Source: Eledone cirrhosa
Taxonomy: Eukaryota
Assembly (NCBI GenBank): GCA_964016885.1
Contig: OZ024742.1
Location: forward strand, 235,414,001-235,478,000
Direction of reading: 5' to 3'
Length of the DNA: 64,000 nt
Shown: piece by piece, positions 1 to 64,000 of the stretch
Layout of the letters: each line of letters starts with the position of its first letter
How positions within the stretch are numbered: the stretch's first letter is position 1
Notes under the pieces: generated by a model
The model's database searches: none
What the model was told of the DNA's origin: nothing
Seen by the model: only the letters and a program-made list of their open reading frames with translations
Made by a program: the position numbers and the translations under genes

Positions 1-559
1 AGCCTCCTATTTAAGCATGTGTGAAGACAGTTCTTTTCTAACGTTGGGACACCAATTTAGCGACAGTAATTATTTTGGTTGTAGCGATAGTGTGTGTTGT
101 TGATATAGTATGTGAAGAATTGTAGATGTAGCGACAGAAAGTCTGTTTCCCCTTTCGAAAGTTAGTTTTAGTTTTTGTTGTTAATCAGACTACGTGCTAG
201 TAAGTCTGGCATCACCAACTATTGCGAGGTGAATGGTATCGCTGTCGTTGTTTTCCAGTCAGCAAATGCATGAGAAAATGCATCTGAAGGCTGTTCGATA
301 AGTCAGAGTCCCCAATGTTATGATGAATATTTTGGATGTAGTGTGTAGCGATGATTTATTGTTCGCTTTGGCGTAGCACATATTGTAGTAGTAATGTTGT
401 TGACTTAATGGGTAATTCCGGGAATTGCTCTTTCCTATATAAGTCAGTATGTGTGGAAAGATTTTACTACAGGTGTTTCACATCACAAAGCAGTATGTCA
501 GTGAAAACCAGGATGTTGTGGGGGGGGGGGGGGTAAGAGTAACTGAACAGGCCTGGAAA

Positions 560-1410
560 TGCTTTTACACGAGGCTGGTGAATATGGAGAATGAGTGGAA
601 GAAAGAGACTCAACAGAGAGACCAGCTATCAAAATTGACAATTGTAGGGTAAAAAAAGCAATCAAGGAGACGAAAATGGTAAAGCCGGTGGTTTGTCAGA
701 GATAGTAAGAGTTAAACTAGTCACCTGCATAATCAATCAGTTAATACATGATGGTGACATACGCAATGGCTGGCGTCGAAGTATACTCGTTAACCGTTGT
801 AAAGGAAAACGTGGTACACAAGAAAGCAGCAACTATAGGGGTATAAAACTAACGGACTAAATTATGAAAGTGACAATGAGTTTTAACACAACTAACTAGG
901 AAGAGCAAAATTAGATGAAATTCAGTTCGGTTATGTGCCAGTGAAGAGCACCATAGATGCCCTCTTAAAGAGACATCTACAAGATAAGCTCCAAGCTAAG
1001 TGTACGCCACTGTATCTAGTTTGCTTTTATTTGGAGAAGGCCTTTGACAGAGTACCACGACCTGTCATCCGGTGGTCCTTAAGAAAACCAGGCGTAGAAC
1101 AATGCCTTGTCAGAGCAGTGCAAGTCCTATACAGAAGAGCTGTCAGTAAAGTGAGGGTAGGTAATGAGTTTAGAGAGGAATTCAATGTGCAGGTAGTTGT
1201 TCATTAGAACTCAGTCGGCAGCACAGTCCTGTTTATTATAGTTCTTCAGGCTATAACAGGGGTGTTTAAGATTGTCCAAGGGAACTTCTGTATGCTGACG
1301 ACCTGCTTCTTCTGGCCGAATCTGTAGAAAAGCTAAAGACTTTGGAAACAGATCTAAGAATAAAAAGGTAAAATTAGCAAAAACAGAAGTTTTAGAAAGT
1401 AGTAAAAAAG
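560..1410 (+). mobile_element. Decayed RTE-clade LINE fragment (RT region)
   Basis: ORF 935-1207 has LEKAFDRVPR..IRWSLRK; NYRGIKL-like sequence near 830 and YADDL at about 1291; stops and frameshifts. Confidence 0.85.
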
Positions 1411-1611
1411 ACGGCTCTAATGGCATCATTTACAATGTTATCTTGTAATTTGTAGATCTGAAATTGAGTTAACATACCATCATCAATTCACTCGGAAGAG
1501 CATAATAGATAAATGTAGTTCTGTATATACTATGCCTGAAAATAAGAGAAAATTGATATGGCTGAAAGGTTTTTAATCATAAGCATGTTTATTCAGTATA
1601 AAAAAAAACTA

Positions 1612-1860
1612 TAGAGAACTCTCTACTGATTAGAGGTCAGATCTTCTGCGATCAATAAAACTTCCGTTATGTTAAATTCATTCCGTTTATTTTGTTTTTT
1701 ACATTTGTTTACACTATCTTGGCAATAACTAATTAAGTACTGAAGTTAATTAGGAGATTGTTCATTAATCAGAAGAAAATAGAGATATCCTGTAAGAACT
1801 AATTGAAAGTTCGGATCTATCATCTCAGTACATCTCATAACTACATTGCTATGTAAGTAT
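1612..1860 (+). promoter_or_regulatory. Putative 5' non-coding exons/promoter of ZNF gene 1
   Basis: CTCTACTGATTAGAG|GTCAG (GT at 1636), ACTTCCGTTATG and AT|GTAAGT (1853); the same block recurs upstream of all four plus-strand ZNF genes; acceptor TTACAG at 3721. Confidence 0.6.
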
Positions 1861-2929
1861 CATTAATATATTTTAGACATTATAAAACAAACACTTTTGT
1901 ATCACATAACCAAGGATGGTTTCAAGCAGTTTGCTGTTAAAAGGGTTAACCAAGACTAATAAACACGTCTAACTCGCAGTAACAATTTAACTATTAGTTT
2001 ACCTTTTTAAAGTGTTAGATGTAACCCTTTTGATACCTAATTGTTTAAAACTGCCCCTTATTTTACAATGAAAAACCATTTATTTCTAAGTGTTCATGTT
2101 TATATTTAAACATTTATTACAATATTCTGTGAGACCCTTTTCTCAAGTCATGCTCCAAACATAATTTCATGTAGGAACCTTTCAATGTTGCTCTAGACAC
2201 TAGCTTAGCAAAGAGAAAATTATTTTATCAAATTCCTCCAAATTATTTTTTCAAAAGTTATTTGGAAATCACTAGCAGTGTTTTTCATTAGATATATGGT
2301 AATTAAAGGGCCAAACAACCAAAACATCTTAGGTTTTCTTTTTTTCTTTCTTTACTTAACTACAATCAATGCTTGCTGCTATGTCACTCATGTTAGGCTG
2401 AGTCTACTAAATTTCATATCTTGTATTTCGGTAACCATTAAACAGACTACCACTTGCAAACAAAGGAAATAAATTGACGAACCTATAACAACAAAATCAC
2501 GAACTAGCCAGTTTCTCATAGTCTTCTGACAAAATGTTTTTAGACCCAAAATATTAGGACAAGTATATAAAATAATAGGTGACACGCTAACATCTTCGTT
2601 GCCTTCACTTTATTCCAAAATCTACTCTCCATTTTGCGTTGTCGTTGCCTTCGAATAATACTGCCTTAAACATGAAACTGTTTTCTGTACTAACTATAAG
2701 CATTACATTGAATACCACTAAGGGATAGGGAACTAAAGATAATCACTGGAGTTGAAAGAGAATGATGTTTTGTACCTATAGGGAATCAGTGAACATTCAG
2801 GTATGTTGGCATATTGCTTCTGTCACGAAGGACCTGTTGCCAATATTAGATATTTTTTCTCATAGTGCACTGCATACTTCAATATTTTGCGGTCTCTTAA
2901 ATTGCTTTCTACTTGCTGAGGCCTCAATA

Positions 2930-3470
2930 AAATGCACTCGACACACACTGCAGTGCTGGTATCACAATAAAATGCACCCAGTCCACTCTGTAAAGTGTAG
3001 TGCTGGTGCTCTAATAAAGTGCACCCAGTACTCTATAAAGTGGAAGTGCTGGTGCTACAACAAAAAGCATCCAATATGCCCTTTAAAATGGTAGTACTGG
3101 TGACATGATAAAATACTCCCAGTACACTCTGTAAAGTGTTAGAGTAGGTACTATGATAAAACACACTACACTGTAAAGTAGTAGTGCTGGTGCCATGGCA
3201 AAAAGCACTGAGCTGCCATAGTAAATTGGTAGTGTTGGTGCCATGATAAAAACCACCCAATGCACTTTGTCAGGTGGTATTGCTGGTGCAACAGTAAAAC
3301 ACACTCAATACATGCCATAAAGTGGTTGGCATTATAAAGGGCATCCAGTCATAGAAACCATGGAACATAGCTAGATGCAACCATCTAACATTTCTTGCCT
3401 CAGACCATGACAACCTATCTAACCCATCTAACCATCAAAAATAGACATAAAACTGAGGATGATAAACATT
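2930..3470 (+). repeat. About 9 diverged ~47 bp repeats followed by an RTE/SINE-type 3' tail
   Basis: Units like GTGCTGGTGCCA.AATAAAA.GCACCCAGTACACTCTGTAAAGT, then GGTTGGCATTA.AAGGGCATCCAG and a GATGAT tail. Confidence 0.75.
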
Positions 3471-4118
3471 TTTATGCCAAGGAGAAATCTAATAGGACAA
3501 TCTCTGGTTCATTACATTTCCTTGGTTTCAAGAAAGAGAGGTGTTTTGTCTGTACTCTACTATTAAATATTACACATTTTTCAAAATAATTAGAAATTTA
3601 GAACTTTCTCTTCAATCTGACTCCGTGTAAATAAAATAAACCTAATTGTTAACTTCGAAAGATAAACTGATAAAATTGTTAATATGATTTAATACATGTT
3701 TTATGTTTTCTTATATTACAGATTATCAAATGACATTGAGAAAAATATACTTCACAAATGGTTATGAACATATTTATCAACATTTGAAGACTAAAACTCT
3801 TCATCAAACTGATGTCAAGCAGTTTCTACAATCTTGGTTAAATGGATGGGAAATATTTCCTTAGAATTGAGAGTTTATTTATAAAAATTTCTACATAGAT
3901 GTTCATTGAAAAATGTTCTGTATGTATTAGATTTGGAAGATTTACCATGGAATTTTAACACTCTTCTGTGTAAGGGCTCTGATACCTGGATATATCTTCC
4001 TAATTGGAGATAGGTGGTCTTTTAGCTGCTAGTTATTACAAGATTTTATCCTAATAAACATCATCAAACTTTAACGAAAACCATCATACAGAGAAAGTAT
4101 CCATTATAAGAGAGAGTT

Positions 4119-5789
4119 ATGGAGGAGAAAACAGAACCTGAAATACTTGATTCATCTAATCAGACACAGAAAAATACAGGAAAGAAATTACACTCTTGTG
4201 ATATATGTGGAAATTTGTTCACCTCAATCAATTTGTTATCTTCTCATAAATGTATTCATACAGGAAAAAATCTACATCATTGTGATATCAGTGGTAAAAC
4301 ATTCTCTCTAAAGGATAGTTTCTCTCGACATATACGTGTTCAGACAGGAGAAAGACCATATCATTGTGATATCTGTGGTAAAACATTTTCTGTAAGTAGT
4401 AATTTATTTCAACATAAACGTATTCACATAGATGAGAAACCATACTGCTGTGATGTCTGTGGTAAAGCATTCTCTGAAGAAACACATTTAGTTGGCCACA
4501 AATGTATTCACACAGAAGAAAAACAATACAGATGTGATGTCTGTGGTAAATCCTTTATCATGTCTAATAGTTTAGTTACTCATAAATGTATTCAGATAGG
4601 GGATGAGAAACCATACCATTCTGATGACAAATATGGCAAATCATATTCTGAAAGTTTTAATTTATCTACCACCAAACATTTGCACACAGAGGAAAAACCA
4701 TACCACTGTGATATCTGTGATAAAACATTTTCTCAAAGTGGTCATTTCTCCCAACACATGCGTGTACATACAGGCGAGAAACCCTACCAATGTGATATCT
4801 GTGGAAAAAGGTTCCTTGAAAGTGGTCATCTTTCTCGACACAAACGTATTCACACAGGAGAAAAACCTTACCAATGTGATGACTGTGGCAAATCATTTGC
4901 CGAGAAAAGTCATTTAGTTAACCATAAACGTACTCACACAGGAGAGAGACCATACCATTGTGATATCTGTGATAAAACATTTCCTGAGAGTGGTCATCTA
5001 TCTCGACACAAACGTACTCACACTGGGGAGAAACCATACCACTGTGATATCTGTGGTAAAGCATATTCTGGAAGTACAAATTTATTACGACACAAACGTA
5101 TTCACACAGGAGAGAGACCATACCAATGTGATATCTGCAATGAGACATTTGCTAGAAGTGATAATTTAACTAAACACAAACGTATTCACAGTGAGAAGAA
5201 ACCTTATTCTGATGTCTGTAGCGAATCATATTCTGAAAGTTCAAATTTGTCTACAGACAAACATCTTCAAATAGAAGAAAGAGTAAGACCGTACCACTGT
5301 GATATCTGTGATAAATCATTCTCTCAAATTGCTCATTTCACTCGACACATACGTGTTCATACAGGAGTAAGACCATATCACTGTGATATATGTGGTAAGA
5401 CATTTCCTGAAAGTGGTCATGTTTCTCGACACAAACGTATTCACTCAGGGGAGAAACCTTACCAATGTGATGACTGTGGTAAAGCATTTGCTGAGAAGAA
5501 CCATTTGGTGAACCACAAACGTATTCACACAGGAGAGAGACCATACAAATGTGATATCTGTGGTAAAACATTCCCTGCAAGTGGTCATCTATCTCGACAC
5601 AAACGTACTCACACTGGGGAGAAACCATACCACTGTGATATCTGTGGTAAAGCATATTCTGGAAGTGAAAATTTGTCACGCCACATACGTACTCACACAG
5701 GAGAGAGACCATACCAATGTGATATCTGCAATGAGACATTTGCTAGAAGTGATAATTTAACTAAACACAAACGTATTCACACACAGTAG
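4119..5789 (+). CDS. Poly-C2H2 zinc finger protein, 556 aa, 19 finger units (4 degenerate)
   Basis: CxxC-12-HxxxH repeats with TGEKPY/TGERPY linkers; in-frame TAA at 4107 upstream of ATG; no KRAB/BTB/ZAD domain visible. Confidence 0.95.
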   Translation: MEEKTEPEILDSSNQTQKNTGKKLHSCDICGNLFTSINLLSSHKCIHTGKNLHHCDISGKTFSLKDSFSRHIRVQTGERPYHCDICGKTFSVSSNLFQHKRIHIDEKPYCCDVCGKAFSEETHLVGHKCIHTEEKQYRCDVCGKSFIMSNSLVTHKCIQIGDEKPYHSDDKYGKSYSESFNLSTTKHLHTEEKPYHCDICDKTFSQSGHFSQHMRVHTGEKPYQCDICGKRFLESGHLSRHKRIHTGEKPYQCDDCGKSFAEKSHLVNHKRTHTGERPYHCDICDKTFPESGHLSRHKRTHTGEKPYHCDICGKAYSGSTNLLRHKRIHTGERPYQCDICNETFARSDNLTKHKRIHSEKKPYSDVCSESYSESSNLSTDKHLQIEERVRPYHCDICDKSFSQIAHFTRHIRVHTGVRPYHCDICGKTFPESGHVSRHKRIHSGEKPYQCDDCGKAFAEKNHLVNHKRIHTGERPYKCDICGKTFPASGHLSRHKRTHTGEKPYHCDICGKAYSGSENLSRHIRTHTGERPYQCDICNETFARSDNLTKHKRIHTQ

Positions 5790-6889
5790 AGAACTCATAA
5801 TATTTCTGGCAAAATATTTTCTGCAAATAATATATTCTATATTGTAAATGAATTTATTTATATGGATTTTATCATATTGCTGTTATCATCATCAATACTT
5901 TAATGTCCATCATTTCATGCTGACAGTCTATCTGAGATTCCATTCTTTTAATTATTATTTCTACTTATAGCAGAATATGAAACTTCTTGAACATATTTCT
6001 GTTTGTATTTGAGAATGTTCTTGATCTCTTTCTCAGGCTAAATATATCCCACAAGAAGCCAAACTGCTAGGAAGGGATATACTATCTGCTTATCATAACA
6101 CCTAACAGAATTGTTACTGTTTTATTGGTGACAGTAGGTGGGATTTTAACTCAGAATGCTCAGAGACAGAACAGATATTGCATAGCATCCTGACTAAGTC
6201 TTTAACAATTCCCTCAATCCATCATCCCAGGATTGTTTCTTTATTGATCCAAAACTGATGAAAGGTAAAGTTGAGTTCAGAGAGCCTAGGCATTTAATTT
6301 GATGCTCTAATGATGCTGCCAATTCATTAGTTTCTTTCTAATTCATTGCTTATTGTATCTTTTATATGCACTGAATTCTTGGCTACTTTTACTTACTCTT
6401 GTAAATCTAGAACATCTAAAGTATCACTCCTCACTCAACCTGTCAGAATACTACTATATCTTTTGTGTACCTTTCCTTGTACACAATATTAAATTCCCAC
6501 CTATTGCTCTCCTACATGTTGAGTAAACCACTTTCTGGATGGCACTGAGATTTTGAACACTGTCTCAAAAGCATTCTCCAGAAAGACCAAATATTCAGTG
6601 ATAACTGGAACCTTCTCTTGCCATTGTCTCACAAGAAATATGCTCCCTGTGGTTCTACATCTTCATGCAAACACAAATTGCATCATATACAGTCTAACAC
6701 TATCTTGTACTAAGCTGTAGAATCTATCAGCTATTTTCTAGTCTTGATCCATCATACTGAGTTCTCTGCATTTCCTTCATTGCAGTTGATGATATGACTA
6801 TGTTAATCATTTGGGTTTACATCATTCCCTGCACAAATATACATCACATGTTCATACCATCACAATCTTCTCTTTTGCACCCACAGGTT

Positions 6890-7150
6890 GTGCAAGAGAG
6901 AAGATTGTGATGGGATGAATATGTGATGTATATGGATGATAATTGTGTAATGAAGAAATTCCAGGTAGAAATGAAGCATGGACGAGATAGATCGAGGAAG
7001 ACTTGGATAGAAATAGTGAACATTGATCTCAGGATGCTGAACTTCAGAGGAAATAATAATACAATTCAAAAGGTGAAAGGTGGCTGCGCTAGAGAACACT
7101 CATCTAACCCAATCAAGCATGGGAAATCAGATGTAAAAATGATGATGGCA
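6890..7150 (+). mobile_element. RTE LINE 3' fragment
   Basis: GRSRKTWIEIVNIDL-like C-terminus followed by AGCATGGGAAATCAGATGTAAAATGATGATG tail. Confidence 0.7.
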
Positions 7151-8559
7151 GAGGTGGTGCCAGCAGAGATGGCAACAATGGTGATACCGAAGTATGAGAA
7201 GATATATAAAGCAATAGAAGATAGTCTCATTAAAATGTAACCTTGAAATATAAGTTGAGTTTTGTGAAGTGTTTATATGCATTTGTTCTGAACAAAGCAA
7301 TAATGGAAACAGGTGTGACTGACAAAGAAATATGTAGATGGAACTAGACTAATGTAAAATGGGTTATCTATGGTAGTTGTCCTACCATAGGTAACCAATC
7401 TTGTATGCAAGCCAGACATCCTGTTCTTTTCTAAGGTACATCTTTCTCACCCCTGATCTATAATCTATGTTACCCAGGTTATATCTTCTATACTCAGACT
7501 TCATTCTAAATGGTAGAATCTGTGCATATCTAGATTCCACTCAACTAGATATCAGCAATAAAGACTTCTAGTTACTCTGGCTGAAAATCTCACCCCTGTA
7601 CTCTAAATACATTTACCTTCTCTATCACCCCCCCCCCCCCCCCAACTACTAATGGTTCTTTGAATATATCTTTTCCTGCATCAAGAACATCAGTCTCACT
7701 TCACTCCTCCCCGAGGTCATCCTTCTAAACTTTAATGCTCACAACCCTTCCTAGCTCTCACACCTATTCTATATTTATTCCATCAGTACAGAAACTAAAT
7801 CTTTCGCAATCCTCACCTTTGTACACGAATTTGTTCATCACTGATGGAAAATAGACAATCTATTCACTTATGATCTCTTTCTTACCCCAAGCTTCTACCA
7901 AACCAACACTGTCTCTGCACATTTTGAGATATCTGAGTTAACCTATCATACACTTAAATACAATGCACTGCTCCCATCTTCCAGACTAAGCTGGAGCTCT
8001 TTTTCTATGCTTATTATCCCTAGCAGTGAATATTCTTCAGGAACACGTAAGTAGGTGACTGAAATCATCTTAGGCATATCCCTTCACATCCGACACATAA
8101 CCTTAACTTGTAACATCAAATTATTCATCCCCAACAAACGACTGCTTTTACCCAATACCACAACTTGCAAGATGATCATCCAAATCATGAACGATACTTC
8201 CTTACATGGAACAGCCCACGACCTCTCTTACTTGCACGAATTGTAGTTGATGCCATTATCACTGTGCACTGCAATATACATAGTAGCATTCAAGATTGGT
8301 TAGAATAATTGCTGGGGTCAAACATTAGCCAGAACATAGGATATGTAGTGATCAATTTTTTCGTATTCTATACAGTTTTGGGAGTTCTAGACTAGCGTAT
8401 AAGAGAAGAAAACCACAACACTTATATTGTTATAAATGACAGAATAGTTGAAGAATTTCTAGAATAAATCAAAGATTTGGAAAATTTTATAATCAGTAGG
8501 AAAAAGAAACGGTATATGGTCATACAGTTTTAAATCTCCCTCAAATCACACCATACTGT

Positions 8560-8800
8560 TTTAACTCTTGATATCAAACGGCTTACAATACAAAAGTGTT
8601 TCTTTTAGAGTGTTTATATTTATCTAAAAACATTCCATCATAATTTTATGCAACAATCTTTATTAAGCAATGTTTCAAACACCAGATTAATAATAAAAAA
8701 GTTATATTTCTAAATCATTCCAAATTGTTAGTTATTTTCAAAATAATTTGAAAATCATAGGCAGTGTCTTTCATTAGAAATATAGTAATGAAAGGATTAA
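8560..8800. mobile_element. Decayed TTAA-flanked MITE (related copies at about 2020-2310, 24946-25123, 26735-26926)
   Basis: Ends TTAACTCTTGATATC ... GTAATGAAAGGATTAA; internal similarity among the copies. Confidence 0.5.
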
Positions 8801-9842
8801 CTATGGGAAAAAGTATTGATAACGTAGTTGGCAAAACCCTATAATCTGACACGCTATAAATTTCATCGATGCAAGAAATAAGATTAGCGAATATCAATTT
8901 CAGCGACCCAAAACACCAGAGTTCTCGATGGTAACCAGTACAAAAAGGAAACGTTCAGCTAGTGCCATATATAATTGAAAACGTATTCTCTTGTATATTC
9001 TCCTTTCTATATTATATATATATACACACACACAGAGGCGGTACCATAGCCAATGAGAGCTATCCGAGGCGTAGTTATTTCTAGTTGATAATGGGTTTTT
9101 AAATATTTGGGATAATTAAATTTGCTAAGGTAAAATTCTATCGCAATCTTGGCACCTTTAATTTTTCAATGCATTGTATGGCTTATAAACTTACTTAAAT
9201 TTATATTTCCTATTCACCAATGCTTCAAGCAAACTACAGCACTCTGTTATATATATATATAAGAAATGTGTTTTTATTCACACTTGTATAAAAAAGCAAA
9301 CATTACACATACGATATATAGAAATAAGACGGATATACAGGTCTAGAACGTTTCATAGGATGGATTTTTTTTTTTGCATTATTAATATTTGTTGAATTAT
9401 TTTTGTAGTTTCATATTTTGCGTTTGTTGTTTAAAACGATTAGAATTATTTTGTTAGTTATTGTTTTGTTGTTTGAGATAGATGATGATATCAATAATAA
9501 TAATGTCGCAATAATAATTTGAAACAAATGACGACAATATTTTTATAGCAATAATTTTAAACAAACGAAATAAGGCTGTCCGCAGCTCGAATGAAATCAT
9601 ACAAACTGCAGTTTTAAAAAGTGTTCAATTCAAAGATCGTCGTCTTTAATTATAAATAAATTATTAAAAAGCGTTAGTAGATGAGTACCCAGCAGTCTTG
9701 ACCGTAATGCGGCCGTGTCCCCTTCAAGTGCCGAAACACTTGCATGAAAGGGACGTTCTCTTTCAAGACTTGTTACTCCACTCTCCTTTTAGTTTCTTCC
9801 TACGAGGCTTACTTGACCTCAGGCTAAATAACAACAAACTGG

Positions 9843-10132
9843 ATAGAACTCTCTATTGATTAGAGGTGAGTTCTTCCGTTATGAACACTGACACTTCCTC
9901 CGTGAAAGCATTATTCGTATATTAAATCTGTACACACTACATAATTCTTTTTTTTGCATTTATTTCCATTGTATCAATAATAACGTAGTTAAGAGATTAA
10001 CCGGAAGAAAATATCCTGTGAAAAAATAGTCGAAAGCTATGAGTTGAATCTATCAATGTCATCGTCAATTTCAAGTCTACTTCAGTACATCTCTCATTAT
10101 TTCATCTTATAACCATATTATCATGTAAGTAC
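9843..10132 (+). promoter_or_regulatory. Putative 5' non-coding exons/promoter of ZNF gene 2
   Basis: CTCTATTGATTAGAG|GTGAGT (canonical donor at 9866), CTTCCGTTATG and AT|GTAAGT (10125); acceptor TTACAG at 13559. Confidence 0.65.
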
Positions 10133-10639
10133 AGTTAATATATCAGATGTTTCTCGTTTAGAAAATGCATCTTTTATATTTTCCTTCATCTACATCATTG
10201 CTACTCCCTACCAGAACATGTCTTTTTTTTCATTTTCATTCTCTCTTGATGCAAACTTTGTAGTGAATCGAGTTTTTGGAAGCAAGCATGTCTTATTTAA
10301 ATTTCATCTAATCTTCAAACACCTGTATTATCCCCCCCCCCCCCGCCACATATTTATTTATTTATTTATTTTGTTTCCCTGAACAGCGATGTAGTTGTTT
10401 ATCAATGCTGATATTTATTTTGCGCTGCTTCAGCTTCGCATTTGACACTTTCGCTTTACATCCACTGACATAACCTGCATATTAAGAAGCTACACTATTT
10501 CTCCAAAAACCTAGTGGTGAAAGCAGCTAAAAGAAGCTGTGAAAATTTACAAGATAAAACAGTTGACAGTCATCTGGTTGTTATAACACACATATGTTTT
10601 ATCTCCTGCAATTAATTGGGATATATCTGAGGAAATGCT

Positions 10640-13250
10640 TAAGAATGTTTTATTATGAAAATAGCATTTATATAACTCATTGAACAATAATGATAAAGGA
10701 AAACGGTGGAGGAGGGAGGGGGGCAATTCACGACCAATTGTGACAATGGCCGCATCTCACCTGAGGGGTTAACTAAACACTTTGAGGCAAGCCAACACGC
10801 TCGCAGCATTACCACGAGTGATGGCGAGGCTAAGGTTCTGAAATAACCAGGCACCCTCACTGGCATCACTTGACACCTCAGTAAGGTGAGCCAAGAAGTT
10901 CGCTGTCAGCGGCCAACTCCACCAAACGTCTCGAATGCCATAGGCTGGAAAAAATGATTATTAGATAAATCCAGGAATTTCCAAATTTTATTCCATTCGG
11001 CAACGGAAGCTGTGACCCCCAGCTCCAGAACTGTGGAGATATTTATCCAAGCCAGGCCCCATTTGATGATTAAGTTTAACCCAGTATGGCGGGCAAAACG
11101 ACCCACATTCAGGTGGCAGGATAAATCATGTAGACCTGTGCAGTCGAGGGATTTAGGACAGTGGCATCTCAGATGTTGGCTTCCACTCGAAGTGCAATGG
11201 AGATGCAGAGCTTGTCCTGACTGAGAAGGCCACCAATGTTGGCCACAGGTAGGGCATCAATCCAGTCTCCCGAGAACTTTGTGTTTGGAGAAATTAAGCG
11301 GCACTTAGAAAATTGATCGGAATGATCAAAGAAAGAGTTGAACGTTTACCGCAAACGCAGATTGTCCCATACTCTCTACTTCTGTCTGTCCTCATCAGTA
11401 ATGGGAACTGACAAACCCGGCTCTCTCCACTATAGTAAAGCTTCATCCAACTCCCTGGTGGAACTAGTCCAAGTTGGGAAGGAGAGGATATCATCCACTA
11501 AAGGGAAGCAAACGTGGATGGAGAAAAGAAAGCAAGGTAGGGACAAAGATGTACATTTGTGCAGACTGAGACCTCCAAACTGTTTGGGTAAGGCAGCTTG
11601 GTAGCTGGACCCTGTATAACATTGACCAAATCCTCGAGCTCACTGAATATGTTGTTGAAGCATTGGAGAGATGATGAGATTTTGTAAGAAGGACTAACTA
11701 TAACTTAAGGATTAACAAATAAATCTGATGAATAAAAGAAACCTTGGTGAAGCTCAATAACTTTGAGGCTAGCCAACTTAGATACAAAGATGGACTCAAA
11801 GGCTTGGTCAGTAATAGAAGTCCCAACAGAGCACCACGCTGATGGGGCAGGGACTCTGTGAACAGGCCAACAGTCTTGATGTGAAGCTGGGTGGTTGAGG
11901 AACCAGAGCTCGTATTTGGAACTGTTGATGTGAAGGCCCCTATGACCCAGCTCCCCAATCATCATCTTTGCAGTTGCAAGCACCTTGTCTGGAGGACTCC
12001 TAAAGCAAGCATCATCCAGATACCAGACATTCAGATCCAGCTCAACTCCCATATTGGTGACGTCATCAATGCCCAGTGAGAAAAGTGCAGGTTCAAGCAG
12101 GTCACCCTGTGGCAGATAGTAGGATATGGTGACTGAAGGTGAGGTAGGAGGGTTCCTAATAGGCTGGCCAAGCAAAGAAGTAAAGCTGCGGGGCCCTCTC
12201 CTTTACTGTGGATGACATCCGAACTGATGGAATTGAAAGCATTCCTGAGATCTAGCTTGAGGATTACCTCGGGGCTTTCAGAAGGCAAGTTGGTAAATGC
12301 TCTGTTGGCGTGAGCAGCAGCCTCACAACCTAGCTTGGAACCCACCTCTAGCTGAATAGGGAAAAATTCGGTGGACAGGCTGTTTGAAATCAAAGACAGA
12401 CATACTCTCACAATGAGCTGTCGCAGAGTGCACCCAACTGCTATGGGGTGGAGGTCACTGTTGGGCTTTGTGAGGCCATAAAATTTAGCTCCAAAGAACG
12501 GGATGGATATAAGGGAGTACATTCTCAGACAAGAACAGGTTGATGAAATGAGTGAGGTTCTCCAAGAGCTCAAGGAGGCACCATCCTTGAGGTGCTGAGT
12601 TCGAAGACCATCAATCCCTGCCAGAGGGTATCGCCTTCCTGATGATAGCTGGGGTGAAGACAGGTTGCAATTAACCTGGTGGATCAGATCTGTGTAAGTG
12701 GTTATCCAGAGGAGCCAGGGGATGTTTCACTCTCAGTTGGTTGAGTGATTCTGTAGTGCATAGGCAAGGGATGACAGAGAGGAGAGGAGGCAAACAGCCC
12801 CTTTAATGTCAAATCCATTGAATTTGGCATTGACAGCCTACTTTAAGTTTGGTGATCATTCATTGATTGGAACTGAGTTAATCACCGACCTGAGTTGAAC
12901 AGTAATTGGGGTTGAATCGAACAACTCGAACTGCCATTTTTAAGGAAGATATGAGGGATCTGGATTTCATGTCGGACACGTTGAGAGAGACTAAGGGGAA
13001 CAAGAATAGTTTCTGTCAATTCGAGATGATGTTGGATATGTAGACGTTCTTCAACAGCTTGGAGAGAACATGGGTGAAACTGGTCTGAGCTCTCTTTGGG
13101 ATCCTGTTGATGAGTTCCAACTTAGACAAGTCAGTTGCAAAGTCCTCTACAGAAATCTGAATGTCAGAGTTAGGTTCTGGCCTGCAAATTGAATCAGAGC
13201 TGAAGTAACATTGATTTGAAACAATTATAACAGAGTCCACTTTTCATCTG
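10640..13250 (-). mobile_element. CRE-clade non-LTR retrotransposon (RT + restriction-like endonuclease), decayed, in the predicted intron of ZNF gene 2
   Basis: LINRIPK, PIAVGCTLRQL, GCEAAAHA, KLDLRNAFNS, QGD, WYLDD, FFQPMAFETFGG and C-terminal WLFQNLSLAITRGNAASVL, spread across frameshifted frames. Confidence 0.85.
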
Positions 13251-13880
13251 TTGAGGTGTAATGTATTTTTGTTTTCTTGGATTAGGTGGAATATATAATA
13301 ATTTTAAGGCGTCCTAGTGATATTCTGCCCAAGTAACAGGGGGTCTTCTCTGAGAGCCTTTATTCCATGATCCATTCACAGAATCATTATAATCCATTTC
13401 CACCTCAACTCTGTATCAAAGTGTCTTTTGTCTAAATATGTTCTAACTCTTTATGGCTATTCTAACTTTCAACACACATGTAATCAAATATCTTATCTAC
13501 AATAATCTTCACATTATCATTTTATTGTCCCTTATACCATATATTATCTTTTGTTACAGGTTTGCAGATGACTTTGATATAAATATATTTCACAGAAGAT
13601 TATCAACATACCAACATTTGAGCACTAAAAATATCTTCATCAAGTTGATGTTAGCCATTTTCTACAACTCACGGTTGAATGTGTGTGAAAGCAATAGTTC
13701 CTTCAGAAATGTTCACTTGATTTTCTGTACCCATTAAACGTGGAAGATTTATCCTTACTGATAGTAACTAGTTTAATGATTCTTTACTTTCTGGTTAATA
13801 ATTAAATTCTATATGAATAAATCCATTTGAAGTTCTTTAACAAACATCACCCTTCAGGGAAATATAGATTATAAGAAGTT

Positions 13881-14879
13881 ATGGATGTAAAGGCAGAGCC
13901 TGAAGATATTGATTCATCTAACGAGGCACAGGAAAATACAGCAGTTAATTTATACACGTGTGAATTATGTGGGAAGATATTTACCTCAAATAATTTGTTA
14001 TCGTCTCATAAATCTATTCACACAGGAAAATCATTACACCAATGTGATATCTGTGGTAAAACATATTCAGAAAGTAGCACTTTTGTTTCCCACAAATGTA
14101 ATCACTCTAGGGATAGACCATACCGATGTGATATCTGTGGTAAAACATTCACACAAAGTAGTAATTTCTCTCGACACAAACATATTCACACTGGAGAAAA
14201 ACCATACCATTGTGATATCTGCGGTAAAAGTTTTGCTCAAAAGGATGGTTTCTCTCGACATATACGTGTTCACACAGGGGAGAAACCATACCATTGTGAT
14301 GACTGTGGTAAAGCATTCTCAGAGAATGGTCACCTAGTTGCCCACAAACGTACTCATACAAGAGAACGACCATACAAATGTGATGTCTGTGGTAGAGCAT
14401 TCTCTGTGACAAGTAATTTAGTAACTCACAAACGTACTCATACAGGAGAAAAACCATATCATTGTGATGTCTGTGGCAAAGATTTTTCAATTTCCAGTTC
14501 TTTAGCTTCCCATAAACGTATTCACACAGGAAAAAGACCATACTACTGTGATATCTGTGGTAAAACATATTCAGGAACTTTTGAATTGTCTCGCCACAAA
14601 CGTATTCACACAGAGGAAAAGCCATTCGATTGTGATATTTGTGGTAAAACATGTTCTGGAAGTGCAAATTTGTCTCGCCATGTACGTATTCACACTGGAT
14701 TAAGACCATATAAATGTGACATCTGTGGTAAAACATTTTCACAAAATAGCCATTTTTCACGCCACAAACGTATTCACACAGGAGAAAAACCATTTCAATG
14801 TGATATCTGTGATGAAACATTTTCTAGAAGCGATAATTTAACTAAACACAAACGAAGCCACACAGAAGAGAAGTCGTAA
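13881..14879 (+). CDS. Poly-C2H2 zinc finger protein, 332 aa, 11 fingers
   Basis: 11 intact C2H2 fingers with canonical linkers; in-frame TAA at 13872. Confidence 0.95.
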
Positions 14880-15789
14880 ATAAATGATATCTATAGCCAA
14901 ATATTTCTACAATCGACAATAAATTTTATAATAAATCTATTCGTTTATATGGACTTTACTGCATCACTGCCCTCATCATCATCAATATTTTAATATCCAT
15001 TATTTAATACTGACTATTGGTCTGAGATTCCATTGTGTCATTTACATGCACTGAGTACTTGGTCAGGACACATTTCATGCATACAATGATGTTTACTCCT
15101 ATATATCTAGTTATGTTATAAATGTGAGGTCTCTATTAGTGATAATCAGAATGAAGCTTAGTGGTTGTTGCAACTTTATGTTTTAGCTGTGTTTATCATG
15201 ATTGGATATGATTAGATACAAAACTGTTTCCTAAATATATATAGTGAATGTATTTTTGTGTAGTTGAATGTGACTAGGTTATTTTGTCCCCATTGAAGAA
15301 TGTTCTATGTCATTGTTTTTGGAAATAGGTGAGCAATCTCTACCTCATACCCATACAACAAGTATGTCATCAGTTGACTGACTAGCAATCTGAATTTTAA
15401 TCTCTCTTGTGCCATGTTCAAAACCTCCATATTTACCAGTATATCATTCTGGTGTTACTTGATATGACCATTGAAATTAACTACCATAATGATGATATCA
15501 GCAACATCAATTGTTAGAGTAGGTTCAACAATGTCACCATTGAACCTTTTGCTTGTCTATTAATCCTACTTGTGGGATTTAGAGATCAAAGATAATCATC
15601 ATCATTGTTTTAACATTCACTTTTTTTAGTTTGTGAAAGTTGGACAAGACCTTTTAATGCAGCTTTTCCACAGCTGGGTAAGATCTTGTGGAAAACTTGT
15701 AGTTAGCCATGCATGCCAGTCTCTCCTTTCAATGCACCCAATGTACAAAGGAGACATATAAGTTGATATAACATGGCACAGTGTTGTTG

Positions 15790-15935
15790 CAATTCATTTT
15801 TACCAGACTGGAATAATGTGAAATAAAGTGTCTTGCTCAAAGACACAATATGCCACTCGATCTAGGAATCTAAATCACATCCATATACAACTGTGAACCC
15901 AAAATTCTAACCACTAGGCCATGTGCCCTCACGCT
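15790..15935 (-). mobile_element. tRNA-derived CORE-type SINE (related copies at about 25905-26025, 37228-37342, 45930-46038, 46660-46812)
   Basis: Reverse strand has an A-box-like TGGCCTAGTGG, a B-box remnant and TTGAGCAAGACACTT (CORE-like). Confidence 0.65.
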
Positions 15936-17329
15936 AGTTGACATGTGTCTGCTAGAACATTTCAATAATAAACCTACAATATTTATGAAATTGTCATTAA
16001 GTATGAGAACATAAATAGAATTATAGAAAAATAATCTCATTAAAATAAAGCATTTAAATATTAATTTGTGTTTTCTGAAGTGTCTGCTTTCATTTGTTCT
16101 GAACATTCTGTATCCTATAGACGTTATAGTTATCAGTGAGGTTTTTTCAGTAAAATAGTACATTTGAATGATGAGAATAGAACCAGTGATGAATGTGAAT
16201 AGCAATGGAATGAAATGTTTGGGTCATGTGCTGAGGAAGGAAGGAAGTGGCTGGGTAAGAGGAGTGATGGAAATGAATTTGAAAGGCCAAAATACATGGC
16301 CAAAAGTGAGGAAGGAAGAAATGTAAGCCAGGGGGCTGGTGATGAAGTGATGCAGATGATAGGACAAAATAGAAAATCTTGTCTTGGGACACACACGTTG
16401 GCCTCTGCTTTAATGAGGAAGATGGCCTTAAAACACTTGTATTTGTACTGTTGATGGAGGAGATATTTTGGTAGTTGGGTTCCTTCTAAATTTTATTAAA
16501 GAAAATTGTATTCTTACAGGTTATTATAAATGACTCTAATTTCATGTTTAATGTACCAATACAACAAATTAACAGTATCATTAATTAGAGTACTAGAGAG
16601 AGAGATATGTGGTAATAGAAGATGAGCAAGCTACTGAGAAATTGAAATTTTGGAAGATTTAAGAATTATTACAGACTATCCAAGGAAAAAAAAAAACGTT
16701 AAATGAATTATGCTTTATAAAAAATGTATTCGCAAAAATACTACAAAAGTAAATGAAGATGGTTTATAAGTGAACACCATTTGATACCAGCTTAAGTTTT
16801 GCGAGATTCACAATACACTAATTAGTACTTTGTTTGTCTTCACTCCACATAAAAGGTAGTTCGTTTTATTCAATACATAAGTTAATGGTGATTAACATTT
16901 GGGAGGAAAAAAACCACAACACGAACATTACCATAAATGACAACGGTGAAAGGGGATTTCTTTATCAACAAACAAATCGTGTGCATTAAATTATATAATG
17001 TTTTCGAGTTACAAAAGAAACAAATTAATAAAAAGAAAAGTCAGAAAGAAGAGGAATAACGTGCATACTCAAACCCCAAAACACGGGTGACAGCAACGCT
17101 AAGTGCTGGAATAATCATCATTACTGGATATTGTAGTAAGGTGAGTCGCCAACGATGACGCAATCATACAGATTAGTTTTAAAAAATTTATGAGTCATTC
17201 AAACTGATATAAATCCTTATCTTTGTTAAAAAATGAAAAGAAACAAGTTTACATTAGATACACTGTGTCTGGAACACTACTGAGGTAGGGATGATGAGAT
17301 TTTCTTTTTAATATGGATTTCATTTATTG

Positions 17330-17890
17330 TATATATGTCGACTATATTTTACAAACAGAAGTTATACAATGATGGAAATATGAAAAAAAAAAAAAGATAA
17401 AAACGAAATTACTAAAAAAAAAAAAAGCTGGGATGAGGGCAGATCTGGCTGTAGAGGAAAGGAAAATGCCAAAAGTGAGAAGGGAAGGGGAGAGGGTGAC
17501 AGGCTTTATGCCTAGGGCGAGCCAGTGTTTCGGCTGTGCTCCGCGGGCAAAACTGTAAAGGCGTTACTGCGTACAATGGCCAGTGACACCCGTTGCAACA
17601 GCCACCACACCACGCGTGGTCTTTCCCCAGACAAGCTTCTGACGTTCCGATTTTATGGAGGAGCTCGGCTGTACCGAGTCCAAGGACGTCTGAGGTCTCG
17701 ACGGTGACCGGACAAGCCCCAGTATTTGTTAGTCCTCTACATTGCAGACCGCAGTACTGGGGTTTGGAGGCAGAGAAAGTGTCACAGATGAAAGAATTAC
17801 CTCCTTCGAATAGGAAGAGGGTAATAGCGTCGGGGCGTTTGCCGTCTCTGCGATCGTGACCTGCTGGCTCTAGTTGTGATAGGAAGCCAG
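17330..17890 (-). mobile_element. CRE-clade retrotransposon 3' fragment (RLE domain)
   Basis: LEPAGHDRRDGKRPDAITL, PVTVETS and WLLQRVSLAIVRSNA motifs, then a pyrimidine/T-rich 3' UTR. Confidence 0.8.
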
Positions 17891-17894
17891 CTGC

Positions 17895-18140
17895 ATAAAT
17901 AATAACAAGGAAGGAAATGAAAATAAAGGAAAAAGGCGAGAGAAGATATGCACATTCAATCACGCATCACAGGAGCGTTTGAGTTTCCCTCTGTTTGAGG
18001 CAAACCAAGACATGGTATTGCCGCAGGTGATAGAGGCTAAGACGCTGGAATAGCCAGGTACACTAGCGAGCGTCACCTGATACATCGGTAAGACGAGACC
18101 AACTGGCAAGAACCTCGTTTGTCTGCGACCCAGCTGTCTA
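17895..18140 (-). mobile_element. Second short CRE-clade 3' fragment
   Basis: Reverse strand GGCTATTCCAGCGTCTTAGCCTCTATCACCTGCGGCAATACC...TGGTTTGCCTCAAA matches the 3' end of the 10640-13250 element. Confidence 0.7.
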
Positions 18141-18149
18141 ATTACTTTC

Positions 18150-19010
18150 TGTAAATTGTTTAATTTTTTCATAATATAAGGAAGGGCACATCAGATAATG
18201 TAATCTAACTATTACTACGACGAGAACATTCTGTGGAGATAAGGAAACGAAAAAGGTAGAGAAGAAAAAAAGCAACGAAAGAAAGGGAAAATGAGAACGG
18301 AGTGACAGATTGTACACTAGTCTGAGTGGTAGGTTTCAGCAGCATCCCGCGGACGAAATGGTGAAAGCAATTCCACGGAGAATGGCCGGAGACACTCGCT
18401 GCATCAGCCACTCTACTTCAGGAGTGTTGCTGTCTTCCCGATTTTGCGGAGGAAAAACAGCAGTGCGGGGATCGAGTACGTCTGCGATCTCGACGGCGCG
18501 AAAATGAAGCGGTCGGTCATGCCTCGGTATTTAGTTATCTTCCTCTGCATTGCGGCTGAAACGACAACGAATCGCAGCACGTGGCATCCCAGATTAGGGA
18601 TTTACCCGCCTCGAATGGGAAGAGAGTTATTTTGTCTGGGCGCTTACCATCACTACAGTCGAGGCCAGTTGTGACGGGAAGCCGACCGTGTTGAGGTTCC
18701 TTCTAATTATGTCGTTCAGAGCAACGTGTCGAAGGAACCGATCTGTGCTATGACGGCAGGATATAAGGTGTAGACCGAACTCGTCAACAACGGAATTTGT
18801 GCGGCCCACATAGGCGGCGACACTCCGATGCGAGTGCACTTATCAAGAGGGGTACCGAATCGAACCATTCGCCGCTGTTTGGCTGCGAAACGATGTTAGT
18901 TTAAGGAAGCCTCGGTCCGTTTGAAAGTTGACCTGCACTTGATGACGTTCAAGTTGTGTTGGACATCTGCATATTCGAGAGACAGCTAGGCCCTCGTCAA
19001 TTCAATCGAC
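18150..19010 (-). mobile_element. Third CRE-clade 3' fragment (zinc knuckle + RLE)
   Basis: [10 protein letters not shown]...[31 protein letters not shown] and WLMQRVSPAILRGIA. Confidence 0.8.
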
Positions 19011-19067
19011 CAGAGATGAATCTAGTTCTTGGTCCATCTCTGCTTCTGCTAGATAATAACAAACCAT

Positions 19068-19382
19068 ATAAGCACTCTCTACTGATTAGAGGTCAGTTCT
19101 AACCTTACCATCAATAACACTTCCGTTATGTCATTCTAACTCATTAACGAATTCCATAAACATTGTAGGTATATTATTATTTAATTACACTGTCTCAGTA
19201 ATAACTAATTAACTACTGTAGTTAGATTAAGATATTGTTCATTAACCAGAATAAAATAATTATATTCTGTTAGAAGTAGTAGAAAGTTCTGTTTAATCTA
19301 TCAATGTTCCCGTTAATTTTACGTCTTACTATTTCACTACATCTCATTATTTCATCTTAAAACTATATTATTATGTAAGTAC
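19068..19382 (+). promoter_or_regulatory. Putative 5' non-coding exons/promoter of ZNF gene 3
   Basis: CTCTACTGATTAGAG|GTCAGT (19092), ACTTCCGTTATG and AT|GTAAGT (19375); acceptor TTGCAG at 22052. Confidence 0.65.
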
Positions 19383-19979
19383 CATTAATTTATTTTATAG
19401 AAAACCTCTCTTTTGTATTTACATTTCTACTTCATCTTCACCCATTTTCACTTTCTGCTAAATTGTGTTTCTTTTTATTCTCTCCAAATTCAATATTTCT
19501 TTAATTCATATAAACATTCTAATTTCTTTCCTAATTTGGTAAAATTTGATAAAATCGTAGTAAATAAAAATGAAACCAACATCAATGGAAAATGACAGAA
19601 AAATAACTTGGCTCTTTTGAATTACCGAGAAAATAAATCTTGTGTATATTAACTGGCAAAATGCTAGCTTCTGTCGCCAAAAAAGGGGAATATAAAAGTC
19701 CGATTAAACTGAAGTTAAGCAAATAACGTTGAATTCGATGCAAGAGATGGATGTTCTTTCTAACACCAATCACGTTTACAGTGTGGAACTGGGTGGTCCC
19801 ATTATGAGGAGTGTCTGGCCAGTTGGCCGTACCGTATCTCTCTCATAGCGGAACTGTATTTGGAAGCTTGGTGGTTCTGCTATGGGGAAGGTCTGGTGTG
19901 TTTGGGCTGGGTTTTTAACGACTGCTGGATGGTCTTCCTGAACCTCAACTATGTTTACACCACCATGTTTACAGTATAT

Positions 19980-21240
19980 ATCGTCATCATCATCGTTTAA
20001 CGTTCATTTTCCACACTAGCATGGGTTAGACGGGTTGTCCCATATGAGGCAAGTTGGTCTCTTACTTATATAGAACTGTTTCTATGGCTGGATCCCCTTC
20101 CTAACGCCAACCACATATACAGTGTGGACTGGGAGCTTTTTGACAACTACACGACCACTTTACAGTGTGGGCTGGGTGCTTCTTGTGACACCTGTACGAC
20201 TAGCTTACAATGTGGACTGGGTGCTTTTCGTCGTGACTCCTACACGACCATTTTACAGTGTGGGCTGGATATGTTTTGTTCACAGTGTAAGGGTGGTGGG
20301 GATATAGTGGTTAAGAGGTGCCTACTAAATGTATGTTTGAGTCTGTGCACATGGGAAAGTGTGTCTTCTGTATTACTGCGTTATGCTAAATATCTTGATC
20401 CTGTGTCTTTGTCTTTGAGAGGTTCAGCTGCGCAAGGTCAGCTTTTATCATCTCGTCTCAGGTCTTCCTGCTCCATAGCTTCCATAGATTTTGATCGCCC
20501 TGCACCTTTTTATACAGCTGTCACCCTTCATACGCATCATATAACCATACCAATGCAATCTCTTCTCTAGAATACTGCATCTGACTCTTCTTATACCTAA
20601 TTTCTTTCTTAGTTCATTTACGCTTGGCTGTTCATTTCTTTCCAGTCTTCGCAGGTCCTTTGCACACAGTGCCCAGGTTTCACTATCCTGCAACATTACT
20701 GTTTGTATACATGCATCATACAATCTGCCCTTCATTTTAAGGAAAACACCTTTTATAGCAGTTGTAGCTCTGAACTTTCTCCATCCCATTCTTACTCTGG
20801 CTACTGTACTTTTGGAACACCCTCCTCCACTGCTGATTTCATCACCCAGGTAACAGAAACTCTTGACTATTTCTACAGAGCCGTCTGGGCATTTGAAGGA
20901 GCAAATATCCTGTGGGCATTTGTTACTTACTGCACCTGACCATCGGCTGTATATAAAACCTACGTTCTTTGATAGCCTGCCTGTGATCCCACTGCATCTT
21001 TTATGTACCCATAGCTGAGCAAGGTCATTTCTCAGAGGGGATCTGGACCCTATTTTCCTTTTTACATACTAGAACTTTAGTCTTTGACAAGTTAACTTTA
21101 AGACCTTTTGATTCTGAGTTTAAGACTGGCTACCCTTGGGAACTTCTGTATGCAGACAACCTAACTCTCGGCTGAATCTATGGCAGAATTAGAGAAAAAA
21201 TTCCAAACCTGGAAGTATGGCCTAGAATCAAAAGGTCTTA
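19980..21240 (-). mobile_element. RTE LINE 3' portion with tail
   Basis: KGRLYDACIQTVML.DSETWAL...RLHWYG (ORF 20448-20789); (CAT)n tail at 19981-19995; ~46 bp subrepeats at 20110-20290. Confidence 0.85.
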
Positions 21241-22440
21241 AAGATATATATATATATATATGTATATATGTGTGTGTATATGTATATAATGTGGAAAGTG
21301 GTATCTGTAAGAAGGCTAACACAATACAAAATGGACAGTAAGCTGAAGGTATATTACATGTGTAGCTTTTGGTAGTTGTAGGTAAAGTTAAAGTACAAAG
21401 AGCATTTAAAAGCAATTTTCTCTGCTAAAGCTTGGGTTAGATTTGTTGAACCTATGACAAGCTTCTTCACTTTACCCTATAGTCTTCATCTTCCTGCTGG
21501 CTTTCATTTCTTTCACCATCATTTTTAGGCATGTCTTTCTTGGTTTTCTACTTCCTTCTACATTCATTTCCATCACTCCTCTCACCTAGTCACTTTCATC
21601 TTTCTTCAATACACATGTGTGAATTTGCCTCTGTCTTTGCTTCACATTTGACACTGTTAGCATGATCGGTGATGTTAGTTTATGTTCTGTGGTTCAGTAG
21701 ATTAATGAACCGTACTATAAAACAAGTAAGGATTGGTGCCATGAAGAGCATTCAGCTATAAATTAATGCCTTATAAAGTTTCATCCAATCCATGCCAACA
21801 CGAAAAAGCAAACATAAAGACAATGGTGATCATCATCATGATATAAGATGTAGTGACCAGTGGTCTTTGAAGGGCTTTTTTCTAAGATTCACGTTAGCAG
21901 TTCTCATTATGCATTTCCACTATAACTCTATATATGAGTAGCTGTTCACTCTAAATGCATTATTTCTTCCTGGCTATTCTATTTTTCATTACATATTAGT
22001 CAAATATCTTTTCACCAATAATCTTCATCTCTTATGTTGTTTTTTATTGCAGGTTATCAGACGAAAATGAGATAAAAATATGTCACTGAAGATTATCAAC
22101 ATATGAATGCTTGAGGGCCAAAATGATGTTAACCACTTTCTACAAACTTTGTTTGAGTAGATGTGCAAAATTTCTTTGGAATTGAGAAGAGTTGCACAAA
22201 TTCCTAGATAAATGTTTACAAGACTTCAAAGATTTCCCATGAAGTGTTAACTGTCTTATGTGCAAGGACATTAATTTCTGGAATTATTTTGTTAATTGGA
22301 GCTTATTATCACTTGCTGATTGTTGATATAAGATTCTGTCCTAATGAATCCATTTGAAAGTCTTTCTTAAGAGCCAAAATATGATCAGACTTTAACAAAG
22401 GTCATTTAAACAGCAGAAACATAAATTATAAAAGAAAGCT

Positions 22441-23763
22441 ATGGAGGAGAAAGCAGAACCTGAAACTAATCTGACACAGGAAAATACAGATGTTAGATCC
22501 CACTCTTGTGATATATGTGGGAAGTTATTCACTACAAGAAATTTGTTATCTTGTCATAAATGTATTCACACAGGAAAAAAACTACATCAATGTGATGTCT
22601 GTGGTAAAACATTCTCTCAAAGTAGTCATTTCTCTCGACACAAACGTATTCACACAGGAGAAAAACCATATCAATGTGATATCTGTGGTAAAAGTTTCTC
22701 TCAAAAGTATAATTTCTCTCAACATAAACGTGTTCACACAGGGGAGAAACCATACCGTTGTGATGATTGTGGTAAAGCATTCTCTGAAAATGGTGGCTTA
22801 GTTGCCCACAAACGAATTCACACAGGAGAAAAACCATACAAATGTGATATCTGTGACAGAGCATTTTCTGTACCTGGTAATTTAGTTACTCACAAACGTG
22901 TTCACACAGGAGAAAAACCATACGAATGTGATGTCTGTGGTAAATCATACTCTGGAAGTTCCAATTTGACTACCCACAAACGTACTCACACAGAAGAGAA
23001 TCCATACCACTGTGATATTTGTGATAAAAAATTTTCAGGGAGTGCTGCTTTGTCTCGCCACATACGTCTTCACACAGGAGAAAAACCATACCATTGTGAT
23101 ATCTGTGATAAATCATTCTCTCAAATTGCTCATTTCACTCGACACATACGTATTCACTCAGGAGAAAGACCATACCACTGTGATATATGTGGTAAGACAT
23201 TTCCTGAAAGTGGTCATCTCTCTCGACACAAACGTATTCACTCCGGGGAGAAACCATACCAATGTAATGTCTGTGGTAAAGCATTCTCTGAGAAGGGTCA
23301 TCTAGTTGATCACAAACGTACTCACACAGGAGAAAGACCATACAAATGTGATATCTGTGGTAAAGCATTCGCCCTTTCTAGCACTTTAGTTTCCCACAAA
23401 CGTATTCACACTGGAAAAAGACCATACTACTGTGATATGTGTGGTAAAACATATTCCCAAAGTGCTGATTTGTCTCTCCACCAGCGTATTCACACAGAAG
23501 AAAGACCGTATGACTGTGATATTTGCGGTAAAACATGTTCTGGAAGTGCTAATTTGTCACGGCACATACGTATTCATACAGGCTTAAAACCATACCACTG
23601 TGATATCTGTGGCAAAACATTTTCTCAAAGTGGTCATTTCTCTCGACACAAACGTATTCATACAGGAGAGAGACCATATCAATGTGATATCTGTAGTGAA
23701 ACATTTTATCGGAGTGATAATTTAACTCAACACAAACGTATCCATACAGGGGAGAAATCATAG
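22441..23763 (+). CDS. Poly-C2H2 zinc finger protein, 440 aa, 15 fingers
   Basis: 15 intact C2H2 fingers; in-frame TAA at 22429. Confidence 0.95.
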
Positions 23764-26101
23764 CTTGTTAGATATTTTCTACAAATATCAATATATCTTA
23801 TAGTAAATAAACTTATTTGTATGGAGTTTACTGTCATTATCATAATCAATTGTTTTAATATTTATTATTCTATCTCAGATCCCATTCTGTCATTTATATG
23901 TACTAAGGACAGCAGGCCACTTCCTTGATGGCACTAAGATTTTGTATTCTGAAAAATATACACCAAATTGATAAACGTTAAGTACACTGGTTTGTTTTTA
24001 ATCAAACCTCTTGCCATTGTCTCACGAGAAATATGCTCCCTGTGGTTCTACATCTTCATGAAAAACACAAATTATATATTATATAATCTAACACTATCCT
24101 GAACTAAGCTGTAGAATATATCAGCTATTTTCTAGACTTGATCCATCATGCTGAGTTCACTGTAATTGTCCATTTCCAGTGCATTTTCTTTGTTGCAGTT
24201 GATATGATTATGTTAGTTATTTCGGTTAACACCAGATTAATTAAAAAACATATTTAATACAGTAACTATGTATATTGACACTTTCAACATAACAGCTATC
24301 CTTGATAGACCTCTTGCTTTCTTTTCCATTATCTCTTTATTAGACTTATTTACCACACTGAAGCTAACCTTGATAGCTGGACTATTTGTTTATTCCACAT
24401 GGAGTAATTCGTCATTATCCCATTCATACTTAGCCTGAATTTTTGCAACAGTGGACTCCATTAAAGACATCCAAGGACTTGATGGTGGTGTTAAATCAGA
24501 TGACAGATTAAGTCTACCATCCAAAAAACATGTTGGCTTCCTCAGAAACCATAAATTTATAATCAATAAACCAATGACGTTTTAGTGAACATATAAATAT
24601 ATTTCATTAATGTCCATTGAAAGTACATATACAGCTTGAGTTAATATTATAGAGAAACTCATTTCCCATATGTAATGTAACTAAAATTTATGTTGACAAA
24701 AACAGAAACTAAATTAATAGTCAATACAACAATGTACATATTTTTCAAATTGATCTTCACCAGTAACTGTTTACTTTAAAGCTCTTAGTTATTTTATAAT
24801 TTGTTGATAAAAACTAAATATAGTGTTTATGACAGTTGAACAATATTAATTGATAATGTATGATAATTATTAGGTTATGGGAACATACATTGAAGAACCA
24901 TTGGTGTTAACCTTTGATATACCTGCTTCTTTTAGAACATCTTTTTTAACTCTTTTGTTACCACAGTCCTAATGAAATGCACCATTTGGAAGGATTTACT
25001 AAAATTATTAATTATTTCATTGTTAAGATAGTATTTGATTATGGTGGAAAGATTTTAGAGATATGCAGCTTTGTATTGTAAAACCAGGGATGGTTTCAGG
25101 CTGTTTCATATTAAAAGAATTAAACTCTACTTTTGACACCATCCTTGCATTTGTATTATCATTTAAAAAACCTATCAGATTTCTAAATAGGATACCATCT
25201 CTTTCATTTACTACAGAATTGTAAATGCCTTAGGCAGTACAATTTCAAAAAGAGTTAAAAACTTGTCAACCAATTTTTTAAATATAACTGTTGTTAATGA
25301 TAGCTTTTAGAACTTTTTTGTAAGTATTCTTTTACTTGCTTCAGTCCTTTGACTGCAGCCATACTAGGGCACAGCTTTGAAGAGATTTGGTGAATCATAT
25401 TGACCCCAATACTTATTTTCAAGTCTGATACTTATTTTATCCATCTCTTTTTGGTGGATTGCTAAATTATGGGACACAAATATGGGCATTGTGACCACTG
25501 AGGATGATGTCAGGTCAACTGAGCTCCTGAAAAAACTGCTGATTGACGACCTCAAGGATGTGTTTCACATGAGGTGCATGCTCTGGTACTGCCATGTCGA
25601 GCGCAATGAGGGCTGGATCAGCTAAGTGTTGAATATCAATCCAGGAGGCAGTAGAGACCCAGGAAGACCAAAAAGGACTCGGATGGATGTTTGTTGGGAT
25701 CAAGCTAGGCTTGGCTTGGCCTGGCCCAAGTGAGACCAGCTGCCAGAAAAACATGGAGTGCTGTCAGGCAGGACCCAACCCTACTTAAGGATTAATTTGC
25801 GTCCTACATAATCAAAAACTGGATGATGATGATTTAATGTTCATTTTATCTGCAAGCAAAAGTTGGACAGACCAAGTCAGTACTTAATTAGGGCTTTCTA
25901 AACAGTTTCTGTCTACTGAATTTCACTCACAGGGGTCAGTAAATGACACTAGCCCAAGATGTCACACAGTGGGATTGAAGCTGGAACTTATGATTGTGAA
26001 GCAAACTTCTTAACCATTCAGCTATAGTGCATCCACTAAGGAGTTGAAGGCTACCAAAAATCTCTTTAGATGTGTGTGGGGGGGGGGGGGGGGTCTTGCT
26101 T

Positions 26102-26791
26102 TAATATTTCTCATTGAAAATTTTCTTAGCTATGGTGACCTACCCCAGATAGGTTACAACTGTATATGCCTTACAAAATGCTTTAATCCTTTTGTTAGCA
26201 TATTTCTATTACATGCATTGTATTTCAATTAATGAAAAATAATATTTCTCATTGAAAATTTTCTTAGCTATGGTGACCTACCCCAGATAGGTTACAACTG
26301 TATATGCCTTACAAAATGCTTTAATCCTTTTGTTAGCATATTTCTATTACATGCATTGTATTTCAATTAATGAAAAATAATATTTCTCATTGAAAATTTT
26401 CTTAGCTATGGTGACCTACCCCAGATAGGTTACAACTGTATATGCCTTACAAAATGCTTTAATCCTTTTGTTAGCATATTTCTATTACATGCATTGTATT
26501 TCAATTAATGAAAAATAATATTTCTCATTGAAAATTTTCTTAGCTATGGTGACCTACCCCAGATAGGTTACAACTGTATATGCCTTACAAAATGCTTTAA
26601 TCCTTTTGTTAGCATATTTCTATTACATGCATTGTATTTCAATTAATGAAAAATAATATTTCTCATTGAAAATTTTCTTAGCTATGGTGACCTACCCCAG
26701 ATAGGTTACAACTGTATATGCCTTACAAAATGCTTTAATCCTTTTGTTAGCATATTTCTATTACATGCATTGTATTTCAATTAATGAAAAA
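26102..26791. repeat. Five apparently identical 138 bp tandem repeats
   Basis: Unit starts TAATATTTCTCATTGAAAA at 26102, 26240, 26378, 26516 and 26654. Confidence 0.95.
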
Positions 26792-28029
26792 TTGGTGGGG
26801 CTGGGGGTTTCTAAGATTATTATTTCATTAAAATGGTATTTGTAATATAACAAAAAAGTTTGCTTATAAAATTAAGTTGCAAAATTTTAGTTTAAAAATA
26901 GGTGAGTTTAGTATCAAAATGGTTAAAAGTTTTTCGAACTTCAATTAAGACAACTAAGCCATTTTTGTGACAATTAGCATTTCTGTTAATGCAGGTGTTG
27001 GGTGCCACAATATTCCCTGGCTAGAACAGTTATTAGTACTGAAAAATAGATTTGTGGAAATTATTCATGTGACTATTATGGAAATAACGAAGAAGGGGAA
27101 ACAACTATGTGTAGATCTGAAAATATTTTAATGAGAATTTTCTCCTTTAATAACCCAAAGTAAACATTTCAAACTTTTTATACGATTTTTTAAGTAGGTG
27201 TAAAGTACATTGTTCCATTATTGAACAGTTATGTGATAGCCATCATGCTCCGTGTTATGTGAGCGTTTTTTAAAATCTATTTTCCCTAAATTCCCAGAAA
27301 TATTGAAATAGAGATGGAATTCTAATTCTGGACCTAAATATTATATGACTTGCATCTAATCTGGAAAATATTTTCCCTGAGTCGTGTGTAATTTTGTTCA
27401 ATATTATCTGTGGGTGTTATACTACAGCCTTAGAGGAACGGAATCATTTAAGTGGGCACTTCTGGATGGTTCTGCTGCTACAAGCTGACTGATGGTGTAG
27501 GGAGTGATCAAGTGTATGCCTTGCATTGTGAAATGTCACTGTCCAGGTAACTATAGCTAATCTTAACATTGTTCCTATTAATGAAATTGTTGTATTTATG
27601 TGTGACTGGGAAATACTCAACAGGGATAAAATACACCTGGCTATGTTCAAGCTATCGCGTGAGATGGACTTCTTTCTGGTAGTATCAATTGGAAAAAATA
27701 CTCGTACTTCTAATTTAAAGGGCCAGCCATGTCACGCTGAATCTCCATGAGAATTGTTTTATGGACAAACCTGTTTGTGGAATGCACAGTAATTTAACAA
27801 GCAGGCTATACCGTTGTTCAAACAACTGGAACACTTGTCATAGGGGGTCGAACATACACCCATTCTGTAAAGAGTTTTTGTTCTCACCAAATTCACTTCT
27901 TAATACTGCATCGATCTCATAGTATATTAAAAAAAACATCGATATATTTTGAAAAGAATAGAATTATAGTTTATAAATGGTTTGAAAACTGATAGTGAAA
28001 TTGTTGGTTAGCGACTATTTTGTTCCTTC

Positions 28030-28550
28030 CCACATCCTGGATACGACAGTGAAGGCGAGGGCCACTACATCTGTAGATGAATGGAATAAAATTCTAAAAT
28101 ACTAGGAATTATTGGCAAACTGTTATTTCAGCCTGTGCTATTTGAGACGTTTGAGGGAGCAGGGCCGCTGACAACGAGGTTCTTGTCAGTGATGGCGATT
28201 CGCTTTACCGACACATCAGATGATACCTATACAAGGGTTTGGTAATTTCAGTGCCTTAGCCTCGCTATCATCTGGCCTTATGGACATATCACACGATGCT
28301 GGTGAGTGTGCTTGGTTATTCAATCGCCTTAGTCTCGTTATCACCTCCAGCAATGCCGTGTGTTGGTTTGCCTCAAAAATTATCTGATGGAAACTCCAGC
28401 ACCCACCTCCCTTGTGGTATGTGCATGTAATCTACGTTTTCTTTTTCTCTTTTCGTATAAATTGTTTATTTGTATGCATAATTATATAAATTTTTGTTTT
28501 GTTTTTGTATGAAGTTATATGTATATCGTAAATGAAAAACATAAAAAAAA
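28030..28550 (+). mobile_element. CRE-clade 3' fragment(s), same family as 10640-13250
   Basis: EWNKILKY, FQPVLFETFEGAGPLT, FQCLSLAII, a second WLFNRLSLVITSSNA end, and a T/A-rich tail. Confidence 0.75.
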
Positions 28551-28559
28551 AGAAATTAA

Positions 28560-28960
28560 GCAATGAAAGAAAGGGAAAGTGATGACAGACTGTACACTAG
28601 TCTGAGTAGTGTTTCAGCTGCGCATCTCGGCATCGGTGAAGGCAATTCCGTTGAGAATAGCCAGCGACTCTCGCTGCAACAGCTACCCTACCTCAGGCAG
28701 GGTGCAGTCCTCCCGATTTTGCGGCCAAGTATTTGGCTACCTTCCTTTCCTCCACATTGCAGTCGCAGTACTCGGGGTTGCAACCGAAGAGACAAGGTTG
28801 AAGGCAGAGAACGAGTTGCAGTATGTGGCATCCCAGATTAGGAATTTACCTCACACGAATGGAAAGAGTTATCCCGTCGAGGCCAACTGGTTGTTGTTGT
28901 TCAGAGCGGCGTGCCGAGGGAACCGCGCTGCGTTATGACAGCATGATAGTGGGTGCTATT
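28560..28960 (-). mobile_element. CRE-clade 3' fragment, same family as 18150-19010
   Basis: Shares TGTACACTAGTCTGAGT and GTGGCATCCCAGATTAGG with the 18310-18620 region; RFPRHAALNN knuckle remnant. Confidence 0.8.
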
Positions 28961-29280
28961 ATGTGAAATAAAATGTCTCGTTCTACGAGAGGAGAAACCG
29001 GCAACAACATCATTGTCATAAATAACAACAGTTGAGAAATGTTTATAGATTATTGTTAAAAAGAAAACATTAGATAACAAAATCTTAGATATATTTCATC
29101 ATCATTTTACGTTCGTTTTCTCTGCTAGCAAAGGTTGAGTGAAAAAAAAAGCGGAATATTTGTTGGAACACCTTCATGATTGATCTGCTGTATTAAGGCT
29201 AACTTTGGATTAAACAACAATAAATATGGATACATTAGGTAAATGTAATCCTAGACATCAGGCTGAATAAACAACAACTA

Positions 29281-29598
29281 TATAGCACTCTTTACTAATT
29301 TGAGGTCAGTTCTTTCTTTACGATCAATAACATTTCCGTTATGCTATTACTCAATTACTACTTTACTCGATTACTAAATTTATAGATTCTATATACATAT
29401 TATTCCTTCTTAACCTTTATTTACACTGTCTCAATAATAACTAATTAACTACTGTAGTTAGATTAAGATATTGTTCATTAACTAGAAGAAAATAATGATA
29501 TTCTGTTAGAAGTAGTAGATAGTTCTGTTTAATTTTACGTCTTACTATTTCACTATATCTCATTATTTCATCTTAAAACTATATTATTATGTAAGTAT
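29281..29598 (+). promoter_or_regulatory. Putative 5' non-coding exons/promoter of ZNF gene 4
   Basis: CTTTACTAATTTGAG|GTCAGT (29305), ATTTCCGTTATG and AT|GTAAGT (29591); acceptor TTACAG at 32448. Confidence 0.6.
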
Positions 29599-30365
29599 CA
29601 TTAATATATTTTAGATATTTATTCTATAGAAAACCTCTCTTTTGTATTTACATTTCTACTTCATCTTTTTGCTCCCTACCAAATCTTTCTTTTCTTTATG
29701 GCTTGATTGAAGTATCTGGTGAATGTGTATCGTAAATACATAAAGTTTTATTTATGACAACTGACAGATTAAGAGAGGATTTCTCTTCTGCTGATCATTT
29801 ATCTGTTCAGTTTGATCTGATCTGTGCCTGCTATTGTTGTAGATGTGATACTACTCGTATATTATGTAAACTTGTTAGAATGTGGGTACATAAAATGAAA
29901 ATTAACTTTTACCTGATTGATCTATGAAAATTTTGAATGATTTATTTGTAAAAGAAAAGGAAATATCGCAACATACATGAACAACACTATTTTCCATATA
30001 TCTACAAGAAAACCGTCTGTTTGAAACGAAAGACACCTTTCTAACTCTAAACACTCGCCTTTGTTATTTTTTGTAAAAATAGAGGAAGCGACGTTATTAA
30101 TGCTGGGATCAGCAATAATGCTGAATATAAATACCCAGCTTTCTAAATTACCGAAATGAATGAGTAAATGTTTCAAAATAAGTAACTTATGCTTCTTTTT
30201 TATTTTATTTTATTTATTTTTCTTTTCAAAAGGACCTTCCAGTTTTTATGTTTTTAACTCAGGAAATTCCGATTGTGCAAACCAAATCCCCATTCCCCTT
30301 TAACTTACAACATATATAATGCTTCATCTTGAGAAAATATAATTTGGGTAAATTTACAGAACACC

Positions 30366-30785
30366 TCCACTCGATTTCAGTGGGGAAAACATTTTTCCTG
30401 TTTTTTTTTCCGTCTGCTATCAACTAATCTAACCTCCAAGATTTTGGCAATCGACTTTTTTCTCGGAGAACAGAGGGGTGGATAATTATTTTCCACCAAA
30501 GGCGAGAGGTGTGTAGATCTGTGAAACTCCGATGGTCTTTTTGCACCCTTTCACTCCCCCACTTTCATACAATCTAGTCGTTTCCGACTGGTTTGGAGGT
30601 CATATGATAACACGCGAAAAAAAATCTGCAGGGTAAACTCCAAAGAGAGAGAGAGGGGGGGACACACACACACACAGCACACCTCCTTCGTCCTCCGGGT
30701 AAAATGTTGGGTGCCAGAATCTTGGAGGTTAGATTAATTGATAACACACGAAAAAAAATTTTTTCCAACTGAAATCGAATGGGGT
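30366..30785. repeat. Long inverted repeat / foldback MITE
   Basis: TCGATTTCAGT...TATCAACTAATCTAACCTCCAAGATTTTGGCA is mirrored by TGCCAGAATCTTGGAGGTTAGATTAATTGATA...ACTGAAATCGA. Confidence 0.8.
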
Positions 30786-30854
30786 ATAATAATAGTATAA
30801 TTTTTATTGGGTTTTCGTATGAAAGAAAGTGGGTGCATCATTTCTCTATTTTGA

Positions 30855-31170
30855 AGCAGTATCGGTAGAGCGTCGGACAACATGCTTTGCGGCATAGTTA
30901 CGGTCCTTTATGTTCTGAGTTCAAATCTCGTCGAGGTTAGCTTTGCCTATATTAGAAATAATTATTTCAAGAAAGCGGTCGATTGGCAGTATCGGTAGAC
31001 GGTCGCACACCATGCTTTGACGCATAGAGTTACGGCCCTTTCGATTCTGAGTTCAAATCCCCCCGAGGTTAACTTTGCCTTTCATCCTTACGGGGTCGAT
31101 AAAATAAAGTACCAGTAATGCACTGGGTATTTGCTGGCCTTGTGCTAAAAGTAGAAACAATTATTTCAAG
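30855..31170 (+). mobile_element. Two tandem tRNA-derived SINEs
   Basis: TGGCAGTATCGGTAG A-box-like, GAGTTCAAATCC B-box and central CTTTGCCTTTCATCCTTACGGGGTCGATAAAATAAAGTACCAG. Confidence 0.8.
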
Positions 31171-31246
31171 AAAGCCGAATTGAATTTTTACATACTTCGT
31201 TATTGCTGGTCCAGATTTTTATTACACTGCTTTCCCTCTACTTGTT

Positions 31247-31247
<1 letters not shown>

Positions 31248-31293
<46 letters not shown>
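31248..31293. repeat. (TA)n microsatellite
   Basis: About 22 TA units. Confidence 0.95.
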
Positions 31294-31295
<2 letters not shown>

Positions 31296-31619
31296 CCTTG
31301 ATTATTTTCAGTGGATGTGGAGGTGCATAGTTACAGTTTGGGCTCATAAAGTCGGGAGTTAGATTCTTGGATTCTTGAAACAAACAATGCTTGAAATATG
31401 TTTATTTAATAATGCTCTTTTAAGTATCATATACATAATTTTATGCAATATAGGATAGTATTTTTTATGCTGTATTGAAGTGATACACCATATTCTTTAT
31501 GAGAGTTACATATAGATTTTCTTATGTCATTGTTAATATAAAAACAAAGGCATTTCATCTAGAATTGTTTGTGATACCCATGCAAGCATGGAAAATAAAC
31601 GTTAAATGACGATGATGAT

Positions 31620-32232
31620 GAACGCTTGTGATTGTTGAACAGAATCCATTTTTCCTCACACGTGACAATACGATGCAAAAAATGATTCACCTTTATGACA
31701 TGACAGCAAAGAACAGCATGTTTCGAGACGAGTTCTCTTCTTACGCTTGTTCAATTCATGTGGAGTAGTAATGTCAAACCTTGTTGCTAATTCACACGTA
31801 GTTTGAGATGTATCTGCTTCCACTAGTTTTCAGCCCATTATGCACCTTGGTCACAGGTCTCCCGCGTGGCTTATTTTCAAAATTAAAGTCGCCAGAAGTG
31901 AACTTCTCAGACCATCAACGTACTGTGCGTTCATCAGCTGCATCCTCACCAAACACCTCGTTTATGTTTCAAGCTGTCTGATGCATTGGTTCCATGGCGA
32001 AACTCATACAAAAACAACATGAATTTTTTTTACATATCCATAGGTTCACAAAAATTGATCTGAAACAAACAATTCAAAAGACAATCACAAAGCAAAACGT
32101 GCATTTGAAAAACTGATGATGTACCTGCACAATAAAACAAAACCAAGAACTCTTGAGGTGAAATGTTAGAGATAGCGACTCTCAAACACAGTGCTTAAGA
32201 AAATTGAACATCTCGTACTTAATGACCTAATA
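31620..32232 (-). mobile_element. Mariner transposase remnant (5' part)
   Basis: Reverse strand gives YEFRHGT..INEVFGEDAADERTVR.WSEKFTSGDFNFENKPRGRP, PHELNKR and RIVTCEEKWILFNN; TATTAGGT-like terminus near 32230. Confidence 0.85.
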
Positions 32233-32819
32233 TGTTCTCTGAGAGCTTTTATTCTTTGATCCATTTGCAAAATCATTATAATCCATTTCCACCTCAACTC
32301 TCTATCAAAATGTCTTTTGTCTAAATATGTTTTAACTCTTTTTGGCTATTCTAATTTTCAACACATATGTAATCAAATATCTTATTTACAATAATCTTCA
32401 TGTTATCACTTTATTGTCTCTTATACCATATATTATCTTTTATTACAGGTTTTCAGATGACTTTGATATAAATATATTTCACAGAAGATTATCAACATAT
32501 CAACCTTTGAGCACTAAAAAATCTTCAAGCTGATGTCAGCCATTTTCTACAATCCATGGCTGAATGGATGTAATAAACATTTGTAATAGTTCCTTTAGAA
32601 ATGTTCACTATACTAAACTTGAAAGATTTGCCATTAAGTTTTAAGGATGTTGTGCAAGGAATTTGATATCTGAATATGCTTTGCTAATTGTAGCTAGTTT
32701 AATAATCTTTATGTTGCTGGTTATTAATTACAAGATTTTGGTAGAACATATGGACTTTCTTAAGAGCTAAAACATCATCCAACCATTGTACAGGGAAAAC
32801 TAGATTAAAAGTGAAAGTT

Positions 32820-33566
32820 ATGGATCAGAAAACTGAAGCTGAAGTTATTGATTCATCTAATCAGACACATGAAAATACAGAAGTGAAATCCCACTCTTGT
32901 GATATATGTGGGAAGTTATTCTCAACAAGCAATTTGTTATCTAGTCATAAATGTATTCACTCTGGGAAAAAAAAGCACCAGTGTGATGTCTGTGGTAAAT
33001 CATTCCCTGGGAATCGTCACCTCTCTCGACATACACGTGTTCACACAGGAGAGAAACCATTCAATTGTGAAGACTGTGGTAGAGCATTCTCCAGGTCAAG
33101 TCATTTAGTTGAGCACAAACGTACTCACACAGGAGAAAGACCATACAAATGTGATATCTGTGGTAAAGCATTTGCTATTTCTAGTACTTTAGTTTCCCAC
33201 AAACGTATTCACACTGGAAAAAGACCACACTACTGTGATATCTGTGGTAAAACATATTCTGAAAGTGATGATTTGTCTCTCCACAAACGTATTCACACAG
33301 AAGAAAGACCATATGACTGTGATATTTGTGGTAAGACAATTCCTGGAAGTGCTAATTTGTCACGGCACATACGTATTCACACAGGAGTAAGACCATACCA
33401 CTGTGATATCTGTGGTAAAACATTTGCTCAAAGTGGTCATTACTCTCGACACAGACGTATTCATACAGGAGAAAGGCCATATCAATGTGATATCTGTAGT
33501 GAAACATTTCCTAGAAGTGATAATTTAGCTAAACACAAACGTCTCCACACAGAAGGAAAACTATAG
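32820..33566 (+). CDS. Poly-C2H2 zinc finger protein, ~248 aa, 8 fingers
   Basis: 8 intact fingers; ATG at 32820 is in the same GTTATGG context as the paralogs (the ORF track starts at GTG 32811). Confidence 0.93.
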   Translation: MDQKTEAEVIDSSNQTHENTEVKSHSCDICGKLFSTSNLLSSHKCIHSGKKKHQCDVCGKSFPGNRHLSRHTRVHTGEKPFNCEDCGRAFSRSSHLVEHKRTHTGERPYKCDICGKAFAISSTLVSHKRIHTGKRPHYCDICGKTYSESDDLSLHKRIHTEERPYDCDICGKTIPGSANLSRHIRIHTGVRPYHCDICGKTFAQSGHYSRHRRIHTGERPYQCDICSETFPRSDNLAKHKRLHTEGKL

Positions 33567-33964
33567 TTATGTGATATCTATTTAATTATTTAAAAAAAAT
33601 ATAATATTCTATTTGAAAATGAACAAATTTGTTTATGTGGAATTTACTAATTTACTAGTATCATAATCATCAATGTTTTAATGTCTATTCTTCTATGCTG
33701 ACAGTTTATCAGAGATCCCTTTGTGTCTTTTATATGCACAAATATTACATATTTGGTTAGCTTGATAGTTCATTCTTCTACTTCTGTTAACTACTCTTGA
33801 AGATCTAAAGCAACAGAAATACAAGTCCTCACTCTCAAACATGTCAGAACACCCCTATATCTTTTGTGTCTTTGTACACATTCCTTGTACACAATATTAA
33901 ACTCTTACCTATTGCTTTCCTACATGTTGAGTTAACCACTTTCTAGTTGACACTAAGATTTTTG

Positions 33965-35450
33965 AACTCTCAGGCTGAATTTCATCTTCCCCAATGGCCT
34001 TGCCACATTGAGCTCTTATGACCTTAGTCTCCAAGAGATTAGTCATTGCTCCTAGCTGTACCTTGTGTACATCAGAAGATGTTATTGTTTAGGAGATCAG
34101 CGAAGTATTCTCTCCACCTCGCAAGGATGCTTCTCTCTGAAGAGAGGCGAACCTCAGATGCATTCATGATAGCAGGTGTGGAGAAGGGCTTTTTCTTATG
34201 AAGTTGGCAGATGGTCTGCCAGAACACTTTATTTGCTGATCAAGTCGGGTTCCAGCTTAACCCCAAAGTCCTCCCATGTCTTAACTTTGGATGCCTTTAC
34301 TGTCTCTGCTGCATTTCTTTGTGTCTGCTTGTACTGCAAGTGCAAGAAAGAGGACTTATTTCCAAGCCAAGGTTTGTAGGCCTCCTTCTTTGCTGGGATG
34401 GCATCTTTGAACTATTGATTGAACCAAGGGGTCCTCCTGCCATCCAGTGCCACACCAGGCCACTTTCATCTGCAGCATTTAACAGCTGAGCTGAACAATC
34501 TCCACTCCGTTTCAACGTCCTCAGTTTGCTCAGGGAGTTCTCTGAATTTGGATGCAATAGTATCTGCATATCTGGTCCTGACTTCCTTATCCACCAATGT
34601 TCCCACTTTATCTTGTAGGTTGACCTGAACCTGCCAGTTTTGTGGGATTCTTTGGCTTTAAGTAGTTTCAAGTTGCAGATAACTAGATGGTGATTAGTTG
34701 ATAGCTCAGCCCCTCTCTTAACATGAGCATCCAACACAGAATCAAAGAGATCAGCAACAATAACAAAATCAATTAATGATCTCTTTCCCTGTATATTTAT
34801 GGGTGTTTCTGTGATGGAAGAAGGTGTTCATAATAGAAAGTCCATTGCTAGAACAAAAGTCTAATAGGGCTTCTTTATTCGACCTGTTTACTAGCAGAAC
34901 AGCTCTGCTGAGACTGGCTGACTTGTGTGTGTTGGGTGGCCTGGATCTTTGGAAAGGCATCTAAATGGCAATTGGGAGTGATAATCTCAATTTTCAAAAA
35001 GGGAGATGAGAGATTACTCTAAATATAGAGTTATCTCCTTGTTAGGCCTCTTCGGTAAAGTCTATGCTAATGTAGGGAGATTGTTGAGTCCAAGCTAGCT
35101 GATGAACATTGTGGTTTTCGCCTCGGATGCAGCATAGTCGACCAAATATTCAGACTGCGGCAGATCTTTCAGAAATCATGGGAGTTCTGCCAAGAAGTGT
35201 ATTCTTGCTTTGTAGACCTCGAAAAGGCATATGACTGTGTTCCATGGGATCTGCTGTGGAAGGTTCTGCGAGAGTATGAGGTTGATGGTCAGCTTCTTTT
35301 GCCCTGATGTCGCTATACAAAGTGGAGAAGTTCAAATATCTCAGGACTGTGTTCACGAGTGATGGAAGGCAACAGGCTGAATTAAGTGCAAGAATTGTAG
35401 GAGCTGGTGCAGTAATATGCCAGCTTCAGCATTCAGTAATCAGAAGGGAG
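33965..35450. mobile_element. Rex3/Expander-like RTE LINE with inverted 5' part
   Basis: Minus-strand endonuclease region (GLSIMNTFFHH, GAELSTNHHLV) to about 34890, then plus-strand RT (AWIFGK, IISIFKKG, CFVDLEKAYD). Confidence 0.8.
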
Positions 35451-35454
35451 GTAG

Positions 35455-35820
35455 ATTCTCTTCTGAGATCAACACTGTCTAGCATTAGCCATGTGGTAAC
35501 AGTTTCCATGAATATCAGTTGCTTCTTCAGATCAACTTTCAGCTCCCAATTTTGTGCTGTTAGTAGCTGACAAGAGGGGTTGATCCTGGCAGCTGATCTT
35601 AGCTTCTCTCCAGTCCTGACAAAACATAGTCTTCTTTGCTGGGTGGAGCTGATTGCAATGCATAATCCCACTCCACGTAGTGTTCATTATGGCCTTCAGG
35701 ATGTGACTGTTGCACTCCTCATTCAGGTGTTTTGGGCAGCTGCTGAGGATGTGTTCCAGGGTTTCTCTTTTCATTCACAGAGGGCAAACTGGTGATGCCA
35801 CTTCTCCCAACGGAACAGGT
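35455..35820 (-). mobile_element. Hero/NeSL-like RLE non-LTR retrotransposon fragment
   Basis: TLEHILSSCPK..HILKAI knuckle remnant and LLTAQNWELKVDLKKQLIF. Confidence 0.65.
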
Positions 35821-37418
35821 ATGTACTGACTGTAAAGGTTTTGGTAATGTTATATAAGTGATCATCAGAGTATGAGGCCTGTATATAGCAACTTTAAATG
35901 TGTGTCTTTCTTGATTGGAGATGGTGAGGTACAAGACTTTCCTAAATATATATAGTGACTGTATTTGTATTGTTGAATGTGAATAGGTTATTTTGCCCCC
36001 ATTGAAGTATGTTCCTTGTGGCAGTGTTCATGCAAATGGTATATGTCCTTTAGAAACAATTGCTGTCTATATTATAATTCCCTACATCCTATACTCTTTA
36101 AATAAACATCATCTTGTACAAACAGGAAACTACACCTGAGTGAGCTTTTAACTTTCAGTTCTTCCTTCTCTAATTGTAATTTGTTTCCAATTTTTATCTT
36201 CTCTTCAATTTGAAACAACTAACCACTAGCATACCATTTCTCTCATGCATTGATGAGAACAAAATCAATCCCTACTTCATTCCCAAATAAAAATAGGCAG
36301 CCTCACTAGCATTCTGAAGTTTGTGTTACAAATGGTAAGATCATTTGTATCATAGAAATACAGGTATTTTAATCTTTCTTAATTATTTGTGCCATGTTCA
36401 AAACTTCCATATTTACCAGTGTATCACGCTCATGTTACCTGACATAACCTTTGAAGTTACCTGCTATAATGATGATACCAATGAGATCAATTCTTTGGAT
36501 AGCTTCAACAATGTCACCATTGAACTTAAACCTAGCTTTATTGTCTATAAATGCTATTTGTGGGGCTTATATAAAGAATCAGATGTTTCAATGTTGTAAG
36601 AGGCTAACTTTAAATATTTTATTAATTTATAAAAACTCTTCACACCCCTATGATATATGATATACTTCTGTAATATAGCTATTATTTTCTCTTCAAATGT
36701 AATCAATTCCTTTAATTGACAATGTACTTACCAGAACATTCCAGTAGATAACCTACAATTTTTGTAAAACTGTCACAAGGCATGAGAACATTTTGAATCA
36801 TGGAAAATACAATATCATTAAAATATAAACCTTGAATTATTGATTTATCTTGTTTTTCTGGGGGTAAGTCTGTTTTAATTTGTTCTGAACATTTTGTATA
36901 CATTGATATTGTCAGCAATAAGGTTTCTCATTAAAATAGTACATTATTGCTGTTGATAGAAAGAATATTTTGGTAATTTGGCTGGTGCCTGGATCTTACT
37001 AAAGGAAATATCTCATTCAGTGTTTATTAAATGCACCTTATACTGCTCGAGTTAATATAATGGAGAAACTCTTATCAAACACATTTTTCAATGTGAAATG
37101 ATAATGTATGATGATTGCTGGGTTAAAATGTAAATTGATAACCTTTAATTCTGAAATAATGAAATAAATAATCAGTAGTTTGTTGTGTGCAATGGAAATA
37201 GATGTCATAAGAACAAGATCAATGATTGAACTGGAGCAATGTGAACTAAAGTATCTAGCTCAAGGACACAACATACTATTGGGAATCAAACTTATGACCT
37301 TATGATTGTGAGCCGACACTCTAAACATTAAACCATGTGCATTTACTGATGGAAAGTAATATACTACTGAGAATTGTAAGTGAAAGAAATGAAATTAGAT
37401 TGAAGAATTGGATAGTGA

Positions 37419-37720
37419 TCATAAAATCTGTCCAGCGATTCTTTCCTGAGACATTCTAACCACATGCTCATAATATCGGAGCTGTGATATCTCAATTTGG
37501 AGAAGTAGCAGCTTTACCTGGAGAGACTCTATTCTCTGAGCTACACACTCTATTGAGTAACATTACTCCAAAGACACTTCAGACCAGTAGGAGACCCAGG
37601 AGTAGACAATGAACTTCATGATCGAGCTGGATCAATTGGATATGCTTGCTTCTGACAGGACCTGCTGGAAGGAGTATTTGAGGACACGACCCTCTCAGGA
37701 ATAAGTGGATAAAGAAAAAG
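37419..37720. mobile_element. Short Rex3/Expander-like RTE copy with 5' inversion and perfect 15 bp TSD
   Basis: AGAATTGGATAGTGA at 37404-37418 and 37721-37735; 37420-37580 is the reverse complement of about 43575-43720; the sense part ends CCCTCTCAGGAATAAGTGG plus an A/G tail. Confidence 0.85.
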
Positions 37721-37974
37721 AGAATTGGATAGTGAAAAGTGTATTAGAAAATGTGTAAAAAACAAGTAACATTATAATTGTAATTAAATTGAAAGAGTCA
37801 CTACATGATCACTCAACTTACTAGATGAACACATTGGAAAATTAATGCTGGACACACTATGCCTAAAAAGATATTGTCATCGCATGAAAGTTTTTTTACG
37901 TGTCTACTTGACAGTGCTAACATGGAGTTAAGCAACACACAATGTATGTGTGTGTGTGTGTATGTCTATATATA

Positions 37975-38274
37975 CAGTGGAACCTCAGTTCAAGAACTTA
38001 ATTTGTTCCTGAAGGCTATTCATCAGCCGAAATGTTCGTAAACCGAAACTATTTTTCCCATACGTTGAGAGAGACTGTGTATGAAAGATATCACCACCGT
38101 AACTAACTACACAGCAAGCAATGATTTCCCGCTGATATTCCAATTCTGTTGCCAACCGTTGTTGCTGGCTTGCATGTTCATTACTTGAGACACTGATTGT
38201 GAACCGAGACATTTTTTGTTCAGAAAAATTGTTTGTGAACTGATGTGAAGTGTTCGTGAGCCGAGGTTTCAGTG
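37975..38274. mobile_element. pogo/Tigger-type MITE
   Basis: TA-CAGTGGAACCTCAGTTC ... GAGCCGAGGTTTCAGTG imperfect TIRs. Confidence 0.75.
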
Positions 38275-38829
38275 TGTATATATAAAGGGTGTATATGAAG
38301 GCATATACAATATGTTTATGTACAACATACAAGAGTCTTGTGATGAGTATAAATAATGTAATATATATTCTTTTATTGGTATTAGTCATCATAGGAATGC
38401 AGGCACGTTCACGGGTTGAGTTCATCATATTGACCCCATTTAAAAGACTGGTATTTATTTTATTGGCCTCTATGAGGGCCAGCTGAAATGTTCATTGGCT
38501 GACTATGAAGGAGTGCTGCTAGAGCTGTGAAATCTTGCATGCATTCATTTCAACTCTTATTAATAACTGCATTGTTTCTTTTCTTGGACTATGTTGAAAA
38601 ATAAATCTCATTTGGTCATTCCATGAGAGTATCTTGGTCAGTCTGTGAACTTTTCAGCCAACTCTCGTACTTGAACTGCTATGTTACAGGTCAGGAACAG
38701 CACTATTTGATAAGTGGTGTAAGTGTAAACTTAGTAGGTCATAAGATAGTCCCTGTGAACACAGGGAAAATTCCAGAGGACACTAACCCGACTGATAAAA
38801 TTGTATATAAACGTAGGGAAGGCAGCTGG

Positions 38830-39240
38830 AATGCTAAAATCATCTAGCAATGCAGGTTATGAGCTAGTCAGACACATAATTAATCAAGTAGTAAAGGATG
38901 GTCATACTCAGTGATTGGCATAGAAGTATCATTGTAAACTGTTATAAGGGCAAAGGATCACTAGAGAGACATCAAGTCAATGGACCAAGGTCATAAAAGT
39001 TACTGAAAGGGTTAACACAACTAATTAGAGACAGAATCAAGCTAGATGAGCTGCAGTTTGATTTTATGCTAGGTAAAGGTACTACTGGTGCCCTCTTCCT
39101 AATGAGACAACTGCAGAAATACTTAGCTAAGAGTATGGCTCTGTACTTAGCATTCATTGAATTAGAGAAGGCCTTTGACAGGGTCTCCCACTCTGTAAAG
39201 TGCTGGGATCTAAAGAAGAAAGGTGTAGTCAAGTGATTCT
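38830..39240 (+). mobile_element. RTE LINE RT fragment
   Basis: QFDFMLGKGTTGALFLMRQLQ, LAFIELEKAFDRV. Confidence 0.8.
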
Positions 39241-41084
39241 CAATATGGGCAGTAACACCCTCAAGAGGGCATTGTGAACTCTCAAGGGGGAGGGGCAACT
39301 TTTCAAGGCAAAGAGAGAGAGATCCAATATCCACAGCAAGCACCAAGTAAAGGATACAGGGTATTCAACTAAGCATGTTAGGTTCATCAACGAGTGTTTG
39401 AATTATGTAAAAAAGAGAAAGAAAGTAATAGGGAAAGAGTGGAATGACATGTGATGGATATGTGTCTGTTAAAGAAATGAATGTCCTATCTATTCTTGGT
39501 AAACTGCTGCTACTGACCAACCTCTCCACATCACTATTTCTCTCTCTTCATGTTCCTTTCTTTCTCCTTAACAGTGACATATTGTATTAAACATATGCTG
39601 ATGAATTCAAAACCTTAGCTGTTTGACTTGGTCACTACCAATCTCCTTTAGTTTGTCCTTCTTTTATTCACTTTAACAGGGACACATACTTCAGATGTTA
39701 ATAAACCAAAAACGATCACAAAGGATCATGCTGCTTGAATTTTAAATCTCTACTTCAAATCTTTTTTTACAATAGGAAGCTACTTTTGTAAAATTTTAAA
39801 ATGTTTAGATTATATCATCAGCAGTAGCTTCTTATTCTAGAAAAAGATTTGAAATTGAAATTTAAGATTCAAGCAAGGGATTCAAAAAAGTTGTCATCAG
39901 ATAACTTCATTTGAGTCCCTCTTCATAGAAAATCCAGATTTTGATGCATTATTTATACTCTTGTAAGTTAGCCAGATCTTCAAATGGGAAGAAAGGAAAC
40001 TCTGTCATATCAACATATAGCAAGGCAATTTCACAATAAGTGGTATAAAAATTTGGTATATTTTTAGTCCTTGAAACAGCTTGATCAAAATTCTGAAACA
40101 ATTGTGAAGTATGTGTCCCCGATAAAGAGAAATAAAAGAACAGAGGAATGGTGAACAAAAGGGTGCTTGTTGTGTCCTTGATCAGGCTAGGGAGGCAGTA
40201 AGGGACTACATATAGCTTAATGAGGGAGGGGTGAGAGGGAAATGTGGCCATAAAAGTGATGTTTGGCAGTTCATTGTAGAGTGTTCCTGTCTTTCTATGC
40301 TAGCATGGTTGGGCTAGGAACCTATTTGCTTTTACTGCAAGTCTTCTGTAGTACAGCATATTGCCACTCAATCTCCTTCGTAAGGTTCAGCTTCGTGAGG
40401 TCAGCTTTTAACACTTCATCCCAAATTTTCTTTAGTCTACTTCTGCATTTTCCTCTTACATTGGTTTCAGTTATTAGATATGGCCAAGCTGGGGCATATA
40501 TATATAGGAAGAACATATTTGATTGTGAGCTCCTACAGTTTCTTCTGTTCATGACTTTACTAAGACAAGTGAAGTCATGAGCAGAAACCGAATATTTTCT
40601 TCTTAAATATTCCAACTCTGCATCCCATTATCCATCAAGTACTACTTTGATTAGTGGTCTTTCCAGGCTTAGAACCATAGCCATTCCATATATATATATA
40701 CACACACACACAATCTACTTTTAGAACTGTTGTGTGAGTTATGAATTTTGAATGTTATGTTAACTTAGGGTTAACAGTTTCAATGCATGTTTTTGACTAT
40801 GAAAAATAATCAAAGCTGGAGATGGAAAAAAGTGGGCAGCATCACCCATATACATTCAAGCACACATTGTATGTGCATATATGCATATATCCTAATAACA
40901 TTTTCAATTACAAAAGCTTTATATTTTTGAAGAATTATAGAAGTCCACACCATTAAATACTCGCTGATCCCAGCCACCTTATTTTCATTACACTCAACTT
41001 TCACCCAAAGGAAAATGAAGCATGAAAGTAACCTTTTTGACTAATTAACTGACTGGGTAACTTCTCAATTGACTGTTTTTTTTT

Positions 41085-44000
41085 ACAGCTGGATGTCCTT
41101 CATAACACCAACCAGTGTGAAACTGGGTGGTCACACTTATGAGGCACGTCTGGCCAGTTGGCTGTTCTGTACCTTGCTCATATGGGACCATGTCTTAGCT
41201 AGGTCTTTACTACTGCTAGATGTATTTCTTAACACCAATCACGTTTAATGAGAGACTGGGTGGTCACGCTCATGAAGCAAGTCTGGCCAGTTGGCCACGT
41301 CGTGCCTTGCTCATACCAGACCATGTTTCGGCTGAGTATTTACAGCTGCTCAATGTCCTTCCTAATATCAATCACATTTATAGTGTGGAGCTGGGAGGTC
41401 TCGTTAAGAGGTAGGTTTGACCAGTTGCTGCACCGAACCCTGCTCATAATGGGACCTGTGTTTTGACTGGGTTTTTACAGCTGCTGGATGCCTTTCCTAA
41501 CACCAACCAACTTTACTGTGTGGTCCCACTTATGAGGCAAATTTGGCCGTGGAATTTGGTGGTCCTGGTTTTTCTGTTGTATATTGTAGCGCCAGAGGTC
41601 TTGGTCTTGTGTCATCTCCATTAAGAGGTTCAGCTGTGCCAGGTTAGCCTTTATCATTTCATCCCATGTCTTCCTCTTCTGAGGCCCCCTACACCTTTTT
41701 ATACAGCTGTCATCCTTCATGCGCATCACATGCCTAGACCATTGCAGTCTTCTCTCTTGCACACAGCATTTGATCCCTCTTATGCCCAGTTTCGCTCTCA
41801 ATTCATTTACATTTCATTGTTCATGCACACTACTGTTACACATCCTTCGGAGCATGCAGGCTTCATTTCTTTTCAATCTACATAGATACTTGGCACGCAG
41901 TGCCCAGGTTTCACTTTCATGTAGCATTGCTGTTTGCACACAAGCATCATACAACTTGCCTTTTATCTTGTGTGAGAAACCTTCTGTAGCTAGCAGTGGC
42001 AGCAGCTCCCTGAACTTTTCCCATTCATTCCTTACTCTGCCAATTGTACTTTCTGCGCATCTACCTCCACTGCCGATTTGGTTATGCAGGTAGCAGAAGC
42101 TAATGACTATTTCTCTTGGGTCTTCTGTGCATTTAAAAGAGCTTTTTTCCTGAGAGTTTTTGCTTACTGCCCCTGTGCAACGTCCACATATGAAGTCTAT
42201 GTTCTTTGCAAGCCTGCCTGATTTCCCACTACACTTTTTATGTACCCATAATTTGCAAAGGATTGAGTTCCTACCTACTCTTTTCTGCTCGCTAGGATCT
42301 TGGACTTTGCCAGGTTGACTTTAAGGCTTTTTGTTTTCAAGCTGTGCCTCCATGTCTGAAATTTCTTCTCTAATTCTGTCAAAGGTTCAGATGTGAGAGT
42401 TAGGTCGTCAATGTATAGGAATTACCATAGGTAATCAGTCATAAATTCCTCTGTTATAGCCTGCAGGACAATAATGAACGGGGGGAGGCTTAGAACAGAG
42501 AACTGGCAGACCCCCACTTGCCCACTGAATTCATCACTGTACTCATTGTTAATTTTGGCTTTATTGGTTGGGTATTCGTATAGATACATCAGGGCAGCAA
42601 GAAGCTGACCATCGATCCCATACTCTTGCACAGCCTTCCACAGCAGGTCCTGATGAATATGGTCATATGCCTTCTCATGGTCGACAATACAAGAATATAC
42701 TTCTTGGTAATACTCCCATGATTTCTCGAATACCTGCTGCAGTGTGAATATTTGGTTGGCCCTGCTGCGTCTGGGATGAAAACCACAGTTCATCAGCTAG
42801 CATAGACTCGACAATCTCCCTGCATCACTTTACCAGACACTGAGCATAGACTTTACCAAGGAGGCTTAATAAGAAGATCCCTCTGTAATTGTAACAATCT
42901 CTCTTGTCTCCCTTTTTGAAAATTGAGATTATCATTCCTGAGTGCCATTGCTTAGGCGCCTTTCCAAAGATTCAGGCCATCCGGCACACATGAGTCGGCC
43001 AGAGAATTCCTTCTCTATTTAAGGCTTTTAACATCTTGGGCCGAGTATGTGTTCAGATAAATGGTGCTAAATCGAAACCATTGAATGTGGGAGTTGGATT
43101 ATCACTTCTCCTGTTCATTATTTACATGAACAGGATTGATTGGAAGTGGTATCATGACTGGTGCATGTAAAATTAGTAGGCTGGAATTTGCAGACATGGT
43201 GTTACTTAACTCGACATAAGATGATCTTTGACTTGCACTTGATAGGTTTGATGCCGAGTGCTGCATAGCTGGAACGGAAATCAGTGCTGTGAAAACTGAG
43301 ACACTCGTCCTCAAAAGGAAGCCTGCATGCTACATGTGAATGGAGTTCCACTGAAGCAGGTAGAGAAGTTCAAGTTCACAAGGCAGGAGGCTGAATTAAG
43401 AATTGCAGGAGCTGGTGTATTACTGCACCAGCTCCTGCAATCAGAAGAAGGAAGGTAGGCGTGAAAGCCAAACTCTTCAATTTGGTATTTGTGCCAACCC
43501 TTATACATGATCATGAATCTTGGGTAATGACTGAAAGAATACGATTATGAATAAAAGCGGCTGAAATGTGATTCCTCTAAAGGTATTTGGAGTAAAGTAA
43601 ATCAGAAATCAGAGTCACTCCAGGTAGAGCTGCTACTTCTCCGAATTGAGAGATCACAGCTCTGATACATTGGGCATGCGGTTAGAATGTCTCAGGAAAG
43701 AATTGCTAGACAGATTTTACGGGCAAAACCAACTGGTAAGAGACCCAGAGGTATACCCTGAGCAAGATGGTAGGATAACATCAATGAGCTTGGCTGGTCA
43801 CGCCTGGGGATCTAGCTGGATCAGTTGGAGACGGTTACTTCTGACAGAACTCACTGGAAGGAGTGTTTGAGGACTATGCCCTCACAACCCTCTCAGGAAT
43901 AAGTGGGCAAAGAAGACTTTATGGGTGGCCCCTCTGTATATGGCCAGTACCACCTTTACAAGCCACTCATCTACCCCTAGTTTTCAGAGGGCCTACCAGA

Positions 44001-44530
44001 TTATAGGGCAAGGGACTCTGTCAAAAGCTTTCTCTAAATGCTAAGTAGAGCAGCTTGCTTTTAGCCAAGTACTCCTGCATTTGCTTCACAAGAGGGCCTC
44101 AGTGGTGCTTTTTCCCAGCACAAATCCAAACTGCATCTCATCTAGGTGTATATGACCACTAATCAGTTGTGTGATGACTCTTTCTTTAACTTTCATGTCC
44201 TGGTTAATTAGCTTGATGCCTCTGTAGTTACTTCTCTCTAGGGCATCTCCTTTTTCCTTATAACTGTTGACAATGATGCTGTTATACCAGTCATTGGGAA
44301 TGATACCATTCTGTATTACTTCATTTTCAGTTGGTTTGCTGGTTTCCTAAAGTTTGTGTTGCAGATAGTCAGTTCATTGGCGTCACATAATTCCAGGAGT
44401 CTTGATCCTTCCCCATTTCTTGTGCCAAACCCGAAAACTATGTGGACCTCACAGTAACTGTCGCGTTATCACTCCATATATCTGTTAAAGTCGCCTGCAA
44501 TAATAGTGATGTCACAGTTTCTGGTTTGGG
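41085..44530 (-). mobile_element. RTE LINE (host), interrupted at 42571-43916 by a second RTE
   Basis: Endonuclease remnant at about 44350-44520; RT continues across the insert (..LAIYRG | PTNKAKINNEYSDEF); C-terminal RRLQWSRHVMRM; ~125 bp repeated 3' UTR units at 41085-41560. Confidence 0.8.
42571..43916. mobile_element. Rex3/Expander-like RTE with 5' inversion, nested in another RTE
   Basis: Minus-strand RT from 43040 down to LMYLYE at about 42575, plus-strand continuation from RVCVQING at about 43042 to the AAGAAGA tail; degenerate TSD CTTTATTGGTTG (42559) / CTTTATGGGTGG (43917). Confidence 0.8.
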
Positions 44531-44534
44531 AATA

Positions 44535-46453
44535 TCTATATTAATAAAGCTGACGGCTGTATGTATGTATGTAACAAACTTTTGGCCAAACGGCACCAAA
44601 TTTGCACCATAGATGTAACTTTTTCCAAGGAAGAAAGTGAGGGCATTTTTGTCTACTAAATTTTGTTATTCTTGATTAAAGATATTTTATTGTTTATTTA
44701 AAGATTCACTTCTTTAAAATTTTCAAATGTCAACACTTCCGGTTAACAATCGCTTAAATAAACATTCACATATTTTGCAGTTTATATATATCGTCTTTTC
44801 GTTTTAATGTATCATGGATAAAATTTCTGTGTATATTATCAATCTCTATCTATATTAATAAAGCTGATGGCCGTATGTAAAGTGAGGAGTACATTACTGG
44901 TACTTTATTATATATCTATATTAATAAAGCCGACGGCCGTATGTATCTATGTATGTAACAAACTATTGGCCAAACGGCTGGACCAAATGGCACCAAATTT
45001 ACATCATAGATGTAACTTTTTCCAAGGAAGAAAGTGAGGAGTACATTACTGGTACTTTATTATATATAATATATTCATTCATTCATTTCATTTCATTTTA
45101 TGTCCACTTTTTCCCTGCTTGCAAGGGTAGGACGAGAACTGATTCTGGCTTGATTTCTACAGCTGGATGCCCTTCCTAACACCAACCTCATATATAATAC
45201 AATATTCCTCTCTTTTTCTTACTCTGTCTTTTAAGATAGATACATAGCTATAACGTCGCGTGCTTATAATATCTGTCTGCATTGACTTCGCTTCTAACCA
45301 ACTTTTAATTAATTAATTATATATATATATATAATTATATATTCGTGTACATATTTTCAACAGTAATACTATACTATACTAAATATTTTCAACAGTAATA
45401 CTGTACTACATATTTTCAACAGTAATACTATACTATATATTTTCAACAGTAATACTGTACTACACTATATATTTTCAACAGTAATACTGTACCGTACTAT
45501 ATATTTTCAACAGTAATACTGTACTATATATTTTCAACAGTAATACTATACTATATGTTTTCAACGGTCATACTATGCTATCTATATTAATAAAGCTGAC
45601 GGCTGTATGTATGTAACAAACTTTTGGCAAAATGGCTGGACAAAACAGCACCAAATTCTTTAAAATTTTCAAATGTCAACACTTCCGGTTAGCGATTGCT
45701 TAAATAAACATTCATATATTTTGCAGTTTATATCATCATCATTTCACATCCGCTTTTCTCTGCTTGCAAGGGTGGGACGGGAACTGATTCTGGCTTGATT
45801 TCTACAGCTGGATGCCCTTCCTAATACCAACCCCATTTACAGTGAGTCTTGGGTCCTTTTTTTCCGTGGCGCCTACACGTCCACTTTGCAGTGGAATGAT
45901 AGGGACCCAAGTCCTATCATCTCATTTCTACAGCTGACTAAACTGGAGCAATGTGAAATAAATTGTCTTGCTCAAGGAAACAACTCACAACCTTTCGATT
46001 ACAAGCCCAATGCTCTAACCACTAAGCCACGTGCCTCCATATATATATCATCTTTTTTTTTAATGTATCATGGATTGAATTTCTGTGTATTGTCAATCTC
46101 TATCTATATTAATAAAGCTGACTAAATTACTGGTACTTTATTATATATAATACGACATATATATATTTTCAACAGTAATACTATACAACACAGACGGCTT
46201 ATCGTCTGTTTATCCAAGCAAAGCTAGGTACATGAGCTATATATATCTATATCTGGATGCTGTAGAACACACCAATGGTAGCTGGGCGCCAGCTAGTACT
46301 ATATATTTTCAACAGTAATACTATACTATACTATATATTTTCAACAGTAATACTATACTACACAGACGGCTTATCGTCTGTTTATCCAAGCGAAGCTATA
46401 TATATATATATCTGAATGCCGTAGAACACGCCAATGGTAGCCAGGCCAGCTAG
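44535..46453 (+). mobile_element. Nest of non-autonomous Helitron-like elements
   Basis: Five A|TCTATATTAATAAAGC starts (about 44535, 44849, 44915, 45581, 46103), several followed by (GTAT)n; two GC-rich ends CCAGCTAG|T (46296, 46453), the first with a hairpin. Confidence 0.7.
45350..45575. repeat. Minisatellite, ~7 copies of ATATTTTCAACAGTAATACT(A/G)TAC..
   Basis: Direct repeats of ~28-33 bp; further copies at 46163-46360. Confidence 0.9.
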
Positions 46454-48016
46454 TATACATATAAAATGTAGTGTGCTCAGTTGCAGAAAATAACTGTAAG
46501 TACAGTCAGTTGCTATAAAATATGGTAAAAACCCTTAGAGACAGAAAAAGAAGTTGGCAGCAGCATGTTATGAGGGATCAAACCTTGTATCTCTCAGATA
46601 CTAGCTGAGTGCTCTAGCTATTGAGTTAAGGGACCTCTGACAACATATTATTAATGGGCTTTTGCAGTTCCAGTCTATCAAATGCTACTCACAACACATT
46701 GGTCAATCCGATGCTATAGTAGAAGACACTTGACTAGGGTGCCATGCAGTGAGACAGAATCCAGAACTATGTGGTTGCAAAGTGAAGCCCTTAACCATAC
46801 AGCCATGCCTGCACCAACTAAGTTGGCTACTGCCATCTAAAAGGTTTACAGGAACTTGAGATGTATAATATAAAATGACTACAGCAACTGGTTGTAGGTC
46901 CTCACTAAAGTATCACAGGGATGAAATCCTTCATCTCTGATCTGCTATTATAATTCATTATAAAGCATAACATAACTAGAGATTGTTGTTTTTATATGGT
47001 TGGAATTAAATATTCTCTTAGACTTAATCTGTGATTTTGTTGTCTTAGCAATATATACCACAAACAAACAGTAATGGCAGTAGCAGTTTCGAATTTATAA
47101 AAACTGTATGACTAGATAAGCAACCTCCAAGCCCGAATGCCATCATAAAGCAACAAAAGATTGAAAATATTAAACTGTCCACATACAAGAAGAATTCTAC
47201 GCAATTAATGAAGTAATATGACCACAGCCACTAAAACCAAGCTACTGGAATGTTATAACTAACTTAGGTGTATCAAGACACAGAAATCACTAACTTTTGT
47301 TAGTGTAAGTTATGTCTGGAGACAATTTTATTAAACAATATTTTGTTACAAATGGTGTTTTCAGTGTCAAATCAATTTTTACAAAAGATAATTTTGACTG
47401 TCCAGAAAATAATTGTTTCTACTTTTGGCACAAGGCCAGTAATTACCCAGTACATTACTGGTACTTTATTTTATCGACCCCGTAAGGATGAAAGGCAAAG
47501 TCAACCTCGGCGGAAAATAATATCCAACAATTATAGTTACATTTTAATTTAAAATCTATATTTCATCACAGATCTTTAGTTTTAATATTTTACATGACTT
47601 TCTCAAATATTTGTTCTTTTTACTTCTATTTTAGAGAGAATGTTTTCAATAAATCATCTCAATATTTTCTTGCTGTATATATTTATGTTTAACATGGCTT
47701 TGAATGAGAAACATTTTCTATTACTCTCACATCTATAAAGTTCTATTACTGTTTTTCCACTTTATGAGATTGTCTCTGTAAGAAACTAATGTCAAATAAC
47801 AGTAAATATCTCCCATGTGTATTTGTGGATTACAAGAGAATAATTTCCAACATATTGTCAGTTAAAGAATTTCTAAAATATTTGAATGAAAGTACATTTG
47901 TAGCTACAATATGAGAATTCAAAGAGAATGATTTCCAACATACTTCACCATGATATATGTTCTTCAATGTCTAATTGGTGGTGGACAATATTTGCATAAG
48001 AAGAATTTCTTACACT

Positions 48017-49810
48017 TCAGTTAAAAGACTCCTTTTTAGTGTGTATTTGTTTGTGTCTTTTTAAGTTGCAGTTACTGATAAAAGATTTCCCACATATTTC
48101 ACAGTTGCAGGGTTTTTCTCCAGTGTGTATTCTATAGTGTACTGTTAAATCCCTACTCCCAACAAAGGATTTCCCACATATTTCACAATGATATGGTTTT
48201 TCTCCAGTGTGTGTACGCTTGTGAATAACAAGATGAGAATTTTGAGTGAAAGATTTCCCACATATTTCACAATGGCAGGTTTTTTTCCCAGTGTGTATTC
48301 TTTTGTGAACTACAAGATGAGAATTCTGACTAAAAGATGTCCCACATATTTCACAATGATAGGGTTTTTCTTTAGTATGTATTCTATAATGACTTGTTAA
48401 ATAACTATTATTGACAAAAGATTTTCCACACATTTCACAGTGGAAGGGTTTCTCACCTGTGTGACTACGTATATGAATTACAAGATTTGAATTATTAATA
48501 AACGATTTCCCACATATTTCACAGTGAAAGGGTTTTTCTCCAGTATGTATCCTTTTATGTCTTGCTAAACTACTGTTATCACCAAATGATTTCCTACATA
48601 TTTCACAGGAATAAGGTTTCTCTCCAGTGTGTATTCTTTTGTGTTTTGTTAAATCCCTTTTAAAGATAAAGGACTTTCCACATGTTTCACACGGATGAGG
48701 TTTTTCTCCAGTGTGTATTCTTTTATGTGTTATTAAGTAACTGTTATCAACAAAAGATTTCCCACATGTTTCACAGTGAAAAGGTTTCTCCCCAGTGTGA
48801 CTACGTATGTGGATAACAAGAGTCGACTTATTAACAAAAGATTTCCCACATACTTCACAATGAAAGAGTTTTTCCCCAGTGTGTATTCTTTTGTGTGATT
48901 TTAAGACACTGTTTGTCATAAATGATTTTCCACATATTTCACAATGATAAGGTTTTTCTCCAGTGTGATTCTGTTCGTGGACAATAAGTCTGGAGTTATT
49001 GATGAATGATTTCCCACAAAACTGGCAGTGATAATCTTTTTTCTTATAGTGTTTACGTATGTGATTTCCAAGACTACTATTAAAAGAGAAAGATTTCCCA
49101 CATATTTCACAAGAATAAGGTTTTTCTCCGGTGTGACTTCGTTTGTGGATTAGAAGATTAGAATTTTGAGTGAAAGATTTCCCACATATTTCACAGTGAA
49201 ACGGTTTTTCTCCAGTGTGTATTCTTTTGTGTTTCGTTAAATAACTTTTACTGATAAAATATTTACTACATATTTCACATTGAAAAGGTTTTTCTCCAGT
49301 GTGTCTACGTTTGTGCACTACAAGATTAGAATCCTGAGTGAAAGATTTCCCACATACTTCACAGGAATAAGGTTTTTCTCCGGTGTGTATTCTTTTGTGC
49401 TTTTTTAAATTACTTTTATTGACAAATGATTCTTGGCATATTTCACATTGGAAAGGTTTTTCTCCAGTGTGACTACGTACGTGAACTACAAGACTAGAAT
49501 TCTGAGTGAAAGATTTCCCACATGTTTCACAGGAATAAGGTTTTTCTCCAGTATGTGTTCTTTTGTGTCTTGTTAAATTATTGTCTGATACAAAATATTT
49601 CAGGCATATTTCACAATGGTAGGGTTTTTCCATATGTATTTTTTGGTGAGTGAATATTTCATGTTCTGAAGAGAATGTTTTCTTACAAATCTCACAACTA
49701 TAGTCAAGAATATTTTTGTGTAATATTTGTTTGGTAAACGTTTCACTACATGAAGGTTTCACATCAATGTACGTGTGAGTATTTAAATCTAAATTGTTAG
49801 CAGTGTCCAT
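48017..49810 (-). CDS. Poly-C2H2 zinc finger protein, 597 aa, 20 fingers (CEIC subfamily)
   Basis: 20 CxxC..HxxxH fingers with TGEKPY/F linkers. Confidence 0.95.
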   Translation of the reverse strand: MDTANNLDLNTHTYIDVKPSCSETFTKQILHKNILDYSCEICKKTFSSEHEIFTHQKIHMEKPYHCEICLKYFVSDNNLTRHKRTHTGEKPYSCETCGKSFTQNSSLVVHVRSHTGEKPFQCEICQESFVNKSNLKKHKRIHTGEKPYSCEVCGKSFTQDSNLVVHKRRHTGEKPFQCEICSKYFISKSYLTKHKRIHTGEKPFHCEICGKSFTQNSNLLIHKRSHTGEKPYSCEICGKSFSFNSSLGNHIRKHYKKKDYHCQFCGKSFINNSRLIVHEQNHTGEKPYHCEICGKSFMTNSVLKSHKRIHTGEKLFHCEVCGKSFVNKSTLVIHIRSHTGEKPFHCETCGKSFVDNSYLITHKRIHTGEKPHPCETCGKSFIFKRDLTKHKRIHTGEKPYSCEICRKSFGDNSSLARHKRIHTGEKPFHCEICGKSFINNSNLVIHIRSHTGEKPFHCEMCGKSFVNNSYLTSHYRIHTKEKPYHCEICGTSFSQNSHLVVHKRIHTGKKTCHCEICGKSFTQNSHLVIHKRTHTGEKPYHCEICGKSFVGSRDLTVHYRIHTGEKPCNCEICGKSFISNCNLKRHKQIHTKKESFN

Positions 49811-51224
49811 ATTAATTACTCAGGAATTAAAAACAAAATGAGATATGTCTGTGAGTATAGTTTAGTATGGTTCAGTTTCTTGTTATTGATATCCTAGGAC
49901 TGTTTACATGATATAATTATGTTAGATAAAGTCAATCAATTGTCTTGTATCAAGGGACTGCAAATATGCAACGTCAATATATTTTCTACTTTCCAATCAA
50001 ATGCTTTTCGCTAAATGGGTCCTTTTCAAATGGTACACATAATTACTGAATTAAAAACAAAATCCCAAACTAAATTAGGAATGTGGATAGGATTAATGGA
50101 TGTTATATAGAGTACAATGTCCTTAAATGACTGATAGCTGAGGTCCTGATAAAATCGACGTTTTTCACCAATATTGTTTTAGACCATTATCAAAGAAAAT
50201 GTGTATATATATTTATAATGCAGTATATAGAGAAGAAAACACAAAAAGGGTTATGGTTTCAGTTACAAGGGGATTAACGCGAGTCTTTATCTCCGTTTTT
50301 TTTTTATTTGATATATATATTTATATACATGTATGTGTATTTGTATACGAGTAAGAAACGATATGATAGTATAAAATCAATATCGGAGAAAGAAAATGTG
50401 TATATTCGTGTCTGCGTCGTCGTCCAATAAAAGATGATGCTTGTGAATATATGTATTTGTCAGTGTAAAATATATGTGCATGTGGTCCTAGTAACTCAGG
50501 ATTTTTCACCACGGAATGTCCCAAAGTAGACAATTTGTTCTGTATTGCCAATACAAATAATTCGTGATTTCCATTTAAGACTAACTGAAAAGTAAAGAAG
50601 GGTCAGGAACACTTAAAATCCATTATAACATGAAATAATTGTTATATACGATATAACTACAGAAGTTGGAATGATTCGAAGTAGACGGTGACACTCAAAA
50701 TTTTCCCTTTGGTTAAATGACACCGGTAACACAAATTAAATGTTCATGACATAATTTAAAACATTCAAAAATACCTTCTTTTATAACAATTTACTCCTGT
50801 GAATGTATCCAACAGATATATAATATTTACGTATCAAGTGGGAAGCTCCTGCATTGTCTTTCAACATGCTAGAAATAGCAGCCAGATCCTCCTCAAATAA
50901 TACCTGACTGTTTTAAAAATGTATGGACATATTTGACAATGGAGTCTTAGTATACCCCGAGCAAGCTGGGTGGATAATATCCCTGAACTTGATTGGTCTC
51001 ACTTGCAGATTCAGCCGGATCAGTTGGAGACGGTTGCTTCTGACAGGATCTGCTGGAAGGAGTGTTTGACGACTCTGCTCCCATGTCTCTCTTAAAATGA
51101 AGAAGAAACCTGGTGCTTCTGTAATCGATCCTGTTTAGAACATCAACTTTGCCTTTGTCACAGTTAATGATGATACTGTTACAGTATTCTTTGGGTGTGT
51201 CATCTAAGATTATACTCTATAGAG

Positions 51225-52470
51225 TTTCATCATCATCATCATCACAATTTTATTTCCACTGTTCCCTTCTTGTATGTGTTAGACTAGTATTTTCCAACAT
51301 GGCATCCCTCCACTTGTGGTTTTTTCATGATCTCCACTGTTAGGTTCAGCAATTTGAGATCAACTGTCACTACTTCTACCTAGGTCTTCCTTTAGGGTAG
51401 CTATCTTTTACTAGGATCTGTTTTACCTAATGATCATCATCCATGCACATCACATGTGCATACAAGTGCACTTTTCCCTCTTGCATACTACATCTGATTC
51501 TTCTTATAGCCAGTTTTTCTTTCAGCTCATTTATGCTGCATTGTTCTTGCACATCCATTAAAGCATGCTGGCTTCATTTCTCTTCAGCTTTCGCATATCA
51601 TCCACATTCACTGCTCATATCTCACTACCATTCAATATTGCACTTTGCACACAAGCGCCATACAGCTGGCCTTTCTTTCTTAGAGAGAAACATTTTGTTG
51701 TCAATAGAGGTAATAGCTCCCTGACCTTTTTCTATCCTGTTCTCATTGTATGCTCTCAGGGCAACCTCCGCCACTGCTAATTAGGTTACTCCAGGGATTG
51801 GAAAATAGTTTATTTTGCTGATCTTCTTACTACAAACTATCCCTTTATGCCTGCCACATACAAAGTCTACCCTTCTTGTTAGTCTACCTGCTATCCTACT
51901 ACATCTCTCGTGTATCCAAGATTTACACGGCGTACATCATATAGAGTTTCTATCTCTTCTTTTTCTACATCTCAAGCATCGGGTTCTGTCTTACTAAAAC
52001 TTTAGTTTTTGCCAAGTTTACTCCAAGCCCTCTTGATTTTAAGTTATGTTTCCACAACTGGAATTTCTTCTTAAGCTCTTCTACATATTCAGCTATAAGA
52101 ACCATGTCATTAGCATACAGAAGTTATGGCCTAGAGAACTATAATAAACATGAGTAGGCTGAGAGCTATAATGAAAACACCTACCTGCACTGTGAATTCC
52201 TCACTAAACTCATCACCTATCATTTTACTACAGCTCTTCTGAATAAGGCTTTTACTGTTCTCACAAGCCATTCCTCAAACCTTATTATCCTTAAGCATCA
52301 CTAGATGACAGATTGTTCTACTCTGCCAAAGGCATTCTCCAGATCAATGAAAGCTAGATATAGTGGCCTATACATAGCTAGAAAATTCTCTTGTAGTTGT
52401 CTCATTAAAAAGAGGGAATCTGTGGTGTTCATTTCTAGCACAACCAAACTGCATCTCATCTAATTTAACA
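51225..52470 (-). mobile_element. Decayed RTE LINE
   Basis: Reverse strand shows LAFIDLENAFGRV, LLYANDMVL and the C-terminal region; (CAT)n tail at about 51228-51244. Confidence 0.75.
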
Positions 52471-53619
52471 CTTTAAGATCAACGAAAGCTAGATTATAAG
52501 TTCATAATCAATTCTCTATAGACTCAATTTCACTGTTTATAATGAAAACAATGTGCCAGCCAAAGATGTTTTCTTATGCACATATTCATCAAAGCTTCCT
52601 TTTGAGGTAACCAACATTGAAATATGGATGCTATTGTAAACAGCAAAAGATCTAAAATATCAGAATGACAACATACAAGAAGAATTTTAATCATCAATTA
52701 GCAATTTGACCACTGTCACTAAAACCAAGTTATTAGAATGTTATATTTACCTTAGCTCTATCAAGACTCAGAAACCACTAACTTTAGTTTTGTGTAAGTT
52801 ATGTTTGGAAACAATTTTGTTAAACAATATTTTGTTACAAAATACCCATCCATAAGTACAATATTTTGTTACAAAATACGAAAAACGGCATCCATTCCAC
52901 TCTGTAAAGTGGTAGTGGTGATGCCATAAAAAACCCCACATCCAGTAAGCTGGATGGCATAAGGAAGAGTATCCAGCCGAGGAAACCATGCTAAATATGA
53001 AATGTATGAGCAAGATGAAATCAATTTAATCAGTCTGGTCTCAGAGTGTGACAACCCATCCAACCCATGCTGCATGGAAAGCAGATGTAAAATGATGATG
53101 TGTTGAATCAATTTTACAAAAGATAGTTTTAATTGTCAAGAAAATAGCACCCAAAATTAGTTATAAGATTTTATTCAGTCCTTATATTTTACATAATTTC
53201 TCCATTATTTCTTTTTTTTTCCTTTTATTTTCTTCCTGTATTGGATTATGTTTAACATGGCTGTGGATGAGAATAAATTTTTATTAATTTCACATAAGTT
53301 GCTATTACTATTTTGCTACTACCGAGAGTAGATCTTTCTCCAGTGTGTATTCATTTGTCAGCTTCAAGTGAACTGGAAGAAAAATTGAGTACAAGAGAAT
53401 TGAATGTAGCATACAAGAAAGGTGATTGCATAGAGAGAGAGAGTTTTATAAAAAAAAAAATGTGCCAAGTGCTTGAAGTGGATGCAGCTGAGAAAGAAGG
53501 AAACTAAAGTAGACATGGGATGAAGTTGTGAAGAATGACTTTGAGAAAACAAACTGTTTGAAGATGACACAGGATCAAGCTGACTAGCAATATACTATAA
53601 TAGAAAACGCCCATAAACA

Positions 53620-53860
53620 CTGCTACACTGCATGTTGTTAGCTGTCGAGACACTGCATCCTTTAAAACCTCCATGCTTCCTAAGATTCACCAACACTACA
53701 TCTAATATTCCCCCTCCATACACACGCACAAATGTATATCATGACTCATACACTATTCACTTCCCTGACACTTGTATGTTATTCTATGTACTATACATGC
53801 ACCCTTGATGAGTTGTAGTGCACCTGAGCACTGTACACAATAATTTCATTATTATTATTA
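53620..53860 (+). mobile_element. LINE/SINE 3' end with (ATT)n tail; second copy at 57935-58148
   Basis: Near-identical GACACTGCATCCTTTAAAACCTCCATGCTTCC...GCACTGTACACAATAATTTCAT.ATTATT. Confidence 0.65.
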
Positions 53861-54378
53861 CTTAAAAATGACAGTGTTTGGTAATCAAGATAGAGACTAT
53901 ATAGAGGTTGAGAGGACTCTTTAATCTGGCTGAACATGTGACAATCTCTCCAATGCTGGTACCATGATAAAATGCACCCATCAACCTGTAAATGCAGTAG
54001 TACTGGTGCCACAAAAATGCACTCAGTACACTCTGTAAGGTGTTTGGTGCAGGAAAAGAATCAAGCTATAGAAACTGTGCTAAATATAGAATGTATGAAC
54101 AAGATGAAGTCACTCTGACCTATCTGGTCTTGGACCGTGACACCCATCCAACCTATGCCAGCATTGAAAGCAGTTGTAAAATTACGATGACAATAATGAT
54201 GAAGTTTACAATTCAGAAATAAGAATTCCCAAAATATTTTAGTGAAAGGTTTCTCTCAAATGAAAGTACATTGGTAGATTATATGATGAAATTTCAAAGG
54301 GAATAATATTGACATATTTCATTATGATAAATGTTCTCCAATACAAACATGTTGGTAGACAATAAGTTTAGATTAAGG

Positions 54379-54900
54379 TGGAGAATTGGCAGAGGTGTTA
54401 GAGTGTCATATTAAATGTCTTGCATTATTTGTTTACATGGCGGTGAATTGGCAGTATCAGTAGAGGGTCGGACGCCATGCTTTGACGCATAGAGTTACGG
54501 CCCTTGCCATTCTGAGTTCAAATCCCGCTGAGGTTAACTTTGCCTTTCATCCTTACGGGGTCGATAAAATAAAGTACCAGTAATACACTAGGAAATTGCT
54601 GGCCTTGTGCAAAAAGTAGAAACAATTATTTGTTTACGGGGTCGATAAAATAAAGTACCAGTAATACACTGGGTAATTGCTGGCCTTGTGCCTAAAGTAG
54701 AAACAATTATTTGTTTTGGCTCAAATCCCGCCGAGGTCAACTTTGCCTTTCATCCTTATGGGGTCGATAAAATAAAGTACCAGTAATGTACTGGGTATTT
54801 GCTGGCCTTGTGCCAAAAGTAGAAACAATTATTTGTTTTGGCTCTCTGTGCTTTGAGTTTCAAATGCTGCCGAAGTCAAACTCTCATTCTTTCGGGGCCA
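54379..54900 (+). mobile_element. Cluster of tRNA-derived SINE copies with triplicated 3' halves
   Basis: GGGGTCGATAAAATAAAGTACCAGTAAT...AGTAGAAACAATTATT occurs three times; same family as 30975-31165. Confidence 0.8.
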
Positions 54901-55059
54901 ATATATGTACAAAGTACCTGACAGGAAGAGTGTATTAATGGAATTCTTAGGACAACAAATGTGATGTTGCTGGTATCTCTTTTGGCCCTTTGCATATTTA
55001 GTTCACCAGCGATGTCACTGGTGCTAAGCTATATCGACTCTTGCCTTTTTCTTGTTTAA

Positions 55060-55270
55060 CCCTTTAGCATTTAAACCAGCCAGAATTCTCTCACCTCTTT
55101 CTATTCAAACCGGCTGTAACTGGTCACTCATACTTATGTTACGGTATTGTTCTCAAAATAAATGATATCAAAATCTCATAGATTCGATTTTATGTGACAT
55201 AATTATGTAAGGTAAAGCCTTTACTGTGAAAATACAATAGTATATATAGAGTAATATAAATGCTAAAGGG
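55060..55270. mobile_element. piggyBac-type MITE
   Basis: TTAA TSD (55056-59, 55271-74); perfect 14 bp TIR CCCTTTAGCATTTA. Confidence 0.9.
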
Positions 55271-55399
55271 TTAAACATCAAAGGCATGAAGAAAGGAGAC
55301 TTGTATACAGACAACTGCTGGTTTTCCACACAAAACAACTTGTCCAGGACTCCACTTTAGAAAAGAACTTTCCAGATCATGAGACATGCAGATGAAATA

Positions 55400-56262
<863 letters not shown>

Positions 56263-56865
56263 ACTGAGCCCACTGCTCTCATCATAGTTCTCCGGTCATA
56301 ACAAAGGAGTTTAAAACTGGCTGTCCATGAGAATTTCTTTATGTGGATGATTTGATTCTTATAGCCAAATCCATACAAGAACTAGAAAATAAGTTCCAAC
56401 TATGGAAACAGAATTTGGAATCAAAGGATCTGAGAGTAAATTTAGCCCAAACTAAAGTGTTAGTGAGTAGGAAAGAAGATAGGACCCTGATCCCTTCAGA
56501 GAAGCAGCTCCGCTCAATCTGTAGAAAAGGAGTAGGTATAAACTCCATACGGTGTACACAAGAGATGTGGAACAATGGGTAGACTAACAGAAAAGGAAGA
56601 CTTTGTATGTAGATAAAAATGGGGAAGATCATCAGTGATATAAACCTCTTCAAGTCACTAGAAGGGTCTATAGAAGTGGTTGATAGCTTCTGCTATTTAG
56701 GTGACTTAATTAGCAGTGGAGGTTGTCTCATCCACTGCAGGCTAAAAGTACCTCTCACCACATTTAGTTCTTGCATCTATCCTTCTCTCAGAGTAAAGGC
56801 CTTTGTTAACAGTAGCGGTAACAGCTTGAAATTCTTCCACCATTCTCACACAGTAATGCTATGAG
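56263..56865 (+). mobile_element. RTE LINE RT fragment abutting the 5' end of the pseudogene
   Basis: YVDDLILIA..LRVNLAQTKVL and VDSFCYLGDLI. Confidence 0.8.
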
Positions 56866-58547
56866 TGTCTTCGCTTAGAAAGCAACACTAATATTCTGTC
56901 GTAATGTGTAAATAAATGTGCACAAATCCTGTACATATTTTTTTTTTTATTGTTCCTTTTGCAAATCATAACCACACCTCTGTTTCTTTTATCGATTTCT
57001 TTCTTTTGTAAACCATTTTCATAACAAAATAAAAATATTAAAGGAATCCTTATCTTCACATCTTCCTGATCTGTAAAGTTTTAATACTAGGTAGGGAACA
57101 AGGGATAAGATTGATAAATAATTTTGTCCCAGTTTAATACCAATTATTTGATCAAGAACCAATGTTTTCATTTTATTCCTTGGAATGAGATCAGTGTTAT
57201 TTCCAGCTTGCACTGTATGGTGTAGAATCATTATTTTTCATTGATGGAATATGACATGGTCAAGGGTGCATGGAGAGACCCTGCTATAAATTCTTGGATC
57301 ATATTTAGAGCAACAAATAAATAAAAAAAAACTGCGTTGTTAGGCAACCAACCCCCAAGCATGGATGTCACCATAAACCAGCAAAAGATTGAAAATATCG
57401 AAATGCCCACATACCTGAAAAATTCTACCTAATCAATGAAGCAATATGACCACTCACTAAAACCAAGCTACTGGTATGTTCTAATTTAGGTGTATCAAGA
57501 TACAGGAGCTGCTAACTTTAAAAATATTTTGTTACAAAATGTCAGTGGTGAATAAGTTTTACCAAAGACAATTTTTATTATACAGAAAATAATACACAAA
57601 TATTATAGCTATTTTAATTTGGAAATTATAAGACTATGTTAGGAAGGGAATCCAGTTATAGAATCCATACCAAATATGGAACATATGAACAATATAAAGT
57701 CGCTTTCACCCATCTGGTCTTGGACAACCCATCCAAGTATGGAGAGTGGGATGTAAATTGATGAGGATGATGTGAGTATTTTATATCAAATATCAATCTT
57801 AATATTTTACATAAATTTTACATCTATTTAGAGAAAACGTTTTCGACAAATCATCTCAATAATATTTTCCTTCTGTATATATTGGGTTATGTTTAGCAAC
57901 ATGGCTTTGTTTTCCATGAAGCATGGAACAAATTACCTGCATCAGTTGTTAGCTGCCAAGACACTGCATCCTTTAAAACCTCCATGCTTCCTGAAATTCG
58001 CCTACACTACATCTGATATCCCCCCTCCATACACACACACACACATGTATATAATGACTCATAAACTGTTCACTTTCCTGACATTTGTACATTATTCTAT
58101 GTACTATACATGCACTGTACACAATAATTTCATCATTATTATTATTATAATGATATATGAGATTGTGTCTCTGTAAGAAACTTTAATGTTAAATAACAGT
58201 GAAGAGATTTTTCTCAGGGTGTATTTGTGAATTACAAGACAACTCAGAATAATTTCTAACATATTTCATACTGATAGTTTTTTTTGTCTAGTCTGCATTC
58301 AACTATGGATATGTGTTGACTTACTTCACTTGAATAATTATCCACATATTCCACTATGTTAAGTTAATAATTCACAACTAAGGATTTCCTAAATACTTCA
58401 GCACATTTGTAGATTACAGGATGAGAATTCAAAGTAAATCATTTCCAATATATTTCATCATGATAAATATTTTCCGATATGTACGTGGTGTACAATAAAT
58501 TAAAATTTCTACAAGAATTTCTTACATTTCACAGTTAAGAGTTTCCC

Positions 58548-59606
58548 TCACGTGTGTATTTGTCTGTGTGTTTTTAAGTGACCATTAGTGACAAATGATT
58601 TCCCACATATTTCACAATGATAGGGTTTTTCTCCAGTGTGTATTCTCTTGTGAACTACAATACTCGAATAATCAGAAAATGATTTTCCACATGTTTCACA
58701 ATGATAAGGTTTCTCTCCAGTGTGTATTCTTTTGTGAACTACAAGACAAGAATTAACCGAGAATGATTTCCCACATATTTCACAGTGATAAGGTTTTTCC
58801 CCAGTGTGGTTACGTTCATGACTTTTTAAATCACGATTATTTACAAAAGATTTCCCACATATGTCACAGTGATAGGGTTGTTCTCCTGTGTGACTACGTA
58901 TGTGTATGACAAGACTAGAATTCTGAGTGAATGACTTCCCACATATTTCACAGTGAAACGGTTTTTTCCCAGTGTGTATTATTTTGTGTTTTGTTAAATT
59001 ACTGTTAGAGACAAAATATTTCCCACATATCTCACAATGAAACGGTTTTTCTCCGGTGTGACTACGTTTGTGAACTACAAGACTAGAACAATCAGAGAAA
59101 GATTTCCCACATGTTTCACAACGGCAAGGTTTTTCTCCCGTGTGAGTTCTTTTGTGGCTTGTTAAATAACTATTTATCATAAATGATTTCCCACATATTT
59201 CACAGTGAAACGGCTTTTCTCCAGTATGAGTACGTTTGTGAATATCAAGATTAGAATTACTCACAAATGATTTTTCACATGATTCACAAGAATAAGGTTT
59301 TTCTCCAGTATGCATTCGTTTATGTTTCTTTAAATAACTGTTATAGAGAAAGTATTTTCCACATATTTCACAATGGTAAGGTTTTTCTCCAGTGTGTATT
59401 TCTTTGTGTGTTAATACTTCATGTTCTGAAGAGAATGTTTTCTTACAAATCTCACAGCTATAGTCAGGAATGCTTTCATATAACGATCTTTGTTCAGTAA
59501 ACGTTTCACTACATAAAGGTTTCTCGCCACTGTATATCTGTGTATCATTATCTAAAGTGTTAGAAACAGTTGTGTTACAAGTGTCCAAGTGATTCACGTC
59601 CTCCAT
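58548..59606 (-). CDS. Poly-C2H2 zinc finger protein, 352 aa, 11 fingers (CEIC subfamily)
   Basis: 11 intact fingers; N-terminus (CSETFT..DYSCEICKKTFSSEHE) shared with 48017-49810. Confidence 0.95.
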   Translation of the reverse strand: MEDVNHLDTCNTTVSNTLDNDTQIYSGEKPLCSETFTEQRSLYESIPDYSCEICKKTFSSEHEVLTHKEIHTGEKPYHCEICGKYFLYNSYLKKHKRMHTGEKPYSCESCEKSFVSNSNLDIHKRTHTGEKPFHCEICGKSFMINSYLTSHKRTHTGEKPCRCETCGKSFSDCSSLVVHKRSHTGEKPFHCEICGKYFVSNSNLTKHKIIHTGKKPFHCEICGKSFTQNSSLVIHIRSHTGEQPYHCDICGKSFVNNRDLKSHERNHTGEKPYHCEICGKSFSVNSCLVVHKRIHTGEKPYHCETCGKSFSDYSSIVVHKRIHTGEKPYHCEICGKSFVTNGHLKTHRQIHT

Positions 59607-60279
59607 ATTATTTCTCCGGGAATTTTTAACAGATATATCTGTGAGTGTAGTTTATTATGGTTCAGTTATTTGTCTTATATATCCCATGACTCTGTTTGCA
59701 CGATATAATTTGATTAAATGAAGTTATAAGATATTTATACTAATATATAGATATGAATTAGATTAGTTGAAGTTATAATAATAATAAGTAAACGGTGTTA
59801 TTGACAGATTTTCCCTTGCACGAATGACACCGGTGACATAATTAAAGGTCCCTAACATAAAAAAGCATCATCAGTTAAACCAAATATTACAGATCAACTA
59901 AGACACATCTACGCGCTCGTTCGGTCTGCTAGATATTACAGTCAAATCGGCCTTAAATAAATAAAACTACTTTCTTTTAAAAAGGAAGGACAAGTATAAC
60001 CTTATATACAAAAATAAAAGGTCAGACTTGGTTGGAACAGCTCCGTTCATACCTGTTCAATAAGGCTGACTTTATATATCTGTCTATATACATATGTATA
60101 TCATAGGTCTGTATGTATATGACTATATATATATATATATAGGCATATATCTATTACACACATATATATTTGTGTGTGTGTGTAATAGATTTCTGTGTCT
60201 ATGACATAAATGCACTTATAGCGAAATCGTAACCAAGTCTTGATTTTACGAAAGAGGGGAAAGTCAATTAAATTGATCG

Positions 60280-60426
60280 CAGTGCGTAACTGGTATTTTA
60301 TTTTATCGATCCCGTAAGGATGAAACTAAAGCTAACCTGGGCGAATTTGAACTCAGAACATAAAGGACTGTAACTCTATGCCGTAAAGCATGTGGGACAC
60401 TATCATTTACTGCTAATCAACCGCCC
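60280..60426 (-). mobile_element. tRNA-derived SINE (family of 30975; partial copy at 47450-47515)
   Basis: CTGGTATTTTATTTTATCGATCCCGTAAGGATGAAA...TTTGAACTCAGAAC is the reverse complement of the SINE. Confidence 0.75.
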
Positions 60427-60859
60427 TATGCCTATTGATAATGTTTATTAATTTTGGTGCAGAACCCCAAAAATTTATCAAACAGCATGACATTACCTTT
60501 TATTATAAAGGTCGGCCGATTATGACCTCTGTTGGCTCGCATGTCAAATTTACAATCTTATTTTCACTACCTAAGGTCAACCTAACATTATTATGTAGAA
60601 AAGGTGGTGAACACAATAATTGAAATATTAAACACAAGAATAAGAAAAAAAAAAGTGATGTAATGCAGTGTGTGTATTTAATTCTTTGTGAGTATTAATG
60701 AATAGTGGGTTAAATGATAAATAACTTATGAATCTATAATTAACTTGTATCTAAAGAACACAAATACATTGTGTCTTAGAGAGAAGGTATAGCAAGTTGT
60801 TAGCTTGAATACCCAGTGTAACATATCCAACAAGCATAGATTTGGGAAGAATTTTGGAG

Positions 60860-62400
60860 ATTCATCATCGTTTTAACGTCTGCTTTCCCTGCTAGCAAGG
60901 GTTGGACGGCTCTACATAGAGCAAGTCAGTACTAAAGCGGTGGCTATTGATCTCCCAGACAAGCCAGGGATCAGTCGTCTCACTTATGTATGGTCTCATG
61001 TTCTTTCGAATGCTCAGGGGAGGTTGTCATGTTTTTGACACAACTGAAGGTCTTCCCAACCCTTTTGGTTGGCAAGCTTTCTATGGCTGGATGCCGTTCT
61101 TATCACCAACCACTTTACAGCATGTACTGGGTGTGTTTATCATGTAGATCACCGAGTGTACAAGTGGCTGTCATTTCCTTGACATGCTTGAAGGATCCTC
61201 CCAACTCTTTGTTTGGTAAGCTTTCTATGACTGAATGCCTTCCCATCACCAACCACTTTACAGTGTGTTTATCATGTAGAGCTTTCTACGTCTGGATGCC
61301 TTTCCTATCACCAACCACTTTACAGCCTGTACTGGGTGCATTTATTGTGTAGATCACCAAACACTAAGGAGGCTGTCATACCTTGTCATGACTAAAGTGT
61401 CCTCCCAATCCTTTGTTTGGCAAGCCTTCCATGGTTGGATGCCCTTCCCATCACCAACAACTTCACAAGGGGCAGCAGCTACTATGAATGGGTGTGGGTG
61501 TGTGATGAGGAGCGTGTAGTGGTGTTGAGGATAGCTGATAATGAGTGGTGGTGGAAGGGAGAGGGGAGGGCATGCTGGGTCTTCTTCAGCACTAGCCTTT
61601 GTGGTCTTTAGTCATTTCCGTTGGAGTCTTCACAACCTCATCCCATGACTTCCACAGGTCACAGGAGTCACTCTGCATTTCTTTATATAGCTGTTATCTT
61701 CCATGTACATCACATGTCCATACTAATGCAGTCTTTTCTCTTACACACTGCATCCAATAACTCTTATGCCAAGTTTTTCTCCCAGTTTGCTTATGCTATG
61801 TTGCTCATGCACACTAACATTACACATCCATCAGTGCATACTCGACTCTGCAGGTCTTTTGCAGTCAAAGCCTGTTTCACTGCCATGTAACATTGCAGTT
61901 TGCACACAGTATACCCTTCATTCTGAGAGAAAAGCATTTTGTTGTTTGCAGTGGTAATAGATCTCTAAAATTCTTCCAGCCTGTTATTCTAGCTATCACA
62001 CTTTAGGAGCTTCCTACCTCACTGTTAATTTGGTTGCCTAGTTAATGAAAGCTATCAACAACTTCTATGGAGCCCTCCTCACCTCCGGTACTTGAGGGAA
62101 TCTATTTCACGTGTGTTCTTTGTGCTCACTTCCCCTGTGCATCTGTCACATGTAAAATCTATATTTTCTGTTTGCCTACCTGCAATCCCTCTTGTGCATC
62201 CATAATTTACATTGAGTACACCTTTTGAATTTCTGACATATTGAACAAGGCCACTTTCCTGATGGTATAACCTTCCTGTCTTCTTTCCAACTTATTAGGA
62301 TTTTCGTTTTTGCTAAATTTACTTTTAGGCCTTTCAATTCTAGGTTCTTCCATGCTTGAAATTTTGCCACTAACACTGCTACAGATTCAGCTATAAATGT
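60860..62400 (-). mobile_element. RTE LINE 3' portion with duplicated 3' UTR blocks
   Basis: LELKGLKVNLAKTK..GKWPCSIC..CKLWMHKR; (CAT)n tail at about 60863. Confidence 0.8.
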
Positions 62401-62476
62401 CAACCCCAAATCCTTTGACTAGTAGAAATGAATTAGTAATTTATTGTCCACAACACATTTTCTATTCATTCTTTAA

Positions 62477-62694
62477 CCCTTTAGCATTTAAACCAGCTGT
62501 GTCCGACCAGAATTCCCTCACCTCCTTCTGTTCAAATTTGCTGTAACTGGCCGTTCAAACTGATGTTAAGGTATTATACTCAAAATGAATATCAAAATCT
62601 CATAGATTTGATATTATGTGAGATAATCATGTGAGTTAAAGCCTTTCCCATGAAAATATAATAATATCTATAAAGTAATGTAAATGCTAAAGGG
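62477..62694. mobile_element. piggyBac-type MITE (same family as 55060-55270)
   Basis: TTAA TSD; TIR CCCTTTAGCATTTA / TAAATGCTAAAGGG; internal similarity. Confidence 0.9.
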
Positions 62695-64000
62695 TTAATA
62701 ACGTATATGATCCCATCTAGTAGTTACTCTGGTCCCCTTTTTTTTGAAATAAATATATTCATGTGTGTATATAACTAGGGATGCATATATGTGTGTGTAT
62801 ATCTATATACATGGGAATGTATGTGTAGGTATGTGTGTGTGTATATATATATATATATCGATTCAGATGTATGAATATGTACACATGTACTTATGTATGT
62901 AACTTTGTCGATATGCATATACCCTTTGATATCTTTATAAGTGAGGATTCTGTATATATACATATTTGGCTGGATGTCTGCAATTCCAGGATAATTATTA
63001 TGTATATTTATAATATGAATATTAGTGTGCATATTTGCTCTGTGTTTGTCTGCCTTTCCAACTCTTTCTCTCTAAGGAATCTACCTTTTCTTCAGACCTA
63101 TACGACATATAAACACATTGAACTAATTCTGAAAATAAGTGGCAGTTGTATACTATTATATATGGGTATATACTTGTATATGTTGGTATGTAGTTATATA
63201 CTATCATGTATATGTGTTGATATTTTTATGTGGGTATATAACTGTGTTTTTATACATATATGTATATGTCTGTTTGAGTATGTTTATTTTTGGAGATGTA
63301 CTTCTATATTTAATTCTAAAACTGTTTATGTCAAAGATATCTAAGTGGGTGTAAATATATTTGTATATATCTATGTGTGAGAATATACATTTCTAGATAT
63401 GTGTGTACGTATATGTGCATATATATATATGGGTGTGTCAGTGAGCCTATATAAGTATATGTATATCTGTATATATAAGTGAATAAATGGTGTTTATTAA
63501 AACGTTTTTAAAATATAATTTGAAGAATTATTTCCCTTTAATTATAAGTTTGAATCCCTTAGTCAAAAATATTTTTGAAAAATGTTTTTTTTAGTTTTCA
63601 ATATTTTAGGCACCCGTCATACCAATAAATCAACTTGCAAGGTTCCCCATCTTGTCTAAGGTATGAATTGAATTTCGGATACATTCTGCTTCAATTTAAT
63701 GTTTTATTTCTCCGAAGATGGGAAAGTGAAAAAATATACCTATATATCATTGTGTATGTATAGATAGATTATACAAAATGTCACCTAACATTATTAGAAT
63801 AACTGGATGTATAACTCTCTTGAAATATGTGTAAGGAATTAAAAATGATTTAAAAGCTAATTTTTCCATCTATATATTTGATTATATTTGCTGTGTTTTT
63901 GTCTGCCTTTCCAACTCTTTCTCCCTAAAAAAATCTGCTTTCTCTTCAGACCAATATAATATATAAAGACACTGAGTTAATTCTGAGAATACTTTGATGG

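What the first reader, a model, noticed from the sequence alone, without database searches (positions are those of the whole stretch)
10640..29310. CRE-clade retrotransposons piled up at the 5' ends of the ZNF genes
Seen: six or seven CRE-type 3' ends from at least two families lie within about 18 kb, and I found none elsewhere in the window. One is in the 5' intron of gene 2. Three are stacked head-to-tail and end about 60 bp before the exon-1 motif of gene 3. Two or three lie tail-to-tail about 330 bp before the motif of gene 4. A conserved upstream landmark (GA.AAAACC..CAAC..CATT..CATAAAT.ACAAC at about 8405, 16905 and 28990) lies left of the stack in unit 3 but right of it in unit 4, so the related copies were not simply co-duplicated. 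Known: RLE-encoding CRE elements are often target-specific (e.g. trypanosome SL-RNA arrays). Inference: these elements target, or are preferentially retained at, promoters of this ZNF family, which would be an unusual TE-ZNF coupling.
Basis: partly seen in the sequence, partly recalled or inferred. Interest (0 to 1): 0.75.

Follow-up and report, generated by a model that had tools for sequence, protein, structure and literature searches.

The report
Promoter-seeking CRE-like retrotransposons in an octopus
Decayed copies of two abundant jumping-gene families are strongly over-represented just upstream of predicted gene starts in this octopus-like genome, most densely at a family of zinc-finger genes but also at unrelated genes, likely because they land in open promoter DNA and are tolerated best beside redundant gene copies.

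Summary
The pile-up is real. Six clear and two faint CRE-like copies lie between 8.9 and 29 kb, and none elsewhere in the window; random background predicts about one. It recurs outside the window. At 30 paralogous ZNF promoter modules in other clusters, 9 of 24 copies lie within 1 kb upstream (2.4 expected; 0 of 3000 permutations), in mixed families and orientations, while other repeats thin out there. It is not ZNF targeting. The families have roughly 50,000 dispersed copies; 0 of 58 genome-wide copies sit near the module, and their flanks share no target sequence. Unrelated genes show the same bias: 6 of 36 promoter-like starts against 6 of 280 random windows. ZNF starts keep longer pieces (8 of 30 against 2 of 36). 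Best reading: a general promoter-proximal, open-DNA insertion bias, plus weak purging at redundant ZNF paralogues and landing beside older copies. Both families carry an N-terminal PHD finger, a candidate chromatin guide (untested). The scan noted a similar pile-up at another ZNF promoter in this genome (e1-9987525). TSS positions and CRE-clade membership are inferred.

The parts
10599..13215 (-). Family B CRE-like non-LTR retrotransposon, decayed and antisense in intron 1 of ZNF gene 2. It runs from the last residues of the PHD finger through RT and RLE to the 3' UTR, with a ~140-bp deletion at ~11020 that removes the RLE RPD motif.
   Evidence: nhmmer 1372+358 bits; 5' extent by alignment with long copies; deletion; CpG o/e 0.34
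8912..8964 (-). Faint family A fragment between the landmark and the module of gene 2
   Evidence: 15.4 bits, E=4e-4; frame reads ...ERFLFVLVTIENSGVLGR; below the 20-bit counting threshold
16960..17159 (-). Faint, old B-like 3' end with tail; the most distal member of the unit-3 stack
   Evidence: 13.9 bits; its tail matches regions upstream of two RING genes that also carry faint B ends (L319, L328) and one cluster locus
17214..17896 (-). Family A 3' fragment (RLE C-terminal part and 3' UTR)
   Evidence: 445.8 bits; CpG o/e 0.81
17892..18135 (-). Family B short 3' end, wedged head-to-tail between two A copies
   Evidence: 75.7 bits
18178..19049 (-). Family A, divergent subfamily, 3' fragment including the CCHC knuckle; its 5' end abuts the gene-3 module
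   Evidence: 384 bits; subfamily placement; CpG o/e 1.16
28009..28378 (+). Family B 3' end with an internal duplication, tail-to-tail with the next copy
   Evidence: 170+52.8 bits
28517..28956 (-). Family A, same divergent subfamily as 18178-19049 but truncated further 3'
   Evidence: 112+57 bits; sister to the gene-3 copy with support 0.86; 76% identical to it, the same level as to unlinked subfamily copies
19050..19440 (+). Shared ZNF promoter/first-exon module of gene 3: CTCT..TAGAG inverted motif, CTTCCG (ETS-like; name recalled) and a GTAAGT donor at 19375. Paralogues at about 1530-1880, 9795-10215 and 29235-29680.
   Evidence: 34 matches in about 8 places in the genome; alignment; CTTCCG in 22 of 29 modules; an X9 contig lays on 19158-19374 and carries 21 further letters
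8405..8445 (+). Upstream landmark, unit 2
16905..16945 (+). Upstream landmark, unit 3 (left of the stack, about 2.2 kb from the module)
28988..29035 (+). Upstream landmark, unit 4 (right of the CRE pair, about 330 bp from the module)
13875..14879 (+). ZNF gene 2 coding exon, 11 C2H2 fingers
22432..23763 (+). ZNF gene 3 coding exon, 15 C2H2 fingers
32898..33548 (+). ZNF gene 4 finger array, 8 C2H2 fingers

Best explanation
These are decayed, mostly 5'-truncated copies of two abundant, dispersed CRE-like RT+RLE retrotransposon families that are over-represented just upstream of predicted gene starts in general, likely because their integration favours open, unmethylated, A/T-tract-rich DNA, and likely kept in larger pieces at these ZNF genes because redundant paralogues tolerate them. 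Shown: the copies, the upstream excess at ZNF and non-ZNF starts, the absence of a shared target sequence, and the clumping of copies. Inferred: (1) target-primed insertion into accessible promoter DNA about 0.1-1 kb upstream; (2) the T-rich tail of an inserted copy is itself a favourable site, so later copies land beside it head-to-tail or tail-to-tail, and the landmark is pushed away from the module in units 2 and 3; (3) selection removes or trims most copies at single-copy genes and fewer at tandem ZNF paralogues; (4) the N-terminal PHD finger may help engage chromatin, though it lacks the tryptophan of H3K4me3 readers.
For: ZNF modules outside the window: 9 of 24 copies lie within 1 kb upstream against 2.4 expected, p<1/3000; downstream 3 against 2.0, not significant. 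CRE coverage is 9-11% at -1000..0 and 0-2% distally, while other repeats fall from 30% to 18% to 10% toward the module and CpG o/e peaks at 0.85. Non-ZNF promoter-like starts: 7 of 37 (6 of 36 counting a paralogue pair once) against 6 of 280 random windows, p=8e-4. In the 40 loci fetched blind: 5 of 40, p=0.006. ZNF against non-ZNF promoter-like starts: 9 of 30 vs 6 of 36, p=0.25; for copies of 80 bits or more, 8 of 30 vs 2 of 36, p=0.035. Clumping: 13 further copies in 138 kb of flank around 58 genome-wide copies after dropping 3 that look like inversions or duplications of the same element, p=2e-6 to 0.002; three of these are tail-to-tail at 205-295 bp, like unit 4. A/T runs are 2.3 per kb upstream of 19 CRE-free modules against 1.4 at random, p=0.02. 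Upstream copies keep CpG (o/e 0.75-1.2) and the intronic copy does not (0.34), which matches octopus gene-body methylation with scant promoter methylation (PMC9476566, passages). De novo insertions of all six Drosophila transposons studied favour promoters and are later purged (PMC10018349, abstract). PHD finger: Pfam PF00628 over cut-off in a natural A copy, and seen by eye in B copies.
Against: Flanks of genome-wide copies are not CpG-richer than random DNA (median 0.66 vs 0.62, p=0.59), so most copies are not at promoters. Twenty 10-kb regions upstream of E2 exons held only 2 copies, and none lay at the roughly nine CpG peaks I judged by eye to be promoters of multi-exon E2 genes. None of the promoter-like Ras starts carried a copy. 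Against all N-terminal loci, ZNF modules are richer (9 of 30 vs 11 of 98, p=0.02). The promoter-like rule (in-frame ATG and CpG o/e of 0.6 or more) was set after I had seen part of the data, and it uses the ATG, not the TSS. Four of the six non-ZNF copies are short (26-42 bits). Old fixed copies cannot separate insertion bias from retention. The A/T-run excess is not significant against sites 2 kb further upstream (p=0.26). No target-site duplications were resolved.
Confidence: 0.55

Rival explanations
1. ZNF-biased coupling: the upstream excess is mainly a property of ZNF promoters, by insertion preference or by selective retention, for example copies kept as regulatory sites through which TE-binding ZNFs control their own genes. 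The non-ZNF signal is a weaker, separate effect.
For: 9 of 30 modules vs 11 of 98 other N-terminal loci (p=0.02); longer copies at ZNF modules; another ZNF promoter in this genome shows a similar pile-up (e1-9987525, unchecked note); octopus ZNF motifs are predicted to match TEs more than non-repetitive DNA (PMC10547256, passages).
Against: No significant difference from promoter-like non-ZNF starts (p=0.25). Family, orientation, distance and retained segment vary from gene to gene, unlike a co-opted element. 21 of 30 modules lack an upstream copy within 1.3 kb, and the second ZNF subfamily in the window has none.
Confidence: 0.2
2. Self-seeding only: CRE copies insert in or beside older CRE copies, as reported for Cnl1, and the stacks grew from chance founder insertions that gene duplication then multiplied.
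For: Abutting head-to-tail stack in unit 3 and tail-to-tail pair in unit 4; about 5-fold clumping genome-wide; Cnl1 is reported to insert into copies of itself (PMC12810828, passages); modules 3 and 4 are sisters, and so are their adjacent A copies; this was the reading of e1-9987525.
Against: All 9 upstream copies at the other clusters are solitary within 1.3 kb of their module, of different families and orientations, with no shared flanks, on scattered branches of the module tree. Solitary copies also sit at unrelated gene starts. Self-seeding explains the stacks but not the position.
Confidence: 0.12
3. Survival or detection bias: copies insert at random, but these GC-rich elements decay more slowly in unmethylated promoter DNA and so stay detectable there.
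For: The intronic copy has lost CpG (0.34) and the upstream ones have not; several non-ZNF copies are near the detection limit.
Against: Eight of 9 ZNF upstream copies score 80 bits or more. Random CpG-rich regions are also unmethylated yet show background density. Copies in CpG-poor introns were readily found (L230, L245). Other repeats decline toward the module.
Confidence: 0.08
4. Sequence-specific targeting of the ZNF promoter by the RLE, as SLACS and CRE1 target SL-RNA genes.
For: RLE elements of the CRE, R2, R4 and NeSL clades are mostly target-specific (PMC4640811, passages); the module is a conserved multicopy sequence.
Against: Tens of thousands of dispersed copies; 0 of 58 near the module; distances from -117 to -881 and both orientations; no shared 3' flank.
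Confidence: 0.03

Closest known systems
CRE-group RLE non-LTR retrotransposons (SLACS, CZAR, CRE1/2; Cnl1, MoTeR, FoTeR)
   Same: RT followed by a CCHC knuckle and a PD-(D/E)xK-type endonuclease. Natural copies read C-x1-C-x9-H-x3/4-C-x7/8-[RH]H-x20-E-x10-[RH]PD-x15-D, close to the SLACS/CRE signature printed in PMC12857005 (passages). 5'-truncated copies and head-to-tail stacks, as for Cnl1 (PMC12810828, passages).
   Different: Not confined to SL-RNA genes, telomeres or any one sequence; tens of thousands of dispersed copies; an N-terminal PHD finger; three spacers differ from the printed signature by 1-2 residues, and the RHD/N triplet reads RHA/RHV/RHT.
EhLINE/EhSINE of Entamoeba histolytica
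   Same: Non-LTR elements without targeted insertion, whose hot spots depend on local DNA structure plus a short nicking preference (PMC1635306, abstract). That EhLINE's endonuclease is of RLE type is recalled.
   Different: No promoter bias in the abstract I read; different lineage; no nicking consensus was determined here.
Promoter-favouring transposons (Drosophila P, I and LTR elements de novo; fission-yeast Tf1 and maize Mu, recalled)
   Same: Excess near gene starts without a strict target sequence; promoter preference followed by purging (PMC10018349, abstract).
   Different: Here the excess survives in old fixed copies while other repeats are depleted, and the element is an RLE-type LINE.
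TE-rich tandem C2H2-ZNF clusters (octopus ZNF expansion, zebrafish FZNF, mammalian KZNF)
   Same: Tandem ZNF paralogues with many TE insertions (PMC10547256 and PMC12988792, passages).
   Different: The published octopus link concerns timing, SINEs and predicted ZNF binding. The passages I read do not mention CRE-like elements at ZNF promoters.

Membership tests
RLE-type non-LTR retrotransposon | Reverse transcriptase domain | tested here: met
   RVT_1 matches at E=9.5e-5 to 0.02 in natural decayed frames, all below Pfam's cut-off; QQGD and YLDD motifs present
RLE-type non-LTR retrotransposon | C-terminal CCHC knuckle plus PD-(D/E)xK endonuclease downstream of the RT | tested here: met
   Motif order and spacing in L043, L022 and L005
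RLE-type non-LTR retrotransposon | 5'-truncated copies with variable A/T-rich 3' tails | tested here: met
RLE-type non-LTR retrotransposon | Target-site duplications | tested here: inconclusive
   Longest shared words of 5-11 bp, at chance level in decayed A/T-rich flanks (part of the output was cut)
CRE clade | RT phylogeny groups with SLACS, CZAR, CRE1/2, Cnl1 and MoTeR | not testable with these tools
   No named CRE proteins were available: 55 homologues were unnamed or hypothetical, PDB gave no match, the Atlas gave no answer
CRE clade | REL signature C.X1-3.C.X7-8.H.X3-4.C.X9-10.RHD/N.X19-33.E.X9-21.R/KPD.X12-14.D/E (PMC12857005) | tested here: inconclusive
   All key residues in order; spacers 1/9/3-4/7-8/20/10/15, so three differ by 1-2 residues and RHD/N is RHA/RHV/RHT
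Site-specific CRE elements (SLACS/MoTeR type) | Insertion at a fixed position in one multicopy target sequence | tested here: not met
PHD finger | C4HC3 pattern | tested here: met
   PF00628 at 25.7 bits against a cut-off of 24 in L364; best PDB matches UHRF1 and WSTF PHDs; B-family fingers seen by eye in decayed copies only. The window's own copy keeps only the last residues.
H3K4me3-reading PHD finger | Aromatic cage, including Trp two residues before the His ligand (signature recalled) | tested here: not met
   Family A reads F-F-H and family B N-Y-H/Y, where the aligned PHD of 1we9 reads W-F-H; binding itself is untested
C2H2 ZNF promoter | The module marks the transcription start of a downstream ZNF array | tested here: inconclusive
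   A same-strand array lies within 9 kb at 20 of 30 modules outside the window and 4 of 4 inside (some blocks end early); CpG peak; contig ends at the donor and acceptor. No raw RNA reads, so no TSS.

The most novel reading that the evidence does not exclude
A PHD-bearing lineage of CRE-like RLE retrotransposons has traded sequence-specific targeting for chromatin-guided insertion just upstream of Pol II promoters, and octopus ZNF clusters act as its main long-term refuge, so that these elements repeatedly remodel the promoters of the gene family thought to police transposons.
Probability: 0.25. Interest if true: 0.75.

Novelty: new variant of a known kind. Interest (0 to 1): 0.5.

Why it matters
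RLE retrotransposons of this group are known mostly as site-specific. A dispersed lineage with a promoter-proximal bias and a PHD finger would show how such an element can switch from sequence to chromatin or DNA-structure cues. It also gives a measurable link between transposons and the octopus C2H2-ZNF expansion, an open debate (PMC12988792, passages): about a third of the sampled ZNF promoter modules have been hit, mostly independently. The ZNF-specific version would matter more, but the controls here point to a general bias amplified by relaxed selection.

Tried and rejected
Expression and TSS: no RNA holder was listed. The four runs laid were contigs only, so they show no start or strand; the X9 contig ends at 19374 and 22053 are a hint, not proof. 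Protocadherin control: the PF08266 search at E<=1e-12 gave nothing, so no non-ZNF tandem family was tested. The first homologue search, for longer proteins, gave two irrelevant hits. The ESM Atlas gave no answer for three queries. A PDB search with an RT frame found no match. The TSD search was inconclusive. An age gradient along the unit-3 stack could not be read, because best-hit identities are 68-77% and subfamilies differ; the most distal copy is the faintest. Four A copies at 5-kb spacing on C4 turned out to be a 96-98% identical tandem unit with no ZNF array or module in the 10 kb read. Whether the A copies at genes 3 and 4 are one insertion is unresolved. For: sister modules, sister copies, same strand. 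Against: different 5' ends, opposite sides of the landmark, identity no higher than to unlinked copies, and the gene-4 copy is not among the 40 scored matches of the gene-3 copy. I lean about 60:40 to independent. 10-kb upstream regions for the DnaJ genes were not obtained, so those loci have 1.5 kb only. Literature searches listed no paper on CRE-like elements at cephalopod promoters or on PHD fingers in RLE elements; Repbase and subscription journals were not searchable, and no supplements were read.
Full report
Setting. The window lies at G000:C3:235414001-235478000 in a 3.0-Gb genome. It holds tandem C2H2-ZNF genes: four on the plus strand to 33.6 kb and three of another subfamily on the minus strand at 48-59 kb. 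The best named homologues of the retroelement protein are from Octopus vulgaris (65% identity), so I call the genome octopus-like; that is an inference.

Observation. Searches of the own genome with two window copies returned dispersed matches on many chromosomes (168 matches from 150 scored of 12,867 candidates; 81 matches from 40 scored of 3,895). I built DNA profiles from 29 loci each, leaving out the window's copies (trimmed). They place six clear copies and two faint ones between 8.9 and 29 kb and none elsewhere. Forty evenly spaced 10-kb regions held 7 copies of 20 bits or more, four hits falling in one region: 17.5 per Mb, 95% range 7-36, or about 52,000 copies genome-wide (21,000-108,000). 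The window is therefore far above background.

What the elements are. Natural frames show an RT (weak RVT_1 matches) followed by a CCHC knuckle and an RH..E..RPD..D endonuclease, close to but not identical with the SLACS/CRE signature in PMC12857005 (passages read). Longer copies of both families begin with a PHD finger (Pfam over cut-off for family A; nearest solved structures UHRF1 and WSTF). It lacks the tryptophan of H3K4me3 readers (signature recalled). Earlier notes e1-9858066 and e1-9553339 gave me this lead. Clade membership could not be tested by phylogeny, so 'CRE-like' is the supported label.

The ZNF promoter module. The stretch 19045-19440 has 34 matches in the genome, grouped on C1, C3, C4 and C7. 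In 400 kb fetched around them, outside the window, I found 30 modules, 20 with a same-strand ZNF array within 9 kb. CpG o/e peaks at the module and falls into the gene, as expected of an unmethylated promoter before a methylated body (PMC9476566, passages). One X9 contig lays on 19158-19374, stops at a GTAAGT donor and carries 21 further letters; another starts at the acceptor at 22053. This suggests that exon 1 ends at 19374. The run is not on record as RNA and no TSS was seen.

Test 1: is the pile-up repeated? Yes. Of 24 copies in those 400 kb, 9 lie within 1 kb upstream of a module (2.4 expected, 0 of 3000 permutations) and 3 within 1 kb downstream (2.0 expected). The nine comprise 3 A and 6 B, 5 sense and 4 antisense, with nearest edges from -117 to -881. 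Their flanks share only three matches of 25-58 bp, and their modules are scattered on the module tree, so they are mostly independent insertions. Other repeats, defined by matches to at least two control loci, fall toward the module. The clusters as a whole are also richer than random DNA (24 vs 7 in 400 kb, p=0.003; p=0.09 without the nine).

Test 2: is it ZNF-specific? Largely no. None of 58 genome-wide copies has the module within 1.5 kb, and one has two ZNF motifs; their 3' flanks share no target (output partly cut). As controls I took 99 N-terminal exons of DnaJ, Ras, E2, SDR, RING and mitochondrial-carrier genes. Thirty-seven looked promoter-like (in-frame ATG and CpG o/e of 0.6 or more), and 7 of them had a copy within 1.3 kb upstream, two being one duplicated pair; so did 3 of 45 with low CpG and 2 of 17 without an ATG. 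Against 6 of 280 random windows, 6 of 36 gives p=8e-4, and against the ZNF rate of 9 of 30 it gives p=0.25. The 40 loci fetched last, before their content was known, gave 5 of 40 (p=0.006). Results against this reading: the promoter-like rule was post hoc; no promoter-like Ras start had a copy; E2 upstream regions had 2 copies in 200 kb; and strong copies are commoner at ZNF modules (8 of 30 vs 2 of 36, p=0.035; lengths p=0.09). So the bias is general, with a ZNF surplus of longer remnants.

Test 3: why stacks? Copies clump genome-wide: 16 further hits in 138 kb of flank, 13 after dropping three likely rearrangements of the same element. Several abut a neighbour's tail, including three tail-to-tail pairs. 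In the window the landmark is 330 bp from the module in unit 4, 1.5 kb in unit 2 and 2.2 kb in unit 3, and unit 2's first 300 bp after the landmark align with unit 4's stretch up to the module, so insertions went in at different points. The A copies beside genes 3 and 4 remain ambiguous.

Mechanism. I favour insertion into accessible, A/T-tract-rich DNA just upstream of promoters, secondary landing beside older copies, and weaker purging at redundant ZNF paralogues (0.55). The positional facts are shown. Insertion preference as against retention, the role of selection and any role of the PHD finger are inferred. All four intronic copies near a module are antisense (p=0.125), which fits purging of sense copies but is not significant. 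Precedents are promoter-biased de novo insertion with later purging in Drosophila (PMC10018349, abstract), structure-guided hot spots of EhLINEs (PMC1635306, abstract) and self-insertion of Cnl1 (PMC12810828, passages).

Literature seen. Passages: PMC4640811, PMC12857005, PMC12810828, PMC10547256, PMC9115989, PMC12988792, PMC9476566, PMC5348765. Abstracts only: PMC10018349, PMC1635306. No supplements were read; repeat tables in cephalopod genome supplements may list CRE-type families. The nine searches named under Tried and rejected listed no paper on this pattern.

Verdict. A real, reproducible positional bias of a CRE-like, PHD-bearing retrotransposon lineage toward gene starts, strongest at ZNF paralogues but not exclusive to them. 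New variant of a known kind; interest 0.5.

Noticed in passing
L364:2092-2355 (+); L365; upstream parts of L049, L057, L060: Both CRE-like families start with a basic C4HC3 PHD finger that lacks the H3K4me3 tryptophan; family A has an Asp two residues before the first Cys.
   Followed up: partly
window 19050-19130 and 29 paralogous modules: A conserved CTCT-n-TAGAG inverted motif followed by GGT(A/C)AG and, about 30 bp on, CTTCCG (22 of 29): a candidate family-wide ZNF promoter code. The first GT looks like a splice donor but may be part of a binding site.
   Followed up: partly
window ~11020: The long B copy has a ~140-bp deletion that removes the RLE RPD motif; its closest relative (L032, 89%, 3.7 Mb away) does not share it.
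   Followed up: partly
window 26102-26792: Five perfect 138-bp tandem copies right after a poly-G run: a very recent duplication or an assembly artefact.
   Followed up: no
L013, L014, L015, L023, L034, L046, L049 (3' flanks); window 30856-31166: A tRNA-like SINE (label inferred) often sits just after the A/T-rich tail of CRE copies; the same repeat occurs at several places in the window.
   Followed up: no
L241:2668-3152: Six tandem ~76-bp repeats derived from the 3' end of family B, in a Ras-family gene region.
   Followed up: no
L368 (C4:53.38-53.40 Mb): A ~5-kb tandem unit, 96-98% identical, each copy carrying a family A fragment; no ZNF array in the 10 kb read.
   Followed up: partly
window 13346-13948 vs 32235-32887 and 21906-22493: Gene 4's second-exon region is closer to gene 2 (77%) than to gene 3 (64%), while its promoter module is sister to gene 3's: the units look like mosaics.
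   Followed up: no
window 4197-5780: The finger array of gene 1 changes frame, so it may be a pseudogene or carry frameshifts.
   Followed up: no
window 20393-21243: Decayed fragments of another, RTE-like LINE (label inferred from the translation) in intron 1 of gene 3, with relatives at 41.6-42.4, 51.4 and 61.7 kb.
   Followed up: no
upstream parts of L022, L049, L057, L060 (loci L365, L362, L367, L360): A 66-92% shared non-coding stretch precedes long copies of both families: possibly a common 5' UTR lineage.
   Followed up: no

Follow-up and report, generated by a model that had tools for sequence, protein, structure and literature searches.

How does a LINE come to carry its front part in reverse? 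The question is raised by a stretch of 64,000 nucleotides from Eledone cirrhosa (contig OZ024742.1; hereafter the window), in which an initial annotation described three copies of one family that start with an antisense segment and ascribed them to twin priming. We mapped the family on its own majority reference of 3,471 nt ("nt" below denotes reference coordinates), and all three copies do begin in antisense orientation.

The family, here called the GAA-tail RTE family, is a 3.47-kb single-ORF element with APE and RT domains. Its majority reference contains one 995-aa ORF after 313 nt, and its 3' tail is (GAA)n, not poly(A). Natural fragments matched PF14529 above the cut-off and PF00078 below it, and intact relatives of the protein have 950-1,060 aa and both domains, the best being 67% identical. 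By a simple motif scan, the ORF stops ~210 aa past the FADD motif; RTE-clade LINEs are not known to carry a zinc knuckle or an RNase H at the C-terminus. Target site duplications (TSDs) of the family are 9-15 bp long, mostly 10-13, as measured on 13 inverted plus 10 truncated copies with a score threshold that leaves shorter ones undetected; those of the RTE clade are 7-15 bp with a peak at 10-12, as cited in the part of PMC6007223 available to us. Judged by its sequence features, namely the single APE+RT ORF without an ORF1, the tandem-repeat tail and the TSD length, the family is an RTE-type LINE. The Rex3/Expander-like placement in the initial annotation is putative, none of the 73 protein matches being a named RTE, Rex3 or Expander reference. 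The family is old and has at least 3,266 copies; these are 10-20% decayed and ~80% alike pairwise, and half of them span no more than 332 nt (median).

Copy 1 starts at 33954, 11 nt further left than annotated. Its inverted arm (33954..34881, minus strand) corresponds to nt 2023>1041, the linker and the end of the endonuclease region, and reaches the extreme 5' end of the element across a 1-kb deletion (34880..34913, minus strand, nt 38>5). The sense arm (34914..35454, plus strand) covers nt 2041-2470 and 2837-2972, with a 366-nt deletion inside nt 2041>2972; since its 3' end is lost, this copy has no testable TSD. Copy 2 is bracketed by the perfect 15-bp TSD that had been reported (37404..37418 and 37721..37735, both plus strand; 15/15), a score reached by 0/39 mismatched flank pairs. 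Three mismatched bases (37419-37421) precede its inverted arm (37422..37583, minus strand, nt 3259>3096), which is followed by the sense arm (37583..37720, plus strand, ~nt 3272-3296 and then 3342-3459) with a decayed GAA tail. In copy 3, the inverted arm (42568..43041, minus strand, nt 2477>2002) represents the first half of the RT, and the sense arm begins at 43041 or 43048 and runs to 43916 (plus strand, nt 2474/2483>3456), ending in a short GAA tail; the join from LMYLYE to RVCVQING is as originally read. Its 10/12 TSD candidate (42559..42570 and 43917..43928, both plus strand), the left part of which overlaps the inverted arm by 1-3 nt, is present but only suggestive, because its match (9/10 or 10/12) was equalled by 1/39 mismatched flank pairs. 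In all three copies, the outer end of the antisense arm corresponds to the point where the sense arm resumes, within ~17 nt. A fourth family copy had been overlooked, a plain 3' fragment without an antisense arm (50950..51092, plus strand, nt 3291-3433), so that three of the four copies in the window are inverted.

In the family as sampled along the genome, inversion is frequent, as had been proposed, but less so than three out of three copies would imply. In genome-order samples, 26/105 RT-anchored and 25/77 5'-anchored copies were inverted, and the 3'-anchored sample contained 8 clear and 3 doubtful cases among 90. By these samples, about 10% of all family copies and about 25-32% of the longer ones are inverted. 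The second RTE group of the same genome, already described as mostly uninverted, had 2/108 inverted copies versus 26/105 (P=3e-7). Candidates were screened for independent or nested insertion by the position of TSDs, by 3' tails and by whether element sequence continues past the tail. The 55 cases of our inversion table exclude the nested candidate L082, which was removed, as well as L144, L161 (a 16-nt candidate) and L213 (another geometry); L012 and L028, two head-to-head pairs whose outer end carries a 3' tail, were excluded before counting.

The two arms of these inversions are arranged in a regular way. They met within 30 nt in 24/55 cases (permutation mean 1.5, maximum 8 in 20,000), and extensive overlap, which the initial annotation had named as evidence against its reading, was almost absent: arms overlapped by more than 60 nt once, against 16.5 expected. 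A 3' tail was at the outer end in none of the 55. In the genome-order samples alone, arms came within 30 nt of each other in 13/36, and an outer 3' tail was seen in 0/36. Gaps of more than 60 nt separated the arms in 27/55, and about half of the inversions had gaps of 127-2,600 nt. Later deletion does not explain the large gaps: in plain copies, large deletions take 8% of positions, and since 27/55 exceeds this loss, most large gaps arose at insertion. Splicing was also rejected as a source of internal deletions, as 30 deletion junctions lacked the GT..AG pattern. Non-CpG divergence was similar in the two arms (9.5% and 8.9%) and correlated between them (Spearman 0.43, P=0.009, n=36). Arm adjacency and correlated divergence are indirect signs that both arms came from one RNA molecule; the large gaps do not prove this.

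Of 39 testable inversions, 16 had a TSD score of at least 9 where the antisense arm ends on the outside (null 0.6%); such a score was never reached at the sense start. Plain truncated copies reached this score less often (10/73, P=0.002). In the remaining 23/39, a convincing TSD was missing from copies that are 10-20% decayed. Microhomology at the outer antisense end was 1-4 nt long. Between the TSD end and the priming site, at least 1 nt was shared in 14/18 cases (7.9 expected, P=0.004; mean 1.2 vs 0.67), so that the predicted microhomology is enriched yet short; matches of at least 2 nt (5/18, null 2.8, P=0.15) were not significantly enriched. Six of 15 inspected junctions contained 1-6 unassigned bases, and the alignment ends overlapped at 29/56 inversion junctions (raw count).

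Each TSD pair brackets one insertion, in which the antisense arm derives from a part of the element lying 5' to that of the sense arm. The original interpretation is supported by the arrangement of the arms, the position of the TSDs, the microhomology and the matching age of both arms, and we consider it likely, with a probability of roughly 80%, that each case represents one insertion of an RTE-type LINE whose front part was reversed by twin priming. Twin priming was reportedly proposed by Ostertag and Kazazian in 2001 as a model for inverted L1. Applied to this family, the endonuclease would nick the bottom strand and the RT would copy from the (GAA)n tail. Before first-strand synthesis ends, the top strand would be cut ~9-15 nt away, and its 3' overhang would pair with a few internal RNA bases. 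A second cDNA could be primed there and run towards the RNA 5' end, which the antisense arm reaches in 9/55 inversions. The first cDNA would stop at the second priming site, in which case the arms meet (24/55), or earlier, which would leave a gap (27/55); such an early stop fits a family with a median span of 332 nt. Finally, the two cDNAs would be joined and repaired. Neither a de novo insertion nor an empty site was seen.

The strongest alternative is a two-template or repair route, in which the top strand primes on a second RNA, or end-joining attaches a loose cDNA to the 5' side of an ordinary truncated insertion. The large gaps, the short microhomology with frequent filler bases, and the hot-spot pieces described below would all agree with this, and inverted snRNA-L1 chimeras demonstrate priming in trans in mammals (PMC4476161, as far as its available text goes). 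The donor could be an abundant RNA fragment of the 5' part that stops near nt 510-580. The route gives no reason why arms meet within 30 nt or hardly ever overlap, and can cover only part of the large-gap class; we regard it as improbable. Coincidental head-to-head neighbours, nesting, and DNA inversion after insertion have to be considered in a repeat-dense genome with so many family copies, in which L082 is nested and L012, L028 and four pairs of the other RTE group lie head-to-head. Neighbours would keep their own 3' ends and should have a TSD at the sense start, neither of which was found; a later inversion would flip the TSD or leave a sense stub outside; and the equally dense second RTE group yields such pairs without this geometry. 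TSD placement and arm adjacency therefore refute this explanation for the class, for which it is very improbable. Snap-back, in which the first cDNA folds and copies itself before 5' joining, is known for R2 insertions (PMC11371274, available part) and would suit a few copies whose 5' end is a short palindrome or whose arms overlap at length (L097, L018, part of L214, and L398 in the other RTE group). It can duplicate only sense-arm sequence, but the antisense arm is upstream sequence in all but 1-2 of the 55; since the arms do not overlap, snap-back is refuted for the class, where its chance is slimmer still, and stands only for cases like L097. An assembly artefact has a negligible probability: the junctions were judged from the assembly alone, but the copies are short and ~80% alike pairwise, no common flank or breakpoint unites them, and the inverted structure lies between TSDs.

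Many pieces break within 70 bases towards the front of the element (nt 512-581), a stretch that received 15/30 ends in an independent sample. The 5' pieces made there stop within the ORF, where the endonuclease domain begins, and occur inverted, as sense joins to a 3' part (L591, L601, L575, L580) and as orphans. None of the testable hot-spot copies in two sets (0/5 and 0/5) reached a TSD score of 9. A reference error was rejected as the source, as 50 loci (overlapping ones included) can be aligned across nt 500-700 without a break, and so was one amplified bipartite master, as flanks and junctions all differ between copies. An apparent second hot spot at nt 2808 was discarded; its shared 5' ends are those of one copy carried in an amplified host repeat. 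Nothing convincing emerged at the hot spot for RNA structure (z -1.3 vs mononucleotide shuffles) or for 5'-3' base pairing (best complementary match score 18). We tentatively suggest that RNA at nt 512-581 may be held near the target, concentrating second priming and template jumps there. It is possible, if rather doubtful, that an ORF1-less RTE LINE lineage twin-primes as often as human L1, its protein tethering RNA of nt ~510-580 at the target for top-strand priming or RT jumps. Among 47 distinct loci of distant relatives on metagenome contigs (33-62% protein identity to the query), one had an antisense piece, which overlapped the sense arm; being protein-based, the search overlooks arms that are short or untranslated and speaks neither for nor against a lineage-wide trait.

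A high-inverting beside a near-non-inverting RTE group in one genome points to the element's own protein as the cause, with the timing of top-strand cleavage and the overhang length as candidate traits. The two groups form a small single-protein pair for comparison; because the family is old and decayed, tests need an intact relative.

In the available parts of the literature compared here, 5' inversion is presented as characteristic of L1 in mammalian cells and as dependent on both element and host. The GAA-tail RTE family, which has neither ORF1 nor a poly(A) tail, inverts at L1-like rates. According to the available text of PMC2912911 (Kojima 2010), 30.9% of 2,068 human and chimpanzee L1 are inverted, comparable with the ~25-32% of longer copies in the GAA-tail RTE family, and the microhomology of inverted L1 is 2-5 nt long in ~70% of cases. 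The same text describes for L1 an inverted 5' arm and a sense 3' arm within one TSD pair, arms that are adjacent or separated by a deletion, and TSDs better kept in inverted than in truncated copies, all as here. Unlike L1, the GAA-tail RTE family has a single ORF without ORF1, a (GAA)n tail and an invertebrate-type genome as host, along with 9-15 bp TSDs, shorter microhomology, many kilobase gaps and the nt 512-581 hot spot. A study of de novo LINE 5' junctions proposed a 3' overhang of ~10-20 nt as a requirement for inversion, which may be compared with our TSD lengths of 9-15 bp; in its available portion, inversions were limited to human L1 in human cells and one Nimb-2_DR insert in chicken cells, with no RTE among the elements (PMC4245944). 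Both R2 snap-back and our insertions place element sequence in antisense orientation at the 5' junction, but R2 snap-back duplicates cDNA whereas the arms here do not overlap (PMC11371274, available part). In R2Bm, a 5' RNA region is bound by the element protein (PMC6895275, available part), a binding that we only infer for the GAA-tail RTE family. Bipartite non-autonomous RTE LINEs and SINEs consist of a 5' part and an RTE 3' end (PMC5786205, available text, where a word search returned neither "inversion" nor "inverted"), and the sense joins at our hot spot are built likewise. They differ in that each join is unique, with no amplified master seen, and in that the 5' part breaks off within the ORF where the endonuclease begins and also occurs inverted. 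The hot spot is a testable lead on the frequent 5'+3' bipartite derivatives of RTE elements, and, if the tether reading is true, one mechanism would underlie both inverted insertions and the bipartite derivatives of RTE elements and SINEs.

The inverted copies belong to a family whose sequence has RTE-type features. Its reference, an in-script majority of 3,471 nt derived from an alignment of 27 long natural segments, contains one 995-aa ORF (nt 314-3298) and ends in a tail of GAA repeats; identity of the aligned copies to this reference is 81-90%. Natural fragments matched PF14529 (endonuclease) above the cut-off and RVT_1 below it, and intact relatives of 950-1,060 aa, the best of them with 67% identity, have both domains. 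The name Rex3/Expander used in the initial annotation is a candidate label only.

Three copies in the window begin with an antisense arm, as first described, and mapping on the majority reference placed each at different breakpoints. In copy 1 the antisense arm (33954-34913, minus strand) runs from nt 2023 to 1041 and then from nt 38 to 5, and the plus-strand sense arm resumes at nt 2041. Copy 2 has an antisense arm at 37422-37583 (minus strand, nt 3259 to 3096) and a plus-strand sense arm from about nt 3272. In copy 3 the antisense arm (42568-43041, minus strand, nt 2477 to 2002) is followed by a plus-strand sense arm extending from 43041-43048 (nt 2474-2483) to 43916. A fourth copy (50950-51092) is not inverted. 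The perfect 15-bp TSD of copy 2 stood, scoring above all 39 mismatched flank pairs, while that of copy 3 is weaker, one of 39 mismatched pairs reaching the same score. In copy 1 a decayed fragment of another LINE type (35455-35860, minus strand) stands in place of the 3' end; it resembles a C-terminal zinc knuckle with a restriction-like endonuclease, and just two further matches to it were found in the genome. The window lies in a 3.0-Gb animal genome, in a zinc-finger cluster: 84-nt repeats form seven arrays, which read as tandem C2H2 zinc-finger genes and surround the inverted copies on the plus strand (about 4075-5940, 13840-15060, 22420-23910 and 32880-33720) and minus strand (47900-49930, 55450-56200 and 58400-59720). 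A near-perfect tandem array with a 138-nt unit and a minisatellite with a 27-32-nt unit are also present (25964-26930 and 45321-46414).

The family was proposed to invert at high frequency, and samples from contig C1, all biased toward copies retaining the search word, bear this out. Four words in the RT region (first 30 matches each of 449, 742, 615 and 2,226) yielded 26 inversions among 105 distinct loci (25%; Wilson interval 17-34%), and three 5' words (first 30 each of 191, 138 and 262) gave 77 loci with 25 inversions. A 19-nt word taken from the 3' end matches exactly at 3,266 sites in the genome; a genome-order sample of 90 (the first 91 listed, less one skipped; median span 332 nt) included 8 clear and 3 doubtful inversions (L097, L143, L161), after removal of the nested insertion L082. 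Thirteen loci (L006, L011, L017, L023, L025, L026, L027, L231, L233, L235, L240, L241, L243) have both flanks in common and are one truncated copy, starting at nt 2808, that was amplified afterwards inside a host repeat of ~2 kb; counting such copies once gave 26/102 for the RT-anchored sample. Among the 5'-anchored loci (L514-L603), the lower ends of 5' pieces bunch around nt 251-254 and nt 408-420; 28 loci (of 77) lack a 3' end within 1.5 kb. In L537, L561 and L563 the inverted arms abut or almost abut the sense start and reach the element 5' end, with internal jumps of 1.5-1.7 kb resembling copy 1.

The other RTE family of the window was said to be mostly free of inversions. Two similarity-ranked and two pattern sets, merged by script into 108 distinct loci and mapped on one majority reference and four natural copies, yielded two candidates (L289, and L398 with a short palindrome), a difference from 26/105 with Fisher P=2.6e-7, although short arms are harder to detect in this group because of its greater diversity. 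Four head-to-head pairs had a separate 3' region in each member, and direct comparison of two of these pairs assigned their arms to different subfamilies. In the window, besides copies at 41063-42548, 38825-39228 and 43924-44432, a minus-strand copy (20363-21243) opens with a 128-nt antisense piece (nt 1731 to 1602 of the group's reference, ref B) and resumes at nt 1719; with arms overlapping by 12 nt, it is a candidate 5' inversion. Including it (21116-21243) gave 3/109 versus 26/102 (P=1.2e-6). The group has a repetitive 3' UTR and is split into several subfamilies with 65-90% similarity, and one window copy has a Cys/His-rich stretch beyond the RT core.

Arm geometry was measured in 55 distinct inversions pooled from the window and the similarity-ranked, 3'- and RT-anchored samples, leaving out the 5'-anchored set; L082, L012, L028, L144, L161 and L213 were removed before counting, and the sense starts of copy 2, L097 and L322 were placed by hand from finer alignments. 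The outer antisense end had been equated with the point of sense resumption. This held within 30 nt in 24/55 and within 60 nt in 27/55, but in another 27/55 it lay more than 60 nt upstream. Plain copies (n=74) lost 8% of positions to deletions, and the large gaps of inversions are six times commoner, so most of them arose at insertion. Chance neighbours are excluded by this pattern, since permuting arms between copies would place only 1.5 within 30 nt, and the 3' tail was the outermost end in 0/55. Snap-back synthesis, which duplicates the sense arm according to the accessible text of PMC11371274, is likewise excluded, as arms overlapped by more than 60 nt in 1/55 inversions versus 16.5 expected. 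Non-CpG divergence was equal and correlated between arms (9.5% and 8.9%; n=36, L082 included), hence they do not come from different subfamilies.

Of 39 inverted copies that retain a tail, 16 had a TSD score of at least 9 at the outer antisense end (null 0.6%) and 0 at the sense start; plain truncated copies reached that score in 10/73. Retention was alike in small-gap (8/18) and large-gap (7/20) inversions. Microhomology of the TSD end with the RNA past the priming site, omitting L014 (weak TSD), was enriched at ≥1 nt (14/18; simulation 7.9, P=0.004) but not clearly at ≥2 nt (5/18, P=0.15).

Outer antisense ends cluster at nt 548-586 (6/56; scan P=0.02 overall). Of 30 pieces in an independent set with its anchor at nt 421, 15 terminate at nt 512-581, 0 at nt 441-511 and 0 at nt 582-651, compared with 12/90 in equal windows at three RT anchors (P=9e-5). 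Inverted arms, orphans and sense joins to a short 3' piece all contribute such ends; their flanks differ throughout, and clear TSDs are missing from most of these copies. The site coincides with the start of the endonuclease domain (TWN motif, aa 84); neither a strong fold nor 5'-3' pairing was detected there. Just beyond it (nt about 585-592) is a canonical 5' splice-donor-like motif, at which a single inverted arm ends exactly. A tether might hold this RNA stretch at the target, a tentative idea; the main alternative is use in trans of a 5' RNA fragment present in abundance. In the accessible texts, binding of R2 protein to a region of 5' RNA is described (PMC6895275), and RTE elements yield bipartite 5'+3' derivatives for reasons unknown (PMC5786205).

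Arm adjacency, TSDs at the outer antisense end and microhomology of at least 1 nt favour twin priming, the mechanism originally suggested. It is the best fit for the family's inversions, with a probability that we put at about 0.8; the structures are observed, whereas the order of events and the single RNA template are inferred from them. The bottom strand would be primed at the element tail, the top strand would be cleaved early, 9-15 nt away, its overhang would prime internally on the element RNA, and the two cDNAs would then be joined. Kojima and Okada reportedly held in 2009 that 5' inversion is confined to mammalian L1. In the literature searched, which left most subscription papers outside its scope, recurrent twin priming was not described for any RTE-clade LINE or any invertebrate LINE, and 'inversion' is absent from the main text of two octopus repeat papers; copies of this kind may be on record in Repbase entries or supplements. 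We regard the inversion as genuine and specific to the family; a known mechanism accounts for it well, in a setting not reported in that literature. In the accessible text of PMC4245944, human L1 assayed in human cells was the only source of inversions apart from one Nimb-2_DR insert. For human L1, the text available of PMC2912911 gives 30.9% of 2,068 insertions as inverted. Microhomology in our family, some of which may be hidden by decay of its copies, falls short of that in human L1: there, about 70% of inverted insertions had 2-5 nt (PMC2912911, same text).
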